A stretch of DNA of 32,000 nucleotides from Xylanibacter ruminicola 23 (lineage in GTDB: Bacteria > Bacteroidota > Bacteroidia > Bacteroidales > Bacteroidaceae). Position 1 is the first letter of the stretch. Every line of letters begins with the position of its first letter. Positions 1 to 32,000 of the stretch are shown here, one piece after another. The position numbers and the translations under genes are program-made. Under the pieces are notes generated by a model. The model made no database searches. It worked only from the letters and a program-made list of their open reading frames with translations, and had not been told where the DNA came from. Where the stretch lies: positions 900,001 through 932,000 of the forward strand of contig NC_014033.1 of the NCBI RefSeq assembly GCF_000025925.1. The letters run 5' to 3'.

Positions 1-494
1 TTCAGGCTGTTGATAATGGCATCTACGCCATCTGTCAGGACGAGGAGCTCGGCGGTATGGTCGAGACTTCATCTAACATCGCCAGCATCCACTCTTCCGA
101 GAATGCCATCGAGATTCTGTCAAGCCAGCGCAGTAACGTCATGTCAAACCTCGACAATATGTGTGCCACCATCCGTGCCGCCTTCCAGTTGGCAGGTGCC
201 GAGGCCACATCGGGCGACGGCTATCCCGCTTGGAAGATGAAGGCCAACTCAGAGCTTCAGAAGATTGTTCGCGAGAGCTACGTAAAACTGTTCGGTAAGG
301 AGCCCGTGGTTCGTGGTATCCACGCTGGTTTGGAGTGCGGTCTGTTCTCGGAGCGCTATCCACAGTTGGATATGGTAAGCTTCGGTCCCACATTGCGCTA
401 TGTGCATACCCCCGACGAGCGTCTGCTCATTCCAACCGTACAGATGGTATGGGATCATCTGCTTGATGTACTTAAAAACATTCCGCAGAAATGA
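1..494 (+). CDS. pepD: aminoacyl-histidine dipeptidase (PepD, peptidase M20C), C-terminal part; 5' end lies outside the window
   Basis: The frame is open from the window edge (codons from nt 3). The sequence ...GYPAWKMKANSELQ...GIHAGLECGLFSERYPQLDMVSFGPTLRYVHTPDERL... matches the conserved PepD C-terminus. Confidence 0.85.
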   Translation, partial: QAVDNGIYAICQDEELGGMVETSSNIASIHSSENAIEILSSQRSNVMSNLDNMCATIRAAFQLAGAEATSGDGYPAWKMKANSELQKIVRESYVKLFGKEPVVRGIHAGLECGLFSERYPQLDMVSFGPTLRYVHTPDERLLIPTVQMVWDHLLDVLKNIPQK

Positions 495-859
495 TGCATA
501 CGCGCGCGTACATTATAAATATAACCCTTTGCTTGGGTGGGCTGCTTTTCGCTTCGTGCGGAAAGCAGTACACCGCCGAGCAGACGGTGAAGGATTTTGT
601 GGCCGAGAATATGCAGGATGGGGTAGAGACCTCGGGTGTTGATTTTGCCGATTTGGGCACCACACGTCACATTAACGACACACTTGTGGCAAAAATGCGA
701 AAAAATGGTGCACCCTTGTTCAAAAGCGGCATTCAGTATGCTCAAGCACCCGCTGGCGATCTGTTCTATCTGAGAATGAGATACTTATATCAAGGCGACA
801 CTTTGCAGAACACCTTCTATCTCGACTCAACGCTTACCCAAGTGGTAGCTTTCAAATAA
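491..859 (+). CDS. small lipoprotein, function unknown
   Basis: ATGA start/stop overlap with pepD. The N-terminus MMHTRAYIINITLCLGGLLFASCGKQ is a lipoprotein signal peptide with a lipobox Cys. Confidence 0.6.
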   Translation: MMHTRAYIINITLCLGGLLFASCGKQYTAEQTVKDFVAENMQDGVETSGVDFADLGTTRHINDTLVAKMRKNGAPLFKSGIQYAQAPAGDLFYLRMRYLYQGDTLQNTFYLDSTLTQVVAFK

Positions 860-910
860 CTTTTTCGAAAAAAAGTCGAATAAAAATTTGGAGGATTCAA
901 AAAATAGTCG

Positions 911-918
911 TACCTTTG
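911..918 (+). promoter_or_regulatory. Bacteroidetes sigma-A type -7 box (TACCTTTG) upstream of the tRNA cluster
   Basis: Exact TAnnTTTG match about 50 nt upstream of tRNA-Ser. Confidence 0.5.
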
Positions 919-967
919 CACCCGCAATCGAGGAGATGCCCCAAGGTTTGGTACTCTAAGGTCCTTT

Positions 968-1054
968 GGAAGGATGGGTGAGTGGCTGAAACCAGCAGTT
1001 TGCTAAACTGCCGTACGGGTTCCCGTACCGGGGGTTCGAATCCCCCTCCTTCCG
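968..1054 (+). tRNA. tRNA-Ser (anticodon GCT), long variable arm
   Basis: Acceptor stem ggaagga/tccttcc. Anticodon stem-loop gcagt-ttGCTaa-actgc. Long variable arm ccgtacgggttcccgtaccgg. T arm ggggg-ttcgaat-ccccc. Confidence 0.9.
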
Positions 1055-1088
1055 CCTCAGGAAGTCTCCACGAGAGCGTGTCGATGTT

Positions 1089-1160
1089 GGTCGATTCATC
1101 TAATGGTTAGGATACAAGATTCTCAATCTTGGCATAGGGGTTCGATTCCCCTATCGACTA
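1089..1160 (+). tRNA. tRNA-Glu (anticodon CTC), copy 1
   Basis: 72-nt cloverleaf folded by hand. Acceptor ggtcgat/atcgact with a G-U at pair 1. Anticodon arm caaga-ttCTCaa-tcttg. T arm agggg-ttcgatt-cccct. Confidence 0.85.
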
Positions 1161-1198
1161 CAACATCTTTGACATTCTGGTCGATAATTTGACATGCT

Positions 1199-1270
1199 GG
1201 TCGATTCATCTAATGGTTAGGATACAAGATTCTCAATCTTGGCATAGGGGTTCGATTCCCCTATCGACTA
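1199..1270 (+). tRNA. tRNA-Glu (anticodon CTC), copy 2, identical to copy 1
   Basis: The 72 nt are identical to 1089-1160, in tandem with a 110-bp period. Confidence 0.85.
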
Positions 1271-1279
1271 CAAAACATG

Positions 1280-1307
1280 AGCTCCCGTTTTTACGGGAGC
1301 TTTTTTC
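1280..1307 (+). terminator. intrinsic terminator after the tRNA cluster
   Basis: Stem agctcccg (1280-1287) / cgggagct (1294-1301), 6-nt loop, followed by a T-run. Confidence 0.7.
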
Positions 1308-1329
1308 ATTCCCTAAAACTAATGTTCGT

Positions 1330-1998
1330 ATGATGTTTCCCGAAGTACATAACAGCGCGCAGCTTACTGAGCTGATTAGCAGCATTGGCTTTTTGCCCTT
1401 GCTCGATAGTGGTATTCGTGGTTTCTCGGCCGAAGAGATTGTAGCTGACGATTGTCGTTATGTAGTGTTCAGCGATGGCGGTTGGGATTGGCCGCTGTGG
1501 AAGTGGAAGGGTAGCATCATCACCGAGGGGCATCATGTGTATGGTAAGTTCTTTGCTGGCAAGGCAGGCTTTATCAGTCGTGAGTGGTGGCCCGATTTCT
1601 GTAACTACCGCCGCAGCAAGTATCCAGCGCCCCAGGAGGGCAGTATTGATGAAGCTATCCTCTTTACCTTAGAGCAGGAGGGCAGTCTGATTACCCGCGA
1701 GCTGCGCAGCCAGTGCGGTTTCACCGGTCCTAAGATGCGTAGTAAGTTCGATGGCTACGTTACCCGCCTGCAGATGGCCACCCGTATCGTTACCGAAGAT
1801 TTTGTGTATCCCCTCGACCGTCACGGTCGTGAGTACGGCTGGGGCTGGTCGCTCCTCACCACACCCGAGCGCCTCTATGGTCGCGCTGCCACCCAGTGCC
1901 CCCGCACTCCCGAAGAATCCTTCCAGCGCATCTTCGCCCACATGCAAACCATCTGCCCCCAAGCCTCCGACAAACAACTCCTTAAAATGCTGAAATAA
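1330..1998 (+). CDS. conserved hypothetical protein, possibly an AlkZ-related / winged-helix protein
   Basis: The track ORF 1189..1998 overlaps tRNA-Glu copy 2 and the terminator, so I trimmed it to the first ATG after the terminator (MMFPEVHNSAQL...). The resemblance to the short Bacteroidales AlkZ-related family is from memory only. Confidence 0.55.
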   Translation: MMFPEVHNSAQLTELISSIGFLPLLDSGIRGFSAEEIVADDCRYVVFSDGGWDWPLWKWKGSIITEGHHVYGKFFAGKAGFISREWWPDFCNYRRSKYPAPQEGSIDEAILFTLEQEGSLITRELRSQCGFTGPKMRSKFDGYVTRLQMATRIVTEDFVYPLDRHGREYGWGWSLLTTPERLYGRAATQCPRTPEESFQRIFAHMQTICPQASDKQLLKMLK

Positions 1999-2050
1999 TA
2001 GTGTAATATTGTTTACAAAATGCACTATCGCACCAACGTTAACGGCAAGA

Positions 2051-2959
2051 TTAGTCGTTATAATGTTCAAGCATTTTCTGTATTGCCGCCTTGATTTCTT
2101 CGCGGACATACTGCGGTTCTAAAACTTCCAACTTTTCCCTATGCCATAAAAGCTGCTGATAGAAGTTAAAGCATGGAACAAGCCTGTATTCAAAAATGCT
2201 CCATTCAGGATTGATCTCAACTTCCTTTTGTGATTCGTGGATAGGCAGTGTCCTTACATATTCCACCTGTTGTCCGTAAACCTTTATCCTTATTATCTCA
2301 GGCTTTTGTTCGTCAGAGTGATTGGCTCCGAAACTGCCGTCAAAGTACTCTTCAACACTTATATCGTTAGTAGGGGCCATTTTCTCCTCTGTCAATGTGA
2401 TATTGTCCATTCGCTCCAATGCGAAAATTGAAATGCCATGATGATGATTATCAGGCTCTGCCACCAGATACCAGCGCTGTTCCCATGTGCGTAGGAAGTA
2501 AGGGATAAGTAATTGATGCTTAACCGTTTGTCGGTTAAACGAGTAATACTCGCACTCTATACCTTTATTTTTGTCAATGGCTTCCAGTATTATCTGCACG
2601 TTCTCTACTCCAGTAGGAGCCTCTGTAAGCATAATCTTGTCGCGATGTTTCAGGGCTAGTTCGGTCATACCTTCAATATGATAGGCTGAGAGTAGATAGT
2701 CAAATAGAGAATCGTTTTCACCATAGAATCCTTTGTTGCGATGCAACTCGTTTTTCCCCGTTCTGGTATTATACTCTATATAACAAGGGAAATTTAACTC
2801 AATATAATCCTTATATCTCAGAAATGTTCGAGGTAGAATATCATCACCTTCATATATAGAAGAGTACTGATAACTCTCATTTATCTCCTTCAGAGTCATT
2901 GCACCTTTCCGCTCCAGCAGATTAATCAGGTAGAGGCATTTTCTTATTTTAGGTTGCAT
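2051..2959 (-). CDS. WYL domain-containing transcriptional regulator (BrxR/CapW-like architecture: N-terminal wHTH, central WYL, C-terminal extension)
   Basis: 302 aa. The N-terminal KCLYLINLLERKGAMTLKEINESY is HTH-like. The literal WYL motif sits in ...RTWEQRWYLVAEPDNHH... at aa 163-165. The size is typical of BrxR/CapW-type regulators. Confidence 0.8.
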   Translation of the reverse strand: MQPKIRKCLYLINLLERKGAMTLKEINESYQYSSIYEGDDILPRTFLRYKDYIELNFPCYIEYNTRTGKNELHRNKGFYGENDSLFDYLLSAYHIEGMTELALKHRDKIMLTEAPTGVENVQIILEAIDKNKGIECEYYSFNRQTVKHQLLIPYFLRTWEQRWYLVAEPDNHHHGISIFALERMDNITLTEEKMAPTNDISVEEYFDGSFGANHSDEQKPEIIRIKVYGQQVEYVRTLPIHESQKEVEINPEWSIFEYRLVPCFNFYQQLLWHREKLEVLEPQYVREEIKAAIQKMLEHYND

Positions 2960-2977
2960 AGGCAGTTATTTTTGTGG

Positions 2978-2985
2978 CAAAGATA
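2978..2985 (-). promoter_or_regulatory. -7 box (TATCTTTG on the minus strand) for the WYL regulator gene
   Basis: TAnnTTTG match 18 nt upstream of the ATG at 2959. Confidence 0.5.
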
Positions 2986-3197
2986 GTTATTATTTTTATA
3001 TACACAAAGGATTATGCTCTTCTTTTTCATTATAAACAGTTTTTTTATTTGCATATTGAGTTCTAGTGTGATGTTCCTCCAAAGCTTCATCCAATTTGTT
3101 GTGCTTGACAATTCCTGGGTATATCCAGGTTGAATGAATTGAAGCATGAAGAACTGGCTATTCATCTTAGAAATAGGGAGTGGGTCTTTTTTTATTT

Positions 3198-3371
3198 TCA
3201 TTTTATCTTTCCTTTATCTATAGAAAATTTTGATGCCCAGTCTTCATAACCACATGAAGGACAAGTTGCCTTAAACTGTGATGAGTCGTAAATTATATCA
3301 CCACCATTACACCACACGACAGGACTGCCACATTTGGGACAAATTAAATCAACAACAATAATACTACTCAT
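3198..3371 (-). CDS. 57-aa zinc-ribbon protein (absent from the ORF track, below its length cut-off)
   Basis: My own translation: MSSIIVVDLICPKCGSPVVWCNGGDIIYDSSQFKATCPSCGYEDWASKFSIDKGKIK. It has two CxxC pairs (CPKC, CPSC). It starts 6 nt after the stop of the upstream 167-aa gene. Confidence 0.6.
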   Translation of the reverse strand: MSSIIVVDLICPKCGSPVVWCNGGDIIYDSSQFKATCPSCGYEDWASKFSIDKGKIK

Positions 3372-3377
3372 AGCACT

Positions 3378-3881
3378 TTAATTTTTATTATTCGATTCCT
3401 TACTTTTACTAATACTCTCCATCTCTTCAACAAATTTCCCAATCAGATTATTGGGATCTTCTACCACATGAAGGAATTCATTAAAAAAGTGTGGTATTCT
3501 CTTATAATTAATTCCATCTTTAGTTACTTCCACATAAACTATTCTTCTTCCAGTATCAAATTCGTGGTTTGTTACTAAGGGAACAATTCTTATCTGATAC
3601 TTGGGCCTACAGATAATTCCTAGGTTCAATAAAAGCTCAGCCATTTTATCTATATTGTCCCAGATATCTTTTGGAAATAGAAATATAGAATAACCTTCAG
3701 GAATATCGACATCTTTCCACTCTTCCGAGTCTAGATATTTTTTATAAGAGTTAGAGTATGGAACAATGACGCCAAGTTTAATTAATTCTGGAGGCAATGG
3801 ATCTCTGTGAACAACGACACTGCCCCATAATACTATGGAAGGACAATATTCATTGTATTTTCGAATTAATTCCATTTTCAT
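3378..3881 (-). CDS. hypothetical protein, 167 aa, no recognisable domain
   Basis: Long ORF in an AT-rich region with its own -7 box 27 nt upstream. Acidic/lysine-rich C-terminal tail. No TM segment. Confidence 0.7.
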   Translation of the reverse strand: MKMELIRKYNEYCPSIVLWGSVVVHRDPLPPELIKLGVIVPYSNSYKKYLDSEEWKDVDIPEGYSIFLFPKDIWDNIDKMAELLLNLGIICRPKYQIRIVPLVTNHEFDTGRRIVYVEVTKDGINYKRIPHFFNEFLHVVEDPNNLIGKFVEEMESISKSKESNNKN

Positions 3882-3908
3882 ATTACCTTTGCTTCATGTT
3901 TCTGGCTG

Positions 3909-3916
3909 CAAAGATA
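3909..3916 (-). promoter_or_regulatory. -7 box (TATCTTTG on the minus strand) for the 167-aa / zinc-ribbon unit
   Basis: TAnnTTTG match 27 nt upstream of the ATG at 3881. Confidence 0.5.
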
Positions 3917-3945
3917 AAAAGAGAGGCAGACATTTTGTGTCCGCC
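3914..3945 (-). terminator. intrinsic terminator ending the 559-aa/342-aa operon
   Basis: Minus strand reads ggcggaca-caaaa-tgtctgcc (one G-U pair), followed by tctcttttta. It lies 20 nt after the stop at 3965. Confidence 0.6.
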
Positions 3946-3964
3946 CCCCAAAAACTTATCAGGA

Positions 3965-4993
3965 TTAAATCAGGATGGTATAAAACAATGATGCTAATGA
4001 GATTGCCAATGCGATTATTGAGACGATCTTATAAACTGCCAATTGTTTCTTCATCTTTTCAAAAATAGCATTTTGATTCTCTATAAAGCCATCTGTCTGC
4101 TCTTGAATCTCCGCAGTTTTATGTTCTGCTTCTTTCTGAAATTCTGATAATGCAATTGCTGTTTGCTCTTTAATCTGAGAAACAAATTCCTCTTGTGCCT
4201 TAACTAATTCTTCGGATGATCGTTTTATCTCGGCAAGAGAATCAGTAATGTGTTTCTCTATTCTATCTAGTGATTCATTTTGTTCATTCTTCAATAACGA
4301 AGATGCTTCTTCTTGATTTTTTTTGATATCTGTAATAGTCACAGATAGCTTATCGTTGAGGTCTTTAATATATGAATCATGGGATTTTTCTAATGACTCA
4401 GCTTCATGTATTATTGTCTGAAGTTTATCATTTATTTTTTTTTGAGTATTTTGCCATTCTGACTGCAATAGAGATAGCCCCTCCTCAAGCTGCTGGTACT
4501 CTTTTGCTTCGGCCTCTACATTCTCGGCAAATATATCAATTAATTCAGAAATACTTATTTCACCCTTTTTGATCTTTTCTGTTACATCATTTAACCTTTT
4601 AACAGCTTTTTCACTTGCTCTTTTATCTCTTCGCTGATTAAATGTTATTATTCCCATACATATGATCATGTTTTTAATAATAATCAGAGTATTGGAAAGA
4701 TTATCATTAAGGTGACCAATGACCTTGGATGTATTCTGAAAAGAACTAGTAAAATCTGTATTAATTGATATCAAAGCATCTTTTACCGAATTCGTTGATG
4801 GAGGTGCCCAATTTGCCCCCAAGATGTTGCCAACCTTTTCTATATCAGCCCCTCCATTATAAATCGTATTCTGTAAGGTTGATATACTACTTTTGATGGT
4901 AGAAACATTCTTCTCTAGTCCTGCAAGTTCTTTCTGTAAATCTGCAAGAGACTTTGGGGGTTCTTTCTGATTTGGCAATAATTCTTTATTCAT
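3965..4993 (-). CDS. tail-anchored coiled-coil membrane protein, 342 aa, function unknown
   Basis: The K/E/Q-rich heptad-like sequence across aa 120-315 suggests a long coiled coil. The C-terminal LAVYKIVSIIALAISLASLFYTILI is a terminal TM helix. A second hydrophobic patch, LIIIKNMIICMGIITF, lies at aa 103-118. ATGA overlap with the upstream gene. Confidence 0.8.
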   Translation of the reverse strand: MNKELLPNQKEPPKSLADLQKELAGLEKNVSTIKSSISTLQNTIYNGGADIEKVGNILGANWAPPSTNSVKDALISINTDFTSSFQNTSKVIGHLNDNLSNTLIIIKNMIICMGIITFNQRRDKRASEKAVKRLNDVTEKIKKGEISISELIDIFAENVEAEAKEYQQLEEGLSLLQSEWQNTQKKINDKLQTIIHEAESLEKSHDSYIKDLNDKLSVTITDIKKNQEEASSLLKNEQNESLDRIEKHITDSLAEIKRSSEELVKAQEEFVSQIKEQTAIALSEFQKEAEHKTAEIQEQTDGFIENQNAIFEKMKKQLAVYKIVSIIALAISLASLFYTILI

Positions 4994-6669
4994 TTCTTTA
5001 TACTTTTTCTAAGATTATATAATTTTATTTCGTTTTCACTCTGGATTTTATCGATTTCTTTTAATGTCGAATTCATCTCTTCGTTATGTTCTTTTTCAAT
5101 CTTTTCAATCTCCTGCCGTTCTTTTTGAACTTCTACAAAACTATTTATATAGGAATACATATATTGGTATGTTCCAAATAATGCAACATCAACTTTGGCG
5201 GAAGATACATGCACATAATAATCCGACAATTCTTTTATCTTATCCATATTGGTATTACGTTCAGCTAAAGAGTTTTCTCGCATCTGATTGTTCTTATACT
5301 GAATAAAAAGATAAGTAATGAGTATTCCCGCTAGACCTACAATAATTGAAACCAACACATTTGCCACATCATCAGACATAGAGCCTAAAATGGGTAAATT
5401 CGTTGATAAGAATTTTGAAATGGCTTCAGTTAGGAAAATGCCTATACAAGTTGAAATGCCTGCAAATATTATTTTCCCTGCAGCCTGCATTCTTTCCTCC
5501 ATTGGCTTGGAGTTATCGCATAGTACTTTAACGGCCCTTCCTAAAGAAAGGGTTGCTTCTCTAATTATTATTACTATGCGTTTTACGGTTGTTATAAAAC
5601 TATTAATTATAAATGTAACAATAGTGGAAATGATACCAGATATTCCGCCTTCTAAGGCAGAATTACCGATTTCCTTTATGTGACTTTGAATTTTATAACG
5701 AATATTTTTCAAGCCCTCAATAATATATAAGATAAAGGATCGGAACCCCTCCAATGTCCCTTCTTTATACTTTTTTATTGCATCTTTAATAATCAAAAAA
5801 CTCTCTTCTACCATTATTTTTAATGCACAACCTAAAGCCTGGCGTAAGGCCAACTTAAGTCCAGCTTTCGCTCCTTCTTTACCTAATTCTTGACCATGAT
5901 AGATAATCCTTTCTTTGGTTGTAGGCTCGTGTTCTTTAACGGCTTCATCAGACCTTCTTTGAGCTGCATTAACACGCCGATTGTCCATTCCTCGATCTTC
6001 TTTATTTGTAAGTTCTGGATTTCGGCTACTTTTTTGAGTTTCATAATCGTATTTATCTTTCTCTCCTAATGATTCATTTAAGGAACCATCGACAACGTTT
6101 AAATTTCTTTTATCTGTACCAAACTTATTTCTTTTTTCTTTATTCTGCATCCAACCTCCCTTTTTATGATATTGTTTTGCGGAGAAAAAATGGTCAACAT
6201 GAGGATTTGTCGTTTCTCTGCCTGTTAATTGATCCTTATCCTGTCCATTAACTTTTCTTTCACTTTTTATCTTCTCTCTTTGTCTAGCCGTAAAATCGTA
6301 ATCTTCTCTATTAAATTTTTCACTATCTTTTGCAAAAATATCTTTTTCGGCATTATGCTGGGTTGTCACTGCACCACCATCTTTATCATTAAACATGGCT
6401 CTAGAGAGACCGAAGGGCCCCAAAATACTGTCTATCACAATGTCTTCGCATTCGTTTGCCAAGTTAAAAACTTGCTCATTGGCGTCGACATTCTTGTTTT
6501 TTTGATTTATTGTTTCTAGTTCATCAAGAAGTCTTTGCTCTTCCTGTTCCAGAGAATTATAAATCAAATCCCAATCTGCATTCTCAATTTCTTCAAAATC
6601 CTTATCCGTCATTTCTGCAATTTCAGAAATTACGATGTCATCATTTGCGTAGTTCTTTAAATCATCCAT
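4990..6669 (-). CDS. 559-aa protein: acidic N-terminus, nuclease-like D-H...N...N motif region, 3-4 TM helices, C-terminal coiled coil; function unknown
   Basis: aa 148-205 read LTGRETTNPHVDHFFSAKQYH...KRNLNVVDGSLNESLGEKD, which resembles a cysteine-less HNH/beta-beta-alpha-Me signature. Hydrophobic helices sit at about aa 338-362, 396-420 and 434-456. The C-terminus is rich in E/K. Confidence 0.85.
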   Translation of the reverse strand: MDDLKNYANDDIVISEIAEMTDKDFEEIENADWDLIYNSLEQEEQRLLDELETINQKNKNVDANEQVFNLANECEDIVIDSILGPFGLSRAMFNDKDGGAVTTQHNAEKDIFAKDSEKFNREDYDFTARQREKIKSERKVNGQDKDQLTGRETTNPHVDHFFSAKQYHKKGGWMQNKEKRNKFGTDKRNLNVVDGSLNESLGEKDKYDYETQKSSRNPELTNKEDRGMDNRRVNAAQRRSDEAVKEHEPTTKERIIYHGQELGKEGAKAGLKLALRQALGCALKIMVEESFLIIKDAIKKYKEGTLEGFRSFILYIIEGLKNIRYKIQSHIKEIGNSALEGGISGIISTIVTFIINSFITTVKRIVIIIREATLSLGRAVKVLCDNSKPMEERMQAAGKIIFAGISTCIGIFLTEAISKFLSTNLPILGSMSDDVANVLVSIIVGLAGILITYLFIQYKNNQMRENSLAERNTNMDKIKELSDYYVHVSSAKVDVALFGTYQYMYSYINSFVEVQKERQEIEKIEKEHNEEMNSTLKEIDKIQSENEIKLYNLRKSIKK

Positions 6670-6832
6670 GACCTTATTGTTTTACGTTCCATATGTTTGC
6701 GACAAGAAGTGTCTCTTCCTCCTCCATATATACTTGTTTGTCAAGAGAACAATTTCTTATAACAATACTTATCAGCCTCCATGTAATATGTCAAATGAGC
6801 GTTGCCGCTTCAGCTCTTTTAGATTGTTTGGG

Positions 6833-6840
6833 CAAATATA
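6833..6840 (-). promoter_or_regulatory. candidate -7 box (TATATTTG on the minus strand) for the 559-aa/342-aa operon
   Basis: This is the only TAnnTTTG match between 6670 and 6913 on the minus strand. It implies a leader of about 155 nt. Confidence 0.4.
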
Positions 6841-6913
6841 GGGATTATTTCTGAAACATCCAAGTATTTGTGCTTTTTTTATATCAAAGAGTGAGTTTTC
6901 TATGTTAAACACT

Positions 6914-7141
6914 CTATGAAATCAGAAAGCAAACTCCCAAAGCAAACAGATGTCTGTATCGCCATAGGGCAGGGAGCTCCAAGTAAACTTCTTCCTCAGT
7001 GAGGGAGATTGATATGATGGCACATCCTATCCAGATCAAAGATGTGAAAGTGTATATTCTAGGGACACCAGCAAATACCATAATTGTTACAACAACCATG
7101 TGGAGGTATGGAATACCTTTTGTTACAATATCTAACGTCAT
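6914..7141 (-). CDS. possible small membrane protein (75 aa, two hydrophobic helices)
   Basis: Starts 17 nt after the M48 gene stop on the same strand. The hydrophobic stretches HMVVVTIMVFAGV and LIWIGCAIISISL are present. No homology recognised. Confidence 0.35.
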   Translation of the reverse strand: MTLDIVTKGIPYLHMVVVTIMVFAGVPRIYTFTSLIWIGCAIISISLTEEEVYLELPALWRYRHLFALGVCFLIS

Positions 7142-7157
7142 AATCTTTTTCTTCAGT

Positions 7158-7943
7158 TCAACAATCTATATTTCTTAATTTTCTGTATTGCCAGGAGTTT
7201 TTCCAACGGTCTATCTCCCAGGCACGATATACTTGTTGAGGATGGGAGTTGAATGCGATGCGACAGTTCTGTTGCAAACGATTAAGCCAAGAGGATTCTT
7301 TGAAATGATGATATTCACGAGCCTGCTCAACGAGCTGATAAGGATTCCCGCTAATCTCCTTCAGACCGCATGTTGACTTGAGCATTGTGGTTTGAAAAGC
7401 AAACTCACCTACAACTGCAGCAGCACAACGATCAGCAGAAAGCTCACTCTTACGAGACCAATAATGCATAGCCATCAAAACGGGACCTAATGTGGCATAT
7501 GAGAGGATGTCAAGCCAATAACCCAACTCGCTGATTGTTCTAAGAAGCGTTGAATATAATGTATGATGGCAAAGAATATGTCCGCACTCATGGGCCATAA
7601 CGCATCTAAGTTCATCAAGCTCCATTCTTTCTACGATTGCACTGCTCAAAGCTATGAAGGTGTTATTTTCTCCATATGTAAATGCATTCATATGTGGATC
7701 GTTATAGATGTAGAGTTCTGGTTCAGTAATGCCTACTTTTTCAACTACCTCCTTAAAAGCTATGTATAGAGCCGGATAGTTCGTGGAACTAACTCTGACA
7801 AAGGAACCAAGGCACATACCTCGATATATCCTTTCAAGGCCATGCTCCATACAATAGCTTATAAGCTCATTATATCCCTTTAGGCTCTGTAAGGCTCTTA
7901 TTGCCTTCGCATCTTCGGGATGCATGATATCACGTACTTCCAT
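7158..7943 (-). CDS. M48 family zinc metallopeptidase (soluble type)
   Basis: HEXXH motif in VMAHECGHILCHH, with a downstream SELSADR glutamate motif typical of M48/HtpX-like peptidases. No TM segments. Confidence 0.88.
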   Translation of the reverse strand: MEVRDIMHPEDAKAIRALQSLKGYNELISYCMEHGLERIYRGMCLGSFVRVSSTNYPALYIAFKEVVEKVGITEPELYIYNDPHMNAFTYGENNTFIALSSAIVERMELDELRCVMAHECGHILCHHTLYSTLLRTISELGYWLDILSYATLGPVLMAMHYWSRKSELSADRCAAAVVGEFAFQTTMLKSTCGLKEISGNPYQLVEQAREYHHFKESSWLNRLQQNCRIAFNSHPQQVYRAWEIDRWKNSWQYRKLRNIDC

Positions 7944-7946
7944 AAT

Positions 7947-8693
7947 TTATGCTTCTGATAGTTCAACATGACGATAACGCATACCCGCAATCATTATTAC
8001 TGCAGGAATAACAACACGATAAGCAGGCGAGGCGATGTCGCTGATAGTCCAGCATGCCAACATTCCCCAACCAATAGGGCCAGCTAACATACCAACATAT
8101 CTCTCAAAGGTTATCATACCCATCATAGAGATAGTACGTCCAAAAATCATATTGGCAATACGAGTGATAATGAATGTCATTAATTCCACGAAAAGATATC
8201 TATTGGTACGTAGAGAAATCATCAACGAGAATACGATTTGCTGTCGATTCAGGTTCTTATGTGATATACCTGCTTTGTCAGCAAGATCTCTTAGTTCTTC
8301 ATCAGAGAGTTTCTCTGTAGTTTTCTCGCACAGCGTTGTCAGTAATCGCTGTTCCATCATATTAACGTTATCATTGTAAGCCACACTCACTTTAAGTTTC
8401 TTGCAAACTCTTCTTAAGATGGTCTCATAGCTATCTGCCTCACCTTTCTTATATAATGTATGTACAGTGTTACTACCAAACTTACGAAATTCTTCGCTAA
8501 TCTCCTTTGCCATTAGATTCATTTTTTCAGGGTAGCAGTTTAGGTAGGCATCGGTATTTGATAACTGTTCACTAAATCTCAATTCACCTTGTTTATTATG
8601 TGTGAGTATGTCGCACAATGTACGAAGGTCGTCATTCTGGCACTTTGCCAAGAATAGTAAATCTTTGTCTTCTTTCATAACTATATCCTCCAT
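7947..8693 (-). CDS. YaaW/UPF0174-like protein with a DUF3944-like N-terminus and a hydrophobic C-terminal half
   Basis: The N-terminal DKDLLFLAKCQNDDLRTLCDILT and the C-terminal ...GMLAGPIGWGMLACWTISDIASPAYRVVIPAVIMIAGMRY resemble the E. coli YaaW family (recalled from memory). It ends 3 nt before the M48 gene. Confidence 0.65.
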   Translation of the reverse strand: MEDIVMKEDKDLLFLAKCQNDDLRTLCDILTHNKQGELRFSEQLSNTDAYLNCYPEKMNLMAKEISEEFRKFGSNTVHTLYKKGEADSYETILRRVCKKLKVSVAYNDNVNMMEQRLLTTLCEKTTEKLSDEELRDLADKAGISHKNLNRQQIVFSLMISLRTNRYLFVELMTFIITRIANMIFGRTISMMGMITFERYVGMLAGPIGWGMLACWTISDIASPAYRVVIPAVIMIAGMRYRHVELSEA

Positions 8694-8709
8694 TTTAAGT
8701 TTCTGGGGG

Positions 8710-8717
8710 CAAAATTA
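8710..8717 (-). promoter_or_regulatory. -7 box (TAATTTTG on the minus strand) for the YaaW-like/M48 operon
   Basis: TAnnTTTG match 16 nt upstream of the ATG at 8693. Confidence 0.5.
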
Positions 8718-8725
8718 TACTATGA

Positions 8726-8746
8726 GTCGGACTAAACCTGTCCGAC
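8726..8746. promoter_or_regulatory. perfect inverted repeat GTCGGAC-N7-GTCCGAC over the -33 region of the YaaW-like/M48 promoter (candidate operator)
   Basis: 7-bp arms at 8726-8732 and 8740-8746, located 9-29 nt upstream of the -7 box. Confidence 0.4.
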
Positions 8747-8800
8747 CTAAGATAATATTCAAAAATTAAGTTATGATATGCCGTTATTGATACAAAAATA

Positions 8801-8945
8801 CCCTCAGGCTTCGATTTGAAACCTGAGGGTGATAGGATAGAGCCTGCTGCAGTAAGCGTGGCGGGCCGCGCAAGTGCAGGTCCTTGGCTATCTACATGGC
8901 GCCCATGCACGATGTCGCACCTAGGGCTGTTACAATCGCAGTAGC
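8801..8945. repeat. direct repeat copy 1: truncated 3' end of a smalltalk-type ORF plus its downstream structured region and terminator hairpin
   Basis: Aligns base-for-base with 9418-9562 at an offset of 617 nt. There are 3 mismatches in the 91 non-coding nt and 7 in the 54 coding nt. The hairpin ccctcagg/cctgaggg lies at 8801-8829. Confidence 0.9.
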
Positions 8946-8948
8946 TAC

Positions 8949-9410
8949 ATCTCTAACAAGATTGCTGCTTCTGAATGGGGTGATGGCGTTGTTAAACAAT
9001 TGGCTGATTATATCGAAAGAACTAGCCCAGAAGCTAAAGGATTTTCTGATAAGAACCTTTGGCGAATGAAGCAGTTCTATGAGACATATAATGGCATGGA
9101 CGAAAAACTCTCAGCACTGCTGAGACAAATTAATTGGACAAACAATCTAACTATTTTAAGTCGTACCAAATCAACCGAAGAAAGATACTTTTATTTGAAA
9201 CAATGTATCCAGGAGAGATGGACTAAGCGAGAACAAAATCGTCAGATAGATAGTGCTCTTTATGAAAGATCTAAAGTAGGAACTCCAAAACTCTCACCAC
9301 TGGTGAGAGAAATAGCTCCACAAGCAGAACAGATATTTAGAGACCAATATGTACTGGAGTTTTTTGGTGGAAAAGAGTATAAATATGAGAATGATCTGCC
9401 TGGCTTTATA
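8949..9410 (+). pseudogene. internal fragment of a DUF1016/YhcG-family (PDDEXK nuclease) gene, truncated at both ends
   Basis: The translation ...ISNKIAASEWGDGVVKQLADYIERTSPEAKGFSDKNLWRMKQFYETY...RDQYVLEFFGGKEYKYENDL matches the YhcG N-terminal domain and the first residues of the nuclease domain. There is no start codon (the track start at 9000 is a TTG inside the frame). The catalytic C-terminal half is missing. Confidence 0.7.
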
Positions 9411-9417
9411 ATAAAAT

Positions 9418-9562
9418 CCCCCAGGCTTCGCTTTGAAACCTGAGGGTGATAGGATAGAGCCTGCTGCAGTATGCGTGGCGGGCCGCGCAAGTGCAGGTCC
9501 TTGGCTATCTACATGGCGCCCATGCAACTCGTGGCGCCTAGGGCCGTTACAATCGCAGTAGC
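9418..9562. repeat. direct repeat copy 2 (belongs to the intact smalltalk-type ORF)
   Basis: See copy 1. In this copy the hairpin has one mismatch (cccccagg/cctgaggg). Confidence 0.9.
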
Positions 9563-9613
9563 GATACTTGCTATCATCTGTATGATGAACTTAAATGTTT
9601 CTTTCTTTGTCAT
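9509..9613 (-). CDS. 34-aa smalltalk-type peptide (signal-peptide-like, C-terminal lipobox); absent from the ORF track
   Basis: My own translation: MTKKETFKFIIQMIASIATAIVTALGATSCMGAM. It resembles the Bacteroidales small proteins that NCBI names smalltalk protein (from memory). The peptide of the truncated paralog at 8892-8945 is conserved through synonymous changes only. Confidence 0.6.
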   Translation of the reverse strand: MTKKETFKFIIQMIASIATAIVTALGATSCMGAM

Positions 9614-9729
9614 AATGGTTAAAGGTTTAATAGGTTAATGTTTAATCTTTTAATCGTTTCTTTAGTACGCTTGCCTAAGCAAGAATGTTTCATGTTTCAT
9701 GTAAAGGGTGGGGCCTAAGCCCCAAGCCC

Positions 9730-10287
9730 TTAATCACCAATCGGCTCGTTATGATTTCCGCCGCCACCGGTATTACCACCTTGGTTGCCGCCACCAGTGT
9801 TTCCACCGGTATTGCCTCCGCCATTGCTTGGCTCGTCGGGATCCTCAACCGTACCTGGGTCTGTCGAGGTTACACGCTTAATCTCCTTACCATCGCGGTC
9901 GTAGCAGGTAATCTGGATGGCTGTACCTGCCAGCTCCTCTTTCAGATCCACCGCTGGGGTGAAGATGATTCGACGACTGGTTACCAGTCCGGCTTTCACC
10001 TCATCAACCTTGGCTACACTCTTGGCGCGGATGCCGAATCGCATGGTTCCCAAACCTGGCAGCGCAACCGAGTGACCCTCTGTGGCCCAAGCTTTAATCA
10101 CTTCGCCAGCAGCATCCCAGCAGGCCTGCATAATGCCTTTGCTAACTCCGCTGCGCAGGGCAGCCTCCTTAATCACCTTGTCCTGCGAGAGTGAGGTGTA
10201 CAACTCCGGCATCATGATGTAGCGATAAGTGCCCTCATACTTGCCAATCTTCTGCAACTTTTCCTGTGCTTTAACTTTAAGTGCCAT
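9730..10287 (-). CDS. HU-family DNA-binding protein (Bacteroidales long form) with a Gly/Asn-rich C-terminal tail
   Basis: The segment ...VALPGLGTMRFGIRAKSVAKVDEVKAGLVTSRRIIFTPAVDLKEEL is an HU/IHF-like fold signature. The tail reads SNGGGNTGGNTGGGNQGGNTGGGGNHNEP. Confidence 0.8.
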   Translation of the reverse strand: MALKVKAQEKLQKIGKYEGTYRYIMMPELYTSLSQDKVIKEAALRSGVSKGIMQACWDAAGEVIKAWATEGHSVALPGLGTMRFGIRAKSVAKVDEVKAGLVTSRRIIFTPAVDLKEELAGTAIQITCYDRDGKEIKRVTSTDPGTVEDPDEPSNGGGNTGGNTGGGNQGGNTGGGGNHNEPIGD

Positions 10288-10384
10288 AATTCTAATTTTG
10301 TTTTTGTGTTGTTGTAAATAAAAATGTTTAATGTTTAATCTTTAATGTTTAATGTCTCAACTCCGATGTAGATTTGCGCCCTCG

Positions 10385-10435
10385 TGTGGGAGAATTTCTT
10401 AGTGCACGTGGGAAATAGTTTTGCCGCACGTGGCC
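10385..10435. promoter_or_regulatory. three YGTGGSM boxes at exact 22-bp spacing in the HU gene leader (two contain the CACGTG palindrome)
   Basis: tgtggga at 10385, cgtggga at 10407 and cgtggcc at 10429. Boxes 2 and 3 share gcacgtgg. Confidence 0.35.
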
Positions 10436-10463
10436 GCCATCTGTCTCATTCATTTCAACGGTG

Positions 10464-10471
10464 CAAAGGTA
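10464..10471 (-). promoter_or_regulatory. -7 box (TACCTTTG on the minus strand), candidate promoter of the HU-family gene
   Basis: TAnnTTTG match. It implies a leader of about 170 nt ahead of the ATG at 10287. Confidence 0.4.
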
Positions 10472-10543
10472 CGATATTTTGATTGCGGTCTACGAATAAT
10501 TCTCCAACTTTTTTCATTTTTCTCGAAAAAAAATTTCTGTGCA

Positions 10544-10573
10544 GTCAATAGTCATTAATGTCAATAGTCAATA
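10544..10573 (+). repeat. array of four GTCAWTA heptamers (left arm)
   Basis: gtcaata at 10544, gtcatta at 10551, gtcaata at 10560, gtcaata at 10567. Confidence 0.85.
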
Positions 10574-10599
10574 AGCCTCGAACAACCCTGTATTTTAAA

Positions 10600-10637
10600 T
10601 AAAAGAATATATATAATATATTATATATATTCTTTTA
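10600..10637. repeat. perfect 38-bp A/T-rich palindrome
   Basis: taaaagaatatatataata|tattatatatattctttta. I checked base by base that the right half is the reverse complement of the left half. Confidence 0.9.
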
Positions 10638-10663
10638 ATACTTACCCACATTTCCACTACTCT

Positions 10664-10694
10664 TAATGACTAATGACTAATGACTACTAATGAC
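10664..10694 (-). repeat. array of four TAATGAC heptamers (GTCATTA in inverted orientation; right arm)
   Basis: taatgac at 10664, 10671, 10678 and 10688. The array centre is about 60 bp from the palindrome centre, matching the left arm. Confidence 0.85.
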
Positions 10695-10772
10695 TGAAAT
10701 ATAGCTCGCAGGATATTGAGTTTTTTTCTAAAGAAAAACCCGAAAAAAATTGGATGCTATCCAAAAAAGATG

Positions 10773-10780
10773 TATATTTG
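10773..10780 (+). promoter_or_regulatory. -7 box (TATATTTG) for the kinase-like gene
   Basis: TAnnTTTG match 23 nt upstream of the ATG at 10804. Confidence 0.5.
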
Positions 10781-10803
10781 CAGCGATAAATTTTAAATGA
10801 TAA

Positions 10804-11487
10804 ATGAATGGATATTGTTCTGAACGATTATCACAAGAAAATGAACGCTATCAAGATAGCGAAGGTTGCATATTGGAAAGCGCATCCGCTTTCGCGTGCG
10901 GAGTCCTTAAAGAGATTGAGGAACTTGCGGGAACAACGTCTTGCAAATCTCTCCAACTGGTAAGGCTCAAGAAATGGGCCCAAGAGCAAGGCTGCTGGTA
11001 TAATGATCGCAGCCTTTTTGGCGATTATTTTGATCGTGGCTCAGAGAACGAAACTTATTTGTCACCAGATCTTAATGATATTATAAAACTTAACGACTTC
11101 CGTTATTCTGACGATAATCTCACTTCTTTCTTTGAACGTATCAAGGCTCATAATACTTACTTCCCTGATTGTGCATATCGTATGATTGGCTTTGCAGAGA
11201 ATATCCAAGGAAAGATTTGTGCGGTCCTTGTTCAACCATTTATCTCTGATGCACGATTAGCTACAAAAGAAGAAATTTACGATGAGTTTATTCGCCTTGG
11301 CTTTAGTCCGGAAGATAATGGTGAATACTTTACTAACGGTAGGCATGATATTTTTGATGCCGTTGATGGTAATGTACTCGTTGACGATGAGGGACATCTG
11401 TATTTTATTGATACCATCATATACAAATCGGGTACAGGCGGTGTAGAGGCATACAACAGTCTTTCGCCCAGAGCAAAATCGAAATAA
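10804..11487 (+). CDS. atypical protein-kinase-like protein (resembles the polyvalent-protein kinase domain family)
   Basis: GSENETYLSPDLNDIIKLND looks like a Gly-loop plus Lys. HDIFDAVDGNVLVDDEGHLYFIDT looks like a D-x4-N catalytic loop followed by a metal-binding Asp. The assignment rests on motifs only. Confidence 0.55.
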   Translation: MNGYCSERLSQENERYQDSEGCILESASAFACGVLKEIEELAGTTSCKSLQLVRLKKWAQEQGCWYNDRSLFGDYFDRGSENETYLSPDLNDIIKLNDFRYSDDNLTSFFERIKAHNTYFPDCAYRMIGFAENIQGKICAVLVQPFISDARLATKEEIYDEFIRLGFSPEDNGEYFTNGRHDIFDAVDGNVLVDDEGHLYFIDTIIYKSGTGGVEAYNSLSPRAKSK

Positions 11488-11612
11488 CAATCAATATAGC
11501 TTTACCTAGCAGGTAATGATGGTTAATGAGTAGAAACATTAGTCATCATTTAAAAAACCTTAAACTCGCAAATTTTAAAGAATCACCATACTTGAAACAC
11601 ACATTTTTTATT

Positions 11613-11620
11613 TATCTTTG
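11613..11620 (+). promoter_or_regulatory. -7 box (TATCTTTG) for the HIRAN gene
   Basis: TAnnTTTG match 41 nt upstream of the ATG at 11662. Confidence 0.45.
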
Positions 11621-11661
11621 CCATCGTTTTTGGGCTAACTTACCCTATACCAACTTCAACT

Positions 11662-12663
11662 ATGAGTATTATACAACTAAATATAGTAGGTATTCCTTAC
11701 CGTAAAGATCTTTATGGGCATGTCGGCGAGTTTCTTGCTGAGGCGCCTGGGCATGCTATGACTCTCAGACCTGAAAGCGCTAACGACAGCGACAAGGTTG
11801 CCGTTCGTGCTTACGACTGGCTGGGACGACACGTAGGATATGTATCAAGTCCAGAGCTACCGAGAGCATGGGGAGCGCTACGATGCAGCGAACAAAACAA
11901 ATTAAGAGGTATGATAGTTGGTTCTAATATCGAGCACCCGTGTGTAGCGTTCGAGTGTGTGGTGTTAGATTATAAAGGCCCTGTAACCGACTTGTATCCG
12001 CAAAAAATATTTCTGGATTGGAAATATACTGGTCCTGTACTCGATATTCCAGAAGAGTTTGATAACCTGGTTTATATGCGCGATGAAATAATAGACCGAC
12101 TAACCGAACGTGATGAATGGGATGATGAAGCACAGGCGCACTTTATCTCGCTAGTAAAACGTTTTTCCGCTTATCTGAAATACGATATTTCGGGCGAAAT
12201 GAGCGACTATCGAAAACACCTGATAGAGATGCTTACTGATATCGGTGACTGCGAGTTTCAGGAGGTCATCGACGAACTTACAATGTCAGCTGGACGTACA
12301 GGTCGTGAGACAACGTGTGGTAGTGTGCTGGAATTTTGGAAAGAGCAGATGCAGTCGGCCGATACACGAAAACATCTGATGGTGCACCAACGAAAGTATA
12401 ATGCCAAGACGGTAGAAAAGGAACTGGAAGAGTTTCCCGAAAACTTGTACTTTGAATGGAAGGCTAACCCCGAACGCTTTGTTTCAAAACTATATTATCG
12501 GCATATTCCTCGCGAGGTTATATGGCGATTTGTTTCAGGCATAGCATTTGTAGAAATGACAAATGCTATCGCCAAGAAAGCCGAAGATGAAAAGGCTATA
12601 CACGAAAAGCGTAATGTGATATTAACAGGCGATAATGCTAGTTATATAGAAAATAAAGAATAA
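11662..12663 (+). CDS. HIRAN domain-containing protein (N-terminal HIRAN, about 230 aa of unknown C-terminal region)
   Basis: LNIVGIPYRKDLYGHVGEF...MTLRPESANDSDKVAVRAYDWLGRHVGYVS follows the HIRAN pattern (G..Y......G..L.L.RE..N..D.NAI.V.......GYV). Confidence 0.65.
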   Translation: MSIIQLNIVGIPYRKDLYGHVGEFLAEAPGHAMTLRPESANDSDKVAVRAYDWLGRHVGYVSSPELPRAWGALRCSEQNKLRGMIVGSNIEHPCVAFECVVLDYKGPVTDLYPQKIFLDWKYTGPVLDIPEEFDNLVYMRDEIIDRLTERDEWDDEAQAHFISLVKRFSAYLKYDISGEMSDYRKHLIEMLTDIGDCEFQEVIDELTMSAGRTGRETTCGSVLEFWKEQMQSADTRKHLMVHQRKYNAKTVEKELEEFPENLYFEWKANPERFVSKLYYRHIPREVIWRFVSGIAFVEMTNAIAKKAEDEKAIHEKRNVILTGDNASYIENKE

Positions 12664-12672
12664 TAAGATACA

Positions 12673-13185
12673 ATGGCAAGAAGAATAATAATGACGGGTG
12701 ATGAGGCGCAGTATATAGAGCGTCGTGGTGCGAATGCACAGCCCGATGACGACCGCGAGATACGTATGGAGGGGCGGCACGCCCGCTACGAGGAGTGCTC
12801 GGTAGCCCAGGTGGCTCATTTCCCTATTAACAACAATGAGGCAGCGGGCAAACAGTGGTTCGAGTTCCTGATTAGAAATGGATTTATTGCTCCTGATACC
12901 GAGATGAGCTGCTGGCAGTATCTGATGGGCTTCTCAACCAATCAGCCAACTGACATTAAACCGATAGAGTGGATGAAAACAGTTGAGACGGCACGACTGA
13001 TGCTGGTAAAGGTGAATAACGAGGTGCTTGCGAAGAAACAGATGACCATAGCACACATGAACGAACTGGCAGCACAATGCTTTACCAAACAGGGGCAATC
13101 GCTTAAATTGGCCAAACCACGAAAAGAGTTATCTGCCGATGCTGATGCAATAGAGAATTTTATTCCGACCATTTCCGACCTTTAA
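12673..13185 (+). CDS. hypothetical protein, 170 aa
   Basis: ORF in the same operon-like run, 9 nt after the HIRAN gene stop. Its N-terminus repeats the C-terminal motif of the HIRAN protein. Confidence 0.6.
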   Translation: MARRIIMTGDEAQYIERRGANAQPDDDREIRMEGRHARYEECSVAQVAHFPINNNEAAGKQWFEFLIRNGFIAPDTEMSCWQYLMGFSTNQPTDIKPIEWMKTVETARLMLVKVNNEVLAKKQMTIAHMNELAAQCFTKQGQSLKLAKPRKELSADADAIENFIPTISDL

Positions 13186-13221
13186 CCGAAACACCTGTAA
13201 ATACTAGGTTTTCGACATATT

Positions 13222-13272
13222 TCTCCCGACTGTTTCCGACTGCGAAATGGTCGGGAGATACCTTTATTTTTC
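13222..13272 (+). terminator. intrinsic terminator after the kinase-like/HIRAN/170-aa unit
   Basis: Perfect 9-bp stem tctcccgac (13222-13230) / gtcgggaga (13250-13258), followed by tacctttatttttct. Confidence 0.65.
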
Positions 13273-13296
13273 TGCTTTTCAATGCCAAAAAGTGCT

Positions 13297-13304
13297 TAAT
13301 TTTG
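13297..13304 (+). promoter_or_regulatory. -7 box (TAATTTTG) for the replication-module operon
   Basis: TAnnTTTG match upstream of the ATG at 13368. Confidence 0.45.
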
Positions 13305-13367
13305 CACTCGTAAACCTGAGGCTTCTCGGTGATTCACAAGTGTTAATTTGATTTGTTGATACACATT

Positions 13368-13652
13368 ATGGAAACAAAGATTTTAAAAGTGGTACGCCAG
13401 GGCGAGGCCTTTAGCGTACAGTCATCAAAGAGTGACAACGGTACCATTCAGAAGTGTAACATTGTGCTGCGCGAGATGGGTGGTAGCAAGTTCGAAAACG
13501 AGTATGTGTGCGCCATGCTGGGCAATCTGGCGGCGTGCAGGTTCTACGAAGGTGATGTGGTGGCAGCCACACTTCGTTTCTCTACACATGAGTATCAGGG
13601 GCAGGTGTTCCAAGAAATACTTGCGACCGATATCGTAGTTATTAAACATTAA
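13368..13652 (+). CDS. small OB-fold-like protein (DUF3127-like pattern), 94 aa
   Basis: Trimmed to the ATG (METKILKV...), because the track start at 13353 is a TTG. Length and pattern (N-terminal beta strand, ...GDVVAATLRFSTHEYQGQVFQEILATDI) resemble DUF3127. The call is weak. Confidence 0.5.
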   Translation: METKILKVVRQGEAFSVQSSKSDNGTIQKCNIVLREMGGSKFENEYVCAMLGNLAACRFYEGDVVAATLRFSTHEYQGQVFQEILATDIVVIKH

Positions 13653-13739
13653 TTTTCTGAGTTGAGGGTGAGGAGGATATTCTCGAGTAAATGGCCAAGG
13701 AATCCGAAACTTCTTCTCGCTTAAACACTTAGAAAAAAT

Positions 13740-14129
13740 ATGAAAACAAGAAAAAGCAGAATTTTAGGAGAACAGGTAATGGTTGAAGGTCTGATGACCT
13801 TTGGCAAGTTGGAAACAGGACTGCGCACACTTGATTTTGAGTGCTGCGAGGATGTGGCGGCCGAGGCTTTTAAGGGTAAGTTCGTGGTGCAGGGCATGCG
13901 TGATGGTAACGTGTATATGAGCGAGTTGCCTAAGCGACCAAAGAACAAGCCGCTGTTTCGTGAGGATAACTGCTCGTTGTCGCACGGTCGTAACGGTCGC
14001 TACTATTTTGTATTCTCGCTGGATGATGATGAGGTAGGGCAGTTACCCCAGAAACTAACTGAACAGGCAAACAACATAGCCAGCAAAATGATAAGGAAGA
14101 TACTATTGGAAGGAGGTGAGCTGGGATGA
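13740..14129 (+). CDS. hypothetical protein, 129 aa
   Basis: ATGA stop/start overlap with the downstream primase gene suggests translational coupling. Confidence 0.55.
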   Translation: MKTRKSRILGEQVMVEGLMTFGKLETGLRTLDFECCEDVAAEAFKGKFVVQGMRDGNVYMSELPKRPKNKPLFREDNCSLSHGRNGRYYFVFSLDDDEVGQLPQKLTEQANNIASKMIRKILLEGGELG

Positions 14130-16381
14130 GTTGCCACTTAGTATATTATAAGGATGGGGCGAAGATGATGCGCCCCGTCCTTTCGAGAGAGGAGTATCTG
14201 GCTTTGCGAAATGGTGGCGAGCAGCGGCAACTGGTGCAGCGTATCCGCAATGGCGAGGAGGCACTGAAACACAAGTTGCAGCAGATGAACTACAGCTGTT
14301 TGCCTAACGAAGACGACACCTTGAAGGGTAGCACCCGCATGAGCACCACTGTGGGTATGGATATCGACCACCTATCGGCCGATGAGATGCCAGCTATCCG
14401 CGAGCGCATCCTGAGTAAGAAAGATGAGCTGGGCTTGTTGATGCTCGAAGAGAGTGCCCGTGGCGGTGGCTACCATCTGGTATTTGCACGTAAGTCCGAA
14501 CTGAGCCAGGAAGAGAACCTGAAATGGGCGAGTGAGTTGATATCTGTGGCTTATGATAGTGGGGCTAAGGACATCACCCGCGTGTTCTTTACTACATCGG
14601 GCAATGAACTGATTTACCTGGATGATGCCATCTTCGAACTCGAAGAAGTTTTAGGCACGGATGACACGGCCTTTTTAAAAAAGGACGCGGCTGTTGCGTG
14701 CCAAAATAAATTCAAGGGCATAGCGTATAAGGATATTATTGCGGAGTTTTGGCGGCGAACGGGTGGGGTTCCTAACACAGGCGAACGCAACAAGCGACTG
14801 CACCAACTGGCTGCTAACCTGCGTTCTATTTGCGACGACAGCGAGGAGTGGCTACTGGCGCTGATGCCCAACTTAGGATTACCCGATCACGAGATGCGTT
14901 CGATTATCCATTCGGCCTGCAAGGAACCTACCAAGGGTTCGCGACTGATGGACCAGATAGTGGCAGCCCTCGCCACATCTACCTATGATACCATAGATAC
15001 CGACGACCAGCAATTGTCAATTATCAATTCTCAACTGTCAATTAAGAAGTTGCCTCAGGGTGTTAAGGATTCGGTGGCGGCAGTAGGTCCCGAATTGGCC
15101 ATGCCAATCATTACGGCGGTTTGTCCATGCATAGGTGCGCTGGCCACAGGGGTAAAGCTTGATGTACACGGGCGTGTGCGCGGACTTAATCTGATATCGT
15201 ACATTGTTGGTGAGTTTGCCAGCCGCAAGGGCGATATCGACCCGGTGGTGGATGCCTGGATGAGCGAAGTTTCGGCTATGGACGAGATGTATCAGCAGCA
15301 GGAGGACGAGTATCGACGAAAGAAACGAGCCTCTAAAAACAAGAAGGAACAGCCCGAAGAGCTTAAGTTGCCTGTGCGTTATATCGCCTTGAACAACACG
15401 GTGGCTAACCTGGCCGAGCGCTTGGCAAACGTTGAAGGTAAACATGCATTTTCGTTTACACCCGAGGCTGATACCGTGGCACAGAAATGGCGTTCGGCTA
15501 TGAGCGATTTCTCGGTACTGCTGCGTCAGAGTTACGATGGCAGTAGGTACGATCGTGAGGCCAAGAGTGCCGAGGCGGTGAATGTGCATATTAAGCACCT
15601 GCTGTGGAATGTGGTGATGTGCGGCACACCTGATGCGCTGTACCGTGTAGTAACCAATTATACTGATGGTTTCCAGAGTCGTATAGCCCTGTCGCAAACG
15701 CCCGATAATACCTATGCCAAGCTGGAGGATAAGCCCTATGTACTGACCGACCGACAGACCGAACGCATACAGCAGGTGGCACATCTGTTACCGCTGATGG
15801 CAGGCGAAGTGGTGCTGCAAAAACTGGAAACAAGGGGTAGGGCATGGCTTGAAAAAATACGACTCGAAGCCATGATGAACGACGACCGTGTAAAGGCTCG
15901 TGAACGATTCCGTACCTGTGTTACTGCCCAGCGCATGGTATGCTGCTTGATGCTGTGTAAGGTGTGCGAACAGCTGATACAGAAACACGGACTGAATGGT
16001 GCCGAAACCCAGCTGAAGCAGAAACCCTACTTATGGAAGGAGATGCTGCAGAAAACACAGACGCCGGCTATGCTGGATATGTACGACGTGATAGCCGACC
16101 AGCTGTTGGATAGTGCGTTGTATTATTTTCGCGATCGCATAGAAAATGCCTATCGCAGCAGGGATTATGCTGCCGGTAACAGTAGGAGTCGTCGTTCTAA
16201 GAACGATACCATCTACGAGCGCCTGGATGTGCAGTTCAGTTTCGATCAAGCCATGCAGTTCAGCGTAGCCATCAAGGGTGCCGATGTTACCCGCAACAGC
16301 GTGCAGCAGATGCTGAAAAACTGGCGTAAGCAGGGGCTGGTATCGCTGACCGATGATGGCGGGTATCGCAAGGTGAGTTAG
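14126..16381 (+). CDS. VirE-N/BT4734-like primase domain plus DUF3987-type helicase-like protein (replication protein of a cryptic element)
   Basis: 751 aa. The N-terminal ...STTVGMDIDHL...ESARGGGYHLVFA...ITRVFFTTSG resembles the VirE N-terminal/BT4734 primase-like domain. The size and central region are typical of Bacteroidales DUF3987 proteins. Confidence 0.7.
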   Translation: MSCHLVYYKDGAKMMRPVLSREEYLALRNGGEQRQLVQRIRNGEEALKHKLQQMNYSCLPNEDDTLKGSTRMSTTVGMDIDHLSADEMPAIRERILSKKDELGLLMLEESARGGGYHLVFARKSELSQEENLKWASELISVAYDSGAKDITRVFFTTSGNELIYLDDAIFELEEVLGTDDTAFLKKDAAVACQNKFKGIAYKDIIAEFWRRTGGVPNTGERNKRLHQLAANLRSICDDSEEWLLALMPNLGLPDHEMRSIIHSACKEPTKGSRLMDQIVAALATSTYDTIDTDDQQLSIINSQLSIKKLPQGVKDSVAAVGPELAMPIITAVCPCIGALATGVKLDVHGRVRGLNLISYIVGEFASRKGDIDPVVDAWMSEVSAMDEMYQQQEDEYRRKKRASKNKKEQPEELKLPVRYIALNNTVANLAERLANVEGKHAFSFTPEADTVAQKWRSAMSDFSVLLRQSYDGSRYDREAKSAEAVNVHIKHLLWNVVMCGTPDALYRVVTNYTDGFQSRIALSQTPDNTYAKLEDKPYVLTDRQTERIQQVAHLLPLMAGEVVLQKLETRGRAWLEKIRLEAMMNDDRVKARERFRTCVTAQRMVCCLMLCKVCEQLIQKHGLNGAETQLKQKPYLWKEMLQKTQTPAMLDMYDVIADQLLDSALYYFRDRIENAYRSRDYAAGNSRSRRSKNDTIYERLDVQFSFDQAMQFSVAIKGADVTRNSVQQMLKNWRKQGLVSLTDDGGYRKVS

Positions 16382-16410
16382 TCATTATAGTCAATAGTCA
16401 TTAGTCATTA
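16381..16410 (+). repeat. third array of four GTCAWTA heptamers
   Basis: gtcatta at 16381, gtcaata at 16390, gtcatta at 16397, gtcatta at 16404. The array starts at the last base of the primase stop codon. Confidence 0.85.
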
Positions 16411-16415
16411 AGAAC

Positions 16416-16820
16416 ATGGACATTCAGAATAATCAAGCATGCTTTGTGCAGCTCTGGCGTCAGCTGGAGCGCACAAGGCGCGTGCTTTCAAGCTGCTATA
16501 AGCGATTCAGTGTGCGTAACGTACTAAAGTTGTGGTTTGGTGCTGAAGCTACCGACGACTTTATTTGGCAGGTATGCAAACAAACAGTGGTGAGCGACGA
16601 ACAAGTGTGTGGCAACGATCTGTTGTCATCTCCGAGACACTATCCCCGCATACATCGAGAGTTGCTTAGGGCTATCGTAGCCACCAAATTAGGGTTAGGC
16701 CTACGCCACGTAAAACTACCAGATTTGGATGCTGCGTATAGCATCGCATTTCCAAATAGTACACCAATTAATGTAAACAAAAAGAAAAGAAAGTATGGAA
16801 CCTGTAGTACAGTTGAATAG
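16416..16820 (+). CDS. hypothetical protein, 134 aa
   Basis: ORF between the primase and peptidase genes on the same strand. Basic C-terminus (KKKRKY). No domain recognised. Confidence 0.5.
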   Translation: MDIQNNQACFVQLWRQLERTRRVLSSCYKRFSVRNVLKLWFGAEATDDFIWQVCKQTVVSDEQVCGNDLLSSPRHYPRIHRELLRAIVATKLGLGLRHVKLPDLDAAYSIAFPNSTPINVNKKKRKYGTCSTVE

Positions 16821-17247
16821 TAAAGTAAACCTCTCCGAGCATTTTGTGCTCGGGGAGTTCACCAGGAGCAAGTATCCTGAGGTGTATAACATTCCCAGTC
16901 ATGAGGTTATAGCCCATTTGAAAAACCTCTGCACTTGGCTGGAGGTTCTGAGGGAAAGATCCTCGCAACCGATTATCATTAACTCTGGTTATCGATCGCC
17001 TCAGTTGAACAGAAAAGTTGGTGGAGCCCCCACCAGTAATCACCTAACTGGATGTGCGGTGGATATTCGCACTAATGGTATGGAGCAGGCCATCTGCTAT
17101 GCGGCAACCCTTATCGATTATGCTAAAGAGACGCAGCAGGATTATGACGAACTGCTGATAGAAAAGAATCGCTACGGTGCCATCTGGTTACACTTCGCCG
17201 TGCGGCCTAAGGATAACCGCCATCGTGTGAACTTTATCAATGCTTAG
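16795..17247 (+). CDS. peptidase M15 family (D-Ala-D-Ala carboxypeptidase / endolysin-like zinc peptidase)
   Basis: The motif SGYRSPQLNRKVGGAPTSNHLTGCAVDI matches the M15 signature (SGYR...N...GG...S.H..G.A.D). Confidence 0.85.
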   Translation: MEPVVQLNSKVNLSEHFVLGEFTRSKYPEVYNIPSHEVIAHLKNLCTWLEVLRERSSQPIIINSGYRSPQLNRKVGGAPTSNHLTGCAVDIRTNGMEQAICYAATLIDYAKETQQDYDELLIEKNRYGAIWLHFAVRPKDNRHRVNFINA

Positions 17248-17249
17248 CC

Positions 17250-18062
17250 TTATACTTCGAAGCGGATGTAGGTGCGGTCGTCGAAGGAGTTGTTGCCTTG
17301 TATGAAGGCCTTTGTGGCTTTGAATTGGCCGATGTTTAGGGGATCGGTTTCGCGCTGGTGGGCCAGGAGCGATTCTGATTCCTTAAGCGTTGGGGCCAGT
17401 TGGGGATAGCCGTCGCTGGCAAACACAATCTCCCATTTCTGGAAGTCGAGCGGGATGACTTTTATCTTTTGCTCGGGGATGGGGAAACCATCGATAACGG
17501 CGTAAGTAATGTTCTGATTTTTCATTACGTCGAGCATGGTAGGAATCATCACTTCGCGGGCTGGGTCGTGGGGCTGCAACAGGTCGGCCTGGGGCACACC
17601 TGCGGCCAGCAACTCCTTAACTTTGGCAGCACGCATCTCGGCCAGGGGCTGCTCGTAGGGCTTAGGGTTATCGAAGAAATTACCACCTATCAGACACTGG
17701 CAATCGCCCACCATCCAAACCTCGCGGCGTAGGCGACTGTAGATGATGGCCGAGGCGCAGAGGCGCTCCTCGGGATGTTGCTGCATACGCTCAACGGGGA
17801 AACGCAGCCAGTAATGACGGCGCAGCGCACGGGTAACACCAACACAGAACTGATGGCTGCTGGTGTTGGCCGGCATCTTGCGGATATAACGACTGATGAG
17901 CTGCATGGCATAGCGGCCATTGCTCATAAGGGGGCAATGGCGACGCTTGGTTTTGGATGTGCTGCCGTCGATAACGGCAATAAAATCAGAAGTTACGACG
18001 ATTCCGTCCTCGCTTTTCTTGCTGGGGCTTTTCGCTATGATGCTTTGCTCGAGAATTTTCAT
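17250..18062 (-). CDS. conserved hypothetical protein, possibly PP2C-like
   Basis: Trimmed to MKILEQSII... (ATG at 18062), because the longer track ORF runs through the ygiQ tail. DFIAVIDGSTSKT resembles the PP2C_2 metal-binding DG motif. The call is weak. Confidence 0.5.
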   Translation of the reverse strand: MKILEQSIIAKSPSKKSEDGIVVTSDFIAVIDGSTSKTKRRHCPLMSNGRYAMQLISRYIRKMPANTSSHQFCVGVTRALRRHYWLRFPVERMQQHPEERLCASAIIYSRLRREVWMVGDCQCLIGGNFFDNPKPYEQPLAEMRAAKVKELLAAGVPQADLLQPHDPAREVMIPTMLDVMKNQNITYAVIDGFPIPEQKIKVIPLDFQKWEIVFASDGYPQLAPTLKESESLLAHQRETDPLNIGQFKATKAFIQGNNSFDDRTYIRFEV

Positions 18063-19998
18063 TTTTAAAATTTGGATTATAAGATTTAGGCTTGCCACCG
18101 CCAGCGGGCTTGCCGCTACCAGCGGGCTTTGGGCCACCGCCATAAGCAGGGCGATAACCGCCTTGTGGGGGCATGCCGCTATACAACTTGGCAATCAAGT
18201 CGGGACGACCGATGCGGCGTAACGACTGCTCGATGCCACGGCGCTCTTCGGGTTTGTACCAGAAGAAGAACTGGCGCTGGGCCAACTTCTCCTTTGGTGT
18301 TTTGGCGCTGAACACGGGTTGCAGGGTATAGGGATCGTAGCCTGTGTACCAGGTTTCGGTGGCATTGGTGAGTGGCGTGGGGGTAAAGTCCTGTACCTGC
18401 TCCAGATGGAAGTCGAGGTTCTTGGTAATCACCGCCAGTTCGGCCATATCCTCTTCCTGACAGCCTGGGTGGCTGGAGATAAAGTAGGGGATGATTTGCT
18501 GGCGAAGTCCCTCCTCGCGATTAATGCGATCGAAGATGCGCTTGAACTCGTAGAACTGCTGGAACGAGGGCTTGCGCATGAGGTAGAGTACACGATCACT
18601 GGTGTGCTCAGGGGCTACCTTGAGTCGACCCGAAACGTGGCGGGTAATGAGCTCGCGGGTGTACTCCATAGCGGCCTTATTGCTGGCCTCGTCCTTGCTA
18701 CGATGTAATAATAAATCATAACGCACACCGCTGCCGATATAGCTATGTTTGATGCCTGGAAGGGCATCTACTGAGCGGTAGATATCGAGCAGTTTTGAGT
18801 GGTCGGTATTGAGGTTAGGACATATCTGCGGATGGATACATGATGGGCGACGGCACTTTTCGCAGGCGTTCTTATTACGTCCGCTCATGCCGTACATGTT
18901 GGCCGATGGGCCACCCAGGTCGCTGAGGTTACCCTTAAAGTCGGGCATCTCGATGACTTGTTTTACCTCGCGCAGGATACTCTCTTTTGAGCGGCAGGTA
19001 ATGAATTTGCCCTGGTGGGCCGAAATAGTACAGAATGCACAGCCGCCAAAACAACCGCGATGGATGTTTACGGAGAACTTGATCATCTCGTAAGCGGGAA
19101 TGCGCTTACCCTTGTACTTGGGATGTGGCTGACGAGTGTAAGGCAAATCGAACGATGCGTCGAGCTCCTCGGTTGTCATGGGTGGGTAAGGTGGATTGAT
19201 AACCACATAACGTCCATCCACACCCTGCAGCAGGCGCTGGGCGTGCATCATGTTCGACTGCTCCTCGACGTTCTTGAAGTTCTCGGCCTGGGCCTTCTTG
19301 TTTTTCATACATTCCTCGTGTGAGTGCAGCACGATGTCGCGATCGGTAATGCCACCGATGATATCCTCCTTACGTGAGAGATAAACGGTTTGCGGCAGGT
19401 CGCGAATATCACGTATGCTCTCGCCGGCAGCCAGGCGGCGTGCCAGTTGGATAGTAACCTTTTCGCCCATGCCGTAGGTAATCATATCGGCAGGCGAGTA
19501 GCACAGCAGGCACTTCTTGAGGCTGTCGCTCCAGTAGTCGTAATGACTTACGCGGCGCAGCGAGGCCTCGATACCACCCAGCACTACGGGTACATCGGGA
19601 TAAAGCTCCTTGAGGATTTTGGCATATACGATGGTGGGGTACTCGGGACGCATATCGTGGCGACCGTCGGGGCTGTAGGCATCCTCTGAGCGCAGGCGGC
19701 GTGCGGCGGTGTACTTGTTTACCATCGAGTCCATACAGCCTGGGGCGATACCGAAGAACAGGCGAGGGCGACCTAACTTCTTAAAGTCGCGATAGTCGCC
19801 ATGCCAGTCGGGCTGTGGCACGATGGCCACACGGAACCCCGCGGCCTCGAGTGTGCGGCCAATCACGGCGGCACCAAACGATGGGTGATCAACATAAGCA
19901 TCGGCCGAGAACAGGATTACATCAACGTAATCCCATCCCCGGAGTTCGAGCTCCTTTTTTGTTGTGGGTAAAAAATCAGTTAATCTGTACTCTTTCAA
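17986..19998 (-). CDS. ygiQ: YgiQ family radical SAM protein (UPF0313)
   Basis: 670 aa. The N-terminal ...DVILFSADAYVDHPSFGAAVIGR... and the radical-SAM cluster HRGCFGGCAFCTI are typical of YgiQ. Low-complexity G/P/K-rich C-terminal tail. Confidence 0.88.
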   Translation of the reverse strand: MKEYRLTDFLPTTKKELELRGWDYVDVILFSADAYVDHPSFGAAVIGRTLEAAGFRVAIVPQPDWHGDYRDFKKLGRPRLFFGIAPGCMDSMVNKYTAARRLRSEDAYSPDGRHDMRPEYPTIVYAKILKELYPDVPVVLGGIEASLRRVSHYDYWSDSLKKCLLCYSPADMITYGMGEKVTIQLARRLAAGESIRDIRDLPQTVYLSRKEDIIGGITDRDIVLHSHEECMKNKKAQAENFKNVEEQSNMMHAQRLLQGVDGRYVVINPPYPPMTTEELDASFDLPYTRQPHPKYKGKRIPAYEMIKFSVNIHRGCFGGCAFCTISAHQGKFITCRSKESILREVKQVIEMPDFKGNLSDLGGPSANMYGMSGRNKNACEKCRRPSCIHPQICPNLNTDHSKLLDIYRSVDALPGIKHSYIGSGVRYDLLLHRSKDEASNKAAMEYTRELITRHVSGRLKVAPEHTSDRVLYLMRKPSFQQFYEFKRIFDRINREEGLRQQIIPYFISSHPGCQEEDMAELAVITKNLDFHLEQVQDFTPTPLTNATETWYTGYDPYTLQPVFSAKTPKEKLAQRQFFFWYKPEERRGIEQSLRRIGRPDLIAKLYSGMPPQGGYRPAYGGGPKPAGSGKPAGGGKPKSYNPNFKNENSRAKHHSEKPQQEKRGRNRRNF

Positions 19999-20024
19999 AT
20001 CTTATTTTCCAAATTTTTCGGCCA

Positions 20025-20369
20025 TCAATTAAACGGTGTGCCCTGCAAAACGCGTGTGGTCATGCCCAGACCATCGTTGTCTTGATGCTTCCAGTTAATG
20101 TATAATAGCACAAGCTGCTGCAGGCCGAATGCCTTCATGTTGGGATGATAGATGACATCGAGACAGAGGTCGAGCAGGGTTTTATCCTTGCCGGCATCGC
20201 CCTCGAGCAGTGCGCGAATGTTCAGTTTCAATTTGTCAAGTACCTGTTCGTCGACGTAGCCATTAGAGTCGATCAGATCGCGGAAGAGCTGATACTTCTC
20301 GATGGTCTGCAGGTGTTCGTCACTTACTTCGATACTACGGGTTCCAGATGAATTAGATTGAATTTTCAT
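20025..20369 (-). CDS. hypothetical protein, 114 aa
   Basis: ORF directly upstream of ygiQ on the same strand. No domain recognised. Confidence 0.5.
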   Translation of the reverse strand: MKIQSNSSGTRSIEVSDEHLQTIEKYQLFRDLIDSNGYVDEQVLDKLKLNIRALLEGDAGKDKTLLDLCLDVIYHPNMKAFGLQQLVLLYINWKHQDNDGLGMTTRVLQGTPFN

Positions 20370-20385
20370 ACTTTTAGATAATTTT

Positions 20386-23334
20386 TTATGGGTTATTTGA
20401 TTGTAATAGGAATTGCAAAATGCCCCGCATAATGCTGTTGCGCTTGGGCTCGTCCTTGATGCACTCGAAGGGGAATCCCATGGCGAACGACTTGTAATCG
20501 GTGCCGTTATAGGCTACCGAAGCGCTGTAATCGTCGGCATACTTCATGGCCGAGAATGCGGGATAAACAGGCTCGATGATTTCGGGATGCTGATCGGCAT
20601 AGTGCTGCTCGTTCAGCTGGCGATGGAAGGTGAACTGCAGACCGAGACCGTTGATAGAGTCGCGCTGCAGCGAGTCGGCATTCTGGCCCTGATAGGTTAG
20701 CTTGAGTATGTCGGCCAGATATGTGCGATCCACGGGATCCTGCATGTCGCTGCCCAGGTAGGCGCCGCTAACCAGGAGCGAACCGCCGCGCTTGGCAAAC
20801 AGGCGGATATGTTCGCGCAGCATGGGCGACATGAGCTGATAAGGTACCAGCGAGTAGCCATCCTTGCGTTGCAAACCAAGGATCACATCCATCATTTCAT
20901 AATTCTGAGGGTGTACCTCGTTATTGTCGAGTGCAGCCACCGAGCAGCTGGCCACGCGGTATTTGTGGGCGGTGGCGATGGCTGCAGCATGGGTGCGGAT
21001 ATAATCAAAATCGTTGCCGGCGATAAACTGGCCTTGCAGCGAGTCGTTGGTGTAGCCAAGGCCATCGCGGCGCTCGCTACCTATCTTGCTCTTGTCCCAA
21101 CCTATCTGATAGCCTAGCCATCCTGCTGTGCGACCATAGGTAACGCCGGCATCGGTGTCAAGGTCGAAGCCTTGCGAGGCGGTGTTATCTACCACCTGTG
21201 GGGCTGCCAAACGGGTAAAGCCGTTGACGATGAGTACCGACTTCTGGGCCTCGGGTACATCGAATACCGATACCACCTCGCTGGGGAAACTCTCGCCGCC
21301 ATCGTTAACAGCTGTGACGCGGAACGAGTACAACTTTTCGGGATCTACGGGGATGGTAACAGATGTTTCGGTGCCACCTTTGATATAGGTACCGTTATCG
21401 AATCCGCTGCGACCTGTGGCTGTGTAAACCACATAGCCGGTAGGTTTGGCGGTGGGCTCATATTCGTCGTAAACGGGGTGCCAGCTGATTTTGGCCTCGC
21501 CACGACCGGTAAGTTCGGCCGAGAGACGGTTAGGTGCCAAGGGCTGAACCACGTATTTCTTGTTGTGCATGGCGCTGATGTAGCGCAGCAGGGTTTTATA
21601 GATGCTGCGTGCCAGGTCGAAACGGAAGTTAGGATCCTGACCCATGCGCATGTCGGCAAAGTTCTGGTGCGACATGGTTTCGAGAATGGCGCTGGGCACC
21701 ATGGGGCAACGGGTTTCGCTGTAGTTGCGATCGTAGAGTTCGCGTGTGGGCCAGTTGCCGTATTTCTTTTTGATATCTGCGGGGATTGAGTAGAGCAACT
21801 CGTCGGCCAAGTCGCGTGATACCAGGCGGGTAAGACCTGAGTTGAGAATGCTGTCGTTAAGATAGGTGGTGCACACGCTCAGGGTGCCTGTGTGGCTCTT
21901 GCCATCGCGGGTGTAACCGGCATCGCTGTGAATGGCTAACGAGAGTTCGATGGGCACATTCAAACCGGTGGTGTCGGGTACAAACACAGAACCGCCAGCC
22001 AGGTGGTTGGTCATATAGCTGCGCACGTTGATGTCGTCGCCGTAATCGTCCTCGCCATCCTTGGTGCTATACACCTCGTAAGGCATGCCTGCCCACTGGG
22101 CGTAGTAGCGTGCGGCTTCGAGGCAGCGGGGCAGTCCGCTCACACCGCGACCACGATCGATGTTGCCCATACCGCCGCCAAAACGTACGGCATCGGCTGT
22201 TACCACACCGTGGTGGTGGCGACTAAGGTTGCTGAGCGTTACGCAGTTGCGTGTGCTCTGTCTTTGGTCGAAATAAAAAGTGCCCAGGTAAACCCATGTT
22301 TTCTCGCCCATCGTCTGATTCACACGGAACTCGGTGGGGATGCCTTGGTGCCATACGGTATAGTGGGCATCGTCGATGCTCTTATCGGTGGTGTGATAGC
22401 TCACATATACGGCGTAATTACCACTCTCGGTAATGGCGGGTTTCCAGATAATTTCGCTCTGGCGCTTGACGTTGTCGGTAGTGGCTGACTGGCGACAAGT
22501 ACCAGCGGTGAACGGATTTTCGAAGTCTTCATAACTACCTGAATGCCAGGCGAAACCATTAGTATTGCTCTTGCTCCACTGATGGGCGCCGTTGTGCTCG
22601 GTGTAGCCTGTTTCGGGGGTATCGTTATCCACTATAAACTCATTGCGCTGCCAGTCGCGTTCGCGTGGTGAGAACACAATGGCGCCTGCATTCTGCAGCA
22701 TGGGTATGAGGTAGGGGGTAACGATGGTTTGTGTAAACAGGTCCTCGCGTGTACCAAACAGTGCGGGGCGCTGCCATTTCCATGTGCTATCCTTGACGTT
22801 GAAATAGCGACCATGACTGGCCCAGAGCGAGATATGACGGTTTTGCAAACCCTCGGTGATGGTGTAGGGGAGTGAGGCGTTGCGAACCCATGGACGACCG
22901 TGGTAATCGATGTCGCCCCAGGTGCGGCTTTTGTCCTTGTGCTGGCGCAAACGGTTTGGCACCAGCTGGCGCAGATCCCAGCCACCGGTAGTGATAGTGA
23001 GATTGTAATCCTGAACCGAATCGGGCAGCAGCAGCTGCACTTCCTGATAGATGGTTTCGGCCAGGTCGTCGGTAAACAGCTGTTCGCCAAGATTATTGTT
23101 GGCGCTGATATCGACAGTGCGCAACGAGTCGTTAACCACCAGAGTCTTCAGGTGGAAAGTAGAGCGTATGCGTTGCTCATCGCTCTTAAAGTTCACAAAG
23201 TATCGGTCTATTTTATCCTTAAGCGATTTATAGGGGTCGGGCGGTGTTTTAACCTTAGCTTTCCGAGCCGCATCGGCGGGCATGGCAGTAAGCAAGGCAA
23301 ACACAGCCGCGAGTATGATACTTGTACGTTTCAT
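20386..23334 (-). CDS. large secreted protein with an amidase_3-like core and golvesin-C-like/Fn3-like regions (a family often annotated as xanthan lyase or N-acetylmuramoyl-L-alanine amidase)
   Basis: Signal peptide MKRTSIILAAVFALLTAMPADA. LSLAIHSDAGYT resembles the amidase_3 zinc-site motif. 982 aa. Confidence 0.7.
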   Translation of the reverse strand: MKRTSIILAAVFALLTAMPADAARKAKVKTPPDPYKSLKDKIDRYFVNFKSDEQRIRSTFHLKTLVVNDSLRTVDISANNNLGEQLFTDDLAETIYQEVQLLLPDSVQDYNLTITTGGWDLRQLVPNRLRQHKDKSRTWGDIDYHGRPWVRNASLPYTITEGLQNRHISLWASHGRYFNVKDSTWKWQRPALFGTREDLFTQTIVTPYLIPMLQNAGAIVFSPRERDWQRNEFIVDNDTPETGYTEHNGAHQWSKSNTNGFAWHSGSYEDFENPFTAGTCRQSATTDNVKRQSEIIWKPAITESGNYAVYVSYHTTDKSIDDAHYTVWHQGIPTEFRVNQTMGEKTWVYLGTFYFDQRQSTRNCVTLSNLSRHHHGVVTADAVRFGGGMGNIDRGRGVSGLPRCLEAARYYAQWAGMPYEVYSTKDGEDDYGDDINVRSYMTNHLAGGSVFVPDTTGLNVPIELSLAIHSDAGYTRDGKSHTGTLSVCTTYLNDSILNSGLTRLVSRDLADELLYSIPADIKKKYGNWPTRELYDRNYSETRCPMVPSAILETMSHQNFADMRMGQDPNFRFDLARSIYKTLLRYISAMHNKKYVVQPLAPNRLSAELTGRGEAKISWHPVYDEYEPTAKPTGYVVYTATGRSGFDNGTYIKGGTETSVTIPVDPEKLYSFRVTAVNDGGESFPSEVVSVFDVPEAQKSVLIVNGFTRLAAPQVVDNTASQGFDLDTDAGVTYGRTAGWLGYQIGWDKSKIGSERRDGLGYTNDSLQGQFIAGNDFDYIRTHAAAIATAHKYRVASCSVAALDNNEVHPQNYEMMDVILGLQRKDGYSLVPYQLMSPMLREHIRLFAKRGGSLLVSGAYLGSDMQDPVDRTYLADILKLTYQGQNADSLQRDSINGLGLQFTFHRQLNEQHYADQHPEIIEPVYPAFSAMKYADDYSASVAYNGTDYKSFAMGFPFECIKDEPKRNSIMRGILQFLLQSNNP

Positions 23335-23903
23335 TGTTTGGTAATATCTCCTATCTCTCCTATCGAGAAGTTCTCGGGCTTCTTGCCCTTGAAATCCTTA
23401 AAATATAATTTTATTTCCCGCATGTCGGCCTCCAGGTCGCCTGTGGGAATGATGGTTTTTGTACACTGAATCAGTTTGCGTTCATAATCCACCCCATATA
23501 ATAAAATAGGTATGCCGGCCTTGAGTGCGATGAAGTAGAAACCTTTTTTCCACTCGTCAACGCGGCTGCGGGTGCCCTCGGGGGTGATACAAAGTTTGAA
23601 CTGAGAAACCGACTTGGCTGTATCGGCCATCGCGTCGGTCATGCTCATCTTTTTCTGTCGGAATACGGGTATGCCGCCCATACTACGGAAGATAGGGCCA
23701 AGCGGCCAGAAGAACCATTCCTTCTTCATCAGGAAGTTAATCTTCATACCCTCGGCTCTACTGTAAAGCTGCCCAAGCAAAAAGTCCCAGTTACTGGTGT
23801 GGGGCGCTAAACAGATAATGAACTTTTCGGGGTGGTTTTCGGAAATCTCCTTCTGCCACCCCATGCGTTTGTACAGAATCCATCTGCAAAGTGATTTTAG
23901 CAT
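23331..23903 (-). CDS. 1-acyl-sn-glycerol-3-phosphate acyltransferase family protein
   Basis: H(X4)D acyltransferase motif in LAPHTSNWDF, and a later ITPEGTRS motif. Confidence 0.8.
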   Translation of the reverse strand: MLKSLCRWILYKRMGWQKEISENHPEKFIICLAPHTSNWDFLLGQLYSRAEGMKINFLMKKEWFFWPLGPIFRSMGGIPVFRQKKMSMTDAMADTAKSVSQFKLCITPEGTRSRVDEWKKGFYFIALKAGIPILLYGVDYERKLIQCTKTIIPTGDLEADMREIKLYFKDFKGKKPENFSIGEIGDITKQ

Positions 23904-23915
23904 TGCAGCAAGGGA

Positions 23916-24182
23916 TTACGCGTTAAGCTGATCAACAATCTGCTGTGCTTCAGCGGTAAACTTATCGCGCAGGTCCTTATAATATGCCTGTACATCCATT
24001 CCTGGCTCTGGGTGTGAAATACGACTGATGTAGTTAGCACGGAGCATGATTACAGAGCGAATCAAGGCATCGTCGTTTTCCATGTTTCTGTCGTTATCAT
24101 ACAAAGAGAGCGCTACAGCCTCAGCAAAAATCTCATCACAGATTGCATTAATGCTTTTCTTAAGTGTTCTTTTGTTCATCAT
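23916..24182 (-). CDS. hypothetical protein, 88 aa
   Basis: Compact ORF with normal composition. No domain recognised. Confidence 0.5.
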   Translation of the reverse strand: MMNKRTLKKSINAICDEIFAEAVALSLYDNDRNMENDDALIRSVIMLRANYISRISHPEPGMDVQAYYKDLRDKFTAEAQQIVDQLNA

Positions 24183-24338
24183 AATTATTTCGTTTAAATC
24201 CCCTCCTTTTGGGGTGTTTTGTTATATTCATAAAGCAAAGTTAGAAAAAAAATCTGAGATTACAAGTGTTTTACACCAAAAAAATATTAAAATGCCAAAA
24301 ATACATCGATTTCTTTCGTATTTCTTACAAAAATTCAC

Positions 24339-24346
24339 TAATTTTG
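24339..24346 (+). promoter_or_regulatory. -7 box (TAATTTTG) for pfp
   Basis: TAnnTTTG match 44 nt upstream of the ATG at 24391. Confidence 0.5.
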
Positions 24347-24390
24347 CGGCTCAGAAAACAATTACTCATTAATTTATAAGGAATAATAAT

Positions 24391-26028
24391 ATGGAAAAAA
24401 GTGCATTGCAGATGGCGAGAGCCGCTTATCAGCCTAAGTTGCCTAAGGCACTTCAGGGTGCAGTAAAAGTTAAGGAGGGTGCCGCTACACAGAGTGTAGG
24501 CGACCAGGAGGAGATCAAGAAGCTCTTCCCTAACACTTACGGTATGCCTATCGTAGAGTTTGAGCCCGCTACCGAGGCTAACAACACTAAGATGAACGTA
24601 GGTATCATCCTCTCAGGCGGTCAGGCTCCTGGCGGTCACAATGTGATTACTGGTCTCTTCGATCAGATTAAGAAGCTGAACCCTGAGAACCGTCTGTTCG
24701 GTTTCATCCTGGGTCCTGGCGGTCTGGTAGATCATAACTACATGGAGCTCACAGCTGATATCATCGACGAGTATCGTAACACTGGTGGTTTCGATATGAT
24801 CGGTTCTGGTCGTACAAAGCTGGAGAAGGTTGACCAGTTCGAGAAGGGTCTCGAGATTATCCGCGAGCTGAACATCAAGGCTATCGTTATCATCGGTGGT
24901 GACGACTCTAACACTAACGCTTGTGTACTGGCTGAGTACTATGCTGCCAAGAACTACGGCGTGCAGGTAATCGGTTGTCCTAAGACTATCGACGGTGACC
25001 TGAAGAACGATCAGATTGAGACTTCGTTCGGTTTCGATACAGCTTGTAAGACATACTCTGAGCTGATTGGTAACATCGAGCGTGACTGTAACTCAGCACG
25101 TAAGTACTGGCACTTCATTAAGGTAATGGGTCGCTCAGCATCTCACATCGCCCTGGAGTGCGCTCTGCAGACTCAGCCAAACATCTGCCTCGTATCTGAG
25201 GAGATCGAGCAGAAGGGTATGAGCCTCGACGATATCGTTACATACATCGCTAACGCTGTTTGCCAGCGTGCTGCTGATGGTAACAACTTCGGTACTGTTA
25301 TCATCCCTGAGGGTGTTATCGAGTTCATTCCTGCTATCAAGAAGCTGATTGCTCAGCTGAACGACGTTCTGGCTATGCCAGAGGCTAAGGAGCTGGATCG
25401 TCACGAGTCGATCGACTTCGTTAAGGCTCACCTGACCGACGAGAACCTCGCTGTATTCAACAGCCTGCCTACAGGTGTTGCTCGTCAGCTGGCTCTCGAC
25501 CGCGACCCACACGGAAACGTACAGGTATCACTGATCGAGACCGAGAAGCTGCTCTCTACTATGGTAGCTCAGAAGCTCGAGAAGATGAAGAAGGAAGGTA
25601 AGTACTCTGGTAAGTTCTCAGCTCAGCACCACTTCTTCGGTTACGAGGGACGTTGCGCTGCTCCTTCTAACTTTGATGCTGACTACTGCTACGCTCTTGG
25701 TACATCAGCTGCCCAGCTGATTGCTAACGGCAAGACCGGTTACATGGCTATCGTTAAGAACACAACAGCTCCTGCTGAGCAGTGGATTGCTGGTGGTGTG
25801 CCCATCACAATGATGATGAACATGGAGAAGCGTGCTGGTGAGATGAAGCCAGTTATCCGTAAGGCTCTCGTTGAGCTCGACGGTGCTCCTTTCAAGACCT
25901 TCGCTGCACAGCGTGATCGTTGGGCTCGCGAAACCGCTTATGTATATCCTGGTCCAATCCAGTACTGGGGTCCAACAGAGGTTTGCGATCAGCCAACCCG
26001 TACACTTGCTCTTGAGCAGGGTAAGTAA
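24391..26028 (+). CDS. pfp: diphosphate--fructose-6-phosphate 1-phosphotransferase (PPi-dependent PFK)
   Basis: 545 aa. [34 protein letters not shown] and MGRSASHI are hallmark long-form PPi-PFK motifs. Confidence 0.92.
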
Positions 26029-26039
26029 TTAATTTATTA

Positions 26040-26115
26040 GGCGCGAATTACGCGAATTATCACGAATTATTTTATTTATTCGCGCAAATTCGTGTAATTC
26101 GTGCCTTTTCTTTTT
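26040..26115 (+). terminator. long imperfect hairpin built from AATTCGYG words plus a T-run: pfp terminator and member of a dispersed repeat family
   Basis: The left arm gcgcgaattacgcgaattatcacgaatta pairs with the right arm ttattcgcgcaaattcgtgtaattcgtgc, allowing G-U pairs and a few mismatches. ttttcttttt follows. Confidence 0.65.
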
Positions 26116-26120
26116 CGTTG

Positions 26121-27017
26121 ATGCCAAAGCGCCGAGTTGTTCGTAGAAAAGGGGTAGGTACTACCCGCACTTACCATGGTCCACGTGGCCATCGTAAGCC
26201 CGGATTCTTTGTCCGTATTCTACAACATATGCCCGGGTGGGCGTATTGGGTAGGCGGCGGTGCTGTTGTGGCGGTATACGTTTACTTTTTCTATTATTTC
26301 TTTGTAGGTCCGTTCGGATTCCGCTGGCGTGCCCTTTATGGCGACGTGAGCTATCCCGAGGGCTACGAGATTCATGGTATCGACATCAGTCATCATCAGG
26401 GACGCATCAACTGGGATGAGCTCAAGGACAACGGACAGATAGACCACTGTCCTATCCGCTTTGTGATGATTAAAGCTACTGAAGGGGCTACACGTACTGA
26501 CGAGAACTTCCGTGAGAATTTCTATCAGGCACGTGAGAATGGTTTTACCCGCGGGGCTTATCACTTCTATAGTGTGCATACGCCCGCTGAAGAGCAGGCT
26601 TATCATTTTATCAATACCGTTAAGCTGGAGAATGGCGACTTGCCTCCTGTGCTTGACGTGGAGCATAAACCTAAGAACCAGAGTGATGAAGACTTCAAAT
26701 ACTCTGTGCTACGCTGGTTGCACTTGGTGGAGAATCACTACCAGGTGAAACCTATTATCTATACCTATTTTAAATTCAAGACACGCTATCTCTCTGATCC
26801 TGTGTTCGATCAGTATCCTTATTGGATAGCGCATTATTATGTTGACTCGCTGGAATACCAAGGACCTTGGAAATTCTGGCAGCATACCGATGTGGGTCGA
26901 TTGCCGGGTATTAAAGGTAATGTTGACTTTAATATCTACAACGGTTCGTATTACGACCTGCGCCAAATGACTCTTGGTTCGCAAGAGACGATTGGCGAAA
27001 AAGCATACCGCGAATAA
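26121..27017 (+). CDS. glycoside hydrolase family 25 lysozyme with an N-terminal membrane anchor
   Basis: HGIDISHHQGRINWDEL and the FVMIKATEG...Y motifs are typical of GH25. The N-terminal WAYWVGGGAVVAVYVYFFYYFFV is hydrophobic. The track start at 26118 is a TTG, and the ATG is at 26121. Confidence 0.85.
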   Translation: MPKRRVVRRKGVGTTRTYHGPRGHRKPGFFVRILQHMPGWAYWVGGGAVVAVYVYFFYYFFVGPFGFRWRALYGDVSYPEGYEIHGIDISHHQGRINWDELKDNGQIDHCPIRFVMIKATEGATRTDENFRENFYQARENGFTRGAYHFYSVHTPAEEQAYHFINTVKLENGDLPPVLDVEHKPKNQSDEDFKYSVLRWLHLVENHYQVKPIIYTYFKFKTRYLSDPVFDQYPYWIAHYYVDSLEYQGPWKFWQHTDVGRLPGIKGNVDFNIYNGSYYDLRQMTLGSQETIGEKAYRE

Positions 27018-27029
27018 GTTTTTGGGTTG

Positions 27030-27770
27030 TTATCCCCTGCGGCGGAATTCGGAGCAGGTGATAGCGGTGGCGATGGCTACATTCAGGCTATCGGCAGTTG
27101 GACCTTTATGGAAATCAGGAATCAGCAGCTTGTGGGTAACACGTGCGCGCACGGCATCGCTGATACCATTACCCTCGTTGCCCATTACAATCAGGCCCTG
27201 TTGCGATAGCTCCTGTGTGTAGATATTCTCGCCGTCCAGGAAGGTGCCGTAAACGGGGAAATCCTTGGGCAGTGAATCAAGCAGTTGCATGGTGTCTATA
27301 TATATAAGGTGTACGCGGGCAATCGAACCCATCGTAGCCTGAACCACTTTGGGGTTCCAGGCATCTACCGTGCCTTCGCTACAGAAAATGGTGTCGATAC
27401 CAAACCAATCGGCAATGCGGATGATGGTTCCCAGGTTGCCGGGATCCTGGACGTTGTCGAGCAGGATAGAGAGTTGTTGGGTGCTTGGTGTTTGGTGTTG
27501 GGGGGTAGGTATGGGGAAGAGGGCGAGCACCTGCTGGGGGTGTTGCTGCAGAGAGAGTTTGGTAAGCTCGTCGTTGGTAACCTCGATGGCACCGGCAACA
27601 GGGTTGGCAGCTATCCATTCGGCAGTAGCAAACAGCTGCTTGGGGGTATAGCCGGCTTTCAGTAAATCGCCCACAACCTTATGACCTTCGGCAATGAAAA
27701 GGCCCTCTTGTTTGCGAAACTTCTTCAACTCAAGTTGGTGTACGAATTTAATCTGATTCTTGCTTATCAT
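27030..27770 (-). CDS. TrmH/SpoU family RNA 2'-O-methyltransferase
   Basis: LDNVQDPGNLGTIIRIADWFG, ...IVMGNEGNGIS and ...SLNVAIATAI are the three SpoU methylase motifs. Confidence 0.85.
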   Translation of the reverse strand: MISKNQIKFVHQLELKKFRKQEGLFIAEGHKVVGDLLKAGYTPKQLFATAEWIAANPVAGAIEVTNDELTKLSLQQHPQQVLALFPIPTPQHQTPSTQQLSILLDNVQDPGNLGTIIRIADWFGIDTIFCSEGTVDAWNPKVVQATMGSIARVHLIYIDTMQLLDSLPKDFPVYGTFLDGENIYTQELSQQGLIVMGNEGNGISDAVRARVTHKLLIPDFHKGPTADSLNVAIATAITCSEFRRRG

Positions 27771-27793
27771 ACTCTGTCTGTCTGATTTTTGTG

Positions 27794-27801
27794 CAAAGTT
27801 A
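27794..27801 (-). promoter_or_regulatory. -7 box (TAACTTTG on the minus strand) for the trmH-family gene
   Basis: TAnnTTTG match 23 nt upstream of the ATG at 27770. Confidence 0.5.
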
Positions 27802-27811
27802 CAGGTTTTTA

Positions 27812-27876
27812 GGCATGAATTACGCGAATTAGCCGAATTTTTTTAATATTTCGTGTTAATTCGTGCCATTCGTGCC
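27812..27876 (+). repeat. second copy of the AATTCGTG-word hairpin element, located inside a divergent promoter region
   Basis: It shares the exact strings gaattacgcgaatta (27817-27831 = 26045-26059) and taattcgtgcc (27857-27867 = 26095-26105) with the pfp terminator element. A T-run follows at 27878-27885. Confidence 0.75.
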
Positions 27877-27887
27877 GTTTTTTTTAT

Positions 27888-27895
27888 TAATTTTG
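27888..27895 (+). promoter_or_regulatory. -7 box (TAATTTTG) immediately upstream of the Omp85-family gene
   Basis: TAnnTTTG match 7 nt before the ATG at 27903. This implies a near-leaderless transcript or a downstream true start. Confidence 0.35.
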
Positions 27896-27902
27896 CGCCA
27901 AA

Positions 27903-30092
27903 ATGGATCCGAAGGCAACTCATAATAGGTTTTTACCCCCCATATGTCTGGCTGCAGCACTCGTTCTGAGTAGCTGTTCGGTGAGTCGTGATATTCCGGA
28001 AGACAGCTACCTGCTGAACAAAGTAAAGGTGGTCGCCGATGGTAAGTATCACGATATTAATCCGGGTAGTTTGAAGGGCTATGTGCGACAGAAACCTAAC
28101 TCGCGCTGGTTCTCGGCTGTAAAATTGCCTTTGGGTGTTTATGCGATGGCGGGCAAGGACAGCTCGTGGGTGAACCGTATGCTGCGACAGATGGGCGAGG
28201 CGCCTGTTATCTACGATACGCTTCAGGCACAGCTTACTTGTAAGGATCTGCAGCAGGCCCTGCAGAACAAAGGTTATCTGGATGCTCAGGTTGAACTGTT
28301 TATCGATAAGAACAAGCATAAACTTGATGCCGTGTATGTGCTGCATCCAGGCAAGCCTTATTTTGTACGCGAACTGGATTTTGTGATCGAGGATACCACG
28401 GTGGCGCGCTTGCTGCGTGGACGTTCGTCGTTGTTGCATCAGGATATGCAGTTCAGCGTTGAGACATTGTCGGCCGAGCGTAATGCCATCACCCAGTATC
28501 TGCAGAATCGCGGTTACTTCCGTTTCCATAAGGAGTATATTACCTATGGTGCCCGTAAAGACGAGGAGCGGCAGGGTGTTAACCTGAGGTTGTTGTTGCA
28601 ACAGCAGCACAAGGCCTATACCATCGATAGTATCAAGTACGAGGGTGGTGCCGACGATCATCTGCATCTGCGCCCTAAAGTGCTGAGCGAGAATACGTTC
28701 CTGGAATCAGGAAAGCCTTATTCGGCAGAAAAGCTGCAGAATACCTATAACCACTTCGGACGATTGGGTGCTGTAAAATATACCAATATTGCCTTTGAGC
28801 AGCAGCCCGATACCACGTTGCTGGATGCTACGATTCAGGTGCAGACCAACAAGCCATCTACCATCAGTTTCCAGCCCGAAGGTACTAATACCGCTGGCGA
28901 CTTTGGTGCGGCTGCCTCGCTCACTTATCAGAACCGTAACCTGTTCCGTGGGTCGGAAACATTCAGTTTGCAGTTGCGTGGCGCCTACGAGGCCATCAAA
29001 GGTTTGGAGGGTTACAGCAATCAGGACTTTACCGAGTATAGTGCCGAAACCAAACTCTCGTTCCCACGATTCATCATGCCGTTCCTGAGTAGCAGTTTCC
29101 GTCGCCGTACGATTGCCACCAGCGAATTGTCGCTGTTGTACGATGTGCAGGACCGTCCTGAGTTCCATCGTCGAGTCTTGTCAGCTGGTTGGTCGTATCT
29201 CTGGAAACCCCAGAATCATCATGATAGTTATCGTTTCGACCTGGTGAATCTGAACTATGTGTTCATGCCTTGGATTAGTGAAACTTTTAAGACAGAATAT
29301 CTTGATAACACCTCGAACCAGAATGTGATTCTGCGCTACAATTACGAAGACCTGTTTATTATGAAAATGGGTTTTGGTTACGTATATAACAACGGTGTAG
29401 TAGCGCTGAAAACCAATGTTGAAACAGCTGGTAATCTGTTAGGCGCCTGCTCTAAGATTTTTGGTGGTTCGAAGAACGATTTAGGTCAGTATAAACTCTT
29501 TAATATCGCCTATGCACAGTACGTAAAGGGCGATTTCGACTATACCCAGCAAATCTTCAAGGGTACTAACGATCAGTTGGTGTTCCACATCGGTCTGGGA
29601 GTAGCTTATCCGTATGGTAACTCTAAGGTGTTGCCATTCGAGAAACGTTACTTCTCGGGTGGAGCCAACAGCGTTCGTGGATGGTCGGTTCGTAGTCTCG
29701 GTCCCGGTCGTTACAAGGACAAGGATGGACGTATAAACTTTATTACAATGACGGGCGATCTGAAGCTGGATTTGAACGTGGAATATCGCATGAAGTTGTT
29801 CTGGAAATTCAACGGCGCTATTTTTGCCGATGCCGGTAACATCTGGACGCTGCGCGATTATCCCGATCAGCCTGGCGGACAGTTTAAGTTTAATACCTTC
29901 CTGAGCGACTTGGCTGTGAGCTATGGTGCCGGTTTGCGACTGAACTTCGACTATTTTATTCTGCGCTTCGATTTGGGTATGAAAGCCATCAATCCTGCTT
30001 TCGAGATTGAGTCGGAAGCTCACTACCCAATTCTCCATCCCAAGTTGAGTCGCGACCTTGCCTTCCACTTTGCAGTAGGTATGCCATTCTAA
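27903..30092 (+). CDS. BamA/TamA (Omp85) family outer-membrane protein
   Basis: 729 aa. Signal/lipobox AAALVLSSCS. The C-terminal bacterial surface antigen (D15) barrel motifs ...RYFSGGANSVRGW... end in an aromatic residue (GMPF). Confidence 0.8.
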   Translation: MDPKATHNRFLPPICLAAALVLSSCSVSRDIPEDSYLLNKVKVVADGKYHDINPGSLKGYVRQKPNSRWFSAVKLPLGVYAMAGKDSSWVNRMLRQMGEAPVIYDTLQAQLTCKDLQQALQNKGYLDAQVELFIDKNKHKLDAVYVLHPGKPYFVRELDFVIEDTTVARLLRGRSSLLHQDMQFSVETLSAERNAITQYLQNRGYFRFHKEYITYGARKDEERQGVNLRLLLQQQHKAYTIDSIKYEGGADDHLHLRPKVLSENTFLESGKPYSAEKLQNTYNHFGRLGAVKYTNIAFEQQPDTTLLDATIQVQTNKPSTISFQPEGTNTAGDFGAAASLTYQNRNLFRGSETFSLQLRGAYEAIKGLEGYSNQDFTEYSAETKLSFPRFIMPFLSSSFRRRTIATSELSLLYDVQDRPEFHRRVLSAGWSYLWKPQNHHDSYRFDLVNLNYVFMPWISETFKTEYLDNTSNQNVILRYNYEDLFIMKMGFGYVYNNGVVALKTNVETAGNLLGACSKIFGGSKNDLGQYKLFNIAYAQYVKGDFDYTQQIFKGTNDQLVFHIGLGVAYPYGNSKVLPFEKRYFSGGANSVRGWSVRSLGPGRYKDKDGRINFITMTGDLKLDLNVEYRMKLFWKFNGAIFADAGNIWTLRDYPDQPGGQFKFNTFLSDLAVSYGAGLRLNFDYFILRFDLGMKAINPAFEIESEAHYPILHPKLSRDLAFHFAVGMPF

Positions 30093-30161
30093 TTACTGTT
30101 AAAAAAGTAAAATAGTACGGCATCTCTAAATTTTAAATTCTCATTTCTCGATTATTTGTGC

Positions 30162-30169
30162 TACCTTTG
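30162..30169 (+). promoter_or_regulatory. -7 box (TACCTTTG) for the MBL-fold gene
   Basis: TAnnTTTG match 19 nt upstream of the ATG at 30189. Confidence 0.5.
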
Positions 30170-30188
30170 CACGAAAATTATATTTGAG

Positions 30189-31001
30189 ATGTTGAAGTTT
30201 ATATCCTTTGGAAGCGGTAGCAGCGGTAATTGCTATTATCTGGGCACAGCGACCGACGGGCTGATTATAGATATTGGTATAGGAATACGCACACTGAAGA
30301 AGTATTGTAGAGAGTATGGTATTCAGCTTAATTCCGTGAAGCGTATCTTGATAACGCACGATCATGCCGACCACATTAAAAGTGTGGGTGCCCTGAGTCA
30401 CGACTGCAACCTGCCTGTTTATGCCACACATAAAGTACACCAGGGCATAGACCAGAATTATTGTGTAACGAAGAAAGTATCGCAAGATCATAAACACGAG
30501 TTGGTAATTGGCGAGCAAGTACAGCTTGGCGACTTTAAGGTGCGCCCTTTTGCTGTGCCTCACGATGCCAGCGAGAATGTGGGCTACGAGCTGGAGGTTG
30601 AAGGTATTGTGTTTGTGGTGCTTACCGATGTGGGTAGCATTACCGACGATATCAAGCAGGCCATTAATCGTGCCAACTACCTGGTGATCGAGGCCAACCA
30701 CGATGTGGAGATGCTGAAGAATGGTCCTTATCCCGCTTATCTGCAGCAGCGCATTCTGAGTGGTAGCGGACACCTGTCGAACGTATCGTGTGGTGAGGCG
30801 CTGGTTGAGAATATGAGCGAGGGCCTGAAGCACGTTTGGCTGTGCCACCTGAGCGAGGAGAACAATCATCCTGAGTTGGCACGTAAGACGGTAGAGACCA
30901 TCCTGCGCAGTCATGGTGTGATTCCTGGCAAGGATGTGGAGCTGGAAGTGCTGAAGCGCAAGACACCAACAGGAGTCTACGAGATTAAAGATAAACATTA
31001 A
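30189..31001 (+). CDS. MBL-fold metallo-hydrolase
   Basis: Trimmed to MLKFISFGSGSSGNCYYLG. The HxHxDH motif is in ITHDHADHI. Confidence 0.85.
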   Translation: MLKFISFGSGSSGNCYYLGTATDGLIIDIGIGIRTLKKYCREYGIQLNSVKRILITHDHADHIKSVGALSHDCNLPVYATHKVHQGIDQNYCVTKKVSQDHKHELVIGEQVQLGDFKVRPFAVPHDASENVGYELEVEGIVFVVLTDVGSITDDIKQAINRANYLVIEANHDVEMLKNGPYPAYLQQRILSGSGHLSNVSCGEALVENMSEGLKHVWLCHLSEENNHPELARKTVETILRSHGVIPGKDVELEVLKRKTPTGVYEIKDKH

Positions 31002-31013
31002 ACATTAACGTTT

Positions 31014-31517
31014 ATGGTGGAGGTAATTGTAAAAGACGAGGATTTGCAGCAGGCTGCACTCGAGGGAATGGATGAGTTCCTGGATGTGTTTGTAAAGGCT
31101 ATCTACGATGCTATCGGTGGCGAACTGACTGCCGAGAGCATGGCCAAGTTGAATGCCGACCAGCTGACATTGCTGGCCTGGAACATTCTGCACGAAGAGG
31201 TGATGGATGGCGGATTTGTACAGCTGATTTACAACGGCTACGGTCCCTTCATCTTTAAGAATCCCCTGGCCAAAGCACTGCGCCAGTGGGATATGCGTGC
31301 CCCCTCAAAGTTGATTTACGATGCCCACACCCTGTGGCTGAAATATCGCGAAGAGATTGAAACCGAGAAGAGCGACGAGGATTTCATGGCTATGTTCGAG
31401 CAGTATCCGGAGTTCGAGAATCTGGATGATATCTTTATCGAGAACGAGGAAGAGTGGACCGAGGATATCGCCCATTATGTGGACGATCACCTGGACAACT
31501 TCGCGAAGATCATTTAA
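31014..31517 (+). CDS. DMP19/DUF4375-like protein
   Basis: LTLLAWNILHEEVMDGGFVQLIYNGYG resembles the DUF4375 core (..GG..Q...N). Assigned from memory. Confidence 0.55.
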   Translation: MVEVIVKDEDLQQAALEGMDEFLDVFVKAIYDAIGGELTAESMAKLNADQLTLLAWNILHEEVMDGGFVQLIYNGYGPFIFKNPLAKALRQWDMRAPSKLIYDAHTLWLKYREEIETEKSDEDFMAMFEQYPEFENLDDIFIENEEEWTEDIAHYVDDHLDNFAKII

Positions 31518-31526
31518 TAGTAAGAG

Positions 31527-32000
31527 ATGAACAAGACAGAAGAACAGTTACGCAAAAAGAGTCCTGTACAGATTCGCAACAAGAAGGCCTCGTTCGAGTA
31601 CTTCTTTGTTGAAACCTATACTGCAGGCATCGTGCTTACCGGTACGGAGATTAAGAGCATCCGACTGGGTAAGGCGAGCTTGGTGGATACCTATTGCGTG
31701 GTGCTTAACGGCGAACTGTGGGTGAAGGGCATGAACGTAAGTCCTTACTTCTACGGTTCGTACAACAACCACGAAGCCAAACGCGACAGAAAGCTGTTGC
31801 TAACCAAGAAAGAAATACGCGCCCTTGAGAGTGCCACCAAACAAACGGGGTTTACCATCGTGCCCACCTTGGTGTTTATCGATGACAAAGGCCGGGCCAA
31901 GGTAGATGTGGCGCTGTGTAAGGGTAAGAAGGAATTCGACAAGCGCCAGACGCTGAAGGAAAAGGAGGATCGCCGTGAGATGGACCGTGCGATGAAAGTC
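31527..32000 (+). CDS. smpB: SsrA-binding protein SmpB (3' end runs out of the window; not in the ORF track)
   Basis: My own translation: [57 protein letters not shown]...[10 protein letters not shown]...[20 protein letters not shown]. These are canonical SmpB motifs. Confidence 0.9.

Follow-up and report, generated by a model that had tools for sequence, protein, structure and literature searches.

PDC-M40 is a candidate anti-phage system catalogued in PADLOC as cassette CAS_00143, with the order FAM_02470>>FAM_01369>>FAM_02062 (Payne et al. 2024, bioRxiv 10.1101/2024.01.29.577857). It was first identified inside other systems (BREX, DISARM, type I R-M, or Hma), and its two-gene B>>C form was counted only 7 times, which is under the cut-off (bioRxiv 10.1101/2024.01.29.577857). 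Other PDC candidates have given 4/8 and 0/2 positives. SNIPE, a nuclease bound to the membrane, cleaves phage DNA while the DNA is being injected and is toxic once its transmembrane (TM) segment is removed (Nature 2026, PMC13190303). [quoted passage not shown] The Juk system consists of a JukA/YaaW sensor and a JukB effector, and the commonest defence-associated neighbour of jukA is a WYL gene (bioRxiv 10.1101/2022.09.17.508391).

The rumen bacterium Xylanibacter (Prevotella) ruminicola 23, a member of the Bacteroidota, carries a gene pair, B and C, that resembles PDC-M40. The pair lies in a stretch of 32,000 nt (GCF_000025925.1, NC_014033.1, forward strand, positions 900,001-932,000) that was analysed as a whole and is called the window here. 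On balance, positions 2051-8693 are read as a mosaic defence island in which a fixed frame holds exchangeable cargo, and the B–C unit as a strongly diverged two-gene PDC-M40 cassette without SUKH that provides defence through a membrane-tethered nuclease; the pair would thus be a diverged, shortened form of a catalogued candidate anti-phage system. The likeness to PDC-M40 lies in B, a clear family member, in the order B then C, in the size, position, and tail-anchored coiled-coil architecture of C, and in the defence-island and WYL context. Unlike PDC-M40, the X. ruminicola locus has no SUKH/M40A gene, its B protein bears an extra acidic N-terminal helix of ~60 aa, and its C protein is beyond the reach of any M40C HMM. 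The host also differs, as the PDC-M40 family is found mostly in Proteobacteria.

Layout and transcription of the island

The first-pass annotation described five co-oriented genes in an AT-rich island, and all five open reading frames are present on the minus strand at the coordinates listed below. The island is real, with a GC content of 0.33-0.40 across ~2000-9000 vs ~0.47-0.55 in the flanks. The same annotation was right about the ATGA coupling of the 559-aa (B) and 342-aa (C) genes, which overlap by 4 nt, about the 6-nt spacing of the 167-aa and 57-aa genes, about the minus-strand TAnnTTTG boxes at 6833-6840, 3909-3916, and 2978-2985, and about a terminator after the first unit, which is placed at 3921-3949 on the minus strand. 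The co-oriented block continues past 6840 on the same strand into three further genes that had been overlooked (75-aa protein, M48 peptidase, and JukA-like protein). The features are as follows.

2051-2959, minus strand: WYL-WCX regulator, 302 aa (Pfam, PADLOC)
3198-3371, minus strand: zinc ribbon, 57 aa, with CPKC and CPSC
3378-3881, minus strand: 167-aa protein, cargo, with box at 3909-3916
3921-3949, minus strand: terminator of the B–C unit, a hairpin with T tail
3965-4993, minus strand: C, 342-aa tail-anchored coiled-coil partner; TM residues 323-341 at 3971-4027 (hhalign vs M40C)
4990-6669, minus strand: B, 559-aa PDC-M40B-family protein (PADLOC)
5296-5661, minus strand: membrane module of B, residues 337-458 (hydropathy, AF2, conservation)
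5884-6486, minus strand: predicted N-terminal nuclease domain of B, residues 62-262 (conservation, domain model, Foldseek)
6067-6204, minus strand: HNH beta-beta-alpha core of B, ~residues 156-201
6670-6913, minus strand: B–C promoter and 5' leader, with TAnnTTTG box at 6833-6840
6914-7141, minus strand: 75-aa protein with 2 TM segments, conserved in 9 loci
7158-7943, minus strand: soluble M48 peptidase (M48, 7.7e-20)
7947-8693, minus strand: JukA/YaaW-like gene (PADLOC JukA, 5.4e-47; Pfam DUF3944, 1e-16)

The TAnnTTTG motif occurs 39 times in the window vs 22.9 expected, and none of 100 shuffles reached 39. The box at 6833-6840 and the leader that follows it are conserved in the window and in loci L087, L088, and L097, and the leader block is also found upstream of a divergent cassette, B'–C', in L093. 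A search of Rfam gave no match for the B–C leader. The terminator forms a 12-bp stem with 7 GC pairs and a T tail (-23.8 kcal/mol, z = -3.4). With its conserved promoter and leader and its terminator, B–C is its own transcription unit.

The predicted nuclease head, the membrane module, and the partner protein

The components had been said to fit no named system. PADLOC, one of the checks proposed at the time, matched the PDC-M40B, JukA, and WYL families in the window, and the match of B to PDC-M40B (E 4.9e-57) overturns that statement. Relatives of B fall into 42 clusters and include 571 representatives at E<=1e-30. B was modelled with AF2 (pLDDT 73.9), and its predicted architecture is an HNH head, the membrane module, and a coiled-coil tail, in order from the N terminus to the C terminus. 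The D-H...N...N motif noted at the outset is genuine, as D/E159, H160, N189, and N198 are kept in 139/139 diverse B representatives, which indicates that catalysis is under selection. These residues belong to a beta-beta-alpha unit at residues 156-201 of the predicted model, and the separate nuclease-domain model (residues 62-262) reached a pLDDT of 85.1 and a pTM of 0.72. Named Foldseek matches to this domain were nearly all HNH nucleases, including Cas9 HNH, Cap5, the SspE C-terminal domain, McrA, and PtuB, and a phage GmrSD_C protein was matched at prob 0.98; none of the matches in the PDB was individually significant (best E 1.9). Sequence searches of the PDB with B gave no match, Pfam had none for the window's own B protein, and a PHROG search returned none. 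Among 33 members of the B family, Pfam GmrSD_C matched 8, weakly, and GH-E matched 4.

The head of B carries the HNH (His-Me finger) motif of the Cas9/GmrSD type and is a predicted nuclease, with a predicted cytoplasmic location. B shares D-H…N…N with a 9-residue N-to-N spacing with the DUF1524 (GmrSD_C) domains of GmrSD/BrxU/SspE and with Cas9-type HNH domains. Unlike these nucleases, it is membrane anchored, has a long H-to-N spacing of 29 residues, adds the invariant motif GPFGL…GGxVTTxHN, and has no DUF262/ParB-like NTPase domain. Aeromonas jumbo phages encode an intact B homologue, which is consistent with an activity directed at incoming DNA, superinfection exclusion for example.

Three to four TM helices had been expected in B. 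Hydropathy and the AF2 model give three clear hydrophobic segments and one amphipathic helix within residues 337-458, with helices at 339-363, 365-383, 390-424, and 426 onward, and the loop charges follow a positive-inside pattern. N356, T361, and R370 are conserved in 139/139, 138/139, and 133/139 representatives, respectively. Invariant polar residues within the module suggest that it is more than an anchor and favour a role as a pore or in signalling. The same module is present in L093 B', where it is joined to a different, non-HNH head.

The C protein is tail anchored, as had been proposed, with a single C-terminal TM segment at residues 323-341 by hydropathy. PADLOC gave no M40C match for it, and the link to the M40C family is by profile-profile comparison only (hhalign, prob 75%, E 2.4e-5). 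A tail anchor is common to both families, and C is probably, judging from these comparisons, a divergent M40C. In the Janthinobacterium locus L001, taken as the reference, A, B, and C matched at 9.5e-75, 1.4e-267, and 5.5e-125, respectively.

The 4-nt overlap of B and C recurs in L087, L090, and L097. Co-occurrence of the pair across genomes had been suggested as a check; a C-family reading frame lies directly downstream of B in 61/80 genome loci, and a different tight partner is seen in ~8 more, so that the pair is kept in about 61-69/80, across phyla and plasmids, and B has no partner in ~11/80. The pair is found on 56 plasmids as compact units flanked by IS elements. The real unit is thus the B–C pair and not five genes.

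Frame and genomic context

The last of the five genes encodes a WYL regulator, as had been annotated (Pfam WYL 8e-11, WCX 3.6e-8; PADLOC WYL 2.9e-27). It resembles BrxR/CapW in its WYL and WCX architecture, its position on the border of a defence island, and its own promoter; it differs in its marginal similarity to solved WYL proteins (E 0.04) and in having no N-terminal HTH detected by Pfam. The earlier view that this regulator is specific to the neighbouring genes does not hold in relatives, where WYL orthologues end the frame (L090, L093, L097, and L102) opposite JukA-M48. A JukA-like gene, an M48 gene, and the 75-aa gene are present in all Bacteroidales frames. The frame thus runs from this trio through variable cargo to the WYL gene that closes it.

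Linkage of WYL to the 559/342 pair is significant in unrelated genomes; 20/80 loci (11/34 after dereplication) have a WYL gene no more than 10 kb from B, mostly within 4 kb, and WYL is the top PADLOC family among the genes flanking B. The expected defence-gene neighbourhood was also found, as the genes that flank the pair in unrelated genomes include WYL, BrxC, PglX, type I methyltransferase, DrmMI, and ZacB/C, and the defence-island context is supported.

Proposed mechanism and alternative readings

By analogy, the most likely mechanism is defence by a membrane-tethered nuclease, with the logic of SNIPE and no kinship to it. B (N-in, C-in) and C would assemble as an inner-membrane complex, and the tether would hold the nuclease off the chromosome while the complex cuts foreign DNA that crosses or touches the membrane. 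Alternatively, the trigger may be a phage-induced change passed through the membrane module and C. The WYL protein may repress the island genes until a signal arrives, following the BrxR/CapW paradigm. As in SNIPE, an inner-membrane-tethered nuclease with a cytoplasmic catalytic domain, elongated helical regions, and sparing of the chromosome are predicted here. Unlike SNIPE, B has an HNH head, a C-terminal membrane module of 3-4 helices, and a separate partner protein, and the two systems have no sequence or domain relationship. In about one quarter of loci elsewhere, a SUKH M40A protein may add a nuclease-inhibitor or sensor layer that is missing here. Such SUKH partners are typical of toxin-immunity pairs, which counts against the favoured reading.

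Multi-TM effectors are common abortive-infection outputs, and such an effector had been proposed for this locus. The B module and C would open a pore or depolarise the membrane, with the HNH head serving as a sensor or as a further toxic activity that activation sets free, and infected cells would die. The invariant N356, T361, and R370, the reuse of the module with a non-HNH head, and a weak match of B' to the SLATT model (5.8e-4) point in this direction. However, searches of Pfam and PADLOC matched B itself to neither SLATT nor any other pore family, Foldseek matches of the whole B model to channels and pore toxins were non-significant (E >= 0.38), and the nuclease residues, no less invariant than those of the membrane module, weaken the reading. 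It is possible, though unlikely, and not the best-supported reading. In another reading, B would be a nuclease toxin that C, or SUKH/M40A elsewhere, neutralises, in a toxin-antitoxin or addiction module that stabilises islands and plasmids and is not a phage defence. SUKH/SMI1_KNR4 proteins, reportedly classic immunity proteins of nuclease toxins, are encoded upstream of B in 22/87 loci, and the plasmid-borne, IS-flanked pairs and a pair that adjoins CTnDOT tra genes (L092) are in keeping with such a module. Yet B lacks domains for secretion or delivery, C differs from typical antitoxins in being a large coiled coil anchored in the membrane, and the neighbours are BREX, R-M, DISARM, and WYL genes; toxin-antitoxin and defence roles can also coexist. 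This explanation is very unlikely.

The frame itself raises the distinctly unlikely reading that B–C is one interchangeable effector cassette of a JukA-type system, in which JukA (with M48 and the 75-aa protein) would sense the factors that a phage ejects where it infects and would recruit or activate cargo while WYL governs the array. Here, 1.3 kb separates B from a JukA-like gene upstream on the same strand, with WYL nearby; all the B–C and B'–C' loci seen in Bacteroidales are on the same strand downstream of JukA-M48, in a sample biased because loci were found via B, C or 167-aa homologues. The leader is kept upstream even where the cargo differs, WYL-JukA-A-B-C are co-oriented in an unrelated Pseudomonadota MAG (L071), and the Juk preprint describes a JukA sensor with variable effectors and with WYL and HNH proteins nearby (bioRxiv 10.1101/2022.09.17.508391). 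Unlike Juk, however, the locus has no detected JukB, the gene directly coupled to JukA encodes the M48 peptidase, and the B–C unit starts from a promoter box of its own and ends in its own terminator; JukA is missing within 10 kb of B in 79/80 genome loci, and plasmid copies are stand-alone pairs. The original model, in which the 559-aa, 342-aa, 167-aa, zinc-ribbon, and WYL genes form one new WYL-controlled system, is highly improbable and largely refuted by comparative data. The five genes are co-oriented and compact with a common AT-rich composition, and a 167-aa homologue follows B'–C' in L093. Against this, the small genes follow the terminator with their own box, both are missing from the B–C loci L090 and L097, the L102 frame carries the 167-aa gene but no B–C, more distant 167-aa homologues occur in unrelated contexts (L096 and L105), and the 80 other genome loci of B contain neither small gene. 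The 167-aa gene and the zinc ribbon are island cargo in their own right and not PDC-M40 components.

The 167-aa protein has no match in Pfam, NCBIfam, PADLOC, or PHROGs, and its comparison with SUKH/M40A by hhalign gave a prob of 0.1%. The 57-aa reading frame, annotated as a double-CxxC zinc ribbon, does contain CPKC and CPSC, with zinc-ribbon matches at sub-threshold level only. The two small genes, taken together, are seen again in L106, where a zinc-ribbon homologue (E 3.4e-29) adjoins a 167-aa homologue in reversed gene order.

The B–C pair and the PDC-M40 family

The five minus-strand open reading frames (ORFs) described in the first-pass annotation are present at the coordinates claimed, as are the ATGA overlap of the 559-aa/342-aa pair and the 6-nt gap of the 167-aa/57-aa pair. 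They lie in an AT-rich island (GC 0.33-0.40 across ~2-9 kb versus ~0.5 in the flanks) that carries Bacteroidetes-type TAnnTTTG boxes at 6833-6840, 3909-3916, and 2978-2985 (39 such boxes occur in the window versus 22.9 expected) and a strong intrinsic terminator at 3921-3949 (12-bp stem, -23.8 kcal/mol, z -3.4). Exact database matches exist for the 559-aa protein (ADE83048.1), the 167-aa protein (WP_041385647.1), and the WYL regulator (ADE82936.1), the first two annotated as hypothetical. The block of genes on the same strand extends upstream past 6840, where the annotation had set its limit.

Genes of the island
2051-2959, minus strand: WYL regulator
3198-3371, minus strand: 57-aa zinc ribbon
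3378-3881, minus strand: 167-aa protein
3965-4993, minus strand: C, 342-aa protein
4990-6669, minus strand: B, 559-aa protein
6914-7141, minus strand: 75-aa membrane protein with two transmembrane (TM) segments, conserved among Bacteroidales frames
7158-7943, minus strand: soluble M48 peptidase with HExxH, part of a trio with the JukA-like gene
7947-8693, minus strand: JukA/YaaW-like gene (PADLOC JukA, 5.4e-47)

While the sequence observations stand, the reading of the locus holds only in part. The five genes had been taken as one novel system; the core is the two-gene B–C unit, a self-contained cassette, whereas the zinc-ribbon and 167-aa genes count as cargo of their own and the WYL gene is a frame component. 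Between C and the 167-aa gene lie a terminator and a further promoter box, which agree with the comparative data in setting B–C apart. The components had also been considered not placeable in any named system, but PADLOC assigns B to PDC-M40B (PDLC04630) at E 4.9e-57, with residues 67-493 aligned to positions 13-478 of the 547-position profile. B has no matches in Pfam, NCBIfam, or PHROGs. PHROGs also gave no matches for C, the 167-aa protein, or the 75-aa protein, and a phage structural module was therefore rejected.

PDC-M40 belongs to a set of 145 phage defence candidates, all untested, compiled from genes that lie inside BREX, DISARM, type I R-M, and Hma systems (Payne et al. 2024, bioRxiv 10.1101/2024.01.29.577857). 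It was catalogued as cassette CAS_00143 with three families and 79 instances, and the two-gene B>>C form, with only 7 instances, fell under the cut-off (Payne et al. 2024). Apart from this source paper, none of the papers searched mentions PDC-M40. The reference layout, at a Janthinobacterium locus, comprises A (169 aa, SUKH/SMI1_KNR4, M40A 9.5e-75), B (554 aa, M40B 1.4e-267), and C (338 aa, M40C 5.5e-125). The window has no M40A/SUKH (SMI1_KNR4) ORF upstream of B. Elsewhere A lies upstream of B at 22/87 loci and is absent at the other 65, and it precedes B at none of the Bacteroidales loci. The conserved core of the family is B–C rather than A–B–C, and the pair described here appears to be a new two-gene, SUKH-less Bacteroidota variant of the catalogued candidate system.

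In most genomes a protein of 250-480 aa is encoded within a few bases downstream of B, and M40C is the single family into which 62 of these partners fall. When 80 genome loci were scored with HMMs, a C-family ORF lay directly 3' of B at 61, another tightly linked ORF at ~8, and none at ~11. The 342-aa protein of the window gave no match to the M40C HMM at E<=0.1 and by sequence clusters only with Bacteroidales partners. Profile alignment of the two families by hhalign gave a probability of 75% (E 2.4e-5), and they are alike in position, length, coiled-coil/helical character, and a single TM segment at the extreme C terminus. The 342-aa protein is at minimum the positional and architectural equivalent of M40C and, judged by these likenesses, probably a divergent member of it. 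Its 4-nt overlap with B is kept in relatives. A relationship of C to ZorA, JetC, or LmuB was rejected, as the matches fall on coiled-coil segments only and were treated as compositional. The matches to ZorA models are weak (best 2.9e-5) and involve part of the coiled-coil tail (profile 300-484 of 692). In contrast to Zorya, which has a ZorA MotA/ExbB-type proton-channel domain and a ZorB partner, the locus encodes no MotA/ExbB-type or ZorB-like protein.

The B family is moderately large: at E<=1e-30 an exhaustive profile search recovered 571 representatives, each standing for a 50%-identity cluster, and at 1e-10 the number was 998. Of 185,579 species genomes, 87 carry a member; most of these are Proteobacteria, and a few are Bacteroidales, Clostridia, or Lentisphaerae. 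In E. coli the pair is rare, with 2/5,426 complete genomes containing it. B homologues are present on 56 plasmids, where IS elements flank compact A–B or B–C units. The range of the family takes in Bacteroidota from gut and rumen, Klebsiella and E. coli plasmids, and jumbo phages.

The predicted nuclease head and the membrane module of B

The N-terminal head of B carries a D-H…N…N signature (D159, H160, N189, and N198) that is invariant in a 33-sequence alignment; among 139 diverse representatives, D/E159, H160, N189, and N198 are each present in all 139. Nine residues separate the two Asn, a spacing which we take to be of the Cas9/GmrSD type by comparison with Cas9 D839/H840/N854/N863. In the AlphaFold model the catalytic-motif residues belong to a beta-beta-alpha unit made up of two strands (156-160 and 190-194) and a helix (195-201). 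As a fold clue the whole of B was of no use, giving only non-significant channel/pore-toxin matches in Foldseek against the PDB (E >= 0.38). The whole-protein model is dominated by its helical membrane and coiled-coil parts, and the head was therefore re-run alone (pLDDT 85.1, pTM 0.72). None of its PDB matches was significant (best E 1.9), and ~27 of the 29 listed were HNH/His-Me nucleases, among them Cas9 HNH domains, Cap5, the SspE C-terminal domain, McrA, PtuB, Vvn, and EndoI. Among viral models (BFVD) a GmrSD_C protein was the second match (E 0.057, prob 0.98), followed by dozens of HNH endonucleases. Pfam weakly recognizes GmrSD_C in 8/33 members and GH-E in 4/33, and sequence and profile searches of the PDB with the B family returned nothing below E 0.3. 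Together the motif and the models suggest that B is a predicted HNH (His-Me finger) nuclease. A near-invariant second motif, GPFGL(S/T)xAMFxDKxGGxVTTxHN, lies upstream of the HNH core at 6352-6420 (B residues 84-106); G98, G99, and N106 within it are kept in 138/139 representatives, and the region is modelled at low confidence.

Residues 337-458 of B form three clear hydrophobic helices and one amphipathic helix. The loop at 363-399 is positively charged (mean K+R 7.4, net charge +3.5) and that at 422-437 is not (K+R 0.3, net charge -1.1), values consistent with a putative N-in/C-in topology with four membrane helices. The hydrophobic segments, the AF2 helices, and the positive-inside charges all predict this same topology. 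Polar residues within the module are strongly conserved (N356 in 139/139, T361 in 138/139, and R370 in 133/139), and AF2 models a helix of ~100 residues C-terminal to it.

The module also occurs under another head. The comparison locus L093 carries, in the same frame, a divergent cassette (5924-8909) encoding B' (611 aa) and C' (386 aa). B' has only the membrane and coiled-coil module in common with B (HMM 266-516, E 3.6e-30) and differs in its N-terminal head; against PADLOC M40B it scores 2.9e-11 on residues 399-579. C' is clearly homologous to the 342-aa protein of the window (1e-41). The module, kept under a different head, thus behaves as a chassis.

The frame, its cargo, and its WYL gene

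In the closer relatives the genes around B–C follow a fixed order: HU-HIG, JukA-like, M48, the 75-aa protein, variable cargo, and WYL-WCX. The tightly packed JukA/YaaW-like, M48, and 75-aa trio is fixed at one end of every Bacteroidales frame seen, and the cargo differs between loci.

Cargo carried in comparison frames
L097: B–C, a 70-aa protein, a Sel1 protein, and a 233-aa protein
L090: B–C, 122-aa and 149-aa proteins, an AAA_25 protein, and a ZapA-like protein
L093: B'–C', a 167-like protein, a 149-aa protein, a ZorD/DpdE-like SNF2 helicase, and a MoxR/VWA pair
L102: a 167-like protein, no B–C
L106: an unrelated 521/331-aa membrane pair, a second JukA, a zinc ribbon, and a 167-like protein

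The B–C promoter box and ~100 nt of leader after it are shared by the window, L087, L088, and L097, and both recur, conserved, upstream of the divergent L093 cassette. In relatives, ORFs of 95-108 aa are called over this stretch (6670-6913 in the window), where the window has a ~150-nt deletion relative to them and no intact ORF. These "genes" upstream of B, conserved as DNA and broken in the window, were treated as leader. The stretch holds a small palindrome (AGCG-GCAA-CGCT), and an Rfam search of 1900-9600 gave no match.

No family or PDB relative was found for the 167-aa protein, and its more distant homologues (62-63% identity) occur in an unrelated small-gene context. Despite its similar length it is not a relocated or diverged SUKH/M40A protein (hhalign versus M40A, prob 0.1%). 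A relationship to T7 endonuclease I-like PD-(D/E)xK nucleases was also discarded, since the single-sequence E value of 0.075 rose to 0.83 with the family profile; the position of the catalytic Glu is occupied by Phe/Leu.

The JukA-like gene is common to this frame and to the Juk system. JukA has been described as a sensor with variable effectors, and WYL was the commonest defence-associated neighbour of jukA (bioRxiv 10.1101/2022.09.17.508391). Whereas Juk consists of JukA and JukB, the JukB model is unmatched among the island proteins scanned and the partner here is an M48 peptidase. Since an M48 partner is unmentioned in the same preprint, JukA-M48 may be an undescribed JukA-effector pairing. 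In a Pseudomonadota MAG (L071, ~8100-12715), the genes for WYL, JukA, M40A, B, and C follow one another in the same orientation, a second, independent lineage with a JukA/WYL pair beside PDC-M40. The JukA-M48 … WYL frame with its exchangeable cargo offers a landmark for mining defence genes in Prevotella-type genomes, in which few systems have been tested.

The window WYL protein has WYL (8e-11) and WCX (3.6e-8) domains by Pfam, which found no N-terminal HTH, and resembles solved WYL proteins weakly (E 0.04). It has the WYL and WCX domains and the defence adjacency in common with BrxR/CapW regulators, which are of the wHTH-WYL-WCX type. With an iterated WYL HMM run over all loci, WYL was found within 10 kb of B at 20/80 loci (11/34 after dereplication); it lies within ~4 kb in 15 of those 20 and is directly adjacent in some. 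WYL regulators number only a few per genome, and we estimate the chance expectation at ~1%. The BrxR/CapW paradigm and this statistical linkage together suggest that the WYL protein may control the island genes; no operator for it was identified. A PADLOC scan of 128 genes flanking B–C at 22 dereplicated, unrelated loci found WYL to be the commonest (5), followed by type I/II methyltransferases, BrxC, PglX, DrmMI, and ZacB/C. Additionally, one B–C pair lies beside CTnDOT tra genes (L092). This context is consistent with a defence role for the locus. Other PDC candidates were protective in 4/8 and 0/2 tests, a record that makes the prior for activity moderate.

Proposed action, phage copies, and neighbouring sequences

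In the preferred model, B and C would form a membrane-tethered HNH complex attacking foreign DNA at the membrane, with C and the membrane module of B providing positioning or activation. The nearest parallel is SNIPE, a nuclease anchored in the inner membrane that cleaves phage DNA as it is being injected; without its TM segment SNIPE is toxic to the host (PMC13190303). The logic of an anchored cytoplasmic nuclease, predicted here, would be common to both, but the two have no domains in common. SNIPE has GIY-YIG and DUF4041, for which neither B nor C gave a Pfam match at E<=0.1, whereas B–C has an HNH domain, a multi-helix C-terminal membrane module, and a separate partner.

Three rival explanations bear on the same evidence. 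B–C may be an abortive effector that damages membranes, a reading to be set beside the multi-helix module with its conserved polar residues; the catalytic residues and these polar residues are both invariant, which argues that both activities matter. The pair may instead be an effector cassette coupled to JukA, as the trio at the end of the Bacteroidales frames and the row in L071 would allow, while on plasmids it travels as compact units. A toxin-immunity or addiction module is the third, and a nuclease-inhibitor role would fit the SUKH partners found elsewhere, which most loci do not have. The tethered-nuclease model can be carried further: a hetero-oligomeric complex of an HNH protein and a tail-anchored coiled-coil protein, independent of SNIPE, would cleave DNA entering across the inner membrane, with the module as a reusable chassis for different heads; in Bacteroidales it would serve as a swappable effector cassette in a JukA-sensor, WYL-regulated array, and Aeromonas jumbo phages would have captured it, presumably for superinfection exclusion. 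This full scheme is speculative and, taken whole, unlikely. If the idea of an entry-site nuclease is true, the SNIPE principle of telling self from non-self by location would have arisen at least twice, from unrelated nucleases. PDC-M40, listed without function, mechanism, or domain description, is now proposed to combine a membrane-tethered HNH nuclease with a tail-anchored partner that it requires.

In four Aeromonas jumbo phages of ~260 kb (LAh10, D3, D6, and D9) a B homologue is intact (HMM E 2.5e-65) and keeps the catalytic and membrane motifs. These homologues were found with Proteobacterial B queries; the window B gave no match to phage records. The LAh10 homologue, gp80, lies in the 3940-6536 region of locus L110 and is annotated as "cobalamin adenosyltransferase". 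The gene before it encodes gp79 (3940-4950), a membrane protein with a glycine zipper, and no C-type partner follows. gp79 is homologous to the 331-aa cargo protein of L106 (BLASTP E 7e-17); in that locus (4201-6782) the 331-aa protein comes after a membrane protein of 521 aa with no detectable relationship to B. The 521-aa protein was considered as a B homologue and rejected, having neither HMM nor BLASTP support. The L106-type pair may be a second family of cassettes combining a large protein with a membrane partner.

Beyond the JukA-like gene lies a 150-nt direct repeat (92% identical, at 8796-8945 and 9413-9562), which contains a hairpin resembling a terminator at 8800-8830. Its copies bracket a truncated DUF1016/YhcG-like gene at 9000-9443 (PADLOC PDC-S02, 2.5e-37), and the repeat may be the scar of an insertion or a small repeat element. 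A low-GC, mobile-looking stretch runs on at 9730-16381.

Genes of the 9730-16381 stretch, all without a PADLOC match
9730-10287, minus strand: HU-HIG protein
10804-11487: Kinase-PolyVal protein
11662-12663: HIRAN-domain protein
14126-16381: DUF3987 primase/helicase-like protein

Just outside the island, at 968-1271, lie tRNA-Ser(GCT) and two near-identical tRNA-Glu(CTC) genes. As bounds of the island, tRNA-derived att repeats were dismissed, none of the tRNA ends recurring within 17.6 kb. The AlkZ-related ORF listed at 1189-1998 overlaps the second tRNA-Glu, and its true start is therefore probably later than 1189.

Follow-up and report, generated by a model that had tools for sequence, protein, structure and literature searches.

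SNIPE, a nuclease bound to the membrane, cleaves the DNA of phages while it is being injected. A single gene supplies its one N-terminal TM helix, its DUF4041 region and its C-terminal GIY-YIG nuclease, and membrane tethering of the nuclease can serve self/non-self discrimination (Saxton et al. 2025, 10.1101/2025.11.03.685801). That membrane-tethered nucleases can tell self from non-self by location is a very recent finding, made with SNIPE. Payne et al. (2024, 10.1101/2024.01.29.577857) list PDC-M40 as a 'guilt-by-embedding' phage defence candidate of PADLOC-DB v2, put forward on the ground that the cassette occurs inside BREX, DISARM or type I RM systems; neither the searchable text and supplement of that study nor the RefSeq annotation of homologues assigns a domain to it. 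Among polymorphic toxins, Tox-DHNNK forms an HNH/EndoVII clade paired with Imm-SUKH, and SUKH proteins are known to act as immunity partners for HNH toxins (Zhang et al. 2011/2012; PMC3113570, PMC3482391).

We analysed a window of 32,000 nucleotides, the whole stretch of DNA under study, from Xylanibacter/Prevotella ruminicola 23. Gene B of this window starts with ATG and encodes 559 aa (Table 1), and its product is identical to WP_013065034.1 / ADE83048.1 of Xylanibacter ruminicola, annotated 'hypothetical protein'. Profile scans gave no Pfam or NCBIfam family match for this protein; the PADLOC PDC-M40B model matches aa 67-493 (E 4.9e-57, 191.9 bits). A first-pass annotation, made from the sequence alone, had the ORF and residues 148-205 exactly right, as were its conversions between protein and nucleotide positions (aa 148-205 to nt 6055-6228; nt 5302-5658 to aa 338-456). 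It had called the gene an 'unusual fusion', a description that does not survive, since gene B is not a one-off but a member of a widespread candidate family, catalogued in PADLOC as PDC-M40B, in which this architecture is the norm. The N-terminal domain is common to about 2,500 clusters (50% identity), and the best 150 of these are mostly 500-580 aa long. Family members, which carry only 'hypothetical' annotation, occur in Pseudomonadota, Bacteroidota, Bacillota, Acidobacteriota, Lentisphaerota and Campylobacterota, and on clinical Klebsiella and E. coli plasmids. Fold and architecture are predicted below from evidence computed in the present analysis, and we infer function. We consider it very probable that gene B, as a PDC-M40B protein, combines a cytoplasmic cysteine-less His-Me nuclease, a linker, a two-hairpin membrane domain and a helix of about 100 aa, and that it is coupled to an anchored partner, gene C.

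Table 1. Positions of the B-C operon, its parts and nearby elements, in window coordinates.
Feature	Position (nt)	Strand	Basis
WYL-WCX transcription regulator (BrxR/CapW-like)	2051..2959	-	Pfam and PADLOC
Terminator-like hairpin closing the B-C operon	3921..3949	-	12-bp stem, 7 G-C pairs, then T-run
Gene C, 342-aa coiled-coil protein with C-terminal membrane anchor	3965..4993	-	ORF, hydrophobicity, periodicity
Gene B, membrane-anchored predicted HNH-type nuclease, PDC-M40B family	4990..6669	-	ORF and PADLOC match
C-terminal long helix / coiled-coil stalk, aa 459-559	4993..5295	-	AlphaFold and heptad periodicity
Membrane domain, two helical hairpins, aa 339-458	5296..5655	-	AlphaFold, hydrophobicity, conservation
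Helical linker with conserved LRQALG motif, aa 251-335	5665..5919	-	AlphaFold and conservation
Soluble nuclease domain (predicted), aa 62-250	5920..6486	-	Domain model and Foldseek
Beta-beta-alpha-Me core (predicted), aa 146-205	6055..6234	-	AlphaFold and conservation
Invariant N-terminal motif GPFGL...D..GGxVTTxHN, aa 84-106	6352..6420	-	Conservation
Acidic helical N-terminal leader, aa 1-61	6487..6669	-	Composition and AlphaFold; variable in family
Putative promoter element TATATTTG	6833..6840	-	Read from sequence; ~165 nt 5' of the ATG of B
75-aa small membrane protein	6914..7141	-	Homologues upstream of B in Prevotella clade

The nuclease assignment is carried by conservation and by the predicted fold. 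In the domain model (pLDDT 87.2, pTM 0.73), AlphaFold places strands at 156-160 and 190-194 and a helix at 195-201, with local pLDDT of 83-95 over these elements; D159-H160 closes the first strand, N189 opens the second and N198 lies on the helix. Across an alignment of 159 full-length homologues, mostly representatives of 50%-identity clusters, H160, N189 and N198 are each invariant (159/159) and position 159 is D in 148 and E in 11, a DH...N...N pattern that far exceeds chance. The motif residues first pointed out, D/E159, H160 and N189, are thus conserved among homologues, and the second conserved Asn, earlier placed at N197, is actually N198. In the same alignment N191 is N in only 23/159, with no third conserved core Asn evident, and position 201 is K in 115/159 and Leu in gene B. 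The label 'cysteine-less' was apt: the product has four Cys in all, none within aa 81-260, and 135 of the 159 homologue cores are Cys-free; the four Zn-chelating Cys/His of classical zinc-bound HNH (McrA / T4 EndoVII type) are absent around the core of gene B. Every Foldseek match of the domain in the PDB (31/31) is an HNH/His-Me nuclease, Cas9 HNH, Cap5, Vibrio endonuclease I, PtuB and McrA among them, each individually weak (best E 1.4). Dozens of HNH endonucleases also match in BFVD, ranked after a GmrSD_C protein at E 0.05, prob 1.00 and rmsd 1.7 A over 66 columns. No Pfam HNH-type model reaches its gathering score on the gene B protein or on the homologues scanned; the best homologue score (P0024 against GmrSD_C, 21.5 bits, cut-off 23) and the sub-threshold 14 bits of GH-E in homologues both fall on the region of the core. 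A PDB profile alignment to endonuclease I (2pu3, E 0.47) brings its His and later Asn into line with H160 and N198, and the family's DH-to-N insert of 28-30 aa recalls the longer DH-to-N spacing seen there. These data support the original reading of the module as an HNH / His-Me finger nuclease domain, as judged from sequence and models, one without zinc-binding cysteines, in which D159 and N198 are the putative metal ligands, H160 the putative general base and N189 the residue that would brace the hairpin.

The same residues had also been read as a HEPN RNase (R-x4-6-H) motif, an idea whose sole source is the pattern R151-ETTNP-H157 in this one sequence. Conservation refutes that identity, R151 being R in 24/159 homologues and H157 being H in 46/159. 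In the AlphaFold models the segment lies on a loop and a beta-strand leading into the DH strand and not on an all-alpha HEPN helix, and HEPN structures are absent from the Foldseek matches (PDB, BFVD), as are HEPN families from the Pfam scans; the chance that gene B is a HEPN enzyme is negligible.

The regions around the nuclease core are conserved to differing degrees. Residues 1-80 carry 25 D/E against 5 K/R, and AlphaFold predicts helices at 22-30 and 33-56 of the leader, which is short or missing in proteobacterial homologues. The N-terminal motif that follows contains G98 and G99 (159/159), T103 and N106 (157/159) and F86 (149/159), and is modelled as a low-confidence loop in the full-length and domain models alike. 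The linker is predicted as helices 251-267, 271-302, 309-321 and 323-334; in its LRQALG motif, R276 and G280 are invariant and Q277 nearly so in a 33-sequence alignment, the corresponding counts in the 159-sequence alignment being 82, 151 and 126.

AlphaFold builds the membrane domain from helices 339-363, 365-383, 390-424 and one from 426 onwards, and Kyte-Doolittle peaks cover aa 341-369, 394-419 and 431-460. We summed 19-residue windows on a biological (Hessa-type) hydrophobicity scale and obtained one strong segment (aa 438-456, -2.8 kcal/mol) and two moderate ones (aa 343-361 and 400-418, about +2.2 each), while helix 365-383 is cationic and amphipathic. The membrane domain first proposed is partly supported; 'three or four strongly hydrophobic helices' somewhat overstated it, as only one segment is strong, two are moderate and the fourth helix is amphipathic. 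Charge-free hydrophobic stretches at 341-362, 400-418 and 434-456 are kept across the 159 sequences, so that hydrophobic helices of bilayer-spanning length, the mark of an integral membrane protein, are conserved in the family. Hydrophobicity and charge are most consistent with an N-in/C-in topology, with both termini cytoplasmic, and the charge distribution over the 159 sequences favours it; given three clear hydrophobic segments, N-in/C-out is a possible alternative. Beyond the membrane the last helix continues, modelled without a break over aa 426-558 (stalk pLDDT 74-91). Of the C-terminal coiled coil reported earlier, the long continuous helix holds up, as do heptads over aa 500-559, where periodicity beats shuffles (p ~0.007), but not over aa 461-559 as a whole.

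Invariant polar residues lie within the membrane domain (N356, T361, R370/E371 and K/R381), and N356, T361, R370, E371 and K381 suggest that it does more than anchor the protein. Such residues are more in keeping with a gated or conducting element than with a passive anchor. They are one argument for an unlikely but substantive alternative, abortive infection, in which B and C would detect envelope or membrane damage during infection by means of their membrane and coiled-coil regions, B would then destroy the host chromosome or open a pore, and the infected cell would die. The full-length model also has weak structural matches to the alpha-pore-forming toxins XaxB, PaxB and SmhB (E 0.7-2.5), which are insignificant and dominated by long helices, and the strictly conserved catalytic residues point instead to the nuclease as effector. 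A quarter of loci carry a SUKH inhibitor gene, which suggests that the nuclease endangers its host, and toxin-antitoxin and Abi genes are among the neighbours. The present data do not separate abortive infection from direct defence.

Gene B does not stand alone. The ATG of gene C overlaps its stop codon (ATGA), and by this arrangement B and C appear to be translationally coupled and co-transcribed; the terminator-like hairpin lies 16 nt past the gene C stop. Gene C shows amphipathic periodicity and carries its anchor at aa 323-341 (nt 3971-4027; hydrophobicity sum -1.8). A same-strand gene directly follows B in 83 of 85 loci, encoding about 220-820 aa, most of them 290-460 aa, and 67 of these 83 have a hydrophobic C-terminus. 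The suggestion that B might be sensor and effector in a single polypeptide therefore gives way to one with a conserved, translationally coupled partner. Gene C agrees with PDC-M40C in position, size, coiled-coil character and C-terminal anchor. At the level of sequence, it has no match to the PADLOC PDC-M40C models at E<=0.1, scores 23.5 bits, but with a bias of 22.5, against our own iterated C profile, and an hhalign comparison of Prevotella-clade with proteobacterial C proteins gives a probability of 8%, so that homology by sequence is not demonstrable. Upstream of B, the putative promoter element fits TAnnTTTG, the Bacteroidetes -7 consensus, and the DNA around it is conserved in two related loci (L093 and L094). 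Further upstream, the 75-aa protein has a hydrophobic segment at aa 29-47 and homologues, 50-72% identical, upstream of B and in the same orientation in 4/4 Prevotella-clade loci. In L093 and L094 the 75-aa gene is separated from B by a called ORF of about 100 aa, and L093 keeps the 75-aa gene though it is without the DUF3944/M48 genes. It is possible that this small protein is a clade-specific third component.

A JukA-like gene and a WYL regulator neighbour the B-C operon, which lies in a low-GC island. The regulator scores 8e-11 for Pfam WYL, 3.6e-8 for WCX and 2.9e-27 for PADLOC WYL, is 76% identical in one related locus (L001) and probably regulates the island; in another (L009), WYL is directly upstream of B. 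In 41 other loci we examined 137 ORFs that flank B-C: WYL is the commonest family (8 matches), and type I RM, mad2, HEC-06/GmrSD, AbiEii, ZacB and QatD are also represented. Conjugative plasmids carry homologues of B, flanked there by IS elements and toxin-antitoxin genes, and a CTnDOT-like element likewise contains the gene. In 22 of 89 loci the gene upstream of B encodes SUKH. In view of this quarter of related loci, and as SUKH is an immunity family tied to Tox-DHNNK (PMC3482391), 'DHNNK-like' was a reasonable lead. In the present locus, PADLOC and Pfam SUKH place no SUKH/PDC-M40A gene among the neighbours of B, our own SUKH profile built from the 22 loci has zero matches among the window genes, and the window has no recognisable inhibitor gene of any kind, SUKH or other.

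These neighbours bear on two further readings. The first is a toxin-immunity or addiction cassette akin to Tox-DHNNK with SUKH, which would stabilise plasmids and islands or serve inter-bacterial conflict rather than phage defence. The DH...N...N(xxK) pattern fits, at least in part, the published description of Tox-DHNNK, for which SUKH immunity is listed (PMC3482391), and both the upstream SUKH genes and the plasmid and CTnDOT-like settings are in keeping with it. Against this, no signal peptide, LXG/WXG, RHS, PAAR or other secretion or trafficking domain is present, the nuclease is N-terminal or internal in a membrane protein and not an exchangeable C-terminal tip, most loci, the present one included, are without an immunity gene, and the conserved partner is a coiled-coil membrane protein and not a small antitoxin-like one; we regard such a cassette as quite improbable.

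Membrane-anchored His-Me nucleases such as EndA and NucA serve DNA uptake, and the second reading is that B-C likewise performs non-immune DNA processing, whether uptake, conjugative entry exclusion, or chromosome or plasmid handling. One homologue adjoins Tra genes, and jumbo Aeromonas phages encode a homologue of B; the module is therefore not exclusively one of host defence. However, the family is distributed patchily across phyla and is borne on islands and plasmids, most loci are flanked by defence genes and not by competence or transfer genes, and, in contrast to EndA, B is predicted to have its catalytic domain in the cytoplasm, which leaves this reading a slim chance.

The reading that we prefer, with a probability of roughly 0.45, is that B and C may form an inner-membrane nuclease complex acting on incoming DNA, by analogy with SNIPE. 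A defence role would accord with the embedding of the family, its defence-gene neighbours, its mobile-element context, the SUKH link and the SNIPE precedent. We offer the following mechanism tentatively as a whole. B and C would come together at the inner membrane, in contact through their membrane segments and through their coiled coils in the cytoplasm, and tethering together with an autoinhibited resting state would hold a non-sequence-specific DNase off the nucleoid, the SUKH protein of proteobacterial loci probably being a second brake. Foreign DNA crossing the membrane during phage injection or conjugation, or the accompanying membrane disturbance, would expose DNA to the nuclease or activate it, and the DNA would be cleaved as it enters; B-C expression is probably controlled by the neighbouring WYL regulator. 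It is conceivable, although we think it unlikely, that B-C represents a second, evolutionarily independent way to cut foreign DNA crossing the membrane, with a His-Me nuclease built into a gated multi-helix module. In this scenario, the N356/T361/R370/E371 network could be the switch, the tail-anchored coiled-coil partner C the sensor or scaffold, and the acidic leader of Bacteroidota a brake in cis that replaces the SUKH inhibitor; the module would extend over at least six phyla, and jumbo phages would have taken it up, perhaps to exclude superinfecting phages. With a predicted catalytic domain and a partner protein assigned, what was an anonymous PADLOC candidate becomes a hypothesis open to testing with named point mutants. 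If true, it would give an extra defence mechanism to Prevotella, a genus that is dominant in the rumen and gut and whose defences against phages have received little study; if the nuclease is inactive or the cassette non-protective, gene B is merely another uncharacterised island gene.

The locus is very probably a Bacteroidota variant of the PDC-M40 candidate system without the SUKH gene. It shares with PDC-M40 the match of gene B to the PDC-M40B model, the order in which B comes directly before the gene for a coiled-coil membrane protein (about 340 aa), and a defence-island or mobile-element context. It differs in that PDC-M40A (SUKH/SMI1-KNR4), present in proteobacterial loci, is missing, that gene C matches no PDC-M40C model, and that the Prevotella clade has its own 75-aa upstream membrane protein and acidic N-terminal leader. 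For the catalytic domain, GmrSD_C / DUF1524 and endonuclease I are the best sequence and structure matches found, all below family thresholds. With the GmrSD_C / DUF1524 HNH enzymes (GmrSD, BrxU, HEC-06) it shares a cysteine-less His-Me finger and an acidic residue that precedes the catalytic His, seen also in the BrxU motif 'DHIYP' and the HEC-06 motif 'EHICP' given by Payne et al. (10.1101/2024.01.29.577857), and with Vibrio endonuclease I the aligned His and Asn with a long insert between them. The DUF262 NTPase partner domain is absent from gene B, and the GmrSD_C / DUF1524 enzymes are soluble and endonuclease I secreted, whereas the gene B product is predicted to be membrane-anchored. Tox-DHNNK, compared by description, resembles it in the DH, N, N and (K) part of its DH, N, N, N, K pattern and, at about one related locus in four, in a neighbouring SUKH gene; in contrast, the nuclease of gene B is N-terminal and not the C-terminal tip of a secreted multidomain toxin, the K201 position is Leu, and Pfam scans of 33 family members returned no trafficking domains. 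Zorya (ZorAB) and Kiwa (KwaAB) likewise join a membrane component and a long cytoplasmic helical element to DNA-targeting activity, here predicted. Gene C matches ZorA tails weakly in PADLOC (E 3e-5), within the coiled-coil region alone and probably for reasons of composition, no MotA/ExbB-type channel domain, ZorB or KwaB was found here, and in gene B the nuclease is covalently joined to the membrane protein. SNIPE is unrelated to the gene B product in sequence and fold, and Pfam gives zero DUF4041 or GIY-YIG matches on the latter, which has an N-terminal His-Me finger, several membrane helices at aa 339-458 and a conserved partner gene. Even so, SNIPE is the closest working analogy, for both would place a cytoplasmic nuclease on the inner membrane, as predicted for gene B, next to an elongated helical region, with tethering proposed to avert autoimmunity.

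Gene B begins with an ATG and is a genuine open reading frame, and on re-reading, the frame, the residues quoted from it (148-205) and the conversions between nucleotide and residue positions in the first-pass annotation all proved correct. Its product is identical to ADE83048.1 (WP_013065034.1), labelled just 'hypothetical protein', and sequence searches of Pfam, NCBIfam and the PDB placed it in no family. A search of 5.8 billion proteins retrieved 42 homologues; when 1.84 billion cluster representatives were scored with an N-terminal-domain profile, 2,526 matched at E<=1e-3, 554 at E<=1e-10 and 141 at E<=1e-30. Since the best 150 matches are mostly 500-580 aa long, the architecture is common to them. 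The source name 'ECF transporter S component' of one homologue (P0041), together with Oleosin and BPD_transp matches, is compositional and stems from hydrophobic helices. One 662-aa family representative (P0119) carries an extra N-terminal ~200 aa (DGNIDPRERE...HADGIVHSNEHAFLEKW) that, judged by eye, looks like a TerB-type domain.

The motif region had been read as either HNH-like or HEPN-like, and an alignment of 159 full-length homologues separates the two. H160, N189 and N198 are invariant, and residue 159 is Asp in 148 sequences and Glu in 11; the second motif Asn is thus N198 rather than N197 as first proposed, while N189 was correctly placed. In contrast, the R-x5-H pair behind the HEPN alternative is poorly conserved (R151 is Arg in 24/159, H157 is His in 46/159), and that reading was therefore dropped. 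Since aa 81-260 contain zero cysteines, we regard the domain as a cysteine-less His-Me finger. The AlphaFold model of the full-length protein (pLDDT 73.9) gave Foldseek matches that were mostly to membrane proteins with long helices (TRPM3, NarK, XaxB), none significant; as these were uninformative, the N-terminal domain was modelled alone (aa 62-262; pLDDT 87.2, pTM 0.73). Both models contain strands 156-160 and 190-194 and helix 195-201, a predicted beta-beta-alpha unit in agreement with the HNH reading: the first strand ends in DH, and the helix carries N198. Against the PDB, 31 Foldseek matches to the domain model had E<=10; all are HNH/His-Me nucleases, among them Cas9 HNH domains, CBASS Cap5, Vibrio endonuclease I, PtuB and McrA, and taken singly no match is significant (best E 1.4). 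Against BFVD, the top match was a phage-encoded, full-length member of the family (E 9e-5); a protein with the GmrSD C-terminal domain came second (E 0.05, prob 1.00, rmsd 1.7 A), ahead of dozens of HNH endonucleases. Sub-threshold Pfam matches to GmrSD_C and GH-E occurred in 8 and 4 of 33 homologues, respectively; those with checked coordinates cover the DH...N...N region, the best reaching 21.5 bits vs a cut-off of 23. In a profile search of the PDB, the DH and N..N of the family aligned weakly (E 0.47) with endonuclease I at its catalytic His and Asn; the full-length family profile returned only noise from the PDB. A second invariant motif, GPFGL...D..GGxVTTxHN, lies N-terminal to the HNH core at aa 84-106, in a poorly modelled loop.

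The proposed membrane tether was borne out by hydrophobic segments that are free of charge across the family (aa 341-362, 400-418 and 434-456), within hydrophobic peaks at aa 341-369, 394-419 and 431-460. Summed over 19-residue windows on a biological hydrophobicity scale, aa 438-456 scored strongly (-2.8 kcal/mol) and two further segments marginally (~+2.2 each). AlphaFold predicts a pair of helical hairpins, formed by helices 339-363 and 365-383 and by helices 390-424 and 426 onwards, the last of which is continuous to residue 558; significant heptad periodicity is confined to aa 500-559. The distribution of positive charge fits a protein with both termini in the cytoplasm, the alternative topology being N-in/C-out. 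Residues K363, R364, R370, E371 and K381 are conserved in the amphipathic, cationic helix 363-383, and polar residues are conserved within the predicted membrane helices (N356 in 159/159, T361 in 158/159 and R370 in 151/159, with E371 and K/R381 also retained). Conservation of this kind is uncommon in a simple anchor and is not explained by a passive one; the residues may belong to a gate, to an ion or lipid site or to an interface in an oligomer.

The stop codon of gene B overlaps the ATG of gene C, whose product is helical and amphipathic with a hydrophobic C-terminal anchor (aa 323-341). With a strong terminator-like hairpin after gene C and, ~165 nt upstream of gene B, TATATTTG, which we take to match the Bacteroidetes -7 box, the sequence suggests that B-C is a self-contained operon of two genes; shuffled sequence yielded more sigma-70 promoter matches than the real one, in line with what a Bacteroidota genome should show. 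Among 89 loci gathered from metagenomes and genomes, 85 of them non-duplicate, a same-strand ORF closely follows gene B in 83/85, with a size of ~220-820 aa (mostly 290-460 aa) and a hydrophobic C-terminus in 67/83. An iterated partner profile found this ORF in 71/89 loci and matched no other gene; homology between the Prevotella-clade and proteobacterial partners was not demonstrable by hhalign (probability 8%). PADLOC matches of gene C to ZorA, JetC and LmuB were set aside as compositional, reflecting the coiled coil only (for ZorA, that of the tails), and the gene C profile returned generic coiled coils only from the PDB.

The family also occurs in Aeromonas jumbo phages of ~260 kb (LAh10, D3, D6 and D9), which encode a full-length homologue. 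That of LAh10 (gp80; MK838116.1, 3998-5572; E 1.5e-65 to the family profile) keeps the motifs FGL..GGNVTTLHN, DLDH, NL and NRSKG, and is mis-annotated as 'putative cobalamin adenosyltransferase'. Its upstream neighbour is a different 336-aa membrane protein, and no gene C-like gene was found nearby.

Gene B matches the PADLOC PDC-M40B model at E 4.9e-57 and, in a Janthinobacterium locus, three genes correspond to PDC-M40A, B and C, of which A is an SMI1/KNR4 (SUKH) protein. This match and the recurrent partner ORF contradict the earlier view of an unusual, single-polypeptide system. PDC-M40 is among 145 untested 'phage defence candidates', nominated for the location of their cassettes inside BREX, DISARM or type I RM systems (10.1101/2024.01.29.577857); the portions of its text and supplementary files that were searched contain no domain assignment for PDC-M40. 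The literature searched held no experimental work on PDC-M40 or the protein accessions, and the DefensePredictor paper mentions no HNH system. A SUKH gene is present in 22/89 loci, every one proteobacterial; PADLOC/Pfam and SUKH-profile searches found none among the window genes, and no SUKH-gene B fusion occurs among 145 representatives. The window locus is a SUKH-less Bacteroidota variant of a catalogued candidate system. SUKH proteins confer immunity to toxins with an HNH fold, among them those of the Tox-DHNNK clade (PMC3113570, PMC3482391), which agrees with the initial description of the motif as 'DHNNK-like'. The SUKH link also argues for an active and dangerous nuclease. Gene B has an acidic N-terminal leader (aa 1-80; 25 D/E vs 5 K/R), and leaders tend to be short in SUKH-bearing loci; that the leader acts as a cis-inhibitor is speculation only.

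The distribution of the family is among the evidence for a defence role. Homologues of gene B lie on 24 plasmids, mostly conjugative or mobilisable plasmids of Klebsiella and E. coli, as compact B-C or A-B-C cassettes flanked by IS elements and toxin-antitoxin genes, all annotated hypothetical; examples are B-C on E. coli pGD27-31 (WP_094313119/WP_094313120) and A-B-C of Klebsiella (WP_049183345, WP_049183348, WP_013609503). In the window, the operon lies in the low-GC first part (~2000-9000; ~33-40% GC vs ~50% in the flanks) of a stretch that adjoins three tRNA genes, the only Rfam matches, and looks like an integrated mobile island. The 167-aa ORF between gene C and the WYL regulator was considered as a hidden immunity gene and rejected: it has no Pfam, NCBIfam or PADLOC match, its position in related loci is taken by small genes of other kinds, and it is variable cargo.

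The surroundings, too, are of defence type. When the neighbours of B-C were scanned in 41 other loci (137 ORFs), the commonest family was WYL (8 matches), and subunits of type I restriction and methylase enzymes, mad2, HEC-06/GmrSD, AbiEii, ZacB and QatD were also present; the window itself has a WYL-WCX regulator two genes downstream of the operon. On its upstream side, a JukA-like DUF3944 gene is followed after 3 nt by an M48 zinc peptidase gene that no PADLOC JukB model matched, a pair that may be an unrecognised JukA-peptidase variant system. It also occurs in the related loci L001 and L094 (plus a SprT-like gene) and is missing from one of the four Prevotella-clade loci (L093). A 75-78-aa membrane protein is encoded upstream of gene B in 4/4 loci of this clade, with a called ~100-aa ORF between the two in 2/4. 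Elsewhere in the window, the AlkZ-related ORF right after the tRNA cluster starts, as listed, inside the second tRNA-Glu, so its true start is probably an internal Met near residue 50. A direct repeat bracketing a truncated DUF1016 ORF may represent a repeat element or the trace of a gene disruption.

Features of the gene B locus and its surroundings (window positions)
Feature	Position	Strand	Remarks
tRNA-Ser and two tRNA-Glu	968-1271		80-nt tandem duplicate (tRNA-Glu)
AlkZ-related gene	1189-1998	+	Pfam E 1.5e-70
Island-like stretch	2000-16400		first part (~2000-9000) low in GC; holds defence-type genes and HU-like gene
167-aa ORF	3378-3881	-	
Terminator-like hairpin	3949-3921		
Gene C	3965-4993	-	342 aa
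Gene B	4990-6669	-	559 aa
Invariant polar residues	5560-5604		gene B aa 356-370; family alignment
M48 zinc peptidase	7158-7943	-	
JukA-like DUF3944 gene	7947-8693	-	PADLOC JukA E 5e-47
Direct repeat	8796-8945 and 9413-9562		150 nt, 92% identical
Terminator-like hairpin	8830-8800		13 bp, in one repeat copy
DUF1016 N-terminal domain ORF	9000-9443	+	truncated
Kinase-PolyVal gene	10804-11487		
HIRAN protein	11662-12663		
DUF3987 protein	14126-16381		

Of the first interpretation, the HNH assignment and the membrane tether stand. What is new here is the nuclease assignment, the conserved tail-anchored architecture of the partner, the invariant polar network in the membrane domain and the jumbo-phage homologues. 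The computed basis consists of the fold, conserved catalytic residues, membrane segments, a conserved coupled partner and a defence-type neighbourhood, and we put the probability of this structural description at roughly 0.85-0.9. A direct role in defence is more tentative, and we rate it at somewhat below even odds. Its rivals are abortive infection, with the membrane domain as gate or killer, a toxin-immunity cassette of mobile elements, and DNA handling unconnected with immunity. In a direct-defence mechanism, B and C would form an inner-membrane complex that keeps a non-specific DNase off the nucleoid, and the DNase would be applied to DNA on its way into the cell. The working analogy is SNIPE, which cleaves lambda DNA as it is injected and turns toxic once its membrane helix is removed (10.1101/2025.11.03.685801). 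SNIPE crosses the membrane once, combines DUF4041 with a GIY-YIG nuclease (10.1101/2025.11.03.685801), and is unrelated to gene B by fold or architecture.

Follow-up and report, generated by a model that had tools for sequence, protein, structure and literature searches.

A conserved repeat-and-palindrome module as a candidate replication origin of HU/DUF3987 primase islands in Bacteroidales

In Xylanibacter ruminicola 23, the intergenic region between an HU-HIG family gene and the divergent cargo and primase genes contains four short repeats, an A/T-rich palindrome, and four further repeats in the inverted orientation. What might be the function of this block, and which protein reads it? The window analysed here is the whole stretch of 32,000 nucleotides in which the block lies, and its DNA appears to be chromosomal. 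A preliminary description of the window considered a replication origin of the primase element, a master operator of both divergent promoters, and a set of binding sites for the adjacent HU-family protein. The features of the locus are collected in Table 1. To the right of the module lie the genes for a Kinase-PolyVal protein and a protein with a sub-threshold HIRAN match, together with three small ORFs of no named family. These are followed by the genes for the 751-aa DUF3987 protein, a 134-aa unnamed ORF product, and an M15 endolysin-like peptidase. The primase, the kinase, the HIRAN protein, and the small ORFs all stayed without a name in searches against NCBIfam, PHROGs, and PADLOC.

Table 1. 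Coordinates of the repeat module, the neighbouring genes, and the parts of the primase-helicase gene in the window.
Feature	Position	Strand	Description
"Smalltalk" ORF	9509-9613	-	34 aa; left of the module
HU-HIG family gene	9730-10287	-	Divergent neighbour; positionally linked to the module
Leftward -7 box, TACCTTTG	10464-10471	-	Promoter-like; HU-HIG gene; match to TAnnTTTG
Left iteron array	10544-10573	+	4 x GTCAWTA
Left spacer	10574-10599		26 bp; no symmetry with the right spacer
Central palindrome	10600-10637		Perfect, 38 bp (19+19), 36/38 A/T; local GC minimum
Right spacer	10638-10663		26 bp
Right iteron array	10664-10694	-	4 x TAATGAC (GTCATTA on the minus strand)
Rightward -7 box, TATATTTG	10773-10780	+	Promoter-like; cargo/primase genes; match to TAnnTTTG
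Primase-helicase gene	14126-16381	+	751 aa; candidate initiator; 3.4 kb downstream of the module
Winged-helix domain	16199-16378	+	Residues ~692-751; predicted fold
Recognition helix, RNSVQQMLKNWRKQ	16292-16333	+	Third helix of the predicted winged helix
Gln727 codon	16304-16306	+	Residue covarying with the base 5' of GTCA
Third iteron array	16381-16410	+	GTCATTA-TA-GTCAATA-GTCATTA-GTCATTA; orientation as in the left array

The coordinates that the preliminary description gave for the four GTCAATA/GTCATTA heptamers on the left and the four TAATGAC heptamers on the right were confirmed, as was the lack of symmetry between the two spacers. The palindrome is perfect over its 38 bp, as described, but it is not composed of A/T only, with a G at 10605 and a C at 10632. 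The left array consists of GTCAATA (10544), GTCATTA (10551), an AT dinucleotide, GTCAATA (10560), and GTCAATA (10567); the GTCA cores start at these same four positions, with spacings of 7, 9, and 7 bp. Its end facing the palindrome reads ...GTCAATAAG. The right array consists of TAATGAC at 10664, 10671, and 10678, followed by TAC and a last TAATGAC at 10688. The right array is preceded by CTT, which places its AAG end toward the palindrome. The innermost GTCA cores on the two sides are exactly equidistant from the palindrome centre (51.5 bp each).

The window has 17 GTCAWTA words, twelve of them within the three arrays, and none of 1000 dinucleotide shuffles contained even one cluster of at least three such words. 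The hairpin of the palindrome has a folding energy of -11.7 kcal/mol, against -3.65 +/- 1.5 kcal/mol for the shuffles (z = -5.4), and the GC content falls to 13% at 10580-10639. The palindrome is thus predicted to be a DNA-unwinding or cruciform centre. The periodicity by itself is not diagnostic of iterons, because these loci commonly contain period-7 arrays with many unrelated units. An Rfam scan of the window found three tRNAs only, leaving the intergenic region without an RNA family, and a blastn search with 10288-10803 gave no match in the phage and plasmid collections.

Species-representative genomes were scanned for related loci, and 80 were identified in rumen Prevotella and other Bacteroidales, mostly in MAGs. 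The top related locus is that of X. ruminicola Ga6B6, whose primase shares 94% identity with that of the window. The arrays recur in loci with DUF3987 primase genes: the dyad was found upstream in every window-type locus with a contig reaching far enough (13 loci, including the window). The order is four cores, a spacer of 25-30 bp, an A/T-rich palindrome of 28-52 bp, a second spacer of 25-30 bp, and four inverted cores. In an alignment of these 13 loci, the GTCA and TGAC columns are invariant, and the dyad spans 104-119 bp between the inner GTCA and TGAC and 140-167 bp between the outer ones. The palindrome centre usually lies within a few bp of the midpoint, and at most 8 bp from it. The left and right core spacings are frequently mirror images of each other (for example, 9,7,9 on the left and 9,7,9 on the right), and two loci (L002 and L036) contain a fifth symmetric GTCA on each side.

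The palindrome itself is conserved in a different manner. Palindromes of differing sequence occupy the equivalent position in more than 20 loci, such as TAAAAGAATATATATAATA..., CACTATAGTAATAATAATAAATATAT..., and CATTTAGTAATAAATATATAA... (one arm given for each). The sequence drifts while the symmetry persists, with arms of 14-26 bp. The 4+4 cores, the dyad geometry, and the position are kept, with variable spacing, in loci whose primases share about 50-94% identity. Because the cargo differs, the module lies between 2.0 and 9.3 kb from the primase start, depending on the locus.

A third array, which had been missed in the preliminary description, overlaps the stop codon of the primase gene, and only 5 nt separate its end from the ATG of the next ORF (16416-16820). 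Most loci that keep the C-terminus of the window's primase have an equivalent 4 x GTCAW array 3' of the primase gene. These post-primase arrays contain four GTCA(A/T) cores with a spacing of 6-10 bp, are located just before the next gene, and usually end in ...GTCATTAAG or ...GTCAAAATCGA. The other primase types examined (L043 and L053) have no third array; there, the next gene begins right at the stop codon of the primase. In some loci of the window's type, the third array is missing or one arm is degenerate (L008, L030, and L041); its absence from L008 and L030, as from L043 and L053, counts against an origin.

Which protein do the repeats follow? In a synteny analysis based on tblastn, the GTCAW x4 arrays were found only in loci whose primase retains the C-terminal 212 aa of the window's primase. 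They are absent from loci that share the HU, smalltalk, u99, u129, u134, or M15 peptidase genes and differ in the primase C-terminus. Two loci, L043 and L053, are instructive. Their HU genes are 96% and 91% identical to that of the window, respectively, and the alignment with the window continues through the HU promoter region to about 10497, after which the arms are unrelated. Their modules have the same design, with ATACAGTGTGACAGTTAAAA, an AT palindrome, and TTTTAACTGTCACACTGTAT, and their primases diverge from that of the window after residue 515. Other primase types are accompanied by other repeats in an unchanged layout, including ACAGTGTGACAGT as well as GCGTGACAA (x3), GTGACAGT (x3), GCGTTGCAG (x3), GCGTTACAG (x3), and TGGTTACA (x3-4), the last five each flanking an AT palindrome. 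Where the tail of these primases could be read, the recognition motif of the winged helix differs as well. One MAG (SIG140) holds two clusters (L033 and L043) with different iteron and winged-helix types. The u99, u129, u134, HU, and M15 peptidase genes are common to several types and do not covary with the repeats; therefore, the repeats are tied to the C-terminus of the primase-helicase and not to HU.

The association extends to a single residue. Among the GTCAW-type primases, the recognition helix is near-invariant except for its fifth residue (X in N-S-V-X-QMLKNW), which corresponds to Gln727 in the window. Where this residue is Gln, the base at -1 of GTCA is A in 51 of 56 repeats, and this applies to all seven of the Gln loci. 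Where it is Arg (22 loci), the base is G in 74 repeats, T in 31, and A in none. The His loci (three) have T in 21/24 repeats; the single Lys locus has T in 10/12 repeats (GT-GTCA); and the single Tyr locus has T in 3/3 (CT-GTCA). The association holds both for the adjacent third array and for the distant upstream arrays, which are separated from the primase gene by kilobases of variable cargo. When the helicase and linker parts are arranged in a neighbour-joining tree, the Gln loci fall at about five to six separate positions; L016 (Gln) is sister to L012 (Arg), L021 (Gln) to L023 (Lys), and the window to L026 (His). Pairing of Gln with adenine and of Arg with guanine is textbook readout. The covariation is correlative, and is the strongest evidence here to suggest a direct contact of the winged helix with the repeats. 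Linkage of the winged helix and the arrays inside one inherited module could contribute partly to it. A model of the winged helix on AGTCATTA DNA would bear on whether Gln727 contacts the A.

The primase-helicase was further analysed at the sequence and fold levels. Its N-terminus is AEP-like, with GMDIDH and GYHLVF motifs in the consensus, and the match to BT4734-like_N in this region is weak (E 0.12). A DUF3987 P-loop helicase-like domain occupies residues 331-554, followed by a helical linker and the C-terminal winged helix. This last fold is predicted from AlphaFold2 models of residues 521-751 and 680-751, both of which have a terminal H-b-H-H-b-b topology; the model of residues 680-751 has a pLDDT of 84.7. 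The fold search with the 231-residue C-terminal model was weak (E >= 0.1) because the helical linker diluted it, and the 72-residue model was used instead. With the latter, the top Foldseek matches in the PDB are winged helices only (IclR, Fur/Zur, DpnI, MecI, and MCM/ORC), with TM of 0.6-0.7, an rmsd of about 2 A, and statistically weak E values of only 0.01-0.09. The P4 origin-binding domain is not among the top 50 fold matches.

Sequence searches with the primase returned little. A phmmer search against PDB sequences gave no meaningful match, and no close relatives were found in IMG/VR. Against the phage collection, tblastn gave a single match, to an unverified human faecal scaffold of 4 kb, which carries GGTCATTAAGGTCAAGGTCATTAAGGTCATTAAG 3' of its primase gene.

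The block was compared with known origins of several kinds. The closest in design are those of the SaPIs and other PICIs (SaPIbov1, SaPI1, SaPI5, and the E. coli PICIs). In the SaPIs, the C-terminal winged helix of Rep or Pri-Rep binds penta- or hexanucleotide iterons, half of which lie on each side of an AT-rich centre in opposite directions, and two hexamers are thought to load there (PMC9371898). For Primase-DUF3987-WH architectures, the winged helix was earlier predicted to recognise the origin (PMC5862659). The likeness lies in two opposed sets of short iterons around an AT-rich centre; here, 4+4 GTCAW cores flank a 95% A/T palindrome, centred within 0-8 bp in the 13 loci. It also lies in a helicase initiator with an iteron-reading C-terminal winged helix (here predicted), which in SaPI5 is fused to a primase. 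Allelic specificities of initiator and iterons are known in the SaPIs and PICIs (PMC9371898, PMC6092414); here, the iteron type follows the primase C-terminus. However, the ori of those elements is located directly downstream of rep, whereas the dyad is upstream here, behind variable cargo, with a one-sided half-set downstream. The centre is a long perfect palindrome and not merely AT-rich; the helicase is of the DUF3987 type, the primase is AEP-like, and the host belongs to Bacteroidota. Moreover, those elements have an integrase, att sites, and helper-phage induction and packaging, whereas no integrase was found here among the scanned ORFs, and no sign of induction or packaging.

The P4 alpha protein also combines primase, helicase, and a C-terminal origin-binding domain in one polypeptide. 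P4 has two cis regions with common short repeats in both orientations, the ori upstream and crr immediately 3' of the gene. The P4 record (NC_001609) places the ori at 9086-9809, alpha on the minus strand at 4636-6969, and crr at 4291-4590; according to its annotation, the ori lies beyond five small genes upstream of alpha, and ori and crr are built of the same 8-bp repeats. The upstream module together with the third array gives the window a layout of this type. The two systems differ in that the P4 repeats are 8 bp long, the P4 ori has no long central palindrome, and P4 has an integrase, cos, and capsid-size genes. No similarity of the primase to P4 alpha was found in the PDB sequence search or by tblastn against the phage collection, which contains P4. 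The P4 primase is not known to be of the AEP type.

In SV40 and polyomavirus large T, papillomavirus E1, and the RBE of AAV Rep, an origin-binding domain on a hexameric helicase reads packed sites of 4-6 bp. The origins of such SF3-helicase viruses contain four sites in dyad or tandem beside easily melted or palindromic DNA, which follows a head-to-head double-hexamer logic. The packed sites, the helicase-attached reader (here predicted), and the palindromic DNA, which would melt easily, are alike here. However, the viral DNA-binding folds are unrelated to the predicted winged helix, and the order is reversed: SV40 has its pentamers in the middle, with the AT tract and palindrome to the sides, whereas the present module has its palindrome in the middle, with the iterons to the sides. 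Classical iteron plasmids (pSC101, RK2, R6K, and P1) share with the module the repeated initiator sites that adjoin an AT-rich unwinding element. Their repeats, however, are direct, 17-22 bp long, and spaced by about one helical turn; these plasmids also have DnaA boxes and use a separate Rep to recruit the host DnaB. A classical iteron-plasmid origin was rejected, as the sites here form inverted sets with a spacing of 7-10 bp and no match to the DnaA box TTWTNCACA occurs in the window.

This analysis established how the module is built in sequence, that it is conserved and covaries with the primase C-terminus, and that this C-terminus is predicted to fold as a winged helix. An origin is favoured by the conserved architecture, by the covariation between iterons and winged helix, and by a topology that matches both the ori/crr of P4 and the SaPI/PICI origins. 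The proposal of the preliminary description, that iterons flanking an A/T palindrome form the origin of the primase element, is therefore favoured by the comparative evidence and supported in part. The 151-bp block at 10544-10694 is probably a functional replication origin of the primase island. It is still more likely to be the cognate binding site of the 751-aa primase-helicase. A cognate binding and loading site for this protein is the minimum version of the origin proposal. Some observations count against an origin. The island is chromosomal. Among the scanned ORFs of the window, there is no integrase, excisionase, terminase, or packaging gene; no primase homologues were found on plasmids; and the full module lies 2-9 kb upstream of the primase gene, unlike the ori of the SaPIs, which is immediately downstream.

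We infer binding, loading of a double oligomer, melting, and replication, which might proceed as follows. The C-terminal winged helix would read the pentanucleotide core GTCA(A/T) plus its 5' base. With four sites per side, 7-10 bp apart and in opposite orientation, each array could nucleate one helicase oligomer. The two helicase assemblies would then face the 38-bp, 95% A/T palindrome, which may melt or extrude. Melting might be aided by negative supercoiling between the divergent promoters, and the neighbouring HU-family protein may assist it architecturally. The AEP-like primase domain would then prime. The third array could be an auxiliary site of the same protein, either crr-like or autoregulatory.

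The arrays might instead be operators only, through which the winged helix of the primase or another protein of the element regulates the HU gene, the cargo/primase genes, and the post-primase gene, with no replication start. The module does lie between two divergent promoter-like boxes. The -7 promoter consensus of Bacteroidetes is TAnnTTTG, and this box was used here, as a sigma-70-type promoter scan is uninformative for Bacteroidota; both boxes are promoter-like, judged by their consensus matches. They point outward, 73 bp to the left and 79 bp to the right of the module in the window. The left array keeps a fairly constant distance of 62-76 bp from the leftward box (13/22 loci), the third array is directly before the ATG of the next gene, and replication initiators commonly autoregulate through their own iterons. 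However, the arrays overlap neither the -7 boxes nor the expected -33 positions, and the rightward box lies anywhere between 44 and 288 bp away, depending on the locus. Regulation would also leave unexplained a strictly centred A/T palindrome of 28-52 bp that stays symmetric despite sequence change, and the bound protein is a predicted helicase-primase. A function as operators only is thus unlikely. The master operator of both promoters put forward in the preliminary description is weakened by the position of the arrays, and the part of it that may still hold is autoregulation by the primase.

Binding of the arrays by the adjacent HU-HIG protein was another suggestion of that description. The HU-HIG gene adjoins the module in every locus with DNA extending far enough to the left, and HU-family proteins bind distorted or cruciform DNA. 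However, L043 and L053 combine near-identical HU genes with completely different arms, which contradicts the suggestion, and HU-HIG proteins have been argued to be unlikely as sequence-specific factors (PMC5499826). Sequence-specific binding by this protein is accordingly highly improbable; a non-specific architectural role at the palindrome is possible and would be compatible with an origin. It is also very improbable that the right and third arrays are the terminal inverted repeats of a 5.7-kb mobile or invertible segment, or sites for the exchange of cargo cassettes. These two arrays are mutually inverted and share the terminal TCTTAATGAC / GTCATTAAGA, the cargo between module and primase varies (2.0-9.3 kb), and homology between loci of one iteron flavour stops directly past the array. 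Nevertheless, the search of the segment yielded no recombinase or transposase, and none of the 80 loci showed an inversion or an empty site. Such a model does not need the unit that the left and right arrays form with their centred palindrome, and the covariation partner is the winged helix of a helicase. Microsatellites without function, arisen by chance or slippage, are hardly credible. Period-7 arrays with many different units are abundant in these genomes, and exact (TAATGAC)3 also matched 15 contigs in IMG/VR, which are regarded as unrelated microsatellites because none encodes a homologue of any island protein. However, no shuffle gave a cluster; the core, the 4+4 copies, the dyad geometry, and the position are conserved; and slippage would not yield the variable spacing. 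A centromere (parC-like) was considered as well and dropped, with no partition ATPase among the scanned ORFs and a helicase as the covarying protein.

Origins that combine iterons with an AT-rich region, and that have the winged helix of a self-loading primase-helicase as their reader, are of a kind already known. No paper was found that gives the Bacteroidales HU/DUF3987 islands a function or a cis element. What appears to be new is the presence of such a module in these widespread and uncharacterised islands. The long central palindrome maintained through compensating changes, the split arrangement with a full dyad upstream and a half-set 3' of the gene, and the residue-to-base covariation also appear to be new.

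DUF3987/VirE-type primase genes beside HU-family, "smalltalk", and cell-wall hydrolase genes recur in Prevotella and Bacteroides genomes. It is doubtful whether these HU - smalltalk - DUF3987 primase - cell-wall hydrolase islands are active replicons without an integrase of their own. If they are, a trigger such as phage infection would set off the origin, either in situ or once a helper has excised the island. The variable cargo between origin and primase (here the polyvalent-type kinase and the HIRAN protein) would then be amplified together with the neighbouring defence genes. The islands would then represent a new satellite-like or "onion-skin amplification" class, and orthogonal initiator/iteron pairs would let several of them share one genome.

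Should the module prove to be an origin, with the winged helix of the island's own primase-helicase as its reader, the islands would be recognisable replicons, and a candidate Bacteroidota counterpart of the PICIs and P4-like satellites. The module would provide a 150-bp signature to find and type such islands in gut and rumen metagenomes. The pairing of Gln727 with A, and of Arg with G, would predict that the protein can be re-targeted by a single substitution. Replicating vectors for Prevotella are scarce, and the module might be usable as a small origin/initiator cassette in Prevotella genetics.

Across the window and the 80 related primase loci, tandem arrays with a 7-bp period are strongly over-represented, and they are built from a wide variety of units. 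At a cut-off of at least 3.5 copies, 161 arrays of period 7 were counted, against 18, 40, and 8 arrays of periods 6, 8, and 9, respectively. Start codons are found within 60 bp downstream of many of the 7-bp-period arrays. In the 5' leader of the HU-HIG family gene, the array unit varies (AATGTTT, TTTTTAC, or AATTCTC) among loci that are otherwise about 90% identical. The abundance of these arrays might reflect a leader or translation feature; slippage hypervariability is the other possibility. One CAATTAT-like array is located inside the primase gene, in a region separating the primase domain from the helicase domain, most of which has no defined consensus in the alignment. This array could be frameshift-prone, because a 7-bp period is not a multiple of three.

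Two small ORFs also belong to the island. The 'smalltalk' ORF is below the size for the ORF list, and its ATG is immediately preceded by an ATTAAAC-like heptamer array. The other, a 99-aa ORF located upstream of the primase, is 80-92% conserved, even where the locus has a different primase type, and could serve the module as a conserved accessory. A set of defence-type genes is located to the left of the HU gene (2051-8693); these and other features are listed in the table.

Coordinates of features in the window and in related loci
Feature	Locus	Position	Strand	Remarks
tRNA-Ser and two tRNA-Glu genes	window	968-1271		
WYL-domain protein	window	2051-2959		
PDC-M40B-like	window	4990-6669		E 5e-57
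M48 peptidase	window	7158-7943		with JukA-like DUF3944
JukA-like DUF3944	window	7947-8693		E 5e-47; accompanied by M48 peptidase
Truncated DUF1016_N ORF	window	9000-9443		
'smalltalk' ORF, 34 aa	window	9509-9613	-	NF033879, E 2.5e-14; downstream of HU-HIG gene
T-tract block AACTTTTTTCnATTTTTTTT	window	10507-10533		alignment A3 columns about 20-45; just left of left iteron array
99-aa ORF upstream of primase	window	13353-13652	+	sub-threshold DUF3127 match, E 0.012
7-bp-period arrays	window	9613-9659; 10323-10359; 30984-31008		
CAATTAT-like 7-bp-period array	window	15011-15044		4.9 copies; within primase coding sequence (...QQLSIINSQLSIKK...)
7-bp-period array	L043	1300-1340		
7-bp-period array	L053	5160-5195		
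Region of human-gut relative	L097 (MT839699.1)	3360-3430		4086-bp scaffold from a human faecal virome, labelled 'Bacteriophage sp.'

The HU 5' leader also contains two copies of GCACGTGG, 22 bp apart (10404-10433). The first copy is kept in both L043 and L053, two of the related loci, and the second is similar there. Most loci conserve the T-tract block just left of the left iteron array. This block could act as a UP-like element for the leftward promoter, or it could belong to the unwinding region. Assembly contigs very often stop within the HU gene or its leader, at a distance of 200-750 bp from the origin-like module on its left side (L001, L002, L015, L016, L020, L023, L030, L036, L041, L045, L050, L054, and L074). 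These contig ends suggest that each of these genomes carries the HU module as a multi-copy repeat.

Two primase islands with differing C-terminal winged helices occur in one genome in two cases, the MAG SIG140 (L033 and L043) and RUI360 (L027 and L037). The SIG140 islands also differ in iteron type, which is GTCAW in L033, whereas L043 has ACAGTGTGACAGT. The SIG140 pair fits orthogonal initiator/origin pairs. No terminal repeat of 11-200 bp was found in L097, which thus gives no sign of circularity. The primase encoded on this scaffold is 54% identical, and a 4 x GGTCA(T/A) array comes after it. Therefore, the primase family is present in human-gut samples too.
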